Positions 1 to 45,714 of a stretch of DNA of 45,714 nt are shown here, in pieces. The DNA is taken from positions 1-45,714 of the forward strand of contig CAYIZJ010000001.1 of NCBI GenBank assembly GCA_964368045.1, given 5' to 3'. The notes below the pieces were generated by a model. It had not been told where the DNA came from. It ran no database searches and was given only the letters and a program-made list of their open reading frames with translations. The stretch is from an uncultured Muribaculaceae bacterium (GTDB lineage Bacteria > Pseudomonadota > Alphaproteobacteria > Rs-D84). The position numbers were made by a program, and so were the translations under genes. Within the stretch, counting starts at the first letter, position 1; every line of letters begins with the position of its first letter.

Positions 1-622
1 ATATTATATATTTCAGTTCGTCTTTACATATTTTTATTCGCAAGACAAGTAAATTACGAGGCTCTACATAAAATTTTAAATCTTTGTAAACCTACTACCT
101 GTCTAGGATATGCACAATAACTTAATGTTAAAGTTTGGATGTTTCCAAATTCAACTGTCTGCATATCCCTTCTTGAAAATAATGATATTTAATTATAAAT
201 TACTTAACTTATAATCAGACATCATATTTTGATGAGCTGCTTTTATTCACAATATTGCGATGATCTAAAAAAGTTTTGTTTTTTAATCTCGCGAATTTCA
301 GGGGTTGGATTCTTTTTGGTTTCCAACTTGAAAGCTAAAATACTATAAACACATCCATAACAAAAGTCAAGCCAAAAAATGAAAATAATTTACAAAAAAT
401 CTAAAAAGAATTAAAAAGCCCTAAAAACTGGGACTTTTTATTTAATGTATTTTACATAAAACACAAAACATAATCGATTTCACGATTCGTATTATACCCG
501 TTTCGACGAATCAGAACAATATGTTTATATGCCTATGCATAAAATATAGCAACGATTCGAAAAAAAACGGCCCCGTTTTTCACAACAAGGCCGATTTTTG
601 ATATTCATATTATATGTATATA

Positions 623-1657
623 TTAAAAGCGATACATCAAACCCATTTTAATAATAGGATAAAAGTCTATTTTTGAAATGTCTTCGTTTGCATCTTTTAA
701 CGCATCTGCTTTTAAGTCTTCGAATTCATCGGTCAAAGTTGTATCACCTGCAACCGGATTCCAAGTACCACCTTCGAATACTTCCAATCCTGTTTCTGGG
801 ACAATCAAATCAAATTGACCCGATTTATCCGCAAACACAACACCCATATCCATATAGAATTTCAAACCTTTGTATAAAGTGCCTTCGAAACCGGTTCCAA
901 CATAAGGCCCCTTGTAATCCCAATTAAATTGTGCCACGCCTTCTAAATCGGACGCATTATATCTGTATTGTGTTCCTGCCAATTCAAATTCCGCATCAAA
1001 GCCATATGATATGTCCGCAGTTGAATTAAACGACAAATTACCCGACGTATACCCACCAGACAATCGCCATCCGGATGAACTGAACGGATAAAAGTCAACC
1101 ATAATGCCTTTTGACTCGGCTTTTACATTTGTGTCTTTGGCCGACATAATATCACCCAAACCATCCACATATTCAAAAGCCTGATCAGCAATTGTGTCCA
1201 TCGTTATATCAAACATATCGGTCGAAGCATAATCAAAACGCACCCCGAACTTTTTTATTAACCAATACGAAGATTCACGATTCGCATATCCCGCAAAAAA
1301 GTTTGCACCAGTTGTGCCAACACCCGCCCCGAATTGAACACCGTCCAACAAACCAAAGTCCCATTCGCTATTTGTTTTTGCAACAGGCTTTGTTTCTTCT
1401 AGTTGTTCTTCTGGCAAAATCTCAGGTTCTGGCAAAGGTTCTGGTTTTAATTCTGTTTTTTTTGCGACTTTTTTTCCTTCTTTGGGTTCCAACGTATAAT
1501 CTGGATATTCATTTGTATCCGAACTTAATCCAGACAAGTTGCCTTTTGGGGATTTTGTTATTATTTGGGATTCTGGTTGTCCATAAGTATCGTTTGCATT
1601 CGCAGCAACCGAAAATGGCACCGCAGCCAACATCAAAGTTGTTATAATTTTTCTCAT
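623..1657 (-). CDS. Outer-membrane beta-barrel protein with Pro/Glu-rich N-terminal linker
   Basis: 344-aa ORF with a signal peptide (MRKIITTLMLAAVPFSVAANA) and an acidic PE-rich linker (KPEPLPEPEILPEEQLEE). The body is Gly/aromatic-rich and the C-terminus ...KMGLMYRF ends in Phe, as in BAM substrates. Confidence 0.6.
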   Translation of the reverse strand: MRKIITTLMLAAVPFSVAANANDTYGQPESQIITKSPKGNLSGLSSDTNEYPDYTLEPKEGKKVAKKTELKPEPLPEPEILPEEQLEETKPVAKTNSEWDFGLLDGVQFGAGVGTTGANFFAGYANRESSYWLIKKFGVRFDYASTDMFDITMDTIADQAFEYVDGLGDIMSAKDTNVKAESKGIMVDFYPFSSSGWRLSGGYTSGNLSFNSTADISYGFDAEFELAGTQYRYNASDLEGVAQFNWDYKGPYVGTGFEGTLYKGLKFYMDMGVVFADKSGQFDLIVPETGLEVFEGGTWNPVAGDTTLTDEFEDLKADALKDANEDISKIDFYPIIKMGLMYRF

Positions 1658-1775
1658 TTTTCACCTCTTTTATTCTTATATATTAACAATGATAAAACAA
1701 GCAGCATAAACATTGCAATAAAATAAATTTAATTTCCTGTTTTATTTTGATTGATTTTTTGATATAATTCATAAT

Positions 1776-2585
1776 ATGAAAATTAAAATGTCTTTTTTAA
1801 TGGCTTGTATTTGTGCGGCTTTTGTTACAAAAGCGGGTGCATCTGATTATATAAATGAATCAACCAGCACACAACCAACACAATACATCAGTATGGACGA
1901 AGCAACAAAAGAAATTGAAAACTTGCTAAATTATGCGACAGTCAACCAAACAAGCTATCAATCCAATATGGATACGTTCTTTGTTTATTATAATTGTCCG
2001 TTCGAAACTGTTAATGAGTGTGAAATATGGCGAACTAAACCTGCCGTTAACGAAACGACTTTTGTTTATGACGGCGATTTAACAGATCCACAAATATATG
2101 AAATTATGGATTACATTTCTTGTAACCCTGAAATAACCGGCAACAACATTATGGCAAAACCTTTGGTTGATCGTTATAAAATGTTGATGAATGCTGCGAA
2201 CGCTTGTTGTACGGACGGCATGGTATATCAATTAAAGACATCAGGTGCGGACGAAGATTTGATATATACATTCTTAATCAACGACACCAATTTTTATAAT
2301 ATCGGCGACAGATGTTTATTTATGAACGATGACGAATTAGATGACCGAGCCGAAAACACTCAAACCGCCGAAGTCATTGCTGATGTTCGCAATGGTTGTT
2401 TATGTAATGCCAAAGAAATGTACAAATCAATGCTGGAACCTTTTTACATATTATATTATATGATGCCGGATTTCAGATATTATCCATTTGCCTATACTTA
2501 TACAGACGGCTTAAAACGGGATAACACAGTGTCAATAAATCAAGACATTCAAAAAGTCATGGTTCAATTACAAAATTGTCCATAA
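1776..2585 (+). CDS. Secreted Cys-rich protein, function unknown
   Basis: 269-aa ORF with a signal peptide (MSFLMACICAAFVTKAGA). It has about 12 Cys in pairs (YYNCPFETVNEC, NAANACCTDG, VRNGCLCNA, final QNCP) and no recognisable catalytic motif. Confidence 0.55.
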   Translation: MKIKMSFLMACICAAFVTKAGASDYINESTSTQPTQYISMDEATKEIENLLNYATVNQTSYQSNMDTFFVYYNCPFETVNECEIWRTKPAVNETTFVYDGDLTDPQIYEIMDYISCNPEITGNNIMAKPLVDRYKMLMNAANACCTDGMVYQLKTSGADEDLIYTFLINDTNFYNIGDRCLFMNDDELDDRAENTQTAEVIADVRNGCLCNAKEMYKSMLEPFYILYYMMPDFRYYPFAYTYTDGLKRDNTVSINQDIQKVMVQLQNCP

Positions 2586-2631
2586 AAAAATTTTATTTGA
2601 ATTTGCTTTTTTTTAATCTATAATATTTGCT

Positions 2632-3672
2632 ATGTTTAAATTTATAAAATCTTTATTTATGCCAAAAGGCATTAAAACAACTGCTGGCGAATTGGCCAAA
2701 AAGTTGGGACTGGAATTACGTGGTGATGAAAAAACGATTATTCGTTCGATTGCCCCGATTATGGACGCAAAATCTGGACAGTTGTCATTTTATTCAACTG
2801 AACGAAACAGCTCGGCTTTTAAAATTTTGCCAATCGAAGTATTAAAAAACACTCGTGCCAGCATAATTCTTATTCAGCCCGAACAGGTGAAATTTGCGCC
2901 AAAGGGTGCAACATTGCTGATTACAAAGTCACCCAGATCAGACATTGTTAAAATATTGGCCGAAGTTTATGCCGAAAAACCACGATACGGCATACATTTT
3001 GGTGCCTATGTAGAAAGAAGAGTTTATTTCAAAAAGAAAAAATCCGTATACATCGGACAATTTGCAACCGTTGAACGTGGTGCGGTTTTGGGTGCGGATG
3101 TAAAAATTTACCCAGGGGCATTTATCGGAAGAAATGTTGTAATCGGAAACAACACAATCATTCACAGCGGAGCCCACATTGAAAATGCAACAATCGGCGA
3201 CGATTGTGTTATCAATGCAAATGCTGTAATCGGCAAAGACGGATTTGGATACACCAGACAGGATGGAAAAAATATATTTATCCCACACGTTGGTCGTGTT
3301 GTTTTGGGAAATCGTGTTTCTATTGGATCTTGTGCTTGTGTTGACAGGGGTGCTATGACTGATACGAAAATTGGGGACGGGACAAAAATTGATAACCTTG
3401 TTCAAATTGCCCACGGTGTTGTTATAGGATCCGAATGCTTTGTTGCAGCGCTGGCAGGTATTGCAGGCGGCACAACAGTTGGCGACCGTACTTTGATTGG
3501 CGGACTTACCGGTATTGCAAACGGTGTTAAAATCGGAGACGATGCAGAAATTGGTGCACACAGCGGTGTGTTCAGAACAATCCCATCGGGTGAACGTTGG
3601 ATGGGAACTCCGGCGGGGCCTGGGATGGAAATGATGCGTCATTATGCTTGGCTTCGTAAAAATGTTAAATAG
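2632..3672 (+). CDS. lpxD: UDP-3-O-acylglucosamine N-acyltransferase
   Basis: 346 aa. An LpxD-type N-terminal domain (ELAKKLGLELRGDEKTIIRSIAPIMDAKSGQLSFY) is followed by a long run of hexapeptide left-handed beta-helix repeats (IGNNTIIHSGAHIENATIGDDCVINANAVIG...). It lies directly upstream of fabZ. Confidence 0.95.
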   Translation: MFKFIKSLFMPKGIKTTAGELAKKLGLELRGDEKTIIRSIAPIMDAKSGQLSFYSTERNSSAFKILPIEVLKNTRASIILIQPEQVKFAPKGATLLITKSPRSDIVKILAEVYAEKPRYGIHFGAYVERRVYFKKKKSVYIGQFATVERGAVLGADVKIYPGAFIGRNVVIGNNTIIHSGAHIENATIGDDCVINANAVIGKDGFGYTRQDGKNIFIPHVGRVVLGNRVSIGSCACVDRGAMTDTKIGDGTKIDNLVQIAHGVVIGSECFVAALAGIAGGTTVGDRTLIGGLTGIANGVKIGDDAEIGAHSGVFRTIPSGERWMGTPAGPGMEMMRHYAWLRKNVK

Positions 3673-3695
3673 TAAAAAAATAAAAGGAAAACAAA

Positions 3696-4142
3696 ATGCC
3701 ATTCGCAAATAAAAGTGATATAGAAAAAATTATTCCACATCGTGGGGATATGTTGTTAATTGATGAAGTTCGTGAATTTAATACCGACAGTGCTGTTGGG
3801 ATTCATAATGTTCACGAAGGTGAATTTTGGTGTGCGGGACATTTTCCACAAAACCCAATTATGCCAGGCGTATTACAGGTCGAAGCCATGGCACAAACCG
3901 CCTGTTTTATGGCATTAACAAAAATGGGTATAACCGACGGCAGCCGTTTGGGATATTTTACAACAATAGATAAAGCAAAATTCTTTCATATGGTAAAACC
4001 AGGCGACGTATTAGAATTGCATATTGAATTATTATTTTCAAAAATGAGACTATACAAATTCAGCGGCATCGCAATGGTATCGGGAAAAAAAGTATCCGAG
4101 GCAACATTCACAGCCATAATCGAAGACGGCGAAACAAAATAA
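3696..4142 (+). CDS. fabZ: 3-hydroxyacyl-ACP dehydratase FabZ
   Basis: 148 aa with the hot-dog dehydratase signature IPHRGDMLLIDEV ... GHFPQNPIMPGVLQVEAMAQT. An SD (AAAGGAAAA) lies upstream, and the gene starts 23 nt after lpxD. Confidence 0.95.
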   Translation: MPFANKSDIEKIIPHRGDMLLIDEVREFNTDSAVGIHNVHEGEFWCAGHFPQNPIMPGVLQVEAMAQTACFMALTKMGITDGSRLGYFTTIDKAKFFHMVKPGDVLELHIELLFSKMRLYKFSGIAMVSGKKVSEATFTAIIEDGETK

Positions 4143-4148
4143 AAAACA

Positions 4149-4180
4149 AAGCCCCAAGAAATTGGGGTTTTTATTTTTTT
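4149..4180 (+). terminator. Rho-independent terminator after fabZ
   Basis: Stem CCCCAA / TTGGGG with loop GAAA (4152-4167), followed by TTTTTATTTTTTTT. Confidence 0.8.
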
Positions 4181-4232
4181 TATTTTTATCTTTTATATCG
4201 GTTGAATTTGTGATAAAATATTATCCAGAGAG

Positions 4233-6221
4233 ATGAAATATTTATCAAGCTTTTTTATTGCAGCATTATGCCTGACAGGATTTACTTCTGTGGGGGCCGA
4301 GCCTTTGTCCGGAACTGCCGGCAGTAATTTAACGTCTTATAATGGAACTATGGGTTCGATAAATAACAATCAATGGAATAATTTACAAAATGAACGCAAT
4401 GCAAATGCAAACTTTGGTAATTGTAATGCGGTGATTTTACGATGTGCTCAACCGAAATGTGCAACAGGTGGATGTACATCAATGGATATTGCATACCCAA
4501 TTGTTCAGGGTTGTGTTTTATCAAACAATGAATGCAAGGGCCACGGGGAAAGTTTAATTCAATCGATTGCCGCCCAACTGGTTGCGTCCAGCACGGCAAA
4601 GGCAAATCAAAATGCGGCAAACGCATCGGCTGCGGCCGCAAATGCAGCGGCAGCCAGCAGTGCCCAACAAATTCAAATGATGCAGCAACAAATTGAACAG
4701 ATGCAGTATCAATCCCAACAACAAAGTGCTTCTACGGCGGCCGCAGTCGAAGCCGCTTTGGCGGAACAAAAAATATTATCACAACAAACCGCACAACAAC
4801 AAATTGATATGGCGTCCGCTGCGGCGGCCGCAGCCGCACCGGCACAAAAAATTGAACAAGCGGTTAAAAACAATGTTTCCGCCGAAGTTCTTGTTCGTGA
4901 ACAGGCGGGTAACAGAATATTATCCCAATTGGAAAATTCCGAAGATGCTTTGAAAGTATTGAAAAAAACAATGCAAAACGTTTTTGATTATGCAAAATGC
5001 GATTCATCGGGTAATTATTGCGAAGGCCCTGCCCGTGTTGCGGTATTTAAATCCAAGGCAAACGATTTCTTTGACCCATATAACGACGTTTTGGACGAAG
5101 TTTATGACGCACTTATTTTGGCACAAAGTTTGGGTGTTGATATCACCGATATTTATATGATGTTAAATGACACATGTAATGTGTGGGGAACATTTTTATG
5201 CAGAGATGATACAAAAGATGGTGATGAACCTTGTGAATTATTGGAAATGATTACCGACAAACGTGAAGTCCAGGAAAAATGGATGGATAACAACACAAAC
5301 AAAGAAAGCAACATCGTAATAAAATGTGCATCCACTGCATTGGATGAATCAAAATTATTTAAAAACCGCAGAAAATCATCCAATATAGGAATTGATTTAT
5401 TGCGTCAAATTATCGAACAGGATTCCCCAACATACGGAACACCAGATGCGGCAGAATCTATGAAATATTGTTTTGATGCAAACCTTACCAAATCAACATT
5501 GGAAAAACAGGTTACTCAAAAAAGATACCCTGACAACATTTGTACTAACACACACTTTACTAGACTTAGCAATGACATAGATGATGACACAGGAATGTGT
5601 CCGGAATTTATAAACAGTGATTTTGCGTTATGCACAACACATGCATACAATTCTGGGTTGGATGAAAATTCCGACGATCAAAATGAAATGCAGGAAAACA
5701 AAGAAATCATCGCATTAAAAGCAACATTGATGACCCAGGAAATGAACAAACAGTTTAACTTTTTGGAAAGCACAATGGGCCGCTTTAAAACCCAATTGGA
5801 AAAAGCAATATTAACCGCCCAAATGGAAGCCGCCGGTGCCGCAGACGAAGAAAGCTCGGGCGGATATTCATCAACACTTACCGGTATTATGGAATGCGGC
5901 CGTCGTATATTGGTCGAAGATAAAACAGATTGTTTAATGAATAATTACGAAGCTGTTGGATATGCGACAAATTACGGCGAAAAAACCAGCACAGCTGCAA
6001 AAAAACAATTAGCAACCGATTATGAAACTGCATTTTCATTGGCTGATAGTTTAAAAATAGTCGACGAAAAAGCAGAAAACAAACAGTGCATATCTTCATC
6101 CGGTATGTCGACGACAAAAAAATTCCAAGAATGTTTAACAATATTTGGAACATTGCTGGGAACTATTAAAAATAATTTAACATCACAGGCAAACAAAAAT
6201 AATTCAAATGCCAGATATTAA
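4233..6221 (+). CDS. Large secreted Cys-rich protein with Ala/Gln-rich low-complexity coiled-coil segment
   Basis: 662 aa with a signal peptide (FFIAALCLTGFTSVGA). A Cys cluster NCNAVILRCAQPKCATGGCTS...GCVLSNNEC is followed by about 90 aa of A/Q-rich sequence (AAAANAAAASSAQQIQMMQQQIEQMQYQSQQQ...AAAAAAAP). More paired Cys occur along the rest of the protein. Confidence 0.7.
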   Translation: MKYLSSFFIAALCLTGFTSVGAEPLSGTAGSNLTSYNGTMGSINNNQWNNLQNERNANANFGNCNAVILRCAQPKCATGGCTSMDIAYPIVQGCVLSNNECKGHGESLIQSIAAQLVASSTAKANQNAANASAAAANAAAASSAQQIQMMQQQIEQMQYQSQQQSASTAAAVEAALAEQKILSQQTAQQQIDMASAAAAAAAPAQKIEQAVKNNVSAEVLVREQAGNRILSQLENSEDALKVLKKTMQNVFDYAKCDSSGNYCEGPARVAVFKSKANDFFDPYNDVLDEVYDALILAQSLGVDITDIYMMLNDTCNVWGTFLCRDDTKDGDEPCELLEMITDKREVQEKWMDNNTNKESNIVIKCASTALDESKLFKNRRKSSNIGIDLLRQIIEQDSPTYGTPDAAESMKYCFDANLTKSTLEKQVTQKRYPDNICTNTHFTRLSNDIDDDTGMCPEFINSDFALCTTHAYNSGLDENSDDQNEMQENKEIIALKATLMTQEMNKQFNFLESTMGRFKTQLEKAILTAQMEAAGAADEESSGGYSSTLTGIMECGRRILVEDKTDCLMNNYEAVGYATNYGEKTSTAAKKQLATDYETAFSLADSLKIVDEKAENKQCISSSGMSTTKKFQECLTIFGTLLGTIKNNLTSQANKNNSNARY

Positions 6222-6231
6222 AATGATGTGT

Positions 6232-6268
6232 AAAAAAAAGCTTGGTGAATTTCCACCAAGCTTTTTTA
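6232..6268. terminator. Bidirectional Rho-independent terminator between convergent genes
   Basis: 9-bp stem AGCTTGGTG / CACCAAGCT with loop AATTTC, an A-run upstream and a T-run downstream. It sits between the stop at 6221 (+) and the stop at 6286 (-). Confidence 0.85.
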
Positions 6269-6285
6269 ATTTACAAAACCGAAAC

Positions 6286-6993
6286 TTACATATTTTCTGG
6301 TTTTTCCATTTTGATTGTTTTGATTCTTTTGTTCAAAGATTCAACAACTTCGTCTGTGATATCCAAATGTTCTACATCACCACCCATACGAACAAAACGA
6401 CCGTCCATTACAAAAGACAATTTCTTTTTTGCAATGATGCCTTCGATAATTGGATCCAAATGTTCTGATTGGACTTCCATCAAAGTTTTTTGATATGCAG
6501 CTTCGATTTTTTGAGCTTTTTCAGTCAAGTCACGTTGCAACAAACCGATACGGTTTTGATATTCACCAACACGACGTTGCAAAGCTTCACGGGACAACAT
6601 GCTTTGAGATTTTTCAATTTCTGCTTTTTCTTCTTCCAAAGCTTCTTGTTCTTCCATCAAGTCTTTTTGCAAAGCTTCTTCGTATTTTTGTTTTTGTGAA
6701 CGCAAAGATTCCAATACGCCGGCTTCCAATTGAATTGCATCCATACGAACAACTGCGATGTTTAAATCAGACGCTTTTGCTGCATTTGCATCAACTGATT
6801 CCAAAGATTCTTTTACTGTTTTCAATTCCGCACCAGAAAAAGCACCGAACATTGCTGCACCACCCAAACCAACTGCCAAAACAATTGCTGCGATGATACC
6901 TGCTTTTTTGTATTTTTTAACCATTACCATTGCGGCATCTGTGCTAACCAAATTTTTAACAGATTTGGAACTGTTTTTTGATTTTTTTAACAT
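6286..6993 (-). CDS. Skp/OmpH-family periplasmic chaperone-like protein, membrane-anchored
   Basis: 235 aa with a Lys-rich N-terminus and one TM (AGIIAAIVLAVGLGGAAMFGAF). A long E/Q/L-rich coiled-coil arm (LRSQKQKYEEALQKDLMEEQEALEEEKAEIEK ... LQRRVGEYQNRIGLLQRDL) and a C-terminal DITDEVVESLNKR-type end follow. It lies next to lpxD-fabZ, the usual skp neighbourhood, but on the opposite strand. Confidence 0.65.
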   Translation of the reverse strand: MLKKSKNSSKSVKNLVSTDAAMVMVKKYKKAGIIAAIVLAVGLGGAAMFGAFSGAELKTVKESLESVDANAAKASDLNIAVVRMDAIQLEAGVLESLRSQKQKYEEALQKDLMEEQEALEEEKAEIEKSQSMLSREALQRRVGEYQNRIGLLQRDLTEKAQKIEAAYQKTLMEVQSEHLDPIIEGIIAKKKLSFVMDGRFVRMGGDVEHLDITDEVVESLNKRIKTIKMEKPENM

Positions 6994-7068
6994 TTTTCTT
7001 TCCTTTTTTCTTAAAGCTGCGGTCAGTATAGCAACTATTTTTTACAAATGCAAAGATGTTTTTTAAAA

Positions 7069-7764
7069 TTATCTTGCCGGAGATATTCTAAGTTCAACCC
7101 TGCGATTAGTAATTCTTCCGAATTCATCCTGTGCGGCTATTGGGCGGGACGAACCACGACCAACAACAAACATACGCACCGGATTTATTCCATCCTGTGA
7201 CAGATATATGGCAACCCTTTGTGCCATATCCATTGATAATTTATTTGCAGCCGACGAATCAGACATCGAATCTGTGTAACCTGCGACTTCGATAAATGTT
7301 GCGGGATATTTTTTTAATATGTCAGAGATTTTTGACAAAGTATCAATTCCTGTTGCCGATAATTGCGGCGCATTTAATTCAATCAAAGAAGTGCGAACCA
7401 AAACAACAACAACGTCTGTTCCGGCACGTTGCACAGAAATACCCGATTTACGCAAAGAATCATAAAGCTGGGATTCTATATTTGCCATATAACTTACCGC
7501 TTTGACATTGTCGTTTAATGCTTTGTCGCCATAATCCAAATTTTCATCGAATTTTACCTGACTTAACAACATTCCGCCCGACCCCAAAAACACGGGTCTT
7601 TTTGCGACTTTTGCCTGATCGGTCATATCGGACAAGCTTACCCCCGCCAAATATTTCGGCCACATTTCCCGCTGCGGTGTTTGATATTGGGCACAAGAAG
7701 AAACACAACAACCCAACACAATCATTGAAAATATTTTATTAAATAATTTCATATTTTTTTTCAT
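7069..7764 (-). CDS. OmpA/MotB C-terminal-domain lipoprotein (peptidoglycan-associated)
   Basis: 231 aa with a lipobox (MIVLGCCVSSC). The C-terminal OmpA-like domain reads IEVAGYTDSMSDSSAANKLSMDMAQRVAIYLSQDGINP...GRITNRRVELRISP. Its start overlaps the stop of the upstream pilin gene by 1 nt. Confidence 0.85.
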   Translation of the reverse strand: MKKNMKLFNKIFSMIVLGCCVSSCAQYQTPQREMWPKYLAGVSLSDMTDQAKVAKRPVFLGSGGMLLSQVKFDENLDYGDKALNDNVKAVSYMANIESQLYDSLRKSGISVQRAGTDVVVVLVRTSLIELNAPQLSATGIDTLSKISDILKKYPATFIEVAGYTDSMSDSSAANKLSMDMAQRVAIYLSQDGINPVRMFVVGRGSSRPIAAQDEFGRITNRRVELRISPAR

Positions 7765-8225
7765 TATCTTTTGATTATAAATGAAACATCATTGTCGCCG
7801 GTTTCCATACATGTAATCCCCGGTTCGACTGTTAATCCGTTAACTTTTACAATATCTGCCCAATCCAATTTTTTCACGACAAAGTATTTACAATCGTCCC
7901 CAGATAAATTAACCAAATTGATTGAAAATTCCGTACCTTCGACGTTTGACGATATATCCCAATCCATTCCACCCAGTGGCGGTCGCACATCTTTTAACGC
8001 CCCTGCTTTGATAAGACCGTCAATAGAAATACCTTTGAAATCACCCTTGGAAGAATATAATATTTTTGCATTATTTGCTGTTGTTTTAAGACTTTCTTCG
8101 GCAACTGTCCGTGACGTTCTGTCACGCAAAGAATTATATGTCGCAATTACAGCCGTTGTTAAAACACCCATTATCGCCAAAACACCCAACATTTCTATTA
8201 AAGAGCGTCCGCTTTCTGATTTCAT
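7764..8225 (-). CDS. Type IV pilin / pseudopilin
   Basis: 153 aa. It has a short leader and class III signal, MKSESG|RSLIEMLGVLAIMGVLTTAVIATY, with Glu at +5 after the Gly. Two C-terminal Cys (DDCKYF ... GITCMETG) are compatible with a pilin D-region disulfide loop. Confidence 0.8.
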   Translation of the reverse strand: MKSESGRSLIEMLGVLAIMGVLTTAVIATYNSLRDRTSRTVAEESLKTTANNAKILYSSKGDFKGISIDGLIKAGALKDVRPPLGGMDWDISSNVEGTEFSINLVNLSGDDCKYFVVKKLDWADIVKVNGLTVEPGITCMETGDNDVSFIIKR

Positions 8226-8237
8226 ATTAAATCCTTT

Positions 8238-9803
8238 TTATATTTTTTCGATATCTGATGTGTCGGCACCGAACAAAGACATTGCATCAGCGATTGCTGG
8301 ATCGGTTTCTAATTCTTGGTTATTTACTTCTTTTAAAGTTTGAACATTTTCAGATTGTTCCAATTTATCCAAAGTCCATTTTTCACCGGTATAATCCAAC
8401 AGCCAATTCAATAATTTCAAACCGAAATCTTTATCGCCTTTTCTGTCGAAATATTTTATACAATTATTTTCAATCGATGAAATTTCAACATTTTCTTTGA
8501 AATAAGAATACAATATTATTTCTTTGGAATCTTTTAACCCATCCGACAAAGAGTTTGCATCAGTTATCGTTTTTTTTGCGACAACAGGTTGAACCGTTGG
8601 TTGTACAACAGGTTTAGATTCAGTTTGCGGAACAGCTGTTCGCACCATTGGTTTTGCTTCGTTTTGCAGTATTTCTGAAACAGATGGCATTTGTGCAATA
8701 TGAATCAATCGAATTGTTATCATATCAAAACATTGTTTTTGATTTTTTGCTGCATTCATTTCTGGGACAGCTGTGATTAAGACCTGCCAGATACGGGACA
8801 AAGAATTTAACGATGCGTCACGGATAGTGTCGATAATTTTTTTCTTTTGCTCTTCGGAATAAGGACAAGTTTTAACATCCGAACTTTTTAAAACCGGATG
8901 CATTCTGGTTGCCCAATGGGTCCATTCCAACATATCAGACATTAACATAGACAAATCTGTACCTGCATTATATACAGAATCAATCAATTCCAAACAACCC
9001 GAAACATTTCCGGATAAAACAAAATCCATCAAATTTAAAACGATGTTTCTATCGGCTCTTTTTAACATATCCATAACGGCTGCTTCATCAACTTTGCCGG
9101 CCGTTTGTGCGATTGCCTGATCCAACAAAGACAGACCATCACGAACAGAACCGTCCGCAGAACCCGCAATCAATTCGTTTGCCCCATCTGTTAATTCAAC
9201 GTTTTCAGATTTTGCAATTTTTGAAAAATGTTCTTTTAATGTTTCGACACTAACCCGTGCCAAATCAAATCTTTGACATCTGGATAAAATGGTTACAGGA
9301 ATTTTACGAACTTCGGTTGTCGCAAGTATGAATATTACATGGCTTGGTGGTTCTTCCAATGTTTTCAACAAAGCATTAAAAGCAGGTGTCGATAACATAT
9401 GAACTTCGTCGATTATATAAACTTTGTATCTGGCATTTGTTGGTTTATATTGAACACCACCCAAAATATCACGAATATTATCAACCCCGCTGTGTGATGC
9501 GGCGTCAATTTCCAAAACATCAATATGTTGTCCGGATGAAATAGATAAACAGTTTTCGCAAACACAACACGGATTTTGGGCCGGAACATTTTCGGACAAA
9601 CAATTCAAAGCCTTTGCAAAAATACGGGCTGTACTGGTTTTTCCTGTACCACGAATACCGGTTAAAACGTATCCATGTGCGATGCGTCCCGTACCGATTG
9701 CGGTTGTCAAAGTTTTGACCAATACATCTTGGCCGATTAAAGATTTAAAATCCTGACTGCGATATTTGCGGGCAAGAACTGTGTAATTAGAACTCATGTC
9801 CAC
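8238..9803 (-). CDS. dnaX: DNA polymerase III subunit gamma/tau
   Basis: 521 aa with Walker A GIRGTGKTSTARIFAKALNC, a Cys module NPCCVCENCLS, IIDEVHMLS and ILSRCQRFDL (SRC motif). A Pro/Gln/Val-rich linker precedes a short C-terminal domain. Confidence 0.95.
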   Translation of the reverse strand: MDMSSNYTVLARKYRSQDFKSLIGQDVLVKTLTTAIGTGRIAHGYVLTGIRGTGKTSTARIFAKALNCLSENVPAQNPCCVCENCLSISSGQHIDVLEIDAASHSGVDNIRDILGGVQYKPTNARYKVYIIDEVHMLSTPAFNALLKTLEEPPSHVIFILATTEVRKIPVTILSRCQRFDLARVSVETLKEHFSKIAKSENVELTDGANELIAGSADGSVRDGLSLLDQAIAQTAGKVDEAAVMDMLKRADRNIVLNLMDFVLSGNVSGCLELIDSVYNAGTDLSMLMSDMLEWTHWATRMHPVLKSSDVKTCPYSEEQKKKIIDTIRDASLNSLSRIWQVLITAVPEMNAAKNQKQCFDMITIRLIHIAQMPSVSEILQNEAKPMVRTAVPQTESKPVVQPTVQPVVAKKTITDANSLSDGLKDSKEIILYSYFKENVEISSIENNCIKYFDRKGDKDFGLKLLNWLLDYTGEKWTLDKLEQSENVQTLKEVNNQELETDPAIADAMSLFGADTSDIEKI

Positions 9804-9866
9804 CTTCCTTATGCGTATAAGGGTATCAAATAAAATCGAAATTTCAAGGATTAAAAAATAAAATTT

Positions 9867-10184
9867 TTATTTCAAATTTTGGATAAAATCTGGGAAATCA
9901 GATTCTTCTTCGTCTGCAATTTGCCCTGATGCTTCTTCGACAATATCAGCAGGTGCAGGACAAGCGGGTGCTGATTTATCTTTGACATCACGACCTGCGT
10001 CTATTTTGCCCTGTTCAGCAGACACTTGACGACCGAAATGTTCCGCCATTTGCAACAAGCGTTCACGTTCAACAACATCAGATGTTTGTCTTGCTTGATC
10101 CATATATTGTTTACGTCTTTGACGCCATTTATGACAACGTTGAATCATCATTCCAACACCAGATTGATTTTTTTTATTTTGCAT
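9867..10184 (-). CDS. DUF4167-like small basic protein (alphaproteobacterial family)
   Basis: 105 aa. KQYMDQARQTSDVVERERLLQMAEHFGRQ resembles the core I recall for DUF4167 (...KYLxLARDAxxxGDxVxAENYLQHAEHYFR). The N-terminus is basic and the C-terminus acidic. Confidence 0.5.
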   Translation of the reverse strand: MQNKKNQSGVGMMIQRCHKWRQRRKQYMDQARQTSDVVERERLLQMAEHFGRQVSAEQGKIDAGRDVKDKSAPACPAPADIVEEASGQIADEEESDFPDFIQNLK

Positions 10185-10328
10185 ATTTTCTTAACTTATT
10201 TTTATTTGGAAGTCAATTTTGGTAACACTAAATTTACCGTTCTATGACATATATGATAATTCATATGAAAACCGATTGCAATAATTTTTTTCAATTGCTA
10301 TGATAATAAACAAAAGAGAGGATAATTT

Positions 10329-11684
10329 TTGCAAAAGCAATCAGGAAATTTTTTATTGCAAGCCTTATTAGCATTAACACTGATTATTGGTTTTATGCCT
10401 TTGTTTACGAACAAAATTGCAACCCAAGAACAAGATGCGCGGATGAATACAGCGGTTAAACAGATTGAAATGGCATCAACTGCGGCAAAAATATATATCC
10501 AGGAAAATTTGAATGACATCAATTTTGAAACAACGACTATATCGGGGGATAAATTTACGGATTTATTGGAACCGTATGGATTGCCGCTGGGATTTATTCC
10601 AAAAACTTCGTACAACCAAGATTTGTCATTAGTTATTGTAAAAAGCGACACAGAAATTTATGCATATATTCAGGGAACCGGTGGCAATATGACCGAAAAC
10701 GAACTGGCACAACAGGCACGCCGAATTGGTTTTTACGGATCATACGAAGACAACATTATATACGCAATTGTCCCATTAAGTGAAGCTTTCCAAGATTTGG
10801 TTCCATTAAAAGAAAGAAATTTAACCAATTCTGGTTTTTTGGTCGATTTAAATATGGGTGATTTTGATATTGAAAACACTTCTATGCTATTGGGTCGAAA
10901 TGGGGAATTTGAAACAACCCAAATAAAAAATCTTTCATTATTAGGAATCGAAACTACGTTTGACGAACGAAACGAAATAAAAAATATGAATTCCAACATC
11001 GTTGTATTTCAATCCGATCAGGGTGATGCGGCTTTAACAATTAACACAGGTTTGTTGCAAACTGATTTTTTATCTGCTCGGACTTTTTCTGAATACGGTT
11101 CGGCTTCGAATTTATTGGCGGAAAATGTTGCAGTTTACGATTTCACCATGTCCGCCGGCAGCACCAGTTTTACAGGCCCCGCCGATTGGGAAGTGCGTGG
11201 AGACGTTATTGCGAACGACACGTCTTTTTCAACCGAAAGACTGGAAATAACATCTTTTATTGATGCGTCCGGCGGTCAGGATGTTTTCATCAGTCCAGAT
11301 TCTTTGGAATATTCTACCAATACAGGCATAACAACAGAATATATATACACAGCAAACATTACAATGCGTGACCAAACGTCCAGTGCGATATTACAAGGAC
11401 AAACAGGTGCGATTATATTAGACATCCGCCCTGCTGGAACATCTTTATTGCCTGATGCTTTGGTTTCCTGGATTAACAATGACGAAATTAAAATTTTAAA
11501 AGAACCGCTTGAACAAAGCTCGGATACAATTTCGTGCAAAGAACACATAACCACATTAGGCGGAACATATAATGCAAAATCTGTATCGCAATATATTATT
11601 TGCAGATATTTATTTTTACAAGCATTAGAAGAAAGAATAAATGCAAAAGAATGTTTATTACAAGGTGGGTCAAACTGTGTTTAA
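10329..11684 (+). CDS. Large prepilin-like protein, paralog 1 (Gln at +5, GspK-like head)
   Basis: 451 aa with a TTG start preceded by SD AGAGAGGA. The head is MQKQSG|NFLLQALLALTLIIGFMPLF. The central motif is DLNMGDFDIENT (nt 10848-10886), and the C-terminus holds four Cys. Confidence 0.65.
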   Translation: MQKQSGNFLLQALLALTLIIGFMPLFTNKIATQEQDARMNTAVKQIEMASTAAKIYIQENLNDINFETTTISGDKFTDLLEPYGLPLGFIPKTSYNQDLSLVIVKSDTEIYAYIQGTGGNMTENELAQQARRIGFYGSYEDNIIYAIVPLSEAFQDLVPLKERNLTNSGFLVDLNMGDFDIENTSMLLGRNGEFETTQIKNLSLLGIETTFDERNEIKNMNSNIVVFQSDQGDAALTINTGLLQTDFLSARTFSEYGSASNLLAENVAVYDFTMSAGSTSFTGPADWEVRGDVIANDTSFSTERLEITSFIDASGGQDVFISPDSLEYSTNTGITTEYIYTANITMRDQTSSAILQGQTGAIILDIRPAGTSLLPDALVSWINNDEIKILKEPLEQSSDTISCKEHITTLGGTYNAKSVSQYIICRYLFLQALEERINAKECLLQGGSNCV

Positions 11685-12894
11685 AAAGAAGTTAAAAATT
11701 TTTAATGCAACCCGATACGAACTGCAAAATCAACAACGTGGTGCCAGTTTATTGGAAATCATGTTAGTGTTTTCTATTGTTGCAGCGTTAAGTCCTTTTT
11801 TCTATTCCCAAATTGCGGACATTTCCAAAAGTATGCAAGACGTTGCAACCGCAAAAAAAGTTATAACCATTCGTGAAAATGCTTTGAATTTCGTGCGATT
11901 AAATCAGGATAAATGGCCCGATATCGCACAAATAATTTTGTCCGATGCAGAATTGGATTCCATCAGCCCTATGCCGGAACTTGGTTTAATCGATAAATAT
12001 CCCGTACAAGATTCTTATGTAACTGATATATATTTGATATTTTCATTTCCCGACGGGGCAACACGCAGTGCACAAATCGCACAAAAAATTGGACCGGACG
12101 CAACAATTGTTTCAAATGATGGTGTTGCATATACCGCCAGCTGGGCGATAAGTTCACCTGATTTTTTACCTGGGGATTTGGTATACAAAATAAACTATGA
12201 TTTTAATACACAAAACATTGAAAAATATTTACATAAAACAGCATCCGAAAACGAAGAATTGAATATAATGGCCCGACCATTAAATATGAATAATTTTGAT
12301 TTACAAAATGTTGGCAACCTCACGGCAACTTCGTCTTCGTTTGACGAAGTCACAGCAGCATTTTTACAAGCCACAGATTTATATGCATCAAACATATATT
12401 TTTCCAAAGGTGCAAATATCGAAAGTGATGAAATAAATATAAAAAGCATACGTGTGAACAAAGATATAACCGGATTCAATGAAGTCGCAACAAAAACTTT
12501 GAACAAACAAGGATTTTCAACCGACGGCGGTATTATTGCAAATCGTGCCAATATTTACAATTCTGTAAACGTTGGAAATAATTTAAATTTAAATCCATCG
12601 GGCAGTTTAAGTGTATCCGGCTTTGCGGGAATTATGGCACATTATGTTGAAACAGCTTATTTGGCAACGGACGAATTGATTTTCCATAATAATTTTGGAA
12701 TCACATTGTCCAGCGAACTTTTGATGTCAACAGAAACACCTTTGAAAATCGGCAATTGGTCTTTTCCGTCCAGCACACCGCCATCATTCACCGATTTCGG
12801 ATTGGGTCGAACCGTTATTCCACAATCTATTGAAACAACAGAATTTGAAAAAATAATGGATTCTGCATGGCAGGATATCCCACAAAAACAATAA
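11677..12894 (+). CDS. Large prepilin-like protein, paralog 2
   Basis: The ORF is open from ATG 11641. GTG 11677 is preferred because it has SD AAGGTGG 7 nt upstream and forms an 8-nt GTGTTTAA overlap with the upstream stop. The head is ...QNQQRG|ASLLEIMLVFSIVAALSPFF (Glu +5). The central motif is PLNMNNFDLQNV (nt 12280 onward), and a beta-rich N/S/G repetitive C-terminal half follows. Confidence 0.65.
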   Translation: MFKKKLKIFNATRYELQNQQRGASLLEIMLVFSIVAALSPFFYSQIADISKSMQDVATAKKVITIRENALNFVRLNQDKWPDIAQIILSDAELDSISPMPELGLIDKYPVQDSYVTDIYLIFSFPDGATRSAQIAQKIGPDATIVSNDGVAYTASWAISSPDFLPGDLVYKINYDFNTQNIEKYLHKTASENEELNIMARPLNMNNFDLQNVGNLTATSSSFDEVTAAFLQATDLYASNIYFSKGANIESDEINIKSIRVNKDITGFNEVATKTLNKQGFSTDGGIIANRANIYNSVNVGNNLNLNPSGSLSVSGFAGIMAHYVETAYLATDELIFHNNFGITLSSELLMSTETPLKIGNWSFPSSTPPSFTDFGLGRTVIPQSIETTEFEKIMDSAWQDIPQKQ

Positions 12895-12907
12895 AGATAA
12901 AAAAGAA

Positions 12908-14224
12908 ATGAAATTATTTAAAAGAGCTTTTTTTGAAAATCAACGTGGTGCAACAATGGTTGAATTTTTGTTGACACTTGGGCTGGCGGCGGCAATGATT
13001 CCATTTTTACTGGGGTTTCAAACCGATCGTATTCGTCGTGCCGAAAACATTGCAATAACTCGTGAAATGCAATTATTTCAAAACGCACTGGAAAAATACA
13101 TAACGACAAATAAAAGCGATTTGGAAAAAACTATTGGAAAAAGCATTACACGTGTTGATATTGTTTCTTTATCCGATTACGGCATCAGCGAACAGACTTT
13201 GAATAAATACAAAGACAAAATTCAACTTCGGATTTTAAAATCAGACAACGATAAAAATCAAATCGTTTTACAGGGTGTTATCGTTTTAAATGATGCAGAC
13301 ATTACATCTTTTCGCACGAACGAAATTGTAAATTTGGGTGATTCAAATATCGGATACATCCAAGAAAACCAAGCATACGGTGTTGGTGGCACTTGGCAAA
13401 CAAATACCAAAAACCTTGACTTAATAAAAACAGATGGTTTGGTAAAAATAACAAAACCGAAAATCAGCCAAGACAATTATTTATGGCGTTTACCATCGGA
13501 CAACAATTCAGATGCAACGATGTTAAATTCTTTGAACATGGCAAACCGTGACATTACGAATGTAAAATTCTTTGATGGTAAATATGGAAAATTTGGCGAA
13601 TATATCAAAACCCAAGAAATTCAATCCGACACAGTTGTATTTGAAACTCGTAGTAATTTAGGTGGCCAACTTAATTCAGCCAGTGCGACAATTTCAGGAA
13701 CACTATCTTCGGATTCGACCAACATGTATGTTTCCGACACGATAAGTTTGACGGGTGTCGGAAAATTTGATTCGATTGAATCCAATGATTTATGGGTGAA
13801 CGATTTAAATTTATCCGGATTATACGTATCGGATGAATTCAGCGAAGAACCTGCGATTTTAAAAATCCTACGCAAACTGGAATTAACAGAAGGCACAATA
13901 TATGCAAATTACACAACAGTTGGATTTGACGGATCAATTACACCACGATTGATAATAGGCAGCCGTATCGAAGACGCTTCGAATCCTGAATACTTTTGGG
14001 ATGCCGATTTAAAATCTGCGAAGTTTTCCGACGTTACTTTTGCGGAATTAAATCGATTATCAACAGAGTTAAACCGATTGCATCGCAGCAAATTAACAGT
14101 TTCTACGAAAATATTTCAAATCCCAGCGAATAACCAAAACGCAACAATTACAGATTTTATCAATGCTTTGAATGAAATCGAAGCCCTGATAAAAATAAAA
14201 TATCAGCAGTTGAATTTAGAATAA
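12908..14224 (+). CDS. Large prepilin-like protein, paralog 3 (TadE-like head)
   Basis: 438 aa. The head is MKLFKRAFFENQRG|ATMVEFLLTLGLAAAMIPFLLG (Glu +5, xVEF as in TadE-type heads). The central motif is YLWRLPSDNNSDATMLNSLNMANRDITNV (nt 13532 onward). Confidence 0.65.
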   Translation: MKLFKRAFFENQRGATMVEFLLTLGLAAAMIPFLLGFQTDRIRRAENIAITREMQLFQNALEKYITTNKSDLEKTIGKSITRVDIVSLSDYGISEQTLNKYKDKIQLRILKSDNDKNQIVLQGVIVLNDADITSFRTNEIVNLGDSNIGYIQENQAYGVGGTWQTNTKNLDLIKTDGLVKITKPKISQDNYLWRLPSDNNSDATMLNSLNMANRDITNVKFFDGKYGKFGEYIKTQEIQSDTVVFETRSNLGGQLNSASATISGTLSSDSTNMYVSDTISLTGVGKFDSIESNDLWVNDLNLSGLYVSDEFSEEPAILKILRKLELTEGTIYANYTTVGFDGSITPRLIIGSRIEDASNPEYFWDADLKSAKFSDVTFAELNRLSTELNRLHRSKLTVSTKIFQIPANNQNATITDFINALNEIEALIKIKYQQLNLE

Positions 14225-14243
14225 TATATGGTATATATAAGAT

Positions 14244-14747
14244 ATGAAAAAAACTTGTAACGTTTGCAAAACTAATTTTTATACGGATAAATCATTATCT
14301 GGGGCCGTTCGTTGTCCGATGTGCGGAATGATGATACACAATAAAAAGCCAGCGAATAAAAAATCATTACTTACTTTGTTTGCATCAATTTGTGCATTGT
14401 TGGCAGTATCTGTGTTTTCTTATTATTCTATAAAAACCCATCGCATTGACAATATGACTAAAAACCCACTGATTGCCGAAGTATTAAAAACAAACGTCAT
14501 AACAGTCGAAGGTGAAAAACAAATCGAAGTTTATGGACGCATAAAAAACATCAGTGAATATGTATACGGTGTACCAAATGTATTTGTAATATCCAAAGAC
14601 AAAGATGATAATATTTTAAGCATTCAAAAATTTATGCCACCTGCAACATTACTGGGTTCGGATGAATATGTTGATTTTAAATATTTGTTATCCGGTTCGA
14701 TTTATGACACCGCAAAAATAACCGTTCAATTAAAGGATGTTAAATGA
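14244..14747 (+). CDS. MJ0042-type zinc-ribbon membrane protein with DUF3426-like C-terminal domain
   Basis: 167 aa. It begins with CxxC...CxxC (CNVCKTNFYTDKSLSGAVRCPMCG), then one TM (LLTLFASICALLAVSVFSYY). The C-terminal beta domain carries IEVYGRIKNISEYVYGVPNVFVISKDKDDNIL. Confidence 0.6.
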   Translation: MKKTCNVCKTNFYTDKSLSGAVRCPMCGMMIHNKKPANKKSLLTLFASICALLAVSVFSYYSIKTHRIDNMTKNPLIAEVLKTNVITVEGEKQIEVYGRIKNISEYVYGVPNVFVISKDKDDNILSIQKFMPPATLLGSDEYVDFKYLLSGSIYDTAKITVQLKDVK

Positions 14748-15208
14748 TTAAAAAGCTTATTTTATTCGTATTTTTAATATCAAATTTCGGGATAGCGGCA
14801 GCAGCGGATTCGGATGCACCGTCACGTGTTACTGTTTTTTCAACCAGTTCCGACTGGCAGGCGATAACAGGATTGCGATTAAACCAACATCGTGTTGAAA
14901 TCATACCCGACAAAACAATCATAGATCAGGGTTTGGAATTATATTACTTGGACGGATTTCCATGTTACGGCGAAGGCGGCCGAACTTTTTATTGGCAGGG
15001 ACCTTGGGGTGAACATAGTGATTGGGATATAATGGTTGTGTGTATTTATCCGCCAACTGAACTTCTTTTTGCATGGCATCATGCAAAACAAGATGCATTC
15101 CAAGAAACAACCACAGGATTGTTAAAATGCCCAGTTGAAGGCGAACACACATTGACCGTCAATATGTCAAAATGCACATTTGAAAAAGACTGGAAGGAAT
15201 ATAAATAA
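14744..15208 (+). CDS. Secreted protein, function unknown
   Basis: 154 aa with a signal peptide (LILFVFLISNFGIAAAADS), four Cys and a Trp-rich core (FYWQGPWGEHSDWD). It has an ATGA overlap with the upstream gene and a TAATG overlap with the downstream gene. Confidence 0.55.
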   Translation: MIKKLILFVFLISNFGIAAAADSDAPSRVTVFSTSSDWQAITGLRLNQHRVEIIPDKTIIDQGLELYYLDGFPCYGEGGRTFYWQGPWGEHSDWDIMVVCIYPPTELLFAWHHAKQDAFQETTTGLLKCPVEGEHTLTVNMSKCTFEKDWKEYK

Positions 15209-16179
15209 TGTCAGAAAATCGTAACTTTACAATATATGAATCAGATGCAGGTCAAAGATTGGATAAATTTTTGGCGACTATGATGCCGGAATATTCCAGA
15301 AACGAAATCCAACGGTTCGAAGTAACCAAAACAATTGATGGAATATCAATGCCGGCAAAGTTTTCGGAAAAAATTAAAACAGGTACGGAATATGCGGTAT
15401 TGGTCCAAGGCTTGGAAAAACCAGACACCGATTTAAAACCTGAAAACAATTTTGATTTGACAATATTGTTCGAAGACGAAGATATAATTGTTGTTAACAA
15501 GCCTCGTGGTGTTGTTATGTATCCAGCCGCCGGTAATGCAACGGGGACATTGGTTCAAAATATTTTATCACACACACATTTATCCGCATTGGGCGGCAAC
15601 GTTCGCCCTGGGGTTGTTCATCGTTTGGACAAAGACACCAGTGGGGTTGTTGTTTTGGCAAAATCTGATGCGGCTTTCAAAGAATTAACAAAAACTTTTG
15701 CGGACCACACCCTGACCCGTAAATATATTGCAATCTGTTGGGGCGTTCCAACATGGGAAAGTGCCGATATCACTGGTAACATTGCACGATCTTCTCGTAA
15801 TCGCCAAAAAATGTCAATGGTTAAAACCGGTGGCAAACATGCCGAAACCGAGGTCGAAGTCGTTAACATATGGGGACGGGAAAAAATTTGTGAACTTCGT
15901 TGTGCTTTGAAAACAGGTCGCACCCATCAAATCAGGGTTCATTTATCCACACACGGATTTCCTGTTTTATGTGACCCTATTTATGGCCGTGGTTCAACCC
16001 GTCTGGGCAGTGTTAAAAATATGGATTTATTGGACTTTTTATCCGAAAATAATGGTCAAATGCTGCATGCAAAAATATTGGAATTTGATCACCCTGTAAC
16101 GGGCGAAAAAATGAAATTTAACACAAAATTACCATCCGACATGCAAGAATTGAAATATATTTTAGAATCCGATCGTTAA
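15208..16179 (+). CDS. rluD: RluA-family 23S rRNA pseudouridine synthase (RluD-like)
   Basis: 323 aa with an S4-like N-terminus (GQRLDKFLATMMPEYSRNEIQR). It carries the catalytic motif HRLDKDTSGVVVLAKS and GRTHQIRVHL. Confidence 0.85.
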   Translation: MSENRNFTIYESDAGQRLDKFLATMMPEYSRNEIQRFEVTKTIDGISMPAKFSEKIKTGTEYAVLVQGLEKPDTDLKPENNFDLTILFEDEDIIVVNKPRGVVMYPAAGNATGTLVQNILSHTHLSALGGNVRPGVVHRLDKDTSGVVVLAKSDAAFKELTKTFADHTLTRKYIAICWGVPTWESADITGNIARSSRNRQKMSMVKTGGKHAETEVEVVNIWGREKICELRCALKTGRTHQIRVHLSTHGFPVLCDPIYGRGSTRLGSVKNMDLLDFLSENNGQMLHAKILEFDHPVTGEKMKFNTKLPSDMQELKYILESDR

Positions 16180-16264
16180 TTTTTATTCCAAAAACTTTAT
16201 TATTTTTATTTGTTTTAAATGTTTTTTTATGATATAATATCCGTATGATAACGGAGTAAAGAGA

Positions 16265-19228
16265 ATGAAAATTCTGAACAAAACAATTGGAATTATCGCA
16301 ACTATGGCTGTTTTGCCTGCTGCGGTTGCTGTAACATACAGAACAACGGGAACGACATATTCATCCCGTATGCCGACTATGACGGGTGTGATAAATTCGA
16401 CAACATCTGCGTCAACATCGACCAGTTCGTCCACAACCACCAGCGTTGACGAAGTCAACAGACTGTGCGTTGATAATTATGTGGGCTGTTTAAAGGGTGC
16501 GGATGTCTGCGGAACAAGTTTCCAAGAATGCACCAACAATACATTGCTTTTCGCAAAACAAGGTATGTGTGCAAGTACTTTATCGGCTTGTTCATCTGCT
16601 GCGATACAAACATTGTACGGAATTGGTTCAACGACTTCGTTTGCTAACAAAGACAGCAACGGCGAATACGTTTATCCTGCGGACACCAGTGTTTTGGGAC
16701 AAATGGTCGAAGCCGCATTTTTAAACAACCGTTATGACACATCAACCTGTGTTCGCAGATATGAAACATGTTTAACACGTGGGGATGTTTGTGGTTCGGA
16801 CTTTGAATTATGTACAACAGATACAGAATTTAAAAAACAAAAATTATTCTGCGAATCGACGCTGGGCCGTTGCCAAGAAGACGGTGTACTTGAATTATTC
16901 GGCACAACAACCCCGTCTGCAAGTCCATCCAGCACCAGTCGTTTGGGTATAAAAATCACCGAAGGTGCCGCATTGGCTGCGATTAACGCAGTTTCGACTT
17001 GTTACAAAGTTGCCGATCAATGTATTTTAAATACTTGTGCAACAAATCCGTACAAGTGTAAAGCTGGTTCCGATATGGCAATCGCTGATGCTGCGGACGT
17101 TATCAATAACGAAGACGCAACATCGAACAATGAAATATCTTTTGAAAGTGTTACCAGTTCACAGGTTCGTGGATTTATAGAAAACAATTGCTTTGACACA
17201 ATCGGTGCGAACAAATATTGTTATGCGACATTTTTGGGTGGTGGTGCAATGCCGTCAAATTCCCAATTACAGGACCAAGACAACAGATATGATGTCTTTG
17301 CCGAAGCATACGCATCCCGTATGAACAATTCAATGGAATCAAAAATCGATGATTTGATTATAAGCTTTGATAAAAAAACAAAAGAACGCTGTGCATCAAC
17401 AATTACCAATTGTGCAATGGGCGCATGTGGTGACGGTGTTGGTTCGGCTTGTTATTCTGCGGCTTTTGCCGAAGGTAACACAGTCAAAGGTGTAACCAGC
17501 GATACAACGCTAAGCGATATTAAATTCAGCTGTGAATCGATTGTAAACAACGATGATTACTGTAAATACGCAGGTGCAACATTTGATAATGCAACGGGTA
17601 CTTTAAGCTTCCTGGGGGATGGTTTATTTGATTTCTTGTTCACATCGATGGACGACGATGTCACAACACCGGATCCAATTGGTGTGGTTGGTGAATTGAA
17701 TGCAAAGTTAAGCAGTTCATACAATGCGGCCGCATTAAACAGAATGGAAGATCAATGTGAAATATTTGCAACACAATGTGTTATATCCGAATGTGGCGAT
17801 GGTTTTGAAAATTGCTACCGCAACAGAAACGATATCTATTCAACCCTGACTGCAACGACCAGTGATTCATTTAACAAAAGTATGAACAAAGTCGGTGGTG
17901 TATTGGATTACACAGTTATTATTGGGCTATGTTTGAATCAGGTAAAAAACAATTCGGTCTGTAATGAACATTTACGTGCCGAAGCCGCCCGTTCCGAAGT
18001 CGGCAAAAATACAAGCAATGTTTGGGGTTCCGATACAACAATCCGCAACAGCTGGTTGGGTGCAGGTGCCTATGACGTTTCCGAAGACCTAAGAGAAGCA
18101 ATACAACAACAGGATGAAAACGGTCAGGATTTGTGTAAAACACAAAGCGGTGTAATCTGTGTATGCGGCACGACCAGTGGTGGTCAGGCATGCGACACAC
18201 CGTATACAATTTCTGAATACGATTACACAATCAACGCGGCTGGAACCAATTTATTCAGTCAAATCATATTCGATTTGGAAAAAGAAGCCCAGGCCGAATA
18301 TAACGCAAAATTAACAAAACAACAAAATATGTGTTTATCCGGAAATACTGGTATCACAGGTTTCAAAGTCGGCGGAACATTTATGTGGGCAAAATTGAAA
18401 AACAATAAAATCCCATCTGATTATCCGGTAAACGGTTTGGAAGACAAAGATTTTGTTTCCAGCAATGAAATACACAACAGTTTTTGCCGTATTCGTGTGA
18501 CATTGCAATCCGAAGACAAAGCGATACAGGATTTGTTGAAAAAAGATGATAAATCAACAGCATACTTTGCGGCCGGTGATTCATTTACCTGCGGAAGCTG
18601 GTTAACACAAGGCGACTTGGATGATATTACAAAGGTTATTTCCGAAGACGTTATGGATGACCGTGAAGCGGGTGATAAAAGAACCAAAACATGGGCCACA
18701 ATTGGCGGTGTTGCGGCAGGCTTGTTGGGTGGTGGATTTGGTGGAAACGCTATTGAAACCAAATTCGGCGGATTATGGGGCGATCCAAAAGCCGTATATG
18801 ACAGCCGTGAAGAATCATCTGCTGCTTTAACCACAGCAAAAAGACAGCTGAGCAATCTGGAAGAAGAATTAGCTGATTTAGAAGAAAGAAACACAGATAA
18901 CTCTCTTGCTAATGATATCGCTGACTTAGAAGAAGAAATCGCTGAAAAAGAAGATGATATCGATAGATTAGAAGAAGATCTAAGAACAGCCGAAGATACA
19001 AAAACCAAACAATGGGCCGGTACAACAATCGGTGCGGGCGTTGGTGGTGCGGTTGGTGGTGTTCTGGGATGGGGCATTGCAAAAAGTGCAACAACTGCCG
19101 CAACCGAGGCCGCCGTTGACGAAGCTGTTATGGAATGGTTGGACAGCATGAGCAGCACAGTTAAATGTTACATAGGTCCTGACGAGGTTGGTTCATACGG
19201 CGACGTTATATCAACCGAAATGGAATAA
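16265..19228 (+). CDS. Giant secreted/surface Cys-rich repeat protein with C-terminal double glycine zipper and acidic coiled coil
   Basis: 987 aa with a signal peptide (IIATMAVLPAAVAVT) and an S/T-rich linker (TSASTSTSSSTTTS). Two clear ~52-aa Cys-module repeats lie at nt 16466-16621 and 16748-16903, with further CxnC clusters downstream. The C-terminus reads GGVAAGLLGGGFGG ... LEEELADLEE...IADLEEEIAEKEDDIDRLEEDL ... GAGVGGAVGGVLGWG. Confidence 0.75.
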   Translation: MKILNKTIGIIATMAVLPAAVAVTYRTTGTTYSSRMPTMTGVINSTTSASTSTSSSTTTSVDEVNRLCVDNYVGCLKGADVCGTSFQECTNNTLLFAKQGMCASTLSACSSAAIQTLYGIGSTTSFANKDSNGEYVYPADTSVLGQMVEAAFLNNRYDTSTCVRRYETCLTRGDVCGSDFELCTTDTEFKKQKLFCESTLGRCQEDGVLELFGTTTPSASPSSTSRLGIKITEGAALAAINAVSTCYKVADQCILNTCATNPYKCKAGSDMAIADAADVINNEDATSNNEISFESVTSSQVRGFIENNCFDTIGANKYCYATFLGGGAMPSNSQLQDQDNRYDVFAEAYASRMNNSMESKIDDLIISFDKKTKERCASTITNCAMGACGDGVGSACYSAAFAEGNTVKGVTSDTTLSDIKFSCESIVNNDDYCKYAGATFDNATGTLSFLGDGLFDFLFTSMDDDVTTPDPIGVVGELNAKLSSSYNAAALNRMEDQCEIFATQCVISECGDGFENCYRNRNDIYSTLTATTSDSFNKSMNKVGGVLDYTVIIGLCLNQVKNNSVCNEHLRAEAARSEVGKNTSNVWGSDTTIRNSWLGAGAYDVSEDLREAIQQQDENGQDLCKTQSGVICVCGTTSGGQACDTPYTISEYDYTINAAGTNLFSQIIFDLEKEAQAEYNAKLTKQQNMCLSGNTGITGFKVGGTFMWAKLKNNKIPSDYPVNGLEDKDFVSSNEIHNSFCRIRVTLQSEDKAIQDLLKKDDKSTAYFAAGDSFTCGSWLTQGDLDDITKVISEDVMDDREAGDKRTKTWATIGGVAAGLLGGGFGGNAIETKFGGLWGDPKAVYDSREESSAALTTAKRQLSNLEEELADLEERNTDNSLANDIADLEEEIAEKEDDIDRLEEDLRTAEDTKTKQWAGTTIGAGVGGAVGGVLGWGIAKSATTAATEAAVDEAVMEWLDSMSSTVKCYIGPDEVGSYGDVISTEME

Positions 19229-19257
19229 AACCATTTGGGATATCGTAAAAACAAATT

Positions 19258-19284
19258 AAACCGCCCATTGGGCGGTTTTTTTTA
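19258..19284 (+). terminator. Rho-independent terminator of the 987-aa gene
   Basis: AAACCGCCC ATT GGGCGGTTT followed by T8. Confidence 0.9.
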
Positions 19285-19338
19285 TTATAATTCAGACAAA
19301 TCCATTCCAAGACACCGCCGCCATCCCCCTTTCCCCCC

Positions 19339-19382
19339 GTCGTCATTGCGAGAAGTCGTCCGGCTTTGCGGCAATCTATTCG
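19339..19382. repeat. 44-nt imperfect-palindrome repeat, copy A
   Basis: GTCGTCATTGCGAGAAGTCGTCCGGCTTTGCGGCAATCTATTCG. It matches copy B at 38 of 44 positions. ATTGC...GCAAT arms form an imperfect hairpin. Confidence 0.7.
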
Positions 19383-19466
19383 AATTCTTTATAAAAAGAT
19401 CACCACGCTAACACTCGTGATGACGGTGCAGACGGGCTTTCTTTCCGTGATGACGACAGTAAAAAG

Positions 19467-19510
19467 GTTGTCATTGCGAAAAGTCATCAGACTTTGCGGC
19501 AATCCATTCG
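19467..19510. repeat. 44-nt imperfect-palindrome repeat, copy B
   Basis: GTTGTCATTGCGAAAAGTCATCAGACTTTGCGGCAATCCATTCG, in direct orientation 128 nt downstream of copy A. A third partial CGTCATTGCA lies at 19524-19533. Confidence 0.7.
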
Positions 19511-19532
19511 TCCTAAAATCCCACGTCATTGC

Positions 19533-19562
19533 AAAAAAACAAACCGCCCAGATGGGCGGTTT
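19533..19562 (-). terminator. Rho-independent terminator of the TPR gene (minus strand)
   Basis: The minus strand reads AAACCGCCC ATCT GGGCGGTTT GTTTTTTTGC. The stem has the same sequence as the plus-strand terminator at 19258. Confidence 0.85.
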
Positions 19563-19584
19563 AGTGTTCAAACAAAGTTTATTT

Positions 19585-20616
19585 TTAATATAATTCCAAT
19601 ATCAACAAAGATAATGTTTGAATCATTTCTTTGTCATTTAATGCGGTTGCAATTATATATGCAGATTCCAAATTATCACGGGCTTGGACCATATCATTTT
19701 GCTGGATATTCAATGCGGCCGATTTTTGAAAATAAGACATTGCCTGTCTGGATAAATCTTCTTTGTCACCCTGTGATGTTTTTCCAGCGATTTGTTCCGA
19801 TATAATACGGATTGCAGATGTGTAATCTTGTTCTGCCAAAACATATTCACCCAATGCGGTATATGCTTCACCACGTTCGGCATAAACGTTTGCTGTGATA
19901 TTACCCGATTGTCTGGCCAATGAATTTGTATAATCTGCAACAGCACCCGCCCAATTTTTCAACCATAAATTTAATTGCCCACGTTTTGCATAAACATCAC
20001 GCATAGACAACAATTCAGATGGATTAACAGCGTTTGCCGCCAAAGTGTTGTTAATATCTGCCAAGGCTTCGGCATAGTTTTCTGTTTTCATAAATAACAA
20101 AGCACGACTGTAAAAACCAACAGCGTTCAAAGTATCCAATGCCAATGCGGTATCAAAGTCTGCCTTTGCCATATTATATTCACCCAAATTAAAATATGCC
20201 TGACCACGAAGCACAAACACATCTGGGGATGGATTTTCTGTTTTTAATGCAACGGTGAAATCTTGGGCTGCACCTTTCATATCGCCGGCTTTCATTTTAT
20301 CTGTTCCCGCCAAAATATAATCGATGTTTTGCATCAGTCTTTCTTCGGCAACAAATTCAACAGTGTTTTGTTGATTAAACATATGTCTGGCACCCAATAT
20401 ATATGTAGTCGCACCGATAAAGAATAAAATTATAAACCAATAAATATAAATTGATAAATCCCATACGTGGAATTTCTTTTTCGGTTGGCTGATTTTTGTT
20501 GTTTTTATCGCTGTTTTAACCACAGGTTTTACAGTTTTTTTTGCAACTGATTTAACTGTTGATTTCTTTTTAACTGGCGATTTCAAAGTCTTTTTTTGAC
20601 CTGTTGTTGTTTTCAT
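19585..20616 (-). CDS. Membrane-anchored TPR-repeat protein with Lys-rich N-terminal tail
   Basis: The start is set at MKTTTGQ (ATG 20616), preceded by SD GGAAGAGAGGGAG; this removes the overlap with the upstream gene. The basic tail is KKTLKSPVKKKSTVKSVAKKTVKPVVKTAIKTTK, followed by one TM (IYIYWFIILFFIGATTYILG). Several TPR-like units follow (AYFNLGEYNMAKADFDTALALD, ALLFMKTENYAEALADINNTLA, AYTALGEYVLAEQDYTSAIRI). Confidence 0.75.
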   Translation of the reverse strand: MKTTTGQKKTLKSPVKKKSTVKSVAKKTVKPVVKTAIKTTKISQPKKKFHVWDLSIYIYWFIILFFIGATTYILGARHMFNQQNTVEFVAEERLMQNIDYILAGTDKMKAGDMKGAAQDFTVALKTENPSPDVFVLRGQAYFNLGEYNMAKADFDTALALDTLNAVGFYSRALLFMKTENYAEALADINNTLAANAVNPSELLSMRDVYAKRGQLNLWLKNWAGAVADYTNSLARQSGNITANVYAERGEAYTALGEYVLAEQDYTSAIRIISEQIAGKTSQGDKEDLSRQAMSYFQKSAALNIQQNDMVQARDNLESAYIIATALNDKEMIQTLSLLILELY

Positions 20617-20650
20617 TAAAAACTCCCTCTCTTCCTTGATAATTATAAGT

Positions 20651-21349
20651 TTAAGGATTTTTAAGCAATTCGTCAATTGTTTTTTGATCCAATTCGATTA
20701 TTTGCCCAACGGACATATTCCCAAGATTAACATTACCGTACGACAATCTGTGCAATTTTAAAACGGGCAACCCCACTGCCTTTAAAGTAATCCGAAGCTC
20801 GTTTTTTTTGCCTTCGGTTATTGTTATTTTTAAATCTTTGTTTTTTTCGATTTCGATTTTCATTGGTTGATACTTTATCCCATCAACCGTTATCCCACGT
20901 CTTAAATCATCCAAGCCGGTAAAATCATCGCCTTTGACACGGGCGATATATGTGCGGGGGATTTTATTCGACGGCAAAGTCAACTGACGGGACACACCCC
21001 CATCATTGGTTAACAATAATAACCCTGTTGTTTTAAAATCCAACCGACCAACATATTTTAAATTACGATATTTTTTATCCAAAACATCAAATATAGTTTT
21101 CCGACCCATTGGGTCAGAATTACTGGTTATCGTATCCAGCGGTTTATGAAAAGCATATAATTTCACATCGGATTTTTTGACCAATTTTTTTCCCGATACT
21201 TTTATGTCTTCGTCGCCATTTACGAAAAACACCGGTGTATTTATGATTATCCCATTCACTTGGACTTTATTTTCCAAAATTAACCGTTCGGCCTCACGTC
21301 GTGAAGCGTATCCGGTATCTGCTATAAACTTTGCCAATCTGGTTGTCAT
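20651..21349 (-). CDS. RsuA/RluB-family rRNA pseudouridine synthase
   Basis: 232 aa with an S4 domain (RLAKFIADTGYASRREAERLILENKVQVNG). The catalytic motif is GRLDFKTTGLLLLTNDG. Confidence 0.85.
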   Translation of the reverse strand: MTTRLAKFIADTGYASRREAERLILENKVQVNGIIINTPVFFVNGDEDIKVSGKKLVKKSDVKLYAFHKPLDTITSNSDPMGRKTIFDVLDKKYRNLKYVGRLDFKTTGLLLLTNDGGVSRQLTLPSNKIPRTYIARVKGDDFTGLDDLRRGITVDGIKYQPMKIEIEKNKDLKITITEGKKNELRITLKAVGLPVLKLHRLSYGNVNLGNMSVGQIIELDQKTIDELLKNP

Positions 21350-21996
21350 AATATTTTCACAATCCCCGCAACGGCGGCCACTTCGGCACGCAATATTGTT
21401 TTACCCAACGACACACCAATCCCGCCCGATTTTTCTAATATATCAAATTCTGTATCACTAAATCCACCCTCGGGCCCGATTATAAAAGATTTGCAATTTT
21501 TAATATCGCAGGTCACATCTGTTTTTATTCTTTCGTCGGCAAAAACAATTTCGGACTTGTCCAAGTCTTCGAATTTTATAACAGGCAATAATTTTGGCAC
21601 ACTGTTTTGACCCGATTGTTCCGCCGATTGAATTATAATTTTTTTACATCTGTCCCAATTTATATGTTTTGCAACAGTGCGTTCGGTAATCACAGGCTGA
21701 ATTCGTGCGACACCAAATTGTGCAATCATATTTAACAATTCATCTGTTTTTTTTATAACCGAAAAACAAAAAGTAATATCCAATTTGGAATCGGGATTGT
21801 TTGTTTTTGCCCCGACATTCAAAGACTTTGCATCATCGGATAATTCGGCTGTATATTCAATTCCGTCATTAAACACCAAACAAGATTTTGTTCGCATAAC
21901 ATTTTTCAAATAATGTGATGTTTCTTTATCCAATTTAATGATTATGTTTTCTGATAAATTTACATCCAGATAAATTCTTGGTATATTTTTCGCCAA
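21346..21996 (-). CDS. rsmE: 16S rRNA (uracil1498-N3)-methyltransferase RsmE
   Basis: 216 aa with C-terminal SPOUT motifs FIIGPEGGFSDTEFDILEK...VSLGKTILRAEVAAVAG. It overlaps the downstream pseudouridine synthase gene by 4 nt. Confidence 0.8.
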   Translation of the reverse strand: MAKNIPRIYLDVNLSENIIIKLDKETSHYLKNVMRTKSCLVFNDGIEYTAELSDDAKSLNVGAKTNNPDSKLDITFCFSVIKKTDELLNMIAQFGVARIQPVITERTVAKHINWDRCKKIIIQSAEQSGQNSVPKLLPVIKFEDLDKSEIVFADERIKTDVTCDIKNCKSFIIGPEGGFSDTEFDILEKSGGIGVSLGKTILRAEVAAVAGIVKIL

Positions 21997-22062
21997 TTTT
22001 TTGACCTTTGTTATTATATTTATGTTTTTATTCTGATAAAAATCTGATATAATTGTATCACA

Positions 22063-24264
22063 ATGGCAGGAAAATTCAACATTTTATCAGCAAGCGGAAA
22101 AGGCAAAGGATTAAAAATATTCCGGTCTTCGTCGTACAAAGAACACTTGCAAAAGCCTATGGCTCAACTGTTCTGGCAAATCCGTTGGCATTCTGGGATT
22201 TGGTTAACCTCGGCCTTTGCTTTTGCGATGGCTTTTCCGGCTGAACATTTATGGCGATATGGCTGGTCACCCGCAACACTTGACTGGATTGTCGTATATT
22301 TACAACAAATGGTTTATACGTTGGGGTTTTCTGTTTTGGCCGAAATACCGGCATGGGTAATGCGAACGGTTACGCAAACTGATTTTGCCTGTATGGTGCC
22401 ATTATTTCCTGTGATATTATATTATATTTTATGCGATACGACCTTTGTCGAAGAATTCAATCCGCACGGTTCTGATAAATTCGATGAAAAGTCTTCGAAC
22501 AAGGCATCCGAAAAAGACATCAAAGAAATGGGATTGTTAAACGGATTTATGATGGTTTTGGGGTATTTCAAGAAAAAGCCTTTGAAGATGAATGAATGTT
22601 TATCGACTTTGTGTTTGGCACCCCCTGGAACGGGTAAAACATATGGACTTGTGCTGCCTACGATTTTTGATTCGACCGACGTTTCTATGATTATTAACGA
22701 CCCAAAGCCGGAATTGATGCAGATTTCGTCCGCATATCGGGCACAATTTGGCCCTGTATTCATTATGAATTGGGGCGGACAATCCGATCCAGAAAAGGGA
22801 ATTTATTACCCGTCATGGAACCCATTGTCCCCAGACCAAGTCCCAACAAACGAAGGCGAACGTGGTACATACATAGATATGATTACAGCAATTTTGGTTT
22901 CCGATAAAACAGCGTCCGCAAATGACCCACACTGGAAATTAACCGGTCGTGCGGGTTTATCGGGAATGCTTATATTTATGATTTCCAAAGTTGAACGGGC
23001 ACGTGCGGATGATTATTTTTATCACCGTATGAAAACACAAACTTTTGACAAAGAAGATGCCGCCGTTTTATCCGATTATTATATGGCGATGACCAATAAT
23101 CCAAACGCTTATGCGGCATTGGAATTGCTTCGCAATGGTGAATTAAATGAATTTAATTATGTTCATATTGGAACATGGGAAAACATCCCAACCGCATGGG
23201 TGGGACGTGAATGTTCAATACCGATGTTAATGGATTGGTTAAATCAAAATCAGTTAAGAATTAACGAAGAAATCGAAACAATGAAAAAACAGGGTGATCA
23301 AATGGCTATGATGAATGCCGACCCTATGAAGAAAATTTATACAGATGCTGTTGATGAAGCACTTCGATATTCATACGCACATCGTTGTATAATCGAATTA
23401 ACCCAATTGGGCAACACTGCGGACAAAGAACGCGCGTCCATCATATCCACAATTATGGCGGGATTGGGCGTTTTCCGAAATCCATCGGTACGAAACAGAA
23501 CCAGCCATTCCGATTTCCAATTCAAAGATTTGCGTGGAATGATTGATCCACGTGATGGCAAAAGCAAACCTGTTACAGTTTATTTATCCATTAACATGGT
23601 TGATGCCGAAGCATTAAATCCAATTACCGGTATTTTCATTGAATTGATGTCTTCGTTTTTGTTGGCAAATCCACCAAACCACAAAAGAAATAATTTACAA
23701 ATGGGTAAATATCCTGTTTTATTCGTATTGGACGAAATGCCAAAAATGCAAAAATTAGAAGCCGTAATCAAAGGACCGGATTTGGGACGTGGTCAAAAAA
23801 TTTCATACCTGATTATAGGTCAAGACATTCACCAAATTTCTGAAAAATATGGTGCGGACGCTGCGTCAACTATTATTTCAACAACCGCCGCCAAGGTTGT
23901 TTTGCGACAAAATGATATGGATACCGCAAAAAAGTTTTCCGAAATGATGGGCGAAAAAATAAAAATCAAAACGGACAAAGAAGGCAAAGATTCAAAATCA
24001 AACGAAATGTTATATTCGCCGATGGACATTATGAAACTGGCCGATGATAAACAGCTTGTGATATTCCAAGGTTGGTACCACAGACCGATTGAAGCCGACA
24101 AACAAATGGCGTTCAAAGATCCACGTTTAAAATCATATATGGATATGGGACAAACCAGTCCTTTGCCAGAATTTTTAATTCCAAAACACCACAAATTGAT
24201 GCGGTATCCTGGGAAGCCAAAAATTTATAATCCTATGACACACGAAACCAAAGAATTGGATTAA
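22063..24264 (+). CDS. Type IV secretion coupling protein (VirD4/TraG family ATPase)
   Basis: 733 aa with N-terminal hydrophobic helices. It has Walker A STLCLAPPGTGKTYGLVLPT, then IINDPKPEL (compare DPKGE), Walker B-like PVLFVLDEMPKM, and LIIGQDIHQISEKYG (compare QSxxQL..YG). The start codon is uncertain; the next Met is MAQLFWQ at codon 33. Confidence 0.8.
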   Translation: MAGKFNILSASGKGKGLKIFRSSSYKEHLQKPMAQLFWQIRWHSGIWLTSAFAFAMAFPAEHLWRYGWSPATLDWIVVYLQQMVYTLGFSVLAEIPAWVMRTVTQTDFACMVPLFPVILYYILCDTTFVEEFNPHGSDKFDEKSSNKASEKDIKEMGLLNGFMMVLGYFKKKPLKMNECLSTLCLAPPGTGKTYGLVLPTIFDSTDVSMIINDPKPELMQISSAYRAQFGPVFIMNWGGQSDPEKGIYYPSWNPLSPDQVPTNEGERGTYIDMITAILVSDKTASANDPHWKLTGRAGLSGMLIFMISKVERARADDYFYHRMKTQTFDKEDAAVLSDYYMAMTNNPNAYAALELLRNGELNEFNYVHIGTWENIPTAWVGRECSIPMLMDWLNQNQLRINEEIETMKKQGDQMAMMNADPMKKIYTDAVDEALRYSYAHRCIIELTQLGNTADKERASIISTIMAGLGVFRNPSVRNRTSHSDFQFKDLRGMIDPRDGKSKPVTVYLSINMVDAEALNPITGIFIELMSSFLLANPPNHKRNNLQMGKYPVLFVLDEMPKMQKLEAVIKGPDLGRGQKISYLIIGQDIHQISEKYGADAASTIISTTAAKVVLRQNDMDTAKKFSEMMGEKIKIKTDKEGKDSKSNEMLYSPMDIMKLADDKQLVIFQGWYHRPIEADKQMAFKDPRLKSYMDMGQTSPLPEFLIPKHHKLMRYPGKPKIYNPMTHETKELD

Positions 24265-24265
24265 A

Positions 24266-25543
24266 ATGAACGTAATACATAAATTATTATCCATATCGTC
24301 TTTTTTTATCTTGGGTGCGTGTTCTGCTGGAATGGAAAGCCGTTTGGAAAATGCTCGTTCAAACTATCTTCAAAACAGTCCAATTACCGTTGCAAAATCT
24401 TTTGATGGTGTAACCGATGATTATGGAAACTTGGATAATTTGGAATTATTGATTGCAGGGGACGCCCTATTTCGTGCAAATGAATTTGAAAAAAGCGATG
24501 ATATTTTCGAAGAATTCAATCGCCGCCAATTAAATTTAACCGACTTTGATATGGGTCGTGAGGCCACAATTTTACTGGGTGGAAATATGTCGGCCAGTTA
24601 CAGACCTTTTATGATGGATTCTTTGTTTGCGTCATATTATCAATTGTGGGATGTTTTGGCATTAAATGAAATGGATAACGCACAGGTTGTTATAAATCAA
24701 GCATACGAAAAACAAAAAAAAATGGGCGGCGAATACGAAGAGTTAATTAACCAAACAAATGAAAACATCAAAAACAACCAAGATGAATTTAATGCTTTGT
24801 TCAGTGACAGAAAATCCACATGGAAGGTATATTCCGAAATAATGAATCCGGCACTAACATATTTATCGGGGCTTTATTTTTTAAACGTTGGTGATTTTAC
24901 CGATGCTAAAACATTTCTGGAACGGGCGGGCGGTATGATGCCAAACAATTCATACATTGACCAAGATTTATCGGATGCCAAATCTAAACGAACACCAAAC
25001 GGGATTGCATGGATATTCATTGAAAACAGCTTTGCCCCGAAATTAACAGAACAAAGAACCGAAATCCCATGGATAATTGACGGCAATTTAACATTTATTA
25101 CAATGGCAACGTCCCAGCCGATGTATTTTAATACCGACCCTGTTGTTAAAAATTCAAAATTACTGGCGGACGTTGATGCAATGTTTATGACCGAATATCA
25201 ACATTATCGTGAAAACGAAGAATTACGAATGTTTGCGTCGGCAGTTTCAAAAACTATTTTACAATCGACGATGTATAATTCGGGCTCTGACGCTTCACCA
25301 TTGATGGGATTGATGGCGACCGCTTATTCTATGGCGACTACATCGGCCGAAGTTCGCACCTTTGCCACATTACCAAAAAGCATATGGTTATATCGGGTTA
25401 AAAAGCCAAATAATGGCGAAATCGAATTAAAAACAGGTTCTGGCACATTAACAACAATCAATATACCTGTGGACGGAAATCATATCATTTATGTTCGACC
25501 GAATAAACTTGCGGTTGATACAAAAATCATTAGAATAAAATAA
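24266..25543 (+). CDS. Lipoprotein, COG3014-like (uncharacterised conserved family)
   Basis: 425 aa with a lipobox (FFILGAC). A TPR-like N-terminal part is followed by YRPFMMDSLFASYYQLWDVLALNEMDNAQVVINQAYEKQ and, near the C-terminus, AEVRTFATLPKSIWLYRV. It starts 1 nt after the coupling-protein stop. Confidence 0.55.
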   Translation: MNVIHKLLSISSFFILGACSAGMESRLENARSNYLQNSPITVAKSFDGVTDDYGNLDNLELLIAGDALFRANEFEKSDDIFEEFNRRQLNLTDFDMGREATILLGGNMSASYRPFMMDSLFASYYQLWDVLALNEMDNAQVVINQAYEKQKKMGGEYEELINQTNENIKNNQDEFNALFSDRKSTWKVYSEIMNPALTYLSGLYFLNVGDFTDAKTFLERAGGMMPNNSYIDQDLSDAKSKRTPNGIAWIFIENSFAPKLTEQRTEIPWIIDGNLTFITMATSQPMYFNTDPVVKNSKLLADVDAMFMTEYQHYRENEELRMFASAVSKTILQSTMYNSGSDASPLMGLMATAYSMATTSAEVRTFATLPKSIWLYRVKKPNNGEIELKTGSGTLTTINIPVDGNHIIYVRPNKLAVDTKIIRIK

Positions 25544-25563
25544 ATAAACAAAAGGGAGAAAAA

Positions 25564-26316
25564 ATGAAAATAAAATCTATGTTATTAACCACCGCATTGA
25601 CATTGTCTTTGACGGCATGCGGTTCAACCAAAGTCGTCGACCTGAACGATGCAGAACAAGTATCAGAAATGAAACACGTTATGGAATTGGAATATCGTGA
25701 CTGGACAGCCACAGCCGAAGAAATGACAGAATCTATGTTAAAAAGCGGTGCATTTAAAAAACAAGAAAATCCAGTTATCGCAATCGCAGACATTGAAAAC
25801 GACACTTTGCAAAGAATTGACCCTGATATCTTAATTAAAAAAATCAGAACAACTTTGGTTAATGATGGAACAGCACAAATAACCACAGGTTTTCAAAACA
25901 AAAAAGAAATCAAAACAGGATATTTGCCCGTAACGGCTGAATTAAATGCACAATCCCAAGGTGTTCGTGGCAATACTTCACAATTAAATGCAAAAGGCAA
26001 CGGTTATATGGCCGTTGAATACGAAGAAATGAACGCAGAAGATGATACAACCCATCAAGTTCGTGACACCCGTGGCAATGACGAATACGATCAATCAACT
26101 ATTGCAAAAAAGGGTACATTGGTCGCACCAAATATGTCATTGTCGGGAAAAATGATTCAAAGAAACTTACCTGTTCAAACAGGCTGGTTTGATCGCAACG
26201 ACACCCGTGTTGAATATTACCTGCAATTGACATTAACAAATGTTAATACTGGCCTATCCGTATGGGAAGACGAAAAACCAATCGTCAAAGAAGGCACCAG
26301 AACACCAAATTGGTAA
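25564..26316 (+). CDS. LpoB/YcfM-family (COG3417) lipoprotein
   Basis: 250 aa with a lipobox (LSLTAC). YRDWTATAEEMTESMLKSGAF...NPVIAIADIENDTLQRIDPDILIKKIRTTLVNDG and C-terminal YYLQLTLTNVNTGLSVWEDE parallel E. coli LpoB as I recall it (YDWNGAMQPMVSKML...LLVDSVNNRTNGSL...LQMQLMLVQTGEIIW). Confidence 0.65.
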   Translation: MKIKSMLLTTALTLSLTACGSTKVVDLNDAEQVSEMKHVMELEYRDWTATAEEMTESMLKSGAFKKQENPVIAIADIENDTLQRIDPDILIKKIRTTLVNDGTAQITTGFQNKKEIKTGYLPVTAELNAQSQGVRGNTSQLNAKGNGYMAVEYEEMNAEDDTTHQVRDTRGNDEYDQSTIAKKGTLVAPNMSLSGKMIQRNLPVQTGWFDRNDTRVEYYLQLTLTNVNTGLSVWEDEKPIVKEGTRTPNW

Positions 26317-26317
26317 A

Positions 26318-26351
26318 AATAAAAAACCGGCATTTCGCCGGTTTTTTTTTT
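26318..26351. terminator. Bidirectional Rho-independent terminator
   Basis: Stem CCGGC / GCCGG with loop ATTTC, flanked by an A-run and T10. It lies between convergent stops at 26316 (+) and 26367 (-). Confidence 0.9.
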
Positions 26352-26366
26352 ATTTTAAATATAAAC

Positions 26367-27707
26367 TTAATCAAATGGATTTTCTGATTTTTTATATTCA
26401 ATTACAATTGGCAACTGTTCCCATTTCAAAGCGGCCGCCAAACCACGACGCAGATATCTGGTATAGCTTTCTGGGATATCGGATGCACCGCCGACGTTAA
26501 TTAAAATACGCATAGGATGCAATCCAATTTGTGTTGCGAATTTTATCTTCATCGGTCTTTTTAATCTGGATAATGGCGGTTGTCTGTGTTCCATTAACTT
26601 TTCCAAAGTTCTGTTTATCAAACTGGTCGGGGCCCGTGAATTTGAAATATCCCACAATTCATACAGACGTTTGAATAAATTTTTAATACCAGAACCTGTT
26701 TCAGCGGACAAAGCCAAAATCATAGGTTTAATAATTTGATGAAAAGAATTTTTAAATTGATGTTTTAATTTTAATAATTTTGCATCACGTTCATTTTCAT
26801 GAACTAAATCCCATTTATTTAATACGACGCACAATATTTTCCCTGCATCATAAACCCTTCCTGCGATATTCAGTGCCTGATTTTCAATATCACGGGTTGC
26901 GTCTATAAACAAAACAACAACATTTGCTTTTTCAATAGCGTCCAAAGACTTTAATGCGGATAAAGTTTCAACATCATCGGTGACACCCGATTTACGACGA
27001 AGCCCTGCGGTATCCATCAAAATAATATCACGACCATAAAAGTTCACTGGAATTTTAACTGTATCCCGTGTAATTCCAGGTTCATCCTTTACAATCTGTC
27101 TATTTTCGCCCAAAACTTTGTTTACAAAAGTCGATTTGCCAACGTTTGGCTGACCCAAAATTGCAATTTTTAATTTTTTCGGTGGCTTTAATGCTTCTGA
27201 ATTTTCATCCATAACTTTTTGTTCCGGCAAATATTTTTCGATAAAATCATAAATATCTTCGAATCCACGTTTGTGTTCGGCCGATATTGGAGTTGGCTTT
27301 CCGAAACCCAATTTAAAGAATTCTTGGGTATCGCCCAGTCTTTTATCCGATTCGCATTTATTCATCAATAATAATACAGGTGCTTTGGTTTTACGACGAA
27401 CTAATTTTGCCCAATCCAAATCTTCGGGTAATAATCCAACCCGCCCGTCCACAACAAACAACACCATATCGGCCGACATCAAAGCATTTAATGCCATATC
27501 AGTCGAATCGGCACCGATGCCAACCTTTGTCTTTTCCAGTCCGGCAGTATCCACGATTTGTGCGTCATAGCCACGAATCATACCGACAATAACATCACGG
27601 GTTACACCCGGTCTGTCGTGTACCAGCGCATCACGTGAATTAGTCAGTGCGTTAAACAAAGTAGACTTGCCCGTATTTGGTCGTCCGATGATTGCGATTT
27701 TTTTCAT
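26367..27707 (-). CDS. der: Ribosome-assembly GTPase Der (EngA)
   Basis: It has two tandem GTPase domains (IAIIGRPNTGKSTLFNAL ... DTAG ; IAILGQPNVGKSTFVNKV ... DTAGLRRK ... NKWD) and a KH-like C-terminus. The start is set at MKKIAIIG; the ORF stays open upstream to 27743. Confidence 0.95.
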   Translation of the reverse strand: MKKIAIIGRPNTGKSTLFNALTNSRDALVHDRPGVTRDVIVGMIRGYDAQIVDTAGLEKTKVGIGADSTDMALNALMSADMVLFVVDGRVGLLPEDLDWAKLVRRKTKAPVLLLMNKCESDKRLGDTQEFFKLGFGKPTPISAEHKRGFEDIYDFIEKYLPEQKVMDENSEALKPPKKLKIAILGQPNVGKSTFVNKVLGENRQIVKDEPGITRDTVKIPVNFYGRDIILMDTAGLRRKSGVTDDVETLSALKSLDAIEKANVVVLFIDATRDIENQALNIAGRVYDAGKILCVVLNKWDLVHENERDAKLLKLKHQFKNSFHQIIKPMILALSAETGSGIKNLFKRLYELWDISNSRAPTSLINRTLEKLMEHRQPPLSRLKRPMKIKFATQIGLHPMRILINVGGASDIPESYTRYLRRGLAAALKWEQLPIVIEYKKSENPFD

Positions 27708-27776
27708 AATTTTTTCCATTGATTTTTTTTCATTATAAAGCAAAAATATAAATAATCAAACCGGAGTGATAAAAAA

Positions 27777-28373
27777 ATGATAAAAAACATAAAAAATTGG
27801 TTTATTCATATCAAAGATATATTAACCCAACCGAAAAGATACTTTTCACGAATAGTTGTCGATGGCAATTTGGAAGAACCTATGCTGCGTGCTTTTATGT
27901 ACGGTTTGCTGGGTGGCGGCATTGTTTTGCTGCTTAAATTGATTGGCGGTGCATCAATTTCGATAGAATCGATATTTACAGCTGTAATTATTATCCCTGT
28001 ATTGGCGGTTGCTATATTATTTTTGGCTGGCGGCTTATTGATGCTGGTATCTGAAATCACAGGCGGCGAACGTGATTGGGAAATTGCAATAAAAAGCTTG
28101 GCTTCTGTATTCTTCGTATATCCTGTTATTTTGGGTTTGAACGCTTTGGCATTTAATTGTATTAGTATTTGGGCAATCAGCATGCTTGTTGATGGTTATA
28201 TCTTATTCTTGTTCTATAACATTTCGTTATATTGCATGAAAGGCAAAAAGCAAAACATAATCATCACAATTACTATATTAACATTATTGTTGGTATTGGT
28301 TTATTTTTCTGACTCATCTGATGCTTGGTTAATGTTGAAAAATACATATGCAGCAACAAAGTGTTTAGGATAA
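27777..28373 (+). CDS. Yip1-domain-like polytopic inner-membrane protein
   Basis: 198 aa. The N-terminal cytoplasmic stretch (ILTQPKRYFSRIVVDGNLEEPMLRAF) is followed by about five hydrophobic helices. Confidence 0.5.
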   Translation: MIKNIKNWFIHIKDILTQPKRYFSRIVVDGNLEEPMLRAFMYGLLGGGIVLLLKLIGGASISIESIFTAVIIIPVLAVAILFLAGGLLMLVSEITGGERDWEIAIKSLASVFFVYPVILGLNALAFNCISIWAISMLVDGYILFLFYNISLYCMKGKKQNIIITITILTLLLVLVYFSDSSDAWLMLKNTYAATKCLG

Positions 28374-28392
28374 TTTATATTTTTGCTAAATC

Positions 28393-28421
28393 AAAAGCCG
28401 TCGACAAGACGGCTTTTTTTA
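28393..28421. terminator. Rho-independent terminator (between convergent genes)
   Basis: Stem GCCGTC / GACGGC with loop GACAA, followed by T7, with a short A-run upstream. Confidence 0.9.
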
Positions 28422-28425
28422 TTGA

Positions 28426-29430
28426 TTAAAACTTTATCCCAATTCCACCGGATATAAATGGGCTGGAATCAGAATATCCACCCGACAACCATACATCCCA
28501 CATTTTATCGAATTTATATCGCAAAGAACCAATTACAGTGTCCGAAGTAGACCCGTTTGCCTGCCATATATCAGAAGAGCTTAAAACATACGACACAGAC
28601 GCACTAAGCTTTAAGAAGTCATAGCTTACCCCATTTGCAAAAACAAGCCCGTCTGATGCGATTCCAGACGCATTTGAATCATAAACCAGTCGCAATGTCG
28701 AACCGAACATAAAACTGTTATACTGAAAATTCGCCCCAGCGGACACTTGGCTGCGTGAATCGGCAAACACAGGCTTTGAATACGCATCTGTTTGCAAATT
28801 CGTTGGCGAATCTATATATGACACACCAAACGAATAAACAGATTTTAATTTGCCCGCAGAATCTTTGTATTTTAATCCACCATCCAACGCAAAATTATGA
28901 TTATCGCTGAATGCAAAGGATACACCAGACATCAAATCACCGAATTTTGGCAAAATATAATTAAATCTTAAATCGTATCGCCCGCTGTCTAATGTTGTGC
29001 TGGATAAAACTGTATCATTATCCATTTTTCTATAATACAACGGATTGTTACTTATTGCCAAACCGCCAACATCCGGAATTCCAACACTTAATTTTGATGC
29101 AGCCGATTGCGTTATTCCAAATTCAAGCCGCCCCCAATCATTTGATTGCAAAAAGACAAATATGTCTTTGCTGTTTTCATTTTCATAAATTGCCAATTCA
29201 TCCAGCGCATAAACCAACCCTACTTTGTAATTATTCGAAAAGTTGTAAGCCGCCTGACCACGAACAAACCAATTTGAAACAAACGGGTTGTCTGTTTTAT
29301 TTGATTCGAATAATCCGGCCGTTCCCGCACCTGTCAAAGACAATTCAGTATTACCATAATTAAATTCCAAAGCCTTTGCCGGTAAAACCAAGCCCAAAGC
29401 CATCAGTGACACAGTTATTTTTTTAATCAT
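28426..29430 (-). CDS. Porin-like outer-membrane beta-barrel protein
   Basis: 334 aa with a signal peptide (ITVSLMALGLVLPAKA). It has alternating amphipathic strands rich in G/Y/S/F and a C-terminal ...GGIGIKF. Confidence 0.7.
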   Translation of the reverse strand: MIKKITVSLMALGLVLPAKALEFNYGNTELSLTGAGTAGLFESNKTDNPFVSNWFVRGQAAYNFSNNYKVGLVYALDELAIYENENSKDIFVFLQSNDWGRLEFGITQSAASKLSVGIPDVGGLAISNNPLYYRKMDNDTVLSSTTLDSGRYDLRFNYILPKFGDLMSGVSFAFSDNHNFALDGGLKYKDSAGKLKSVYSFGVSYIDSPTNLQTDAYSKPVFADSRSQVSAGANFQYNSFMFGSTLRLVYDSNASGIASDGLVFANGVSYDFLKLSASVSYVLSSSDIWQANGSTSDTVIGSLRYKFDKMWDVWLSGGYSDSSPFISGGIGIKF

Positions 29431-30359
29431 TATTTATTTTCGCTTTCTTTTAATATTGCTGTTTTTAATTTTTCATATGCCCTTTCTTCGATTTGTCTGA
29501 CCCTTTCACGGGAAATTCCGTATTTTTGGGAAAGCAATTCCAAAGTCATTGCAGGTTCTTGTAATCTGCGGGCAGTTAATATTTCTTTATCTCTTTCGGG
29601 CAAATTGGCCATATGTTTAACAAGAAGTTCATGCCCCCTTGTTTTAAAGTCTTGTTTTTCATACATTTGTTCTGTTGTGTCTTTTAAATCTTCCATATTT
29701 GATAACATATCAGTATTGTCCGATTGTCCGACCGGTGCGTTCAAAGACAAATCCCTTGCCCCTACACGAACAGCCATTTTTTCGACATCTTTTTCTGGGA
29801 CTTCTAAATACTTTGCAACCTGTTTTATTTGTTCATCCGACATATTTGATTCCAAAATTCCCAATGCTTTTTTGGCCTTGGACAAATTAAAAAACACCTT
29901 TTTTTGGTTCGCCGATGTTCCAATTTTTACCATCGACCAATTATTTAAAATATTTTCATACATTTCGGCTTTGACCCAAAACATTGCATATGTTGAAAAT
30001 CTAAAACCTTTATCCGGATCGAATTTTTGAACGGCTTGCATTAAACCCATATTACCGCTGGCGATTAAATCACCGACCGGTATGCCGTAATTTTTAAAAT
30101 CATACGCAACCGACACGACCAGTCGTAAATGACTGGCGACCAATTTTTCAGCAGCATCCGGATTATGAGTCTTTACCCATTCAACAGCGTATTTGTATTC
30201 TTCGTCCGCTGTTAGCATCGGTATATTTAAAACTGTTTTTATATATTGTTCCAAACCCGTTTCGTCACTGACCCCACGAAGAGCCATCAGGCTTTCGTTT
30301 TTTATCGTCGTTAAATCGTTTTTTGTTTGGGTTTTCATTACCATTACAATATATAACAA
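29430..30359 (-). CDS. rpoH: RNA polymerase sigma-32 factor RpoH
   Basis: It has region 2 (LRLVVSVAYDFKNYGIPVGDLIASGNMGLMQAVQKFDPDKGFRFSTYAMFWVKA) and an RpoH box (QKKVFFNLSKAK). Region 4 HTH is LLSQKYGISRERVRQIEERA. The start is uncertain; ATG codons at 30344 and 30338 lie inside the TTG-initiated ORF. Confidence 0.9.
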   Translation of the reverse strand: MLYIVMVMKTQTKNDLTTIKNESLMALRGVSDETGLEQYIKTVLNIPMLTADEEYKYAVEWVKTHNPDAAEKLVASHLRLVVSVAYDFKNYGIPVGDLIASGNMGLMQAVQKFDPDKGFRFSTYAMFWVKAEMYENILNNWSMVKIGTSANQKKVFFNLSKAKKALGILESNMSDEQIKQVAKYLEVPEKDVEKMAVRVGARDLSLNAPVGQSDNTDMLSNMEDLKDTTEQMYEKQDFKTRGHELLVKHMANLPERDKEILTARRLQEPAMTLELLSQKYGISRERVRQIEERAYEKLKTAILKESENK

Positions 30360-30488
30360 ATAGTATCAAATTTCAAGCCCCGATAAAATCCTATTTATAA
30401 TAAAATTTGGGGCAAAGTGTTCTTGATTTGTTTCATTATTACTTTTATACTGTGATTATAAATAATTAAAAAAACAGGAGAAATCAAA

Positions 30489-31139
30489 ATGGCATCAATT
30501 TTGGAACGCAATAAAAACATTAAAACACCGAAGAAAACATACCAAGACCATCAAGAAGATGCACTATATCGTGAAGTATGGGAAGACGTGAACAATGAAA
30601 AAACCCAAAGATTTTTAAAAAAATATTCAAAAATTATATTGGCGATTGTTTTGGGTATAATGATTTTTGTTGTGGGCATTCAAATATTTTCCCAACAAAA
30701 ACAAGCGAACAAAATCGCTTTTGCTCAAACTTATGAAGCAGCCGCCACAAATTTGGATGCAACTGCACTGGCATCATTGGCACAAAACAATTCAAATGCG
30801 ACATCTGATTTGGCAATGTTTCAATCATGGATGTTGGATTCAAATATTGAAACTTTGAAAACTTTGGCTGAAAAAGGCGACACAAAAGATTTCCGTGATT
30901 TGGCATTATTGCACATTGCAATGATCGAAGGCGATAAAATGTCAGCAGCCCAAATGATTGAAATGCTAAAACCATTGAATACAATTAAATCACCTTTTTA
31001 TTACAATGCGATGTTGTTAATCGGACAAAAATATTTATCCCAAGGCGACAAAGTAAATGCAAACATTTGGTTGGATAAAATCATATCCGATAAATACGCC
31101 CCATCTATTGTTTCTGGGAATGCCCAAAGCTTGAAATAA
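30489..31139 (+). CDS. YfgM-like (TPR_21-type) membrane-anchored periplasmic protein
   Basis: 216 aa. A charged N-terminus and one TM (IILAIVLGIMIFVVGIQIF) precede a helical C-terminal domain. It sits immediately upstream of a BamB-like lipoprotein, as in the yfgM-bamB-der neighbourhood of other proteobacteria. Confidence 0.55.
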   Translation: MASILERNKNIKTPKKTYQDHQEDALYREVWEDVNNEKTQRFLKKYSKIILAIVLGIMIFVVGIQIFSQQKQANKIAFAQTYEAAATNLDATALASLAQNNSNATSDLAMFQSWMLDSNIETLKTLAEKGDTKDFRDLALLHIAMIEGDKMSAAQMIEMLKPLNTIKSPFYYNAMLLIGQKYLSQGDKVNANIWLDKIISDKYAPSIVSGNAQSLK

Positions 31140-31153
31140 AGGTATAAAAAACT

Positions 31154-31885
31154 ATGAAAAAATTTGGATTCGCTGTTTTATTATCCGCATCTGTTTTATC
31201 CGCCTGTGATAAAGCCGACCCTATTTTACCAGGGGTGCGTACTTCGATATTTCCGTTAAACGAAATTCAATATACGGATAAAAAAATAACAAAAATTTCA
31301 AACACTGCATATTCGGCAAAACCACAGGATTGCCCGTATACACAGGATTCAAAGAACGCAATTTACAAAGGTAAAACAAAAATATACACAGGATTTGCAA
31401 CATCCGATTTTGTAAAATCAAATCAAAAACCTGTATGTGACAATGGTTTTGTTTTTGCGGGGCTATCAACTGGTGAATTGGTTAAAATAAATCCAAACAC
31501 CAAACAAGTTGAATGGTCTGCTGATATATACAGCAATACAAATATGACCGGCGGCAGTTCAATATTGGACATAACAGCACCATTGGTTATAAAGGGTAAC
31601 TTTATCTATGTTGCGGGATTGGGTGACGCATATTGCAAAATATCCAAATCAACTGGTAATAAATCTTGGTGTGTGCCTATCAGTTCTGGCACCCAATTTA
31701 TATTGGTTGATAATATTGCATTCATAATGGATACAGAAAATATATTGTATGCAATCGACACATCAACGGGGGACGCATATTGGTCATCCAAAATAGATGA
31801 TGCCGGTTCAATTAAATATGCGGACGGTGTAATCGAAATCGATGATAATGAATATGATGCAAAAACCGGAAAGATAATTGATTAA
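31154..31885 (+). CDS. Short BamB-like PQQ-repeat beta-propeller lipoprotein
   Basis: 243 aa with a lipobox (LLSASVLSAC). It has four PQQ-like blade motifs (LVKINPNTKQVEWSADIY, YCKISKSTGNKSWCVPIS, LYAIDTSTGDAYWSSKID, EYDAKTGKII). Confidence 0.55.
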   Translation: MKKFGFAVLLSASVLSACDKADPILPGVRTSIFPLNEIQYTDKKITKISNTAYSAKPQDCPYTQDSKNAIYKGKTKIYTGFATSDFVKSNQKPVCDNGFVFAGLSTGELVKINPNTKQVEWSADIYSNTNMTGGSSILDITAPLVIKGNFIYVAGLGDAYCKISKSTGNKSWCVPISSGTQFILVDNIAFIMDTENILYAIDTSTGDAYWSSKIDDAGSIKYADGVIEIDDNEYDAKTGKIID

Positions 31886-31914
31886 AAAAATCCCCAAACG
31901 GGGATTTTTTTTTA
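31884..31914. terminator. Bidirectional Rho-independent terminator
   Basis: A7 ATCCCC AAAC GGGGAT T9, between convergent genes. Confidence 0.9.
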
Positions 31915-31917
31915 TCT

Positions 31918-32202
31918 TTAATGAGAAATTATTTCTTTGTGCAATTTCCAAGCCAGCATTTGTTTCATTTTATAATCTGAATGCGACACCATTTCAAAAG
32001 CTTCGTTTACAAGTGATTTATCCAAAAAGTTTATACTTTCAGCATAAAGAAAGAAAAACATAACGGTTGACATATCATTTTTTTTCACAGCATTTAAAAA
32101 AGCATTCTTTGCATATCTTCTTTTTTCTGAATCTGTTTTAAACGAATTCAATATGTCCATATGTTCGTTTGCCGCTTTTGATTTATATTTATTTACAGCC
32201 AT
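31918..32202 (-). CDS. Small helical protein, tandem paralog A
   Basis: The start is set at MAVNKYK (ATG 32202, SD AAAGGA 8 nt upstream, 1 nt after the stop of paralog B); the ORF is open to 32235. It aligns without gaps to paralog D (KRRYAKNAFLNAVKKND...FFFLYAESINFLDKSLVNEA). Confidence 0.55.
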   Translation of the reverse strand: MAVNKYKSKAANEHMDILNSFKTDSEKRRYAKNAFLNAVKKNDMSTVMFFFLYAESINFLDKSLVNEAFEMVSHSDYKMKQMLAWKLHKEIISH

Positions 32203-32203
32203 T

Positions 32204-32530
32204 TTATAATCCTTTTGCTTTGTTTGCCATTTCATTCAATTTCAAATTTAATAAATTTCTAATTTCTATTGAATTTGTTTTTGTTGAATTTATGATTTCT
32301 TGGTTTAAATACATCGAAGTTTGCGGATATTCAAAGAACACTTTTACCTCAGCCGCAACGCCCATTGTAACAGCATCAGCAAAGCATCCACGAACTACTT
32401 GTGCTTTATCTTTTTCCGGCACACCATTTAAAATAGAAACAAATGTTCCCGCACGGTTTTTTATTTCTTGTTCGGCGGATATTTCCGGCATAATCGGTAA
32501 GTTTTCTATCATTTTTTCTAAACTTGACAT
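32204..32530 (-). CDS. Small helical protein, tandem paralog B
   Basis: 108 aa with SD AAAGGAAA upstream. It shares VFFEYPQTSMYLNQEII with D (AIFRYPQIYNLIDESVL) and the tail IRNLLNLKLNEMANKAK with C. Confidence 0.6.
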   Translation of the reverse strand: MSSLEKMIENLPIMPEISAEQEIKNRAGTFVSILNGVPEKDKAQVVRGCFADAVTMGVAAEVKVFFEYPQTSMYLNQEIINSTKTNSIEIRNLLNLKLNEMANKAKGL

Positions 32531-32548
32531 TTGTTTTCCTTTATTGAT

Positions 32549-32851
32549 TTATTTGATTTTTTCGTTTTGTTTTTTTGACATTTCGGCTAATTTGAAAGTC
32601 AGCAGATTTTTTACACACGGTGCAGGATTACGTCCCAAAGCCATAATTATAAAACCTTCATTAAAATAATCTTCGAAATTTGATTTTAACAAAGCTTCCA
32701 TTTCCATAATATCTATGCATTCATAATTTAAGTTCACCAGATAATATGGTATGTCGATATGTTTATTTTGCGAAAGATTCGCATATATTCTGTTGTATTT
32801 ATCAATAAGTTCTTTTTTAACCCGTCCCAGATGAGCAATTTCAAAATTCAT
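32549..32851 (-). CDS. Small helical protein, tandem paralog C (most divergent)
   Basis: 100 aa with SD AAAGG upstream. Its C-terminal VKNLLTFKLAEMSKKQN matches B. Confidence 0.55.
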   Translation of the reverse strand: MNFEIAHLGRVKKELIDKYNRIYANLSQNKHIDIPYYLVNLNYECIDIMEMEALLKSNFEDYFNEGFIIMALGRNPAPCVKNLLTFKLAEMSKKQNEKIK

Positions 32852-32930
32852 TTCAACAGCCTTTTTATTTTCACAACCTTTTTATTTTACCCTTGTTACA
32901 ATATCTGTCAACAAATTATTTTGTTTTTGT

Positions 32931-32960
32931 AAAAAAAATCCCCCATTTAGGGGATTTTTT
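32931..32960 (-). terminator. Rho-independent terminator after infB plus paralog D
   Basis: The minus strand reads AAAAAATCCCC TAAATG GGGGAT T8. It overlaps the stop codon of paralog D. Confidence 0.85.
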
Positions 32961-33276
32961 AATGTATTCTTTGGGCTATTTGGTGATTAACACTAAACAT
33001 AGAATGTTTTTTCCACAATATTGTTTTTCTTGTTAATCCACTTGGTGCGATTTTAATAGCAACGTCCAAAACAGATTCATCGATTAAGTTATATATTTGC
33101 GGATATCTGAAAATAGCTTGGATTGATATTTTTTCATCTTTTTCTGCAAATTCGAACAATTTATTTCTTACATAGATTTTTTTATCTTCTAAGTTTTTAA
33201 TTGCCTTTAAATCTTCGATATAACCTTTCGCTTTATCTTCTACTTCTTTTTTTATTTTATTATATTCAGTAAACAT
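32959..33276 (-). CDS. Small helical protein, tandem paralog D (in the position usually held by rbfA)
   Basis: The start is set at MFTEYNK (ATG 33276), 16 nt after the infB stop; the ORF is open to 33336. It has no resemblance to RbfA and is a paralog of A and B. Confidence 0.6.
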   Translation of the reverse strand: MFTEYNKIKKEVEDKAKGYIEDLKAIKNLEDKKIYVRNKLFEFAEKDEKISIQAIFRYPQIYNLIDESVLDVAIKIAPSGLTRKTILWKKHSMFSVNHQIAQRIH

Positions 33277-33292
33277 TTTATACTCTTTACTT

Positions 33293-35656
33293 TTATAATT
33301 TGACTTTGATTTCTTCGACTTCGTAACATTCAACACGATCGCCTTCTTTTAAATCGTTATATTTATCAAAACTCATACCAAATTCAGTTCCGTTTGAAAC
33401 TTCCTTTGCTTCATTTTTTTCACGTTTTAAAACGCCGATTTTGCCATCATAAATAACAACGTTATCACGAAGCAAGCGAACAAAAGCATCTTTTTTAATT
33501 ACACCTTCGGTTACACGGCAACCCGCAACACGGGTTCCTTTGCCAACTGTGAATAATTGTAATACATCAGCATATCCGATAAATGTTTCACGTTTTTCCG
33601 GAGCCAATTTACCCGACAAGATTTCTTTGACTTCGTCTGTAATACGGTAAACAACGCTGTGATATCTGATATCAACACCATTTGTTCGTGCCATATCACG
33701 AACGGATGAATCCGCACGTACATTAAATGCAACAACCAAAGCACCCGATGCGGTTGCCAATCTGATGTCGCCTTCGGTTATTTGACCAACGCCTGCGGAC
33801 AATATGTCGATACCGGCCTTGTCCGAATTAACATCGCCCAACATATCTGAAATTGCTTCGACGGACCCTTGGGTATCTGCACGCAACACAATTGGTAATA
33901 CCATTTTTTTGTTATCATCACGTTTTGCGAACAATTCTTCCAACGAAGAACGTTTTGCCGCATTTGCTTTATCTTTTGTTTGTTGTGCACGATACTCTGC
34001 GACTTCACGAGTCTGGCTTTCTGTTTCCATAACGTTCAAATCGTCCCCTGCATTTGGGACAGAATTCAATCCCAAAACCATAACAGGTTGTGCGGGGCCG
34101 ACCGATTTAACTCTTTCGCCGGCTGAATTTATCAACCCACGAACACGACCGTATGTTTCGCCTACAACGAATACATCGCCAATTTTGAATGTTCCCTGTC
34201 TGATAAGAATAGTTGCAACAGAACCCAATCCTTTTTCCATTTTTGCTTCGACGACGGATGCAACAGCAGGCATATCGCTGTCTGCTTTTAAATCCATCAT
34301 TTCTGCTTGTAATAGGATTGCGTCTTCTAATTTATCCAGATTGATTTTTTTCGTTGCAGAAATTTCAACTACTTGAACATCTCCGCCCATATCTTCGACT
34401 TGGACTTCTTGTTGTAACAAGTCTGTTTTAACTTTCATAGGGTTTGCATCAGGCAAATCGATTTTGTTAATAGCGACAATGAACGGAACGCCTGCGGCCT
34501 TGATATGGCTGATGGCTTCGATAGTTTGTGGCATAATAGAATCATTTGCAGCAACCACCAATACAACGATATCAGCAATTTGTGCCCCACGTGCACGCAT
34601 AGCCGTAAATGTTTCGTGTCCTGGTGTGTCAAGGAAAGTAATATCCGCACCCGATTTTGTTTTTACTTCGTATGAAGATATATGTTGTGTAATACCACCC
34701 GCCTCACCCGCAACAACGTTTGCATTACGAAAAGCGTCCAGCAATGATGTTTTACCATGGTCAACGTGTCCAACAACAGTTACAACCGGTGCACGAGGCT
34801 TCATTTTATCCGGATTTGGTTGTCTTTCCAAAATATCGACATACGGTTTAACGACAACTCTTTTAACTGTTGCACCAAATTCGGTCGCAATAAGTTCGGC
34901 GGTATCGGCATCAATAGATTGGTTTTGTGTAACCATCATTCCCATTTCCATCAATTTTTTAACGACATTACCAACTTTTTCAGCCATCGAAGACGCCAAA
35001 TCTTTCACAGTGATTGTATCACCCAAAGACACCACACGTTCGACTTTTTGTGGAACGGTAAAAGCGGTTTTAGCTTTTTCACGGAATCTGCGTAATGACG
35101 CCTCTGATCTGCGGCGATTTGATCCCCTTAATCCGATTTCAGAATCATTATCGTCATTTGAAATAACAATATCGTTCAAAGAAATACGACCTGATTTTTT
35201 GAATTCTTTTTTAGGTTTCGGTTTCAGATTGCTTTCTGTTTCACGATTGTTACGCACAGGGGCTGTGGTGTTTGCAAAGACTTTTTGTGGTTTGTCTTTT
35301 TTAGGTTCCGCAGTTCTTTCACGTTGATTATCGTTACCCATTTGAACCAGCTGTTCTTTGACCTGTTCATATTCTTTTGATTCACGTTCAATTTCAGCAA
35401 CACGTGCAGCATCAGCTGCTGCGACTGCGGCTTCACGTTCTCTTCTTTCTTCTTCACGTTGTTTCGCAGCTTCTAAAACAGCTCTTAATTTTTCATCGGC
35501 TGCATTACCTGTGGCTTTTGGTGTTTTTACATCTTCGTGTAATTCTTTGCTGCCTGGGACAACAACACGTCTGCGGCGTTCAACAAAAACAGCATCGCCC
35601 TTTTTGCTTTGAACCGCATCAATTGTTACAGATTTTCCAAGTGTTAAAGTTGCCAT
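33293..35656 (-). CDS. infB: Translation initiation factor IF-2
   Basis: 787 aa with a charged N-terminal region. GTPase motifs are [23 protein letters not shown] and NKID. The C-terminal domains are conserved, and the gene lies directly downstream of nusA. Confidence 0.97.
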
Positions 35657-35692
35657 TTATTACTCCAATGGTTTCAAAAGATTTGAAATAAT

Positions 35693-37249
35693 TTAAGATT
35701 CCAAATCTTCTGGTGTATCCTGTGTTATGTTATAAGCGACTTCACGAGCTTTCATAATAATTCTTGCTGCTAATTTTTCGCTTACGATATCTTCGCCCAA
35801 AATTTCGATCAATTCGTCCGAGCTAAGATCGGCTAAATCTTCCAAAGATTTGATACCGGCTTCGCCCAGTTTTAAGATGGTTGGACGTTTAACAAAGCTG
35901 AATTCCAACAAATCGTCTGTTTGACCCATTGAATAGCCTTTGTCTTTGTAATCTTTTTCGATTTTTTCCAATTGTGCTTTTGCACGATTTTGCAATTCTG
36001 TTGCCAATTCTGAATTAAACCCTTCGATAGCTTCCAATTCTTCGATATCAACAAAAGCAATTTCTTCGATTGTTCTGAAACCTTCGGTGATAAGAAGATG
36101 AGAAATCATTTCATCGATATCCAAGCCTTTCATAAACAATTCAGTTTTATCGGCCAATTCTTTTGCACGTTTTTCTTGTTCTTGGGCTTCGTTCATAACG
36201 TCGATATTCCATCCTGTTAATTGGGATGCCAGACGAACGTTTTGGCCACGGCGACCAATTGCCAAAGATTGTTGATCTTCGTTTACAACAACGGCGGCTG
36301 TTCTGGTGTCTTCATCAACGATGATTTTTGCAACTTTTGCAGGTTGCATTGCGTTAACGATAAATACGGCCGGATCTTCGGAATACAAAATAACGTCGAT
36401 TTTTTCACCATGACATTCGTTAATTACAGGTTGGATTCTGGTACCTTTGATACCAACAGTCATACCAACAGCGTCAATAGATGGGTCTTGGGTTTCAACA
36501 GCAATTTTTGCGTGTGACCCCGGTGAACGGGATACAGATTTGATTTTGATGATGCCTTCATAGATTTCTGGCACTTCTTGGACGAACAATTTTTCCATAA
36601 AGCTTGGATGTGTTCTGGTCAAGAAAATTTGCGGTCCTGAATTAGAACGAGCAACGTCCATAATCAATGCACGAATTCTGTCGCCGGCATTCAATCTTTC
36701 CCCTGGGATAAGTTCTGTACCTTTGATGTAACCTTCGGCTTTTCCATTGATATCAACATATGCGTTTCCAAATTCAATACGTTTTACAACACCACTTACG
36801 ATATCACCGATATTATCTTTGAATTCTTCGTACTGTTTTCCTTTTTCAGCATCACGAACACGTGCAGTCATAATTTGTTTTGCAGTTTGAAAAGCCTGAC
36901 GACCAAATTCTGGTTCTGGTAACGGATCGGCCACAAATTCACCAACAACAGGATTGGATGCATATTTTTTCGCAGCTTCAACAGTTAACATTTTATTTAC
37001 ATCGTATTCTTCTTCACCGACACTTTCTGGACTTTCGATAACTTCGAAAATTCTTTTCACATGAATTGCACCGGTTTTTCTTTCGATTTCAGCGACGATG
37101 TCGAATTCTTCGCCATATGTGTGTTTTGCGATTTTTGCGATTGCAGCTTCTAATGCTTCGATAACGATGTCACGGTTTATCTGTTTTTCAGCAGCCAATG
37201 AATCAATTGCCAACAATAAGTCCTGTCTTGGTCTTGAAATAAAAGCCAT
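35693..37249 (-). CDS. nusA: Transcription termination/antitermination factor NusA
   Basis: 518 aa. It has an N-terminal domain, an S1 domain (GDIVSGVVKRIEFGNAYVDINGKAEGYI), KH domains (AIGRRGQNVRLASQLTGWNIDV) and C-terminal HhH acidic repeats. SD AGGAGA lies upstream. Confidence 0.97.
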   Translation of the reverse strand: MAFISRPRQDLLLAIDSLAAEKQINRDIVIEALEAAIAKIAKHTYGEEFDIVAEIERKTGAIHVKRIFEVIESPESVGEEEYDVNKMLTVEAAKKYASNPVVGEFVADPLPEPEFGRQAFQTAKQIMTARVRDAEKGKQYEEFKDNIGDIVSGVVKRIEFGNAYVDINGKAEGYIKGTELIPGERLNAGDRIRALIMDVARSNSGPQIFLTRTHPSFMEKLFVQEVPEIYEGIIKIKSVSRSPGSHAKIAVETQDPSIDAVGMTVGIKGTRIQPVINECHGEKIDVILYSEDPAVFIVNAMQPAKVAKIIVDEDTRTAAVVVNEDQQSLAIGRRGQNVRLASQLTGWNIDVMNEAQEQEKRAKELADKTELFMKGLDIDEMISHLLITEGFRTIEEIAFVDIEELEAIEGFNSELATELQNRAKAQLEKIEKDYKDKGYSMGQTDDLLEFSFVKRPTILKLGEAGIKSLEDLADLSSDELIEILGEDIVSEKLAARIIMKAREVAYNITQDTPEDLES

Positions 37250-37283
37250 TTTATTATCTCCTGTTTATGGTTTAAGCCTATTG

Positions 37284-37311
37284 AAAAAGCGGGGTTTTTT
37301 CAACCCCGCCC
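37284..37311 (-). promoter_or_regulatory. Terminator-like hairpin (candidate attenuator) in the nusA leader
   Basis: The minus strand reads GCGGGGTT GAAAA AACCCCGC TTTTT, ending 35 nt upstream of the nusA ATG. The plus strand has no T-run, so the element is strand-specific. Confidence 0.5.
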
Positions 37312-37337
37312 TTAAAAATTATTCTAAGAACATTATA

Positions 37338-37366
37338 ATTATGAATTGCGAATCGGTAAAAAGCAA
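37338..37366 (-). promoter_or_regulatory. Candidate sigma-70 promoter for nusA-infB
   Basis: The minus strand reads TTGCTT-N17-CATAAT, upstream of the leader hairpin. This is a pattern match only. Confidence 0.3.
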
Positions 37367-37441
37367 GAAAAATCAAATCTTTTTATTTTTATTATCAAAG
37401 CTTGACGATATCGGTTTTGACATCTATACTTGAATGCAGTT

Positions 37442-38500
37442 ATGAAAATTATCGATAAATACTTTTTGAAACAATTATTCGCAAGTTTTGCAATGTTGCT
37501 GCTGGTTTTAACCGGACTGGCTTGGATGTTGCAAATTATGACTATGATGAAGTTTTTGTTAACATATGGCATAAACATCCCAAGTTTTATTGGGCTGTCT
37601 TTATTGATGCTGCCTTTTATTATCAGTATCATCGTTCCTTTTTCGGCTTTTATTTCGACAATATTTATATACAACAAACAAATTGCTGAAAATGAAATCA
37701 CTGTTTTGGCCGCCAGCGGAATGTCGCCTTGGCAATTGGCAAAACCTGGATTTAATGTTGCAATCATACTTACCTTTTTGCATTTCGTATTGACTTTGTG
37801 GATTGTGCCAATGACACAGGATAAATTTTATGAAACGCAATGGGAATTGCGTTATGGTTTGGCACATATGAAATTACAAGAATCCGCATTTACTAAATTA
37901 GCAAACGGGTTGGTTGTTTATGTGGACAAAGCCGCCGGCCAAGATTTATCGCAGATTATGTTATCCGATTCCAGATCCAAAGATATCGAAACAACAATCA
38001 TTGCCGAAAAAGGCAAATTGATTTCAACAACCCGTGGATTATCAATTGTTATGGATAACGGTTCATTACAGGCACGTGATGAAAATCTGGTTGTTGGAAC
38101 ATTTAAATCATTTGATATGGATTTAAATTTGGGCAGCAAAGAAACAGATGATTCTTTTCGTGTTCGCAGAATATCAACCCCCGAATTATTAAAAAGCGTA
38201 ACCGACATTGAATCTGCTGACAAACAAAAAACAGTTTTATCCGAAATTGCAAAAAGATTTTATAATCCGCTTATGAATTTAATATTGATTGGTGTTTGTA
38301 TGTTGATTTTATTAAAATCTTCCCTACTTCGTCGCAGAACCAGTTACGCACCAATGTTTGCCACACTTGTTATGGCTGGATTGATGGCAGGTTTTATGTC
38401 CGCCAGCAGCACTGTTGGCAGTCTTACATCGTTGGGCGTTTTAGGATTGGGATTGATTACTATTTTAACGTTTATAATTAGTGCTTTGTTAAAAAAATGA
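37442..38500 (+). CDS. LPS export ABC transporter permease, LptF/LptG (YjgP/YjgQ) family
   Basis: The family-typical start is MKIIDKYFLKQLFASFAMLLLVLTGLAWMLQ (ATG 37442; the ORF is open from TTG 37430). It has three N-terminal TMs, a periplasmic beta-jellyroll region and three C-terminal TMs. An ATGA overlap joins it to lptD. Confidence 0.85.
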   Translation: MKIIDKYFLKQLFASFAMLLLVLTGLAWMLQIMTMMKFLLTYGINIPSFIGLSLLMLPFIISIIVPFSAFISTIFIYNKQIAENEITVLAASGMSPWQLAKPGFNVAIILTFLHFVLTLWIVPMTQDKFYETQWELRYGLAHMKLQESAFTKLANGLVVYVDKAAGQDLSQIMLSDSRSKDIETTIIAEKGKLISTTRGLSIVMDNGSLQARDENLVVGTFKSFDMDLNLGSKETDDSFRVRRISTPELLKSVTDIESADKQKTVLSEIAKRFYNPLMNLILIGVCMLILLKSSLLRRRTSYAPMFATLVMAGLMAGFMSASSTVGSLTSLGVLGLGLITILTFIISALLKK

Positions 38501-40527
38501 AAAAACTGATTGCATTTTTTACGTCTTCTTTTTGCCTCGGTATTACGGGGGCATTTGCTTTTATAAACTTAGAAGAACCAAAAACTGTCAAAGCCGAAAA
38601 AATAGAATACAACATAAATGATAAAACTATCAAAACAACCGGCAAAACAGTTATAACAAATGAATCCGGCAGCAAGGTAACTTTGCTGGACTCTTATCTA
38701 TCGAACCAGTCAAACGGGCTAAGCGGACAGGCAAACAATTTGGAATTATTTTTGGGAAAATCCGGATACATCAAAGCCGAATCAGCAACAAAAGACGACA
38801 CAATCAGCATATCTAATGACGCCATGTTTACATTTTGCCACAACTGTGACGAATACGGTAACGCATGGGAAATAACGTCCAAAGAAATAATTCATAATTC
38901 AGTTGATAAAGATTTCGTTTTTTATAATTCGGTTTTTTGGATTTATGACATTCCTGTTTTTTGGTTTCCTTATCTATCTATTGCTGATGGTACAGAAAAA
39001 TATAAAACAGGTTTATTAACACCCAGCTTTGAATCAACCAACGATATGGGAACGCAATTTAACATACCAATTTATCTGTCTATATCGGACACACATGACT
39101 TTACATTTACACCGTCTTATTTAACCGAAGAAAATATGTTATTTCAATTGGAACACAGATTGAATTTACCATATTCCGAATTTTATACAAACGGTTCAAT
39201 CACCCGAAACAAACAGGGCGATTACAGATGGTATATCGAACACGATGACACAATTGAATTGGGTGACAATGCAAAAATGTCTATATTCATTGAACGTGCA
39301 TCCGACAATACATATCTTCAAAAATATGGTTTTTATGAATACGAACCTTATTTGGATTCAGGGGCAAAATTGGAATTATTCGGTGAGACCGGATACATAA
39401 TTTCCGAAGCACACGTATACCAAGAATTGCGTGATACAAATGTACAATCCGCAAAAGTTTCAGGCGATATTTTACCAAACATTTATGGAACATATCAAAC
39501 AAAGCCTTTTTACTATGACACATATGCTGTATTTAACACCGACATACAAAACATTTATAATTCAACGCATTCATCACAACGTTTTATTGGGGATGCAAAA
39601 ATTGTGTCACCGTGGACTTTGTGGGGCGGCAACCGTGTTACATTAAATTTGGCGACCAGATATGATTTATATAACTTTTATGACACAGAAATGTTAGACG
39701 GCGAAATTTATTCTGGTATCAAAGACAGATTTTTACCATCAGGTTCGATCGAATGGGGATTGCCTTTGTTAAAATCGGGCAAAAGCTGGACATACATAAT
39801 CGAACCAAAAGCCAACTTTACAGTAATGAAACAAACTGACGATTATGTTTTCGCAAAAAACAATGATTCAACCGGTGCTTTTTTATCTGCGGCCACACTG
39901 TTTTCGGACAACCGTTTTTCTGGATTGGACTTATGGGAAAACGGGACTTTTTCTGATTATGGGGTTCAATGGTCTGCTTTTGATGAAACAGGACAAAACA
40001 TTGATATATTTATTGGGCAATCTTATAATTTTAATGATATAAATCAAACCGATCCACACAGCGGATTTTACCATGGACAAACCGATTATGTTGGTCGGTT
40101 TGAATACGAATTGGAAAACAATTTCAGAATATATAATCGTTTTCGTCTGTCCCAAGAAAATTTATCTTTGCGACATTCCGAAACATCATTACAAATAGGT
40201 TCTGGGTTTAATTATTTATCAATCGGTCACATTTGGAATGACGCCGCATATTCCGCATTAAACCCGACAAACCAAGACATAAACGAAGCCAGCGGTGGAT
40301 TTGGATTTAAAATAACAGATAGAATTGGAATTGATTTTAATTCAGTATACAATATCGAAGACGACAGATTTCAAAGATACATGGGCCGTATATCATATAC
40401 TCATCCTTGTTATTATCTGGCATTGGAATATCAAAATGACAATTCGGTCAAAGACGATTATGTTGGGCATACAACTGTGGGATTTAAATTCGGCATCAGT
40501 TTAAATGGAAAAACATTTGGGTATTAA
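38497..40527 (+). CDS. lptD: LPS-assembly outer-membrane protein LptD
   Basis: 676 aa with a signal peptide. An OstA-like N-terminal domain (KAEKIEYNINDKTIKTTGKTVIT) is followed by a large Y/F/N-rich beta-barrel. It lies between lptF/G and a surA-like gene. Confidence 0.85.
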   Translation: MKKLIAFFTSSFCLGITGAFAFINLEEPKTVKAEKIEYNINDKTIKTTGKTVITNESGSKVTLLDSYLSNQSNGLSGQANNLELFLGKSGYIKAESATKDDTISISNDAMFTFCHNCDEYGNAWEITSKEIIHNSVDKDFVFYNSVFWIYDIPVFWFPYLSIADGTEKYKTGLLTPSFESTNDMGTQFNIPIYLSISDTHDFTFTPSYLTEENMLFQLEHRLNLPYSEFYTNGSITRNKQGDYRWYIEHDDTIELGDNAKMSIFIERASDNTYLQKYGFYEYEPYLDSGAKLELFGETGYIISEAHVYQELRDTNVQSAKVSGDILPNIYGTYQTKPFYYDTYAVFNTDIQNIYNSTHSSQRFIGDAKIVSPWTLWGGNRVTLNLATRYDLYNFYDTEMLDGEIYSGIKDRFLPSGSIEWGLPLLKSGKSWTYIIEPKANFTVMKQTDDYVFAKNNDSTGAFLSAATLFSDNRFSGLDLWENGTFSDYGVQWSAFDETGQNIDIFIGQSYNFNDINQTDPHSGFYHGQTDYVGRFEYELENNFRIYNRFRLSQENLSLRHSETSLQIGSGFNYLSIGHIWNDAAYSALNPTNQDINEASGGFGFKITDRIGIDFNSVYNIEDDRFQRYMGRISYTHPCYYLALEYQNDNSVKDDYVGHTTVGFKFGISLNGKTFGY

Positions 40528-40551
40528 AAATTAACGAGAGAGGAAAACAAA

Positions 40552-41376
40552 ATGATAAAAACATTAACATCTTTTTTAACAGCGATAACATTAACCAGTA
40601 TTGCAAATGCGGCAACCATTATTGCAACCGTTAATGAAAAACCAATCACAGACACAGACATAACAGCCCGTGTAAAATTGATGAACAGACAGGGTCAAAC
40701 ATCAATTGACAATCGACAAAAGGCTTTTGAAAACATCATTAACGATTTTGTTAAAATTGATTACGGAATGGGAATTAACATATCAGTCAGCGACAAAGAA
40801 ATAGATTCAGAATTAAAAAAAATGGATTTATCCGACCTTAGTTCCACCGAAAAAGAAATGGCAAAAATCGCTATTAAATCAAATCTTACATGGCAACAGG
40901 TAATCGGCAGAACAATTATGCCAACAACCCAAATTTCCGACCAAGATATAAGCGACGAAAAGGCATCCCTAATCGCAGAAAGAGGATTGCCAATAGAAAC
41001 AACTATCATTCGCTTGATCGACATACCTTCATCAGTTGCGAACAAATTGAAAAAACCAAAATCTTGTGATGATGCAATGGAAATGGCACGTGATTTAGGG
41101 GGGCAACCACAAAGAATCACAGCTATGCAATATGAATTATCCGACGATGTCCGCAGCATTATATCAACATTGCCACAAATGCAATGGTCAGATATGCAAG
41201 AAGATTCTGTGTTACTGGTGTGCGATTCAAAAAAATCTGATGATTATGGTGACTTGGACAATATTATTAAACAAAATGCTGTATTTAAAAAAGCAATATC
41301 CGCAGCCGACCAGCATTTAAAACAGCTTCGTCGCAAAGCAATAATTATCATCAACGATAAAAAATATAAATTGTAA
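40552..41376 (+). CDS. surA: SurA-like periplasmic chaperone (parvulin-like region appears degenerate)
   Basis: 274 aa with a signal peptide. The SurA_N-type start is ATIIATVNEKPITDTDITARVKLM, and the gene follows lptD. The C-terminal part (RDLGGQPQRITAMQYELSDDVRSIISTLP) resembles a parvulin domain without its His residues. Confidence 0.6.
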   Translation: MIKTLTSFLTAITLTSIANAATIIATVNEKPITDTDITARVKLMNRQGQTSIDNRQKAFENIINDFVKIDYGMGINISVSDKEIDSELKKMDLSDLSSTEKEMAKIAIKSNLTWQQVIGRTIMPTTQISDQDISDEKASLIAERGLPIETTIIRLIDIPSSVANKLKKPKSCDDAMEMARDLGGQPQRITAMQYELSDDVRSIISTLPQMQWSDMQEDSVLLVCDSKKSDDYGDLDNIIKQNAVFKKAISAADQHLKQLRRKAIIIINDKKYKL

Positions 41377-41381
41377 AAAAT

Positions 41382-42464
41382 ATGAAACCTGTACTACTTG
41401 ATTTTAATGCAAACGAATTAGAAAAGTTCATCACAGATATTGGTGTGCCAAAATTTCGTGCGGCTCAAATTTCCCAATGGATTTATCGTGGGGCACCCGA
41501 TTTTTCCCACATGAAAAACCTGCCTGCTGAATTACGTGATAAATTAAATGAATTTGCCCAAACATTACCGGTTAAAATCGTTCAAAAATTAACATCCAAT
41601 GATGGCCAGACAACAAAATTTTTATTGGAAATGAATGATGGGGAACAAATCGAATCCGTGTTGATGCGAACAACATATGGCAACAGTGTTTGCGTATCTT
41701 CACAAGCCGGATGTGCGATGGGATGCAAATTCTGTGCCAGTACATTGTTGGGATTAAAAAGAAATTTAACTGCTTCGGAAATTTATTCCCAAATATTGGT
41801 TGCAACATGGGAATTACAATCGGACAGAAAGTCAAATCCAAATGGTGACAAAAACAATAACGATGTAACCCATATTGTTATAATGGGAACCGGCGAGCCG
41901 TTACACAACACTGAAAATGTTATCGAATTTATGGAAAAAGCAAATTCAAAATTAAATATAGGCTGGCGAAAAATAACTGTTTCAACATGCGGAATTGTCC
42001 CCGGAATCGAAAGATTAACATCATGGGGAAAACCTGTAAATTTGGCAATATCTTTACACGCACCGACGGACGAAATGCGTTCTGAAATTATGCCGGCAAA
42101 TAATAAATACAGTATTGATCAGGTATTAAATGCTGCAAATGAATTCACGGCCAAAAACAACCGTCAATTGATGATAGAATACATATTACTGGCGAAACAT
42201 TCGGACGGCGAATCTATCCCATATAACTGCGGATTAAAACAGGCAGAACAATTGGCGAAACTTTTAAACGGGTTAAATTGTATGGTTAATTTAATCCCTT
42301 GGAACAGCGTCGACGAAAGACAGTTCGCATCCCCAAGTGGTAATGCCGTACATAGATTCCAAGATTATTTGATAAACAACAAAATCCATACTCGTATTCG
42401 TCGTGAACGTGGCACCGACATAGGCAGTGCGTGCGGTCAGCTTCGTTTGAATAATAAAAAGTAA
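41382..42464 (+). CDS. rlmN: Dual-specificity 23S rRNA/tRNA A-C2 methyltransferase RlmN (radical SAM)
   Basis: 360 aa. The N-terminus is FRAAQISQWIYRG and the radical-SAM cluster is GCAMGCKFCAS. GEPL is present, and the C-terminus has DIGSACGQLR. Confidence 0.93.
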   Translation: MKPVLLDFNANELEKFITDIGVPKFRAAQISQWIYRGAPDFSHMKNLPAELRDKLNEFAQTLPVKIVQKLTSNDGQTTKFLLEMNDGEQIESVLMRTTYGNSVCVSSQAGCAMGCKFCASTLLGLKRNLTASEIYSQILVATWELQSDRKSNPNGDKNNNDVTHIVIMGTGEPLHNTENVIEFMEKANSKLNIGWRKITVSTCGIVPGIERLTSWGKPVNLAISLHAPTDEMRSEIMPANNKYSIDQVLNAANEFTAKNNRQLMIEYILLAKHSDGESIPYNCGLKQAEQLAKLLNGLNCMVNLIPWNSVDERQFASPSGNAVHRFQDYLINNKIHTRIRRERGTDIGSACGQLRLNNKK

Positions 42465-42527
42465 AAGCGAATCGTTTTTAATCCCCCTATATCTGTGATA
42501 TAATACCTATATAACAGGAAAGCAGAT

Positions 42528-43529
42528 ATGAAAAAATTACTATCATTATTAACTTTGATACCATTGATTGCGGCATGCACAATGGGTGCAACATCTTTAA
42601 ACAAACCAACAACAGGCGGAAACACTGGCGGCGATTCTGGTGGAAATACTGGGGATTACACAGGAACAAGCGCATTACCTGAAAATACAGCGGTTACATA
42701 TTTAAACAGTTCAGCCCAAGAGAATGATTTTATAGCCGATATGGAAAACATTCAATTCAACCTATTATCAGAAGATTTCAACGGCAACGGTTTATTTAGG
42801 TTTGTATTAAACTCTGACAATGTTATAACAGGGACAGACATTCAACTATCTGCCCATAATATTGGAACACGCATCGATGATACCGCAGATTTTAACTTTA
42901 CAGACCCAACCGATTTTTCAGCCGTTCGATATCGGTATCAATCATTTGGTAAAGACTTTGGAATGGTTTATTCCGATGTTGGAAAATTATTAAATGTCGA
43001 TGAAAACGGAAATGAAATAGGAGAGCCAAAATATTTTATCGGTGGATATAAAATTAAAAATGTTGCCGAAAGATATATGGGCGATAAATATGTATTTTCT
43101 GGCACCGCCAAGGGTGCGGTTAAATCAAGCCAAACAGGTGAAATTTTGGAACTGACTGATAATAATGCAACACTAACTTTCGACAGAAATCAATCTTATG
43201 AAATAACCGGAACCCAAGGTGTTCAAACGCTTAAAGCTAACTTTTCTAATTGGTATAAAATAACAGTTGATAAATATGGCATTATAAAACCTGATGGTTC
43301 AATCCCTGGAACTTTTGTTTTAATTGATTTAGACGACACTGGAAAATCAATAAATTCAGCATATCAGATAACGTCCGACAATCAGGGAAAAATGATGACC
43401 GGTTATTATGAAAAAGAAAACCCTGCTGAAAATATGCCCGAAGAAGCAGTCGCTATATTCATCCATCAATATGATGATGGCTCGAAACAGGTTGATACCG
43501 AAATATTCTTTGGCGGACAGGCGGAATAA
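42528..43529 (+). CDS. Surface-lipoprotein candidate with Gly-rich linker and TbpB/fHbp-like beta-barrel features, paralog 1
   Basis: 333 aa with a lipobox (LIPLIAAC) and a linker GGNTGGDSGGNTGDYTG. Key segments are YRYQSFGKDFGMVYSD, YVFSGTAKGAVKSS..ATLTFD...LKANFSNWY, and the terminal EIFFGGQAE. Confidence 0.6.
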   Translation: MKKLLSLLTLIPLIAACTMGATSLNKPTTGGNTGGDSGGNTGDYTGTSALPENTAVTYLNSSAQENDFIADMENIQFNLLSEDFNGNGLFRFVLNSDNVITGTDIQLSAHNIGTRIDDTADFNFTDPTDFSAVRYRYQSFGKDFGMVYSDVGKLLNVDENGNEIGEPKYFIGGYKIKNVAERYMGDKYVFSGTAKGAVKSSQTGEILELTDNNATLTFDRNQSYEITGTQGVQTLKANFSNWYKITVDKYGIIKPDGSIPGTFVLIDLDDTGKSINSAYQITSDNQGKMMTGYYEKENPAENMPEEAVAIFIHQYDDGSKQVDTEIFFGGQAE

Positions 43530-43543
43530 AAGGAAACACAGAT

Positions 43544-44557
43544 ATGAAAAAATTATTATTATTTTTAACTTTGATACCAATTATTGCGGCATGCACAATG
43601 GGTGCAACATCATTAAATAAACCGGTTATCGGTGGTGGTGGGAATACCGGTGGAAACACTGGCGGGGATACAGGTGGTGACACTGGCGGAGACACCGGCA
43701 CCACATTACCATGGGAATTCAAAGGCTCACCAGCACTAAGCTTTAACCAAACCGTCACGAATATGAACACATCCGCACAGCTTGGCAACTATATCGCAAC
43801 TTTGACCAATTCCCGTCTTTCGTATTTTTCAAAGATTGGAATGAATGATTTTTCACCGCATATAGTTTTTAAATTAGATGAAGATAAAAAAATAATCGGC
43901 ATAAACAGTATGCGATTTGGCGAAGCCACGCAATGGGAAAGAATTGGAACAACGTCCGACTTTTACGATGAAAACGCATCAAAAATATACCGATTCCAAT
44001 CTTTTGGTAACGATCTAGGATTGATTTATTCTGATGCAGGAAAACTTTTAACCATCGATGATTATGGTAATGAAATTGCGGCTGCTCAATATTATCTGGG
44101 CGGATATCAGGCAAAGGAAATAATTTACGAAGATATGTCGAACGCTGTATTTACAGGCACAGCCAAAGGTTCTGTCAAATCGTCTGAATCAGGCACCGTT
44201 TTGAATTTAAAAGACACAAACGCAACCTTAATTTTTGATAGAAATACAAACACAGAAACATTGAATGCTGATTTTGACAACTGGTATAATATTACAGTTG
44301 AAAAACAAACAACTGATAATTTTCCAGGATTGCCTATTATAACACTTTCAACCGATTTGAATGACAGTGGAAAATCAATAAATTCAGCACATCAAATAAC
44401 AACTGATGGTGAAAAAAATCTAAACATCCGTTATTTTAAAAAAGACGATCCAGCAAACAATTTTGCCGAAGAAGCCGCTGCACTATATTTACATCAATAT
44501 GATGACGGTTCAAAACAGGTTGATACCGAAATATTCTTTGGCGGACAGGCGGAATAG
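43544..44557 (+). CDS. Surface-lipoprotein candidate, paralog 2
   Basis: 337 aa with the same signal and lipobox (LIPIIAAC). The linker is GGGGNTGGNTGGDTGGDTGGDTG. The C-terminal half is roughly 60% identical to paralog 1 by eye, and the last 44 nt of the two genes are identical. Confidence 0.6.
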   Translation: MKKLLLFLTLIPIIAACTMGATSLNKPVIGGGGNTGGNTGGDTGGDTGGDTGTTLPWEFKGSPALSFNQTVTNMNTSAQLGNYIATLTNSRLSYFSKIGMNDFSPHIVFKLDEDKKIIGINSMRFGEATQWERIGTTSDFYDENASKIYRFQSFGNDLGLIYSDAGKLLTIDDYGNEIAAAQYYLGGYQAKEIIYEDMSNAVFTGTAKGSVKSSESGTVLNLKDTNATLIFDRNTNTETLNADFDNWYNITVEKQTTDNFPGLPIITLSTDLNDSGKSINSAHQITTDGEKNLNIRYFKKDDPANNFAEEAAALYLHQYDDGSKQVDTEIFFGGQAE

Positions 44558-44562
44558 AAAAA

Positions 44563-44712
44563 TTATTTTACACGGCGGGCATTTGCTGGTAACAATTCAT
44601 TAACCATTGCTTTTTGCATTTCCAAAAATCTTTTTTCTTCTCTTCTGTCGACACGTTGCTTTCTTTCGCTCGACAGTTTACCTCTTTTGCTTTCGTGATA
44701 TTTCATTTTCAT
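44563..44712 (-). CDS. Possible small basic protein (49 aa)
   Basis: Hand translation of the minus strand gives MKMKYHESKRGKLSSERKQRVDRREEKRFLEMQKAMVNELLPANARRVK. A weak SD (AAGG) lies 8 nt upstream. The ORF is below the length cut-off of the ORF track. Confidence 0.3.
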   Translation of the reverse strand: MKMKYHESKRGKLSSERKQRVDRREEKRFLEMQKAMVNELLPANARRVK

Positions 44713-44839
44713 TTTTAAAACCTTTGATTTATGTTACCATCAAATTAAAACACTTTTATTTTTGTTTGTCAAATTTTTATTTCTTGAACTTTTTAACCTT
44801 TCGGTTTATTGTCCTTGTATAGAACAAAGGAGAAATTCT

Positions 44840-45226
44840 ATGAAAAAAATATTATCTGCTATATTGATTGCCTTTACATTGGTTGCATGCGGCAAGGACG
44901 AAACATTATCCAGCAAAACATACACGTTCACTGACGATAAAAACAATGTTCAAATTACATTGGGGTTTGACACAACCCAGCAAAGATATTTCGGTAATGT
45001 CGTAAACAGATTTTTCGGCACATACGAAACATCCGGCAAAGAACTTACATTTTCTGATGCGGGTTCAACCCGTATGATGGGTCCACAAAATGCGATGATA
45101 GCGGAACAAGAATTCTTTGCAATTTTGCCACAAATCGTTTCATACGAATTAAAAGGCGAAAAATTGATTTTAAAAACAGCTGACGATCAAGAATTTGAAT
45201 TCACCGAAACCCCATCGGATAAATAA
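44840..45226 (+). CDS. META-domain (HslJ-like) lipoprotein
   Basis: The start is at MKKILSAILIAFTLVAC (lipobox) with SD AAGGAGA upstream. The META-like core is NRFFGTYETSGKELTFSDAGSTRMMGPQNAMIAEQEFFAILPQIVSYELKGEKLIL. Confidence 0.65.
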   Translation: MKKILSAILIAFTLVACGKDETLSSKTYTFTDDKNNVQITLGFDTTQQRYFGNVVNRFFGTYETSGKELTFSDAGSTRMMGPQNAMIAEQEFFAILPQIVSYELKGEKLILKTADDQEFEFTETPSDK

Positions 45227-45249
45227 AATTAAATAAAAGGAATGACAAA

Positions 45250-45561
45250 ATGAAACAATTATTATCACTTGTTTTTATTATGACTCTTGGTGCATGCACA
45301 CTAAGTGACACATATGTAAAGCCAGACGTAGGACCAAATAATGTGGGAATTTATTCCAAAGAAATCAAACCTAAGGGGACCTGTGATTATTTTTTAAGCA
45401 TTAAAATGTCTGATGATTGTTCCCCAGACAAAATTGCGAATGAATACGGAATTGGCACAATAACAGAAATTAACACTCACTGGATTTATCCTATAATTCC
45501 TTTAATTATGTTTCAAGAAACAACCCTTACAGGAATTGTATACGAACCAACAAAAGAATAA
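45250..45561 (+). CDS. Small lipoprotein, function unknown
   Basis: 103 aa with a lipobox (FIMTLGAC) and SD AAAGGAA upstream. Confidence 0.55.
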   Translation: MKQLLSLVFIMTLGACTLSDTYVKPDVGPNNVGIYSKEIKPKGTCDYFLSIKMSDDCSPDKIANEYGIGTITEINTHWIYPIIPLIMFQETTLTGIVYEPTKE

Positions 45562-45567
45562 AAAAAA

Positions 45568-45600
45568 TAAAAACACCACCGAGCGGTGGTGTTTTTTTTA
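45568..45600. terminator. Rho-independent terminator (A-run / T-run flanked)
   Basis: AAACACCACC GAGC GGTGGTGTTT followed by T-run. Confidence 0.9.
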
Positions 45601-45714
45601 TTCTGGTGGATGCCCTGGGACTCGTCTTACTCCGTAAGGCTTGCGATAAATCGCTTTGCCTACTTCGTTTCGGTTAAACCAATTTGTAAAATTTTTTTAC
45701 GCTTCACTTTGTTT

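Follow-up and report, generated by a model that had tools for sequence, protein, structure and literature searches.

Three consecutive genes for predicted PilV-class large minor pilins in a reduced Rs-D84 alphaproteobacterial genome

Background

PilV is the tip adhesin of the thin (type IVb) conjugative pili of IncI1, IncI2 and IncK plasmids and of PAPI-1-type islands, and is described by the Pfam family PF04917. Multi-gene minor-pilin sets form another kind of tip, and their distal members (GspK, PilX/PilK) lack the glutamate at position +5 (Glu5). As a minor pilin and adhesin, PilV selects target cells (PMC9045228). CofB and TcpB are trimeric initiators at the pilus tip, and the minor-pilin trimers of such type IVb systems have a secreted binding partner (PMC6048534, PMC9565799). 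We describe here three adjacent genes, A, B and C, from a gut alphaproteobacterium of the order Rs-D84 (Candidatus Enterousia and its relatives), the genomes of which are smaller than 1 Mb, and compare their predicted products with these systems.

Results

Organization of the locus

All five open reading frames (ORFs; genes A to E) and the following rluD were found in the 45.7-kb window (the whole stretch of DNA analyzed, 45,714 nucleotides) where the original prediction had placed them. The junctions were confirmed as well: an 8-nt overlap of A and B, gaps of 13 nt between B and C and of 19 nt between C and D, an ATGA overlap of D and E, and a TAATG overlap of E and rluD. Gene A (10329 to 11684, plus strand, 451 aa) starts at TTG 10329, preceded by the Shine-Dalgarno sequence AGAGAGGA. 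The A/B overlap requires GTG 11677 as the start of gene B (11677 to 12894, plus strand); this codon has the Shine-Dalgarno sequence AAGGTGGG and gives a protein of 405 aa, in agreement with ortholog lengths of 394 to 407 aa (the longest ORF starts at ATG 11641 and has 417 aa). Gene C (12908 to 14224, plus strand) encodes 438 aa. Between A and a small conserved gene on the minus strand (9867 to 10184) lies a divergent intergenic region (10185 to 10328), presumed to be the promoter region of the A-to-rluD string, with promoter-like sites at 10233-10260 and 10276-10304 that are consensus matches only; the plus strand from A through rluD (10329-16179) is without a terminator.

We fetched 84 related loci (L001-L084) and counted gene order only in those that were long enough; the order sm105<>A-B-C-D-E-rluD is kept in every locus extending that far. 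A relative of C was found in 245 species genomes. The context is chromosomal, among housekeeping genes (dnaX, rluD, lpxD, infB and nusA).

Conserved class III signals

The products of A, B and C are predicted to be PilV-like large minor pilins with class III signals, which read MQKQSG/NFLLQ in A, ...QQRG/ASLLE (Glu at +5) in B and ...NQRG/ATMVE (Glu at +5) in C. That these proteins are pilin-like had been proposed from the window alone, and the orthologs bear it out: Gly(-1) is kept in 35 to 44 diverged orthologs of each protein, with G34 (-1) and E39 (+5) invariant in B (35 sequences), G14 (-1) and E19 (+5) invariant in C (44 sequences), and G6 (-1) nearly invariant in A (43 sequences, from a family of 910 homologs at about 50% identity). 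The suggested likeness of A to GspK-type tip pseudopilins, based on Gln at +5, also held, Q11 (+5) being invariant in the same 43 sequences. Conservation of the A-B-C signals is well beyond chance.

Family models were matched less often. N_methyl (PF07963) scored 12.9 bits on B, under its gathering score of 21.2, and was likewise sub-threshold in 27 of 35 B orthologs; A and C did not match it, and A had no Pfam or NCBIfam match at all, including T2SSK and related minor-pilin families. Two suggestions of the original prediction found no support: a likeness to TadE (PF07811; none of A, B and C matched at E<=1) and a link to phage tail fibers (no phage match for the window proteins). In AF2 models of A and C, an N-terminal helix of about 50 residues packs on an alpha-beta domain (helix 8-59 and domain to about residue 150 in A, at pLDDT 85-93; helix 13-67 and domain to residue 181 in C). 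These models have low confidence in their middle and C-terminal regions, and the beta-helix or fiber that had been suggested for the C-terminal halves was not confirmed there. Foldseek searches returned no structural match, pilins included.

Paralogy and relationship to PilV

BLASTP finds little pairwise similarity among A, B and C (E 2e-4 to 0.04, about 20% identity); profile-profile comparison with hhalign gives E-values of 7.9e-19 for B-C, 6.4e-10 for A-C and 2.2e-9 for A-B. On these profiles the relationship is clear: A, B and C are true and anciently diverged paralogs. They have in common the N-terminal approximately 250 aa, including the predicted segment behind the helix (AAxxY(I/V)xxN in the three consensus lines), and differ in their C-terminal halves. 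The LNM motif (aa 173-184 in A, 213-224 in B and 208-219 in C) falls in conserved columns of all three ortholog families, as had been anticipated. Its A version (DLNMGDFDIENT; 10845 to 10880, plus strand) matches the PilV constant-region pattern PDLNxMHTAIxMGGNNINxVG, and the plus-strand motif blocks of B (YLHKTASEN...PLNMNNFDLQNV; 12226 to 12312, with the LNM motif at 12277-12312) and C (YLWRLPSDN...SLNMANRDITNV; 13478 to 13564, with the LNM motif at 13529-13564) align with the PilV block in the profile alignments. Between A and B the motif is even detectable as a DNA repeat (D1; 29 nt, 79% identity).

A resemblance to the constant region of R64 thin-pilus PilV, suggested in the original prediction, proved correct. 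Against an alignment of nine PilV proteins, hhalign matched B (98.3%, E=1.2e-14), C (97.4%, E=1.3e-11) and A (E=4.8e-10), in alignments that run from the helix through the globular domain and take in the LNM motif. After deletion of the helix, the matches of B (95.9%, E=5.4e-9) and C (92.7%, 4.2e-7) persist, and A gives 1e-4; the negative control, the family of the 153-aa pilin described below, matched PilV at 2e-4 on the helix and not at all once the helix was trimmed. A tblastn search with B matched an annotated PilV across residues 31-296. The Pfam model Shufflon_N (PF04917) does not match A, B or C of the window, and among orthologs it was found in one of 44 for C (3.7e-5), two of 35 for B (0.11 or worse) and none of 43 for A. 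These comparisons show A, B and C to belong, as distant and previously unannotated members, to the PilV/Shufflon_N class of large type IVb minor pilins, and the LNM motif is the signature of the PilV/Shufflon_N constant region. The proposal of a wholly new pilin-anchored fiber is not sustained, given that the proteins fall in the PilV superfamily and that a triad related to theirs is part of a canonical type IVb cluster (below).

Separate conservation of the three paralogs

PilV variants on IncI plasmids act as alternative adhesins (PMC9045228), and three paralogs with a common N-terminal part and differing C-terminal halves could be viewed in the same way, as interchangeable tip adhesins of which one per pilus is used, giving three receptor specificities and a hard-wired substitute for a shufflon. 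This idea, also put forward in the original prediction, seems to us improbable. The paralogs are ancient and each is retained in every related genome; their order does not vary among the loci that extend far enough; each is uniformly conserved along its full length, the C-terminal halves as much as the N-terminal halves and with no hypervariable C-terminus; and A is systematically without Glu5, B and C with it. No shufflon was found in the window, where there are only weak AT-rich inverted repeats and no recombinase ORF.

The pattern of a first member without Glu5, which likewise speaks against interchangeable adhesins, recurs in comparable triads of other uncultured lineages, where the first member has Gln (L096 and L098) or Leu (L100) at +5. 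It is usual rather than universal, because all three giant paralogs in L094, and apparently the A ortholog in L099, keep Glu5. Giant relatives of 740-1618 aa occur in other lineages. In L100 (GCA_964552285.1) the triad (604, 538 and 477 aa) lies directly after TcpQ, Secretin, PAP_PilO, T2SSE, T2SSF and PilS genes, which make up a complete R64-type type IVb pilus cluster.

A candidate filament subunit and the pilus machinery

The window holds one further pilin gene (7764 to 8225, minus strand; 153 aa), with the short leader MKSESG/RSLIE, in a conserved dnaX-pilin-ompA-ompH unit. Its product scores 18.9 bits with N_methyl and has weak N-terminal matches to GspH and GspG; the ESG/RSLIE signal is kept in the orthologs examined, and 75 of the 84 loci have the gene. 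Outside the helix the protein is unrelated to PilV, A, B and C; it is a candidate for the major subunit of a filament.

PilB, PilC, PilD and secretin families were not found among the ORFs of the window, as the original prediction had stated, and a search of 1.66 Mb of related loci for sequence motifs of PilB/GspE and prepilin peptidase gave nothing. The one comparative survey of Rs-D84 reports type IV pili in a different lineage but none in Rs-D84 itself (PMC12306168). One could suppose from this that there is no filament, the machinery having been lost in genome reduction, and that A, B and C are envelope or periplasmic proteins anchored in the inner membrane, with a new role that is perhaps linked to VirD4. 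In the window, 7.8 kb downstream, there is an orphan VirD4-type coupling protein gene, alone nearby in a context that includes no conjugative plasmid or ICE; VirD4 is immediately convergent with the triad in L096 and L097 and adjoins the pilin unit in L003 and L004. We nevertheless give this supposition a low probability, because we know of no role for Gly(-1) and Glu(+5) besides peptidase cleavage and filament assembly, yet the signals are strictly retained in the three families, with Gln at +5 in A, and in the 153-aa pilin. The homologous triad within the complete type IVb cluster of L100 argues against it as well.

Genes D, E and rluD

Downstream of the triad, gene D (14244 to 14747, plus strand) encodes 167 aa with a predicted cytoplasmic MJ0042-type zinc ribbon, one transmembrane helix and a periplasmic DUF3426-like domain; the earlier description of D as a zinc-ribbon/TM/DUF3426-like protein agrees with its orthologs, 13 of 14 of which match Zn_ribbon_4 and eight of 14 DUF3426. 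Gene E (14744 to 15208, plus strand; 154 aa), present in all 84 loci, has a Sec signal and four invariant Cys and matches no known family. The string ends with a housekeeping rluD-type pseudouridine synthase gene (15208 to 16179, plus strand), on the orthologs of which PseudoU_synth_2 is found.

A Sec-dependent, Cys-rich protein in the same gene string recalls TcpF and CofJ, which are carried by TcpB and CofB trimers (PMC6048534, PMC9565799). The triad might by this precedent cap a short pseudopilus, a T2SS-like or TCP-like filament working as a piston for the export of a periplasmic protein, which might be E; weak N-terminal matches to GspG and GspH are seen for B and the 153-aa pilin, and some B and C orthologs carry the JGI label PulG. 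Such a secretion role is in our estimate quite unlikely, since T2SS genes are nowhere in view, the matches to GspG and GspH are confined to the generic helix, and D and E do not travel with the triad: they stand with rluD apart from it in L098 (D-E-rluD), D-rluD does so in L099, and both are absent near the triads of L096 and L100. By gene order D-E-rluD or D-rluD is a separate unit in other lineages, and the partnership of D and E with the triad that had been proposed is not supported; co-transcription of D with the triad is predicted, but a functional link is doubtful for D and at most putative for E.

Discussion

On balance we think it probable that A, B and C form a nonredundant, heterotrimeric tip or initiation complex of type IVb style, on a filament of the 153-aa pilin and with C-terminal halves that bind another cell. 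A prepilin peptidase, its gene lying in another part of the genome, would cleave each of the three proteins behind the conserved Gly, and a type IV filament machine would then pull them out of the inner membrane. We favor a heterotrimer with one copy of each because the three are separately conserved over their whole length, keep a fixed and packed A-B-C order, and have a first member without Glu5; within it, the product of A, by analogy with Glu5-less distal subunits, is the candidate for the distal cap. The filament below would probably be built from the pilin encoded at 7764-8225, and the A-B-C complex would correspond, with three genes in place of one, to the homotrimeric CofB/TcpB initiator of type IVb pili. 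If PilV is a guide, the C-terminal halves may bind a surface structure of another cell, presumably a partner or host on which this metabolically dependent bacterium relies.

A bolder version, which we regard as rather unlikely although worth stating, makes the triad the heterotrimeric tip of a minimal type IVb-derived organelle for latching onto and exploiting other cells, with machinery that is highly divergent or replaced, possibly involving VirD4/T4SS; the relatives of 740-1618 aa would then be longer-reaching forms of this device. If that were true, partner-dependent Rs-D84 bacteria would exploit other cells through a PilV-like tip.

Comparison with known systems

Among described proteins A, B and C most resemble PilV, in size (380-460 aa) and class III signal, in the long N-terminal helix followed by an AARxYxxDN segment, and in the globular domain and, near residue 200, the motif (R)LYR...P(D/E)LNxM...(L/I)xMGGNxIxNxG. 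They differ from it in falling below the Pfam threshold, in being three fixed paralogs rather than one gene with invertible 3' cassettes, in having neither an rci recombinase nor sfx repeats nor adjoining pilL-pilU genes, in missing the C-terminal LSCQSGxW region of PilV, and in lying on the chromosome of a reduced genome among housekeeping neighbors rather than on a conjugative element.

CofB, TcpB and LngB (of CFA/III, TCP and Longus) belong to one class of large (approximately 420-520 aa) minor pilins, which start assembly, form a trimer at the tip and carry a docked secreted protein from the same operon (PMC6048534, PMC9565799, PMC5207764). That trimer is a homotrimer from one gene, whereas three genes are present here; no H-type lectin domain like theirs was detected in A, B or C, and neither profile searches of PDB sequences, which gave only geopilin helices, nor Foldseek found similarity to CofB or TcpB. 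Relative to GspI-GspJ-GspK and the type IVa tip complexes, A, B and C are three to four times larger, are mutual paralogs and have no sequence match; the multi-gene arrangement, and the lack of Glu5 in A and in the first members of L096, L098 and L100, are features shared with GspI-GspJ-GspK, PilV/W/X-FimU and PilH-I-J-K.

The triad of L100 adjoins type IVb machinery that is absent around A-B-C (in the window and in L001-L084), belongs to a genome of 52% GC that encodes flagella, and has a first member without detectable similarity to A. It nevertheless has the same arrangement, with three genes in a row for large class III proteins and no Glu5 in the first of these; its second member carries Pfam Shufflon_N and is scored at 46 bits by the B HMM, and its third member carries LNRMYTDLNMGFNSIAG.

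Organization of the locus

The three adjacent plus-strand genes for large pilin-like proteins, here A, B and C (together the triad), are found at 10329-11684 (A, 451 amino acids [aa], with a TTG start behind AGAGAGGA), from GTG 11677 or ATG 11641 to 12894 (B), and at 12908-14224 (C, 438 aa). GTG 11677 is the more likely start of B because it is preceded by AAGGTGGG and yields a protein of 405 aa, which fits the lengths of its orthologs (394-407 aa); with this start, the 8-nucleotide overlap of A and B originally predicted holds. A tightly packed string continues on the same strand with D (14244-14747; a zinc ribbon, one transmembrane helix and a DUF3426 domain), E (14744-15208; a Sec-dependent protein with four invariant Cys and of no known family) and, as its last gene, rluD (15208-16179); no terminator-like sites were found on the plus strand across 10329-16179. 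Divergent from A is the small conserved gene sm105 (minus strand, 9867-10184), whose highly charged 105-aa product has no match in Pfam; it is the best-conserved neighbor (median identity 64%, 80 of the 84 related loci, invariably adjoining A).

Upstream of A on the minus strand is a dnaX-pilin-ompA-ompH unit (7069-9803). Its 153-aa pilin gene (minus strand, 7764-8225; signal MKSESG/RSLIE) is squeezed in between dnaX and the gene of an OmpA-family lipoprotein, a stop and a start sharing base 7764, and ompH follows. The unit is kept in about 75 of the 84 loci and has moved as a block in L020. The order sm105-A-B-C-D-E-rluD, with sm105 divergent, is intact wherever the locus reaches that far (84 loci), even where the pilin unit is displaced (L007, L020).

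Large secreted Cys-rich proteins of no family, all encoded on the plus strand, flank the cluster: at 1776-2585 (269 aa), at 4233-6221 (662 aa, homologs in 33 of 84 loci) and at 16265-19228 (987 aa, homologs in 67 of 84 loci; C-terminal coiled coil and Gly-zipper membrane segment). Two tandem paralogous lipoproteins without a Pfam family (plus strand, 42528-43529 and 43544-44557; 333 and 337 aa) contain GGNTGG linkers rich in Gly and Thr and share the same C-terminus, HQYDDGSKQVDTEIFFGGQAE. The other genes of the window are housekeeping genes (lpxD, fabZ, der, an rpoH-like sigma factor, infB, nusA, lptF/G, lptD and rlmN).

Pilus machinery is, as originally stated, absent from view: no PilB, PilC, PilD or secretin gene was found within the 45.7-kb window, and regular expressions for PilB/GspE motifs (GEIRD, His box, Walker A) and for the prepilin-peptidase motif GGGDVK had no match in six-frame open reading frames of 85 loci. 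The window does carry an orphan gene for a VirD4/TraG-type type IV coupling protein (plus strand, 22063-24264), around which no VirB genes were seen in the window, followed by genes for a lipoprotein without an assigned family (24266-25543) and an LpoB-family protein (25564-26316); in loci L003/L004 a VirD4 homolog adjoins the ompA-pilin-dnaX unit. A, B and C might on these grounds be membrane-anchored proteins left after machinery loss, possibly linked to VirD4 and a type IV secretion system, a reading that we consider improbable given the triads described below, one of which is physically part of a pilus system.

Conservation and paralogy

We judged the class III signature on alignments of 35-44 orthologs per gene (40-55% identity). 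Neither Gly(-1) nor Glu(+5) varies in B (G34 and E39) or in C (G14 and E19); in A, Gln is invariant at +5 and Gly(-1) is nearly invariant. This conservation is beyond chance and upholds the class III-type signals first proposed. Pairwise BLASTP among A, B and C gave weak matches, and profile-profile comparison was decisive for their paralogy (B-C, E = 7.9e-19 over 246 columns; A-C, 6.4e-10; A-B, 2.2e-9), in agreement with the three paralogous genes of the original prediction. All three alignments extend through the LNM motif (LNMxxxD(I/L)xN(V/T) core; aa 173-184 in A, 213-224 in B and 208-219 in C), the region of which is also a 29-nucleotide DNA repeat between A and B.

Conservation is even along the whole length of all three proteins, with no variable C-terminus. 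Three paralogs sharing one motif could be interchangeable adhesins, which seems unlikely to us; the three fixed-order paralogs are shown to be non-redundant. A shufflon was rejected because no sfx-like repeats were found.

Relationship to PilV

Scanned directly against Pfam and NCBIfam, A, B and C matched no family, and PDB sequence-profile searches gave nothing for the protein bodies and only weak geopilin-helix matches, for C. In the AlphaFold2 models of A and C, a helix of some 50 residues packs against an alpha-beta head (pLDDT 85-93 to about residue 150 in A, moderate for the helix and head of C, low in the middles of both); searched with Foldseek against the PDB, these only partly confident models matched nothing at E ≤ 0.001.

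The relationship became visible in a tblastn search of B against plasmids, in which the best-covered match (residues 31-296) is annotated 'shufflon system plasmid conjugative transfer pilus tip adhesin PilV'. We aligned nine proteins annotated as PilV or PilV-like, from IncI2, IncI-gamma/K1, IncK2/Z and other enterobacterial plasmids and from Pseudomonas megaplasmids. Their consensus, NDRLYRxxVxGxPDLNxMHTAIxMGGNNINxVG, is plainly the motif of the B (KYLHRGTSGEDxLNVMxRDLNMGxxxxYNVG), C (YLWRVPSxNxSDATMLSxLNLGGHDIxNA) and A (GFLTDLDMGGFxxxNxG) families. Profile-profile comparison with PilV gave E = 1.2e-14 for B (probability 98.3%), 1.3e-11 for C (97.4%) and 4.8e-10 for A (96.6%). When both partners of the comparison were trimmed of the N-terminal helix, the matches of B (5.4e-9) and C (4.2e-7) remained clear and that of A (1e-4) was marginal, and the 153-aa pilin family of the same genomes, our negative control, had a helix-only match to PilV (2e-4) and, when trimmed, none. 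The Pfam Shufflon_N model, which describes the PilV constant region, matched one of 44 C orthologs at 3.7e-5 and, with E no better than 0.11, two of 35 B orthologs; none of the A orthologs was matched. To judge from these comparisons, A, B and C form a remote, unannotated branch of the PilV/Shufflon_N superfamily, and they are very probably PilV-like minor pilins.

The observation behind the original prediction is therefore confirmed and its interpretation partly supported. The suggested likeness to PilV proved right, given the shared motif, the profile-profile scores, the helix-trimmed matches and the negative control; the TadE-like, GspK-type and phage tail-fiber likenesses were rejected, with no Pfam match and, for C, no phage match. 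Resemblance to phage long tail fibers is limited to PilV's own region after the motif (about aa 226-387; seen with L086 and further plasmid PilV genes and phage records H56-H65). In addition, some 70% of the length of PilV is matched by two 'Bacteriophage sp.' contigs from human feces that lack annotation.

Triads in other genomes

A full HMMER search of 1.84 billion representatives with the B profile retrieved 345 proteins at E ≤ 1e-3 (64 at E ≤ 1e-30), including, beyond the orthologs, relatives of 420-490 aa and a large group of longer proteins (740-1618 aa) with class III signals, which score higher with the PilV HMM than with that of B or C. These giants (P0388-P0438; signal ...QKGS/MMVEALAMLGL...) resemble PilV over an N-terminal stretch of about 240 aa. 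They belong to a large, unannotated branch of the Shufflon_N superfamily, which escapes the present models of Pfam and NCBIfam.

Triads recur in other uncultured lineages. Giants stand in tandem in L094/L095 (1236-1083-1188 aa; L094 3551-14143; PilV HMM 77-96 bits). The first member has Gln at +5 in L096/L097 (412-433-490 aa; immediately convergent with a VirD4-type gene) and in L098 (444-461-487 aa), and a weak precomputed Shufflon_N match in L099 (498-476-426 aa) and L101 (487-423-544 aa). A first member without Glu5 is not universal: Glu5 is kept in all three giants of L094 and apparently in the A ortholog of L099. The PilV-like large-pilin triad, its first member usually lacking Glu5, is therefore a recurrent module.

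In L100 (GCA_964552285.1, CAZKGT010000009.1, 1-14030; 52% GC) the gene order is TcpQ, Secretin, PAP_PilO, a 185-aa gene, T2SSE, T2SSF and PilS, with the triad following directly (604-538-477 aa). Its first member has Leu at +5, the second has Pfam Shufflon_N and the third carries LNRMYTDLNMGFNSIAG. This is a complete type IVb pilus cluster of the R64 type, with three large genes rather than one pilV at PilV's place. In at least this one case, the triad physically belongs to a type IVb pilus system. This pilus cluster adjoins flagellar genes.

The same loci bear on D and E, proposed as partners of the triad. The string A-B-C-D-E-rluD is kept in Rs-D84, but D (L099) or both D and E (L098) adjoin rluD away from the triad, and neither is present near the L096 and L100 triads, so that co-transcription in Rs-D84 need not mean shared function; the functional tie is weakened. 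That E is a secreted partner like CofJ or TcpF is speculation.

Host lineage

Every homolog of A, B and C is an unnamed 'hypothetical protein', and all come from uncultured Alphaproteobacteria of the gut and of termites. When one genome was scanned for each species, 245 genomes proved to contain a C relative; many of them bear the label Candidatus Enterousia or are given as 'Rickettsiales' metagenome-assembled genomes, and they are of the GTDB order Rs-D84. These widespread gut bacteria (Candidatus Enterousia and relatives) have genomes below 1 Mb, no respiration and almost no biosynthesis, and have been proposed to depend on other cells as obligate symbionts or parasites; the paper concerned describes type IV pili in another lineage and does not mention pili in Rs-D84 (PMC12306168). 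Nothing specific on pili of Rs-D84 or Enterousia came up in our literature search. The alphaproteobacterial locus also occurs in OZ246409.1 (L023/L001; a 716,531-bp chromosome), titled 'uncultured Muribaculaceae bacterium', and in CAVGNU010000002.1 (L068), titled 'Bacteroides fragilis'; both records are probably mislabelled or contaminated bins.

Since the 3.9-kb triad has been kept in 245 species genomes while most biosynthesis was shed, it is a concrete, testable candidate for an attachment or cell-contact organelle of these uncultured, partner-dependent bacteria.

A model for the triad and comparison with known pili

On sequence evidence, A, B and C are very probably type IVb minor pilins of the PilV kind, triplicated, chromosomally encoded and without a shufflon, in gut Alphaproteobacteria of reduced genome. 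We somewhat favor a model in which these PilV-like pilins, once cut behind Gly, join 1:1:1 in a heterotrimeric complex that would initiate the filament or form its tip, with A as the cap; the filament would probably be built from the 153-aa pilin, and the tip complex would mediate adhesion to a partner cell. The distal tip subunit of type II secretion (T2SS) and type IVa systems lacks Glu5, as A does. Counting against the model are the lack of machinery genes in the window and the first members that keep Glu5, in L094 and apparently in L099. The triad could instead belong to a secretion pseudopilus, to which we give a small chance, if slightly more than to the other alternatives.

PilV is both a minor pilin and an adhesin that chooses the target cells in conjugation (PMC9045228), and in the CFA/III and TCP pili a single large minor pilin (CofB, TcpB) is the trimeric tip initiator (PMC6048534, PMC9565799, PMC5207764). 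To this homotrimeric tip encoded by a single gene, the triad suggests a heterotrimeric counterpart encoded by three, whose first member has no Glu5 in the majority of the triads examined.

Follow-up and report, generated by a model that had tools for sequence, protein, structure and literature searches.

SlyB, YfgH, OsmB and YiaD place an alpha-helical, two-transmembrane (2TM) glycine-zipper hairpin in the outer membrane, and the bulk of proteins of this type is described as periplasmic (bioRxiv 10.64898/2025.12.22.696046). These proteins (Pfam 'glycine zipper 2TM') resemble the 987-aa product of a gene in the window analysed here (the whole stretch of 45,714 nucleotides), which likewise appears to be a diderm envelope protein with paired, weakly hydrophobic, GxxxG-rich segments that may be helical. 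However, unlike the SlyB, Pcp and YfgH lipoproteins, it has neither a lipobox nor an above-threshold Pfam or NCBIfam match: none of the Pfam glycine-zipper families matches it, and of the NCBIfam glycine-zipper models only YiaD appears (E 0.93, 9 bits against a cut-off of 175). Further, in place of the short loop of the SlyB type, the zippers of the 987-aa family enclose a variable domain (54–305 aa among homologs, measured from zipper to zipper), and the protein has an unrelated, 750-aa Cys-rich helical body.

The sequence-only reading of this DNA had drawn a loose analogy to the chlamydial Cys-rich envelope proteins, which holds as a conceptual likeness but not as homology, there being no match to Chlam_OMP6 or another envelope family. 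Like OmcB and OmcA, the 987-aa protein would be a Sec-exported, Cys-rich envelope protein of a host-dependent bacterium; unlike them, it shows no profile or fold match, its Cys pattern suggests intramolecular six-Cys modules as opposed to the intermolecular cross-linking of the chlamydial comparison, and its lineage retains peptidoglycan and rod-shape genes. The Helicobacter Hcp proteins are secreted and consist of alpha-helical Sel1-like repeats, with regularly spaced cysteines supplying one disulfide per helix pair. The 987-aa protein is comparably predicted to be secreted, alpha-helical and stapled by regular cysteines, but it lacks a Sel1 or TPR match, carries six cysteines per unit at another spacing, and ends in a zipper/tip region that has no counterpart in the Hcp proteins.

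Two further likenesses concern its C-terminal part. The XaxA/YaxA proteins and phage XhlA combine a long coiled-coil hairpin with hydrophobic, membrane-inserting segments, and give weak matches at aa 850–950. However, the scores fall far under the cut-offs (29.2 bits against an NCBIfam cut-off of 125 for XaxA/YaxA, with PDB sequence E-values of 0.03–0.09; 20.8 bits against a gathering threshold of 34.7 for XhlA, PF10779, at aa 865–932), there is no partner subunit gene, and less than 10% of the protein is matched. XaxA/YaxA is likewise missing from the 50 top-ranked Foldseek matches listed, whose E-values all exceed 0.001, and the XaxA/YaxA and XhlA matches are both likely compositional. As in the variable surface antigens of neisseriae and streptococci, a conserved body is combined with a sharply bounded segment of old alleles, elevated dS and dN, and fixed cysteines; unlike in those systems, there is no homology, the window holds no silent tip cassettes or repeats, and surface exposure of the tip is putative.

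The gene and its Cys-rich body

The open reading frame at 16265..19228 (+) encodes 38 cysteines (3.9%), and a protein of identical sequence has already been recorded for its own contig. On sequence grounds it is a real, constrained gene with its own ribosome-binding site and terminator. The 85-nt gap separating it from the preceding rluD holds a promoter-like element read from the sequence, TTGTTT-N17-TGaTATAAT with an extended -10 (16210..16238, +), which is absent from the output of a consensus promoter scanner. This candidate promoter is followed at 16240..16256 (+) by a predicted 5'-UTR hairpin (16240–16255) and a GGAG ribosome-binding site (16253–16256) 8 nt upstream of the ATG. An intrinsic terminator at 19258..19286 (+), a 9-bp G+C stem AAACCGCCC..GGGCGGTTT with a succeeding T run, starts 30 nt past the stop codon.

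The first 67 residues are devoid of cysteine and comprise, as the sequence-only reading had it, a signal peptide with an S/T-rich stretch behind it. The Sec-type signal peptide (aa 1–22; 16265..16330, +) consists of MKILNK, a hydrophobic core and P-AAVA, with a Kyte-Doolittle (KD) hydropathy of 1.86; the family consensus at its end, PAAFA|xTARPSV, contains the SPase I-type motif AFA and places the probable cleavage site. The mature protein would begin with a conserved peptide (aa 23–42; 16331..16390, +; consensus ARPSV-x-GTA-xx-RMPTMT), in which R35, P37, T38 and M39 are nearly invariant and which is kept even in distant homologs. A low-complexity S/T-rich linker, modelled at pLDDT <40, then spans aa 43–62 (16391..16450, +). 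These features mark the product as exported; the protein has not been described before.

The cysteines fall into six 6-Cys units, namely A1, A2, three "B" units, and the C domain plus the tail. Modules A1 (aa 68–119; 16466..16621, +) and A2 (aa 162–213; 16748..16903, +) share the spacing C-x6-C-x6-C-x6-C-x12-C-x6-C and align over 52 aa without gaps, with 20/52 residues identical (38%; BLASTP E 2e-13). Comparison of their family sub-alignments with hhalign gives a probability of 99.6% and an E-value of 8.6e-24, which bears out both the earlier proposal of two homologous 52-aa modules and their exact positions. A2 is the ancestral copy, as distant homologs carry A2 alone.

A recurring Cys signature had also been claimed, and C-x6-C-x4-C-x6/7-C indeed occurs three times (C246–265, C376–396 and C498–517), each time with a C-x9-C pair behind it. 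The resulting units are B1 (aa 246–319; 17000..17221, +) and B3 (aa 498–566; 17756..17962, +), both with x6 as the last spacing of the signature, and B2 (aa 376–433; 17390..17563, +) with x7. Pairwise comparison of the three with hhalign yields E-values of only 0.003–0.5, so that it is Cys spacing and secondary structure that speak for a common origin, and they are probable but unproven as true repeats. The succeeding C domain (aa 616–800; 18110..18664, +) is mixed alpha/beta and contains five invariant cysteines (624, 634, 690, 741 and 776) in addition to the lineage-specific pair C632/C643. Conservation of the cysteines, on which the sequence-only reading had staked itself beforehand, is close to complete: 36 of the 38 are C in at least 99% of 120 homologs (43–64% identity), the remaining two being C632/C643.

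That reading had recognised no named domain in the modules, in agreement with searches of the whole protein against Pfam, NCBIfam, PHROGs and PADLOC, which return only sub-threshold coiled-coil matches at aa 830–950; a Pfam scan at E<=1 likewise recovers coiled-coil families only, with Chlam_OMP6, other envelope families, Sel1 and TPR all absent. A PDB-sequence search gives no significant match. The AF2 model is mainly helical (pLDDT ~80–90 over aa 60–520), and Foldseek with the full model finds at best E 0.27 in PDB and 0.11 in BFVD, all matches being generic helical repeats. The six-Cys helical modules appear to be new folds. The body evolves slowly, on par with periplasmic housekeeping proteins.

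The zippers, the tip and a proposed membrane topology

The most informative part of the protein, which is missing from the earlier reading, is its C-terminal arrangement of zipper, hypervariable tip, zipper and tail. Glycine zipper 1 (TKTWATIGGVAAGLLGGGFGGNAI; aa 807–830; 18683..18754, +) leads into the tip (aa 831–915; 18755..19009, +), here an acidic, Cys-free coiled-coil hairpin (helical at 842–911 in the AF2 model), which is followed by zipper 2 (QWAGTTIGAGVGGAVGGVLGWGIAKSATT; aa 916–944; 19010..19096, +) and a conserved tail of a helix and three short strands (aa 945–987; 19097..19225, +; modelled tail strands at 966–983) with the single invariant Cys968. The two G/A-rich zipper segments (20–29 aa) are found in all full-length homologs, are modelled at pLDDT <50, and are each preceded by basic residues and one Trp. 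Their median KD hydropathies, 1.22 and 1.48, lie under the classical inner-membrane TM value and are stated not to exceed the highest value found in the body (1.30). A model of aa 606–987 alone, from a 17-sequence alignment, reaches a pLDDT of only 57.5, and its Foldseek matches are only generic coiled-coil hairpins (EmrA, HlyD, MacA and SipB, all E>0.3).

Mean identity to the query drops to 17% in the tip, as against 45–71% in the modules. A single cluster at 90% identity already contains four or more types of tip allele, with indels; its four tip cysteines are fixed, and its zippers and tail hardly vary. Between alleles, the tip has a dS of 0.5–1.36 and a dN of 0.20–0.42, compared with 0.12–0.29 and 0.008–0.021 in the body. 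These alignments resolve the tip as a set of old, recombining alleles inside a species, and the cause may be balancing or diversifying selection on a surface site by host immunity, phage or partner-cell recognition. As the tip dN/dS (0.28–0.40) is not above 1, relaxed constraint plus recombination is also compatible with this diversity.

Counts of cysteines bear on the fold of this region. The body count is odd (29–39, mostly 35), the tail has 1 and occasionally 3, and with body and tail added together 67 of 68 sequences have an even number; the lone tail Cys968 thus balances the odd body count and is taken as locking the chain back onto the body.

Putting these observations together, we tentatively favour, at somewhat less than even confidence, a lineage-specific core envelope protein that is Sec-exported and disulfide-stapled, and in which a glycine-zipper hairpin anchor displays the variable tip. 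Export by Sec and removal of the signal peptide would be followed by oxidative folding of the mostly alpha-helical body with its six 6-Cys units. The chain would then leave the body, run through zipper 1, the tip and zipper 2, and return to be locked by Cys968. The two weakly hydrophobic GxxxG segments could form a helical-hairpin membrane anchor as in SlyB and YfgH, so that the body, which evolves slowly, would stay periplasmic and the tip, hypervariable between species, would be displayed on the cell surface. Lying between the zippers and varying fast, the tip resembles a site of recognition or an antigen exposed at the surface. Several points run counter to this arrangement: the zippers match no Pfam glycine-zipper family and the protein has no lipobox, the passage of a 70–300-aa disulfide-closed domain across the outer membrane lacks an explanation, the basic residues before both zippers do not fit a simple charge-asymmetric hairpin, and the highly acidic, Cys-free coiled-coil tip of the window would also fit the cytoplasm. 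A bolder version, in which the zippers cross the membrane as a new alpha-helical outer-membrane-spanning display, the disulfide-closed, balanced-polymorphic tip sets partner, host or phage recognition, and the 18-disulfide body is a novel-fold periplasmic scaffold, seems to us unlikely.

Among the alternatives, an inner-membrane hairpin would retain the Cys-rich body and tail in the periplasm, with the zippers as ordinary TM helices and the coiled-coil tip as a cytoplasmic spacer or signalling module. The acidic, Cys-free tip of the window is in line with this placement, as are the K/R residues on the tip side of zipper 2 and the weak coiled-coil-plus-TM matches to XhlA, TIGR04211 SH3_and_anchor (E 2e-5) and a PHROG 'hemolysin' (aa 880–931), but every one of these matches is under its curated cut-off, zipper 1 likewise has basic residues ahead of it, on its periplasmic side, and the zipper hydropathy of 1.2–1.5 is under the stop-transfer level. 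The tips of homologs argue further against it: they contain 0, 2, 4, 6 or 8 cysteines in 101 of 102 sequences, the one exception being mis-segmented, and the even number holds over 78 divergent tip clusters below 40% identity. These tip cysteines form no CxxC metal motif and have spacings that resemble staples rather than Zn sites. We regard the inner-membrane placement as improbable.

Lineage distribution and genomic neighbourhood

More than 755 homologs of the 987-aa protein were recovered, the best 120 at E<1e-260, with a family copy in 214 GTDB species genomes and 265 family clusters among 1.84 billion representatives. The family is restricted to gut MAGs of the alphaproteobacterial order Rs-D84 / Ca. 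Enterousia. These bacteria have tiny genomes (~1 Mb or smaller), occur widely in the guts of humans, livestock, birds and termites, and are considered dependent on a partner and devoid of standard transporters (PMC12306168). The family is near-universal and lineage-defining, represents a probable envelope protein, and is without a relative of known function.

The neighbours of the gene include the envelope genes skp, lpxD, lptD, an OmpA-like lipoprotein, and bamB-like and pilin-like genes, in line with the envelope reading. Phage genes around one distant homolog raised the idea of a prophage origin, which was rejected given that the window and 80 loci show chromosomal housekeeping and envelope neighbours.

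The pilin-like neighbours allow another reading, namely that the folded protein is secreted or surface-displayed cargo of a type IV pilus- or type II secretion-like system and is pushed across the outer membrane, where it would function as an adhesin or else as a helical (alpha) factor inserting its zippers into a partner or host membrane. The gene ends a block, kept in ~70/80 relatives, that contains a pilin with an N_methyl motif and three 420–450-aa proteins with prepilin-like N-termini; at the locus of one distant homolog, TcpQ and secretin genes directly follow, and the presumed partner dependence and lack of standard transporters would suit such a factor. However, synteny is broadly kept anyway in ~1-Mb genomes, rluD separates the pilin-like genes from the 987-aa gene, the latter being equipped with a promoter-like site and a terminator of its own, and neither the window nor 80 related loci contain a secretin or TcpQ, so that the idea comes to rest on the pilin-like neighbours and the one distant locus. 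The sub-threshold XaxA/YaxA matches (E ~0.03; 29 bits against the 125-bit cut-off) that might indicate a toxin are probably coiled-coil noise, the evolutionary rate of the body is as low as that of housekeeping proteins of the periplasm, and the PilC/PilY1 beta-propeller domain finds no Pfam or NCBIfam match in the protein, the model of which is mainly helical. Pilus cargo is therefore a doubtful identity for it.

The window encodes two other secreted Cys-rich proteins, one of 662 aa (4233..6221, +) and one of 269 aa with 11 cysteines (1776..2585, +). The 987-aa protein had been taken to found a Cys-rich family of three genes, a claim that the profile comparisons do not support: with all filters off (hmmsearch --max), the 987-aa family HMM matches only its own among the 37 ORFs of the window, and hhalign, run for each of the two other families against the complete 987-aa family and each of its modules, gives a probability <=0.2% in every pairing. 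The motif said to be shared, RCAQPKCATGGC, does occur in the 662-aa protein as described, but C-x6-C-x4-C is short and would arise by chance in a 21-Cys protein at a roughly estimated ~0.02. PDB sequence searches with the 662-aa and 269-aa proteins give no match. In most relatives the 662-aa counterpart, a conserved family of its own, is represented by two genes just downstream of the 987-aa homolog, and the 269-aa counterparts (~410–480 aa), which form a third, are co-localised with it; of the 45 loci with enough flank, 31 have a 662-like gene, a 269-like gene or both in the 10 kb downstream of the homolog. As judged by these comparisons, the three proteins represent separate lineage-specific families that are genomically linked in relatives, and not one detectable family.

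Predicted disulfides, the envelope and possible partner contact

The earlier description of a disulfide-rich extracellular or envelope protein is reasonable, as the Cys-parity statistics argue for disulfides; about 18 per chain are predicted, on statistical and not chemical grounds. Gains of cysteine come in twos, C632/C643 being one example. That the cysteines instead bind a metal or cofactor, or are free thiols, as could suit a strict anaerobe that is reported to have no respiratory chain and shows no Dsb gene in the limited sequence examined, is very improbable in view of the export signal, the heptad C-x6-C spacing inside predicted helices, the absence of CxxC motifs, the paired gains and the strict pairwise parity in three separately counted regions.

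The disulfide-stapled envelope protein that we favour nevertheless faces a difficulty, because Rs-D84 genomes are reported to be without respiratory chains (PMC12306168), which puts in doubt the electron sink for DsbA/DsbB-type oxidation. A regex search of the collected loci, a tiny part of each genome, returned no DsbA-like CPHC motif. The presence of ~18 predicted disulfides in an anaerobe reported to be without respiration hence poses a testable question on oxidative protein folding; were the outer-membrane-spanning display real, an unconventional oxidative-folding route for its body would be implied.

A structural or a host-interaction role may be envisaged for the protein, as an envelope scaffold and/or a site through which the bacterium, obligately dependent on a partner, makes contact with it. 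With its clear boundaries and its alleles, the tip is a specific candidate for the surface determinant on which selection acts; it might be used for strain typing and as a way into identifying the partner, phage or immune pressure.

Modular cysteine plan and distribution of the family

The ORF of 987 aa at 16265..19228 (+) is a real, non-artefactual and well-conserved feature of the window, with a G+C content (0.40-0.42) slightly above the window mean. It appears to possess its own expression signals, namely a promoter-like extended -10 site (TTGTTT-N17-TGaTATAAT; 16210-16238) within the 85 nt that follow rluD, a 5'-UTR with a small hairpin and a GGAG ribosome-binding site before the ATG, and a strong intrinsic terminator (19258-19278) 3' of the gene. 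Further, a 250-nt spacer lies between two G+C hairpin terminators of almost the same sequence (AAACCGCCCA..TGGGCGGTTT) that point in opposite directions (19258-19563 overall). Within the spacer are two 44-nt direct repeats that are 86% identical (19339-19382 and 19467-19510; GTCATTGCGAgAAGTC...TTTGCGGCAATC); the arrangement could represent a small repeat element where synteny breaks down on the 3' side of the gene.

The encoded protein is organized on a modular six-cysteine plan. In an alignment of 120 homologs (43-64% identity), 36 of its 38 cysteines are retained as cysteine in at least 99% of the sequences, while the other two, C632 and C643, co-occur in about 2% of them. The cysteine positions resolve into six units of six. 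Modules A1 (C68-C109) and A2 (C162-C203), with the spacing C-x6-C-x6-C-x6-C-x12-C-x6-C, were found at the nucleotides where the sequence-only reading had placed a homologous pair (20/52 identities, ungapped, E 2e-13), and comparison of the family sub-alignments with hhalign (probability 99.6%, E 8.6e-24) makes their relationship unambiguous. Three further units, B1 (C246-C319), B2 (C376-C433) and B3 (C498-C566), carry C-x6-C-x4-C-x6/7-C followed by a C-x9-C pair, and are alike in cysteine spacing and in predicted secondary structure, i.e., a long helix bearing three cysteines and then a helix-turn-helix with the C-x9-C pair. Their mutual profile similarity is not significant (E 0.003-0.5), and they are best regarded as probable rather than proven repeats. 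The sixth unit comprises cysteines 624, 634, 690, 741 and 776 of a mixed alpha/beta C-domain together with C968 in the C-terminal tail.

A scan with one genome per GTDB species recovered relatives in 214 genomes. The best 80 of these fall on 80 separate assemblies, which suggests a single copy per genome. When 1.84 billion cluster representatives were searched exhaustively with the HMM, just 265 matches came up, and those listed were all family members or fragments. Named homologs are uniformly annotated 'hypothetical protein' and come from MAGs labelled Rickettsiales or Alphaproteobacteria bacterium, or from Candidatus Enterousia, in human, chicken, ruminant, rodent and termite guts. The host lineage, the order Rs-D84, has been described as having genomes of about 1 Mb or less, as devoid of the TCA cycle, the respiratory chain and standard nutrient transporters, and as probably dependent on a partner (PMC12306168). 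More distant homologs (E 1e-30 to 1e-130) follow the same plan except that they have a single A module, of the A2 type; therefore, A1 is a later duplication. One distant lineage (locus L083) encodes two divergently transcribed paralogs, 6855-9560 (-) of 901 aa and 10001-13414 (+) of 1137 aa, identical over residues 1-51 and diverged thereafter, a pattern that points to a recent gene conversion at their 5' ends. On a termite-gut MAG contig (L081, 1-19012), P0254, the most distant of the homologs examined, and dnaB are flanked by phage-like genes (terminase, portal, capsid, lysozyme, Bbp19); this setting may reflect a prophage remnant or chance.

The zipper-tip-zipper-tail region and its predicted topology

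Downstream of the C-domain, a helix is followed by glycine zipper 1 (aa 807-830), an 85-aa tip (aa 831-915), glycine zipper 2 (aa 916-944) and finally a conserved tail of 43 aa, which contains C968 and has three short strands at its end. The tip is hypervariable both between species and between strains: its mean identity is 17% and its length ranges from 54 to 305 aa, as against 45-71% identity and nearly fixed lengths in the modules. Even within one 90%-identity cluster of 207 members there are at least four tip allele types with indels, amidst near-invariant zippers and tail and four fixed tip cysteines. Nei-Gojobori estimates across four alleles gave dS 0.5-1.36, dN 0.20-0.42 and dN/dS 0.28-0.40 for the tip, versus dS 0.12-0.29, dN 0.008-0.021 and dN/dS 0.04-0.14 for the body, the cysteine-rich part before zipper 1. 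The tip alleles are therefore far older than the gene surrounding them and have been moved by recombination. Such a pattern is typically seen at exposed sites that evolve under balancing or diversifying selection, with relaxed constraint as the alternative.

Like this variability, cysteine parity constrains the topology of the region. The tip has 0, 2, 4, 6 or 8 cysteines in 101 of 102 sequences, the sole odd count being a segmentation error, and the even number is maintained across 78 tip clusters with less than 40% identity between them; the first and last tip cysteines usually adjoin the zippers. The body has an odd number (29-39, mostly 35) and the tail one, occasionally three, their sum being even in 67 of 68 sequences. 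This parity predicts a disulfide lock between tail and body, and would place body, tip and tail alike in oxidising compartments.

We propose that the protein would be exported via Sec with cleavage of its signal peptide, and that about 18 intramolecular disulfides would then form. By analogy with the SlyB/YfgH/OsmB/YiaD glycine-zipper lipoproteins, the two zippers could constitute one membrane-embedded helical hairpin, most likely in the outer membrane, leaving a slowly evolving body in the periplasm and the tip exposed at the cell surface. The inter-species identity of the body is similar to that of Skp, LptD or RluD. A hairpin in the inner membrane with a cytoplasmic tip is an unlikely alternative topology: the zippers show only modest hydrophobicity (median KD values of 1.22 and 1.48 over 19 residues; the signal peptide has 1.83, and the soluble body reaches 1.30 where it is most hydrophobic) and basic residues precede both, features that argue against classical inner-membrane stop-transfer helices.

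Gene neighbourhoods

The window contains two other cysteine-rich secreted proteins, of 662 aa (21 Cys; 4233-6221) and 269 aa (11 Cys; 1776-2585), which had been joined with the 987-aa protein in a three-gene family. However, the 987 family HMM with all filters off misses both, and profile-profile comparison of their families with the whole 987 family and with each module gives probabilities of at most 0.2%; they are therefore separate families, and each has an invariant cysteine set of its own. What survives of the proposed link is a short motif shared with the 662-aa protein, whose start (C-x6-C-x4-C-x4-C-x12-C-x6-C) is a hybrid of a B-type beginning and an A-type end. Of the 45 related loci that extend at least 6 kb downstream of the 987 homolog, 31 have a 662-like and/or 269-like gene within 10 kb on that side, often accompanied by a 623-1657-like outer-membrane protein gene, whereas in the window this block lies 10-14 kb upstream. 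In most relatives the 662-aa protein is represented by two neighbouring genes (~590-740 aa and ~230-270 aa), so that it looks like a fusion in the window; it includes a long coiled-coil segment of low complexity, rich in Q and A. Compared with its homologs (~410-480 aa), the 269-aa protein lacks about 150-200 aa at the N-terminus, and it aligns with them only over aa 67-269. Many Enterousia genomes carry an LRR_5, BspA-like leucine-rich-repeat gene (~585-600 aa) between the 987 homolog and the 662-like gene (L002 13152-14963 (-); also the 3' ends of L085-L088), which is absent from the window.

A pilin-like block (7764-8225 (-); 10329-11684, 11641-12894 and 12908-14224 (+)), kept in ~70 of 80 Rs-D84 loci, includes a small type IV pilin/pseudopilin-like gene, whose product has the N-methylation motif G|RSLIE and a pair of cysteines at the C-terminus. 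Three further proteins of the block are unusually large (417-451 aa); their N-termini are prepilin-like (G|NFLLQ, G|ASLLE, G|ATMVE), and they match no other family. The conservation of this block upstream of the 987-aa gene, along with a TcpQ-secretin pair beside one distant homolog, suggests an alternative reading in which a pilus- or T2SS-like machine secretes the protein completely, as cargo. We consider this improbable. The window has no ATPase, platform or secretin genes, and the published Rs-D84 description mentions type IV pili just for another lineage, UBA9783. The pair in question, a TcpQ-domain protein and a lipoprotein-type secretin following the homolog (L082, 13832-16354), has no counterpart in the window or in loci L001-L080.

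Elsewhere in the window, the gene at 22063-24264 specifies a type IV secretion coupling protein of the VirD4/TraG type (Pfam E 7e-53). The window has no VirB-like genes adjacent to it; next come two lipoprotein genes, of which one is LpoB-like. Two tandem paralogous lipoprotein genes (42528-43529 and 43544-44557) are almost the same in their signal peptides (92% nt identity), share 76% nt identity at the 3' ends and have 'GGNTGG' repeats, rich in G, N and T, past the lipobox; they lack any family match.

Novelty and implications

Searches of Pfam, NCBIfam, PHROGs and PADLOC returned only sub-threshold coiled-coil or TM-like matches, all within aa 830-950. The family profile had no significant match among all PDB sequences, the best relevant ones, XaxA and YaxA, falling on the coiled coil (E 0.03-0.09). 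The AF2 model, based on 67 sequences, is mainly helical (mean pLDDT 68; ~80-90 over aa 60-520), and Foldseek retrieved nothing for it at E<0.1 from PDB or BFVD; for the C-terminal part, a model of its own had low confidence and likewise no structural match. The protein could be placed in none of the families of OmcB, the glycine-zipper lipoproteins, XaxA/YaxA, XhlA, Sel1/Hcp and PilY1. That its cysteines serve as metal ligands instead of disulfide partners seems very improbable, and the tips contain no CxxC motifs.

A literature search for the family found nothing, and the modules and the zipper-tip-zipper arrangement appear to be undescribed so far. Functionally, the protein is at once similar to disulfide-stapled exported envelope proteins and to surface proteins that combine a conserved scaffold with a recombining variable domain. 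Its description in the sequence-only reading was largely right, the paralogy aside, and the envelope or host-interaction role suggested there is plausible. We regard it as a new family with a new architecture within a known general kind of protein, and not as a categorically new system. It is a lineage-defining protein with an apparently novel fold, whose predicted topology and selection signal are clear and testable, and it raises the puzzle of oxidative folding in a non-respiring anaerobe.
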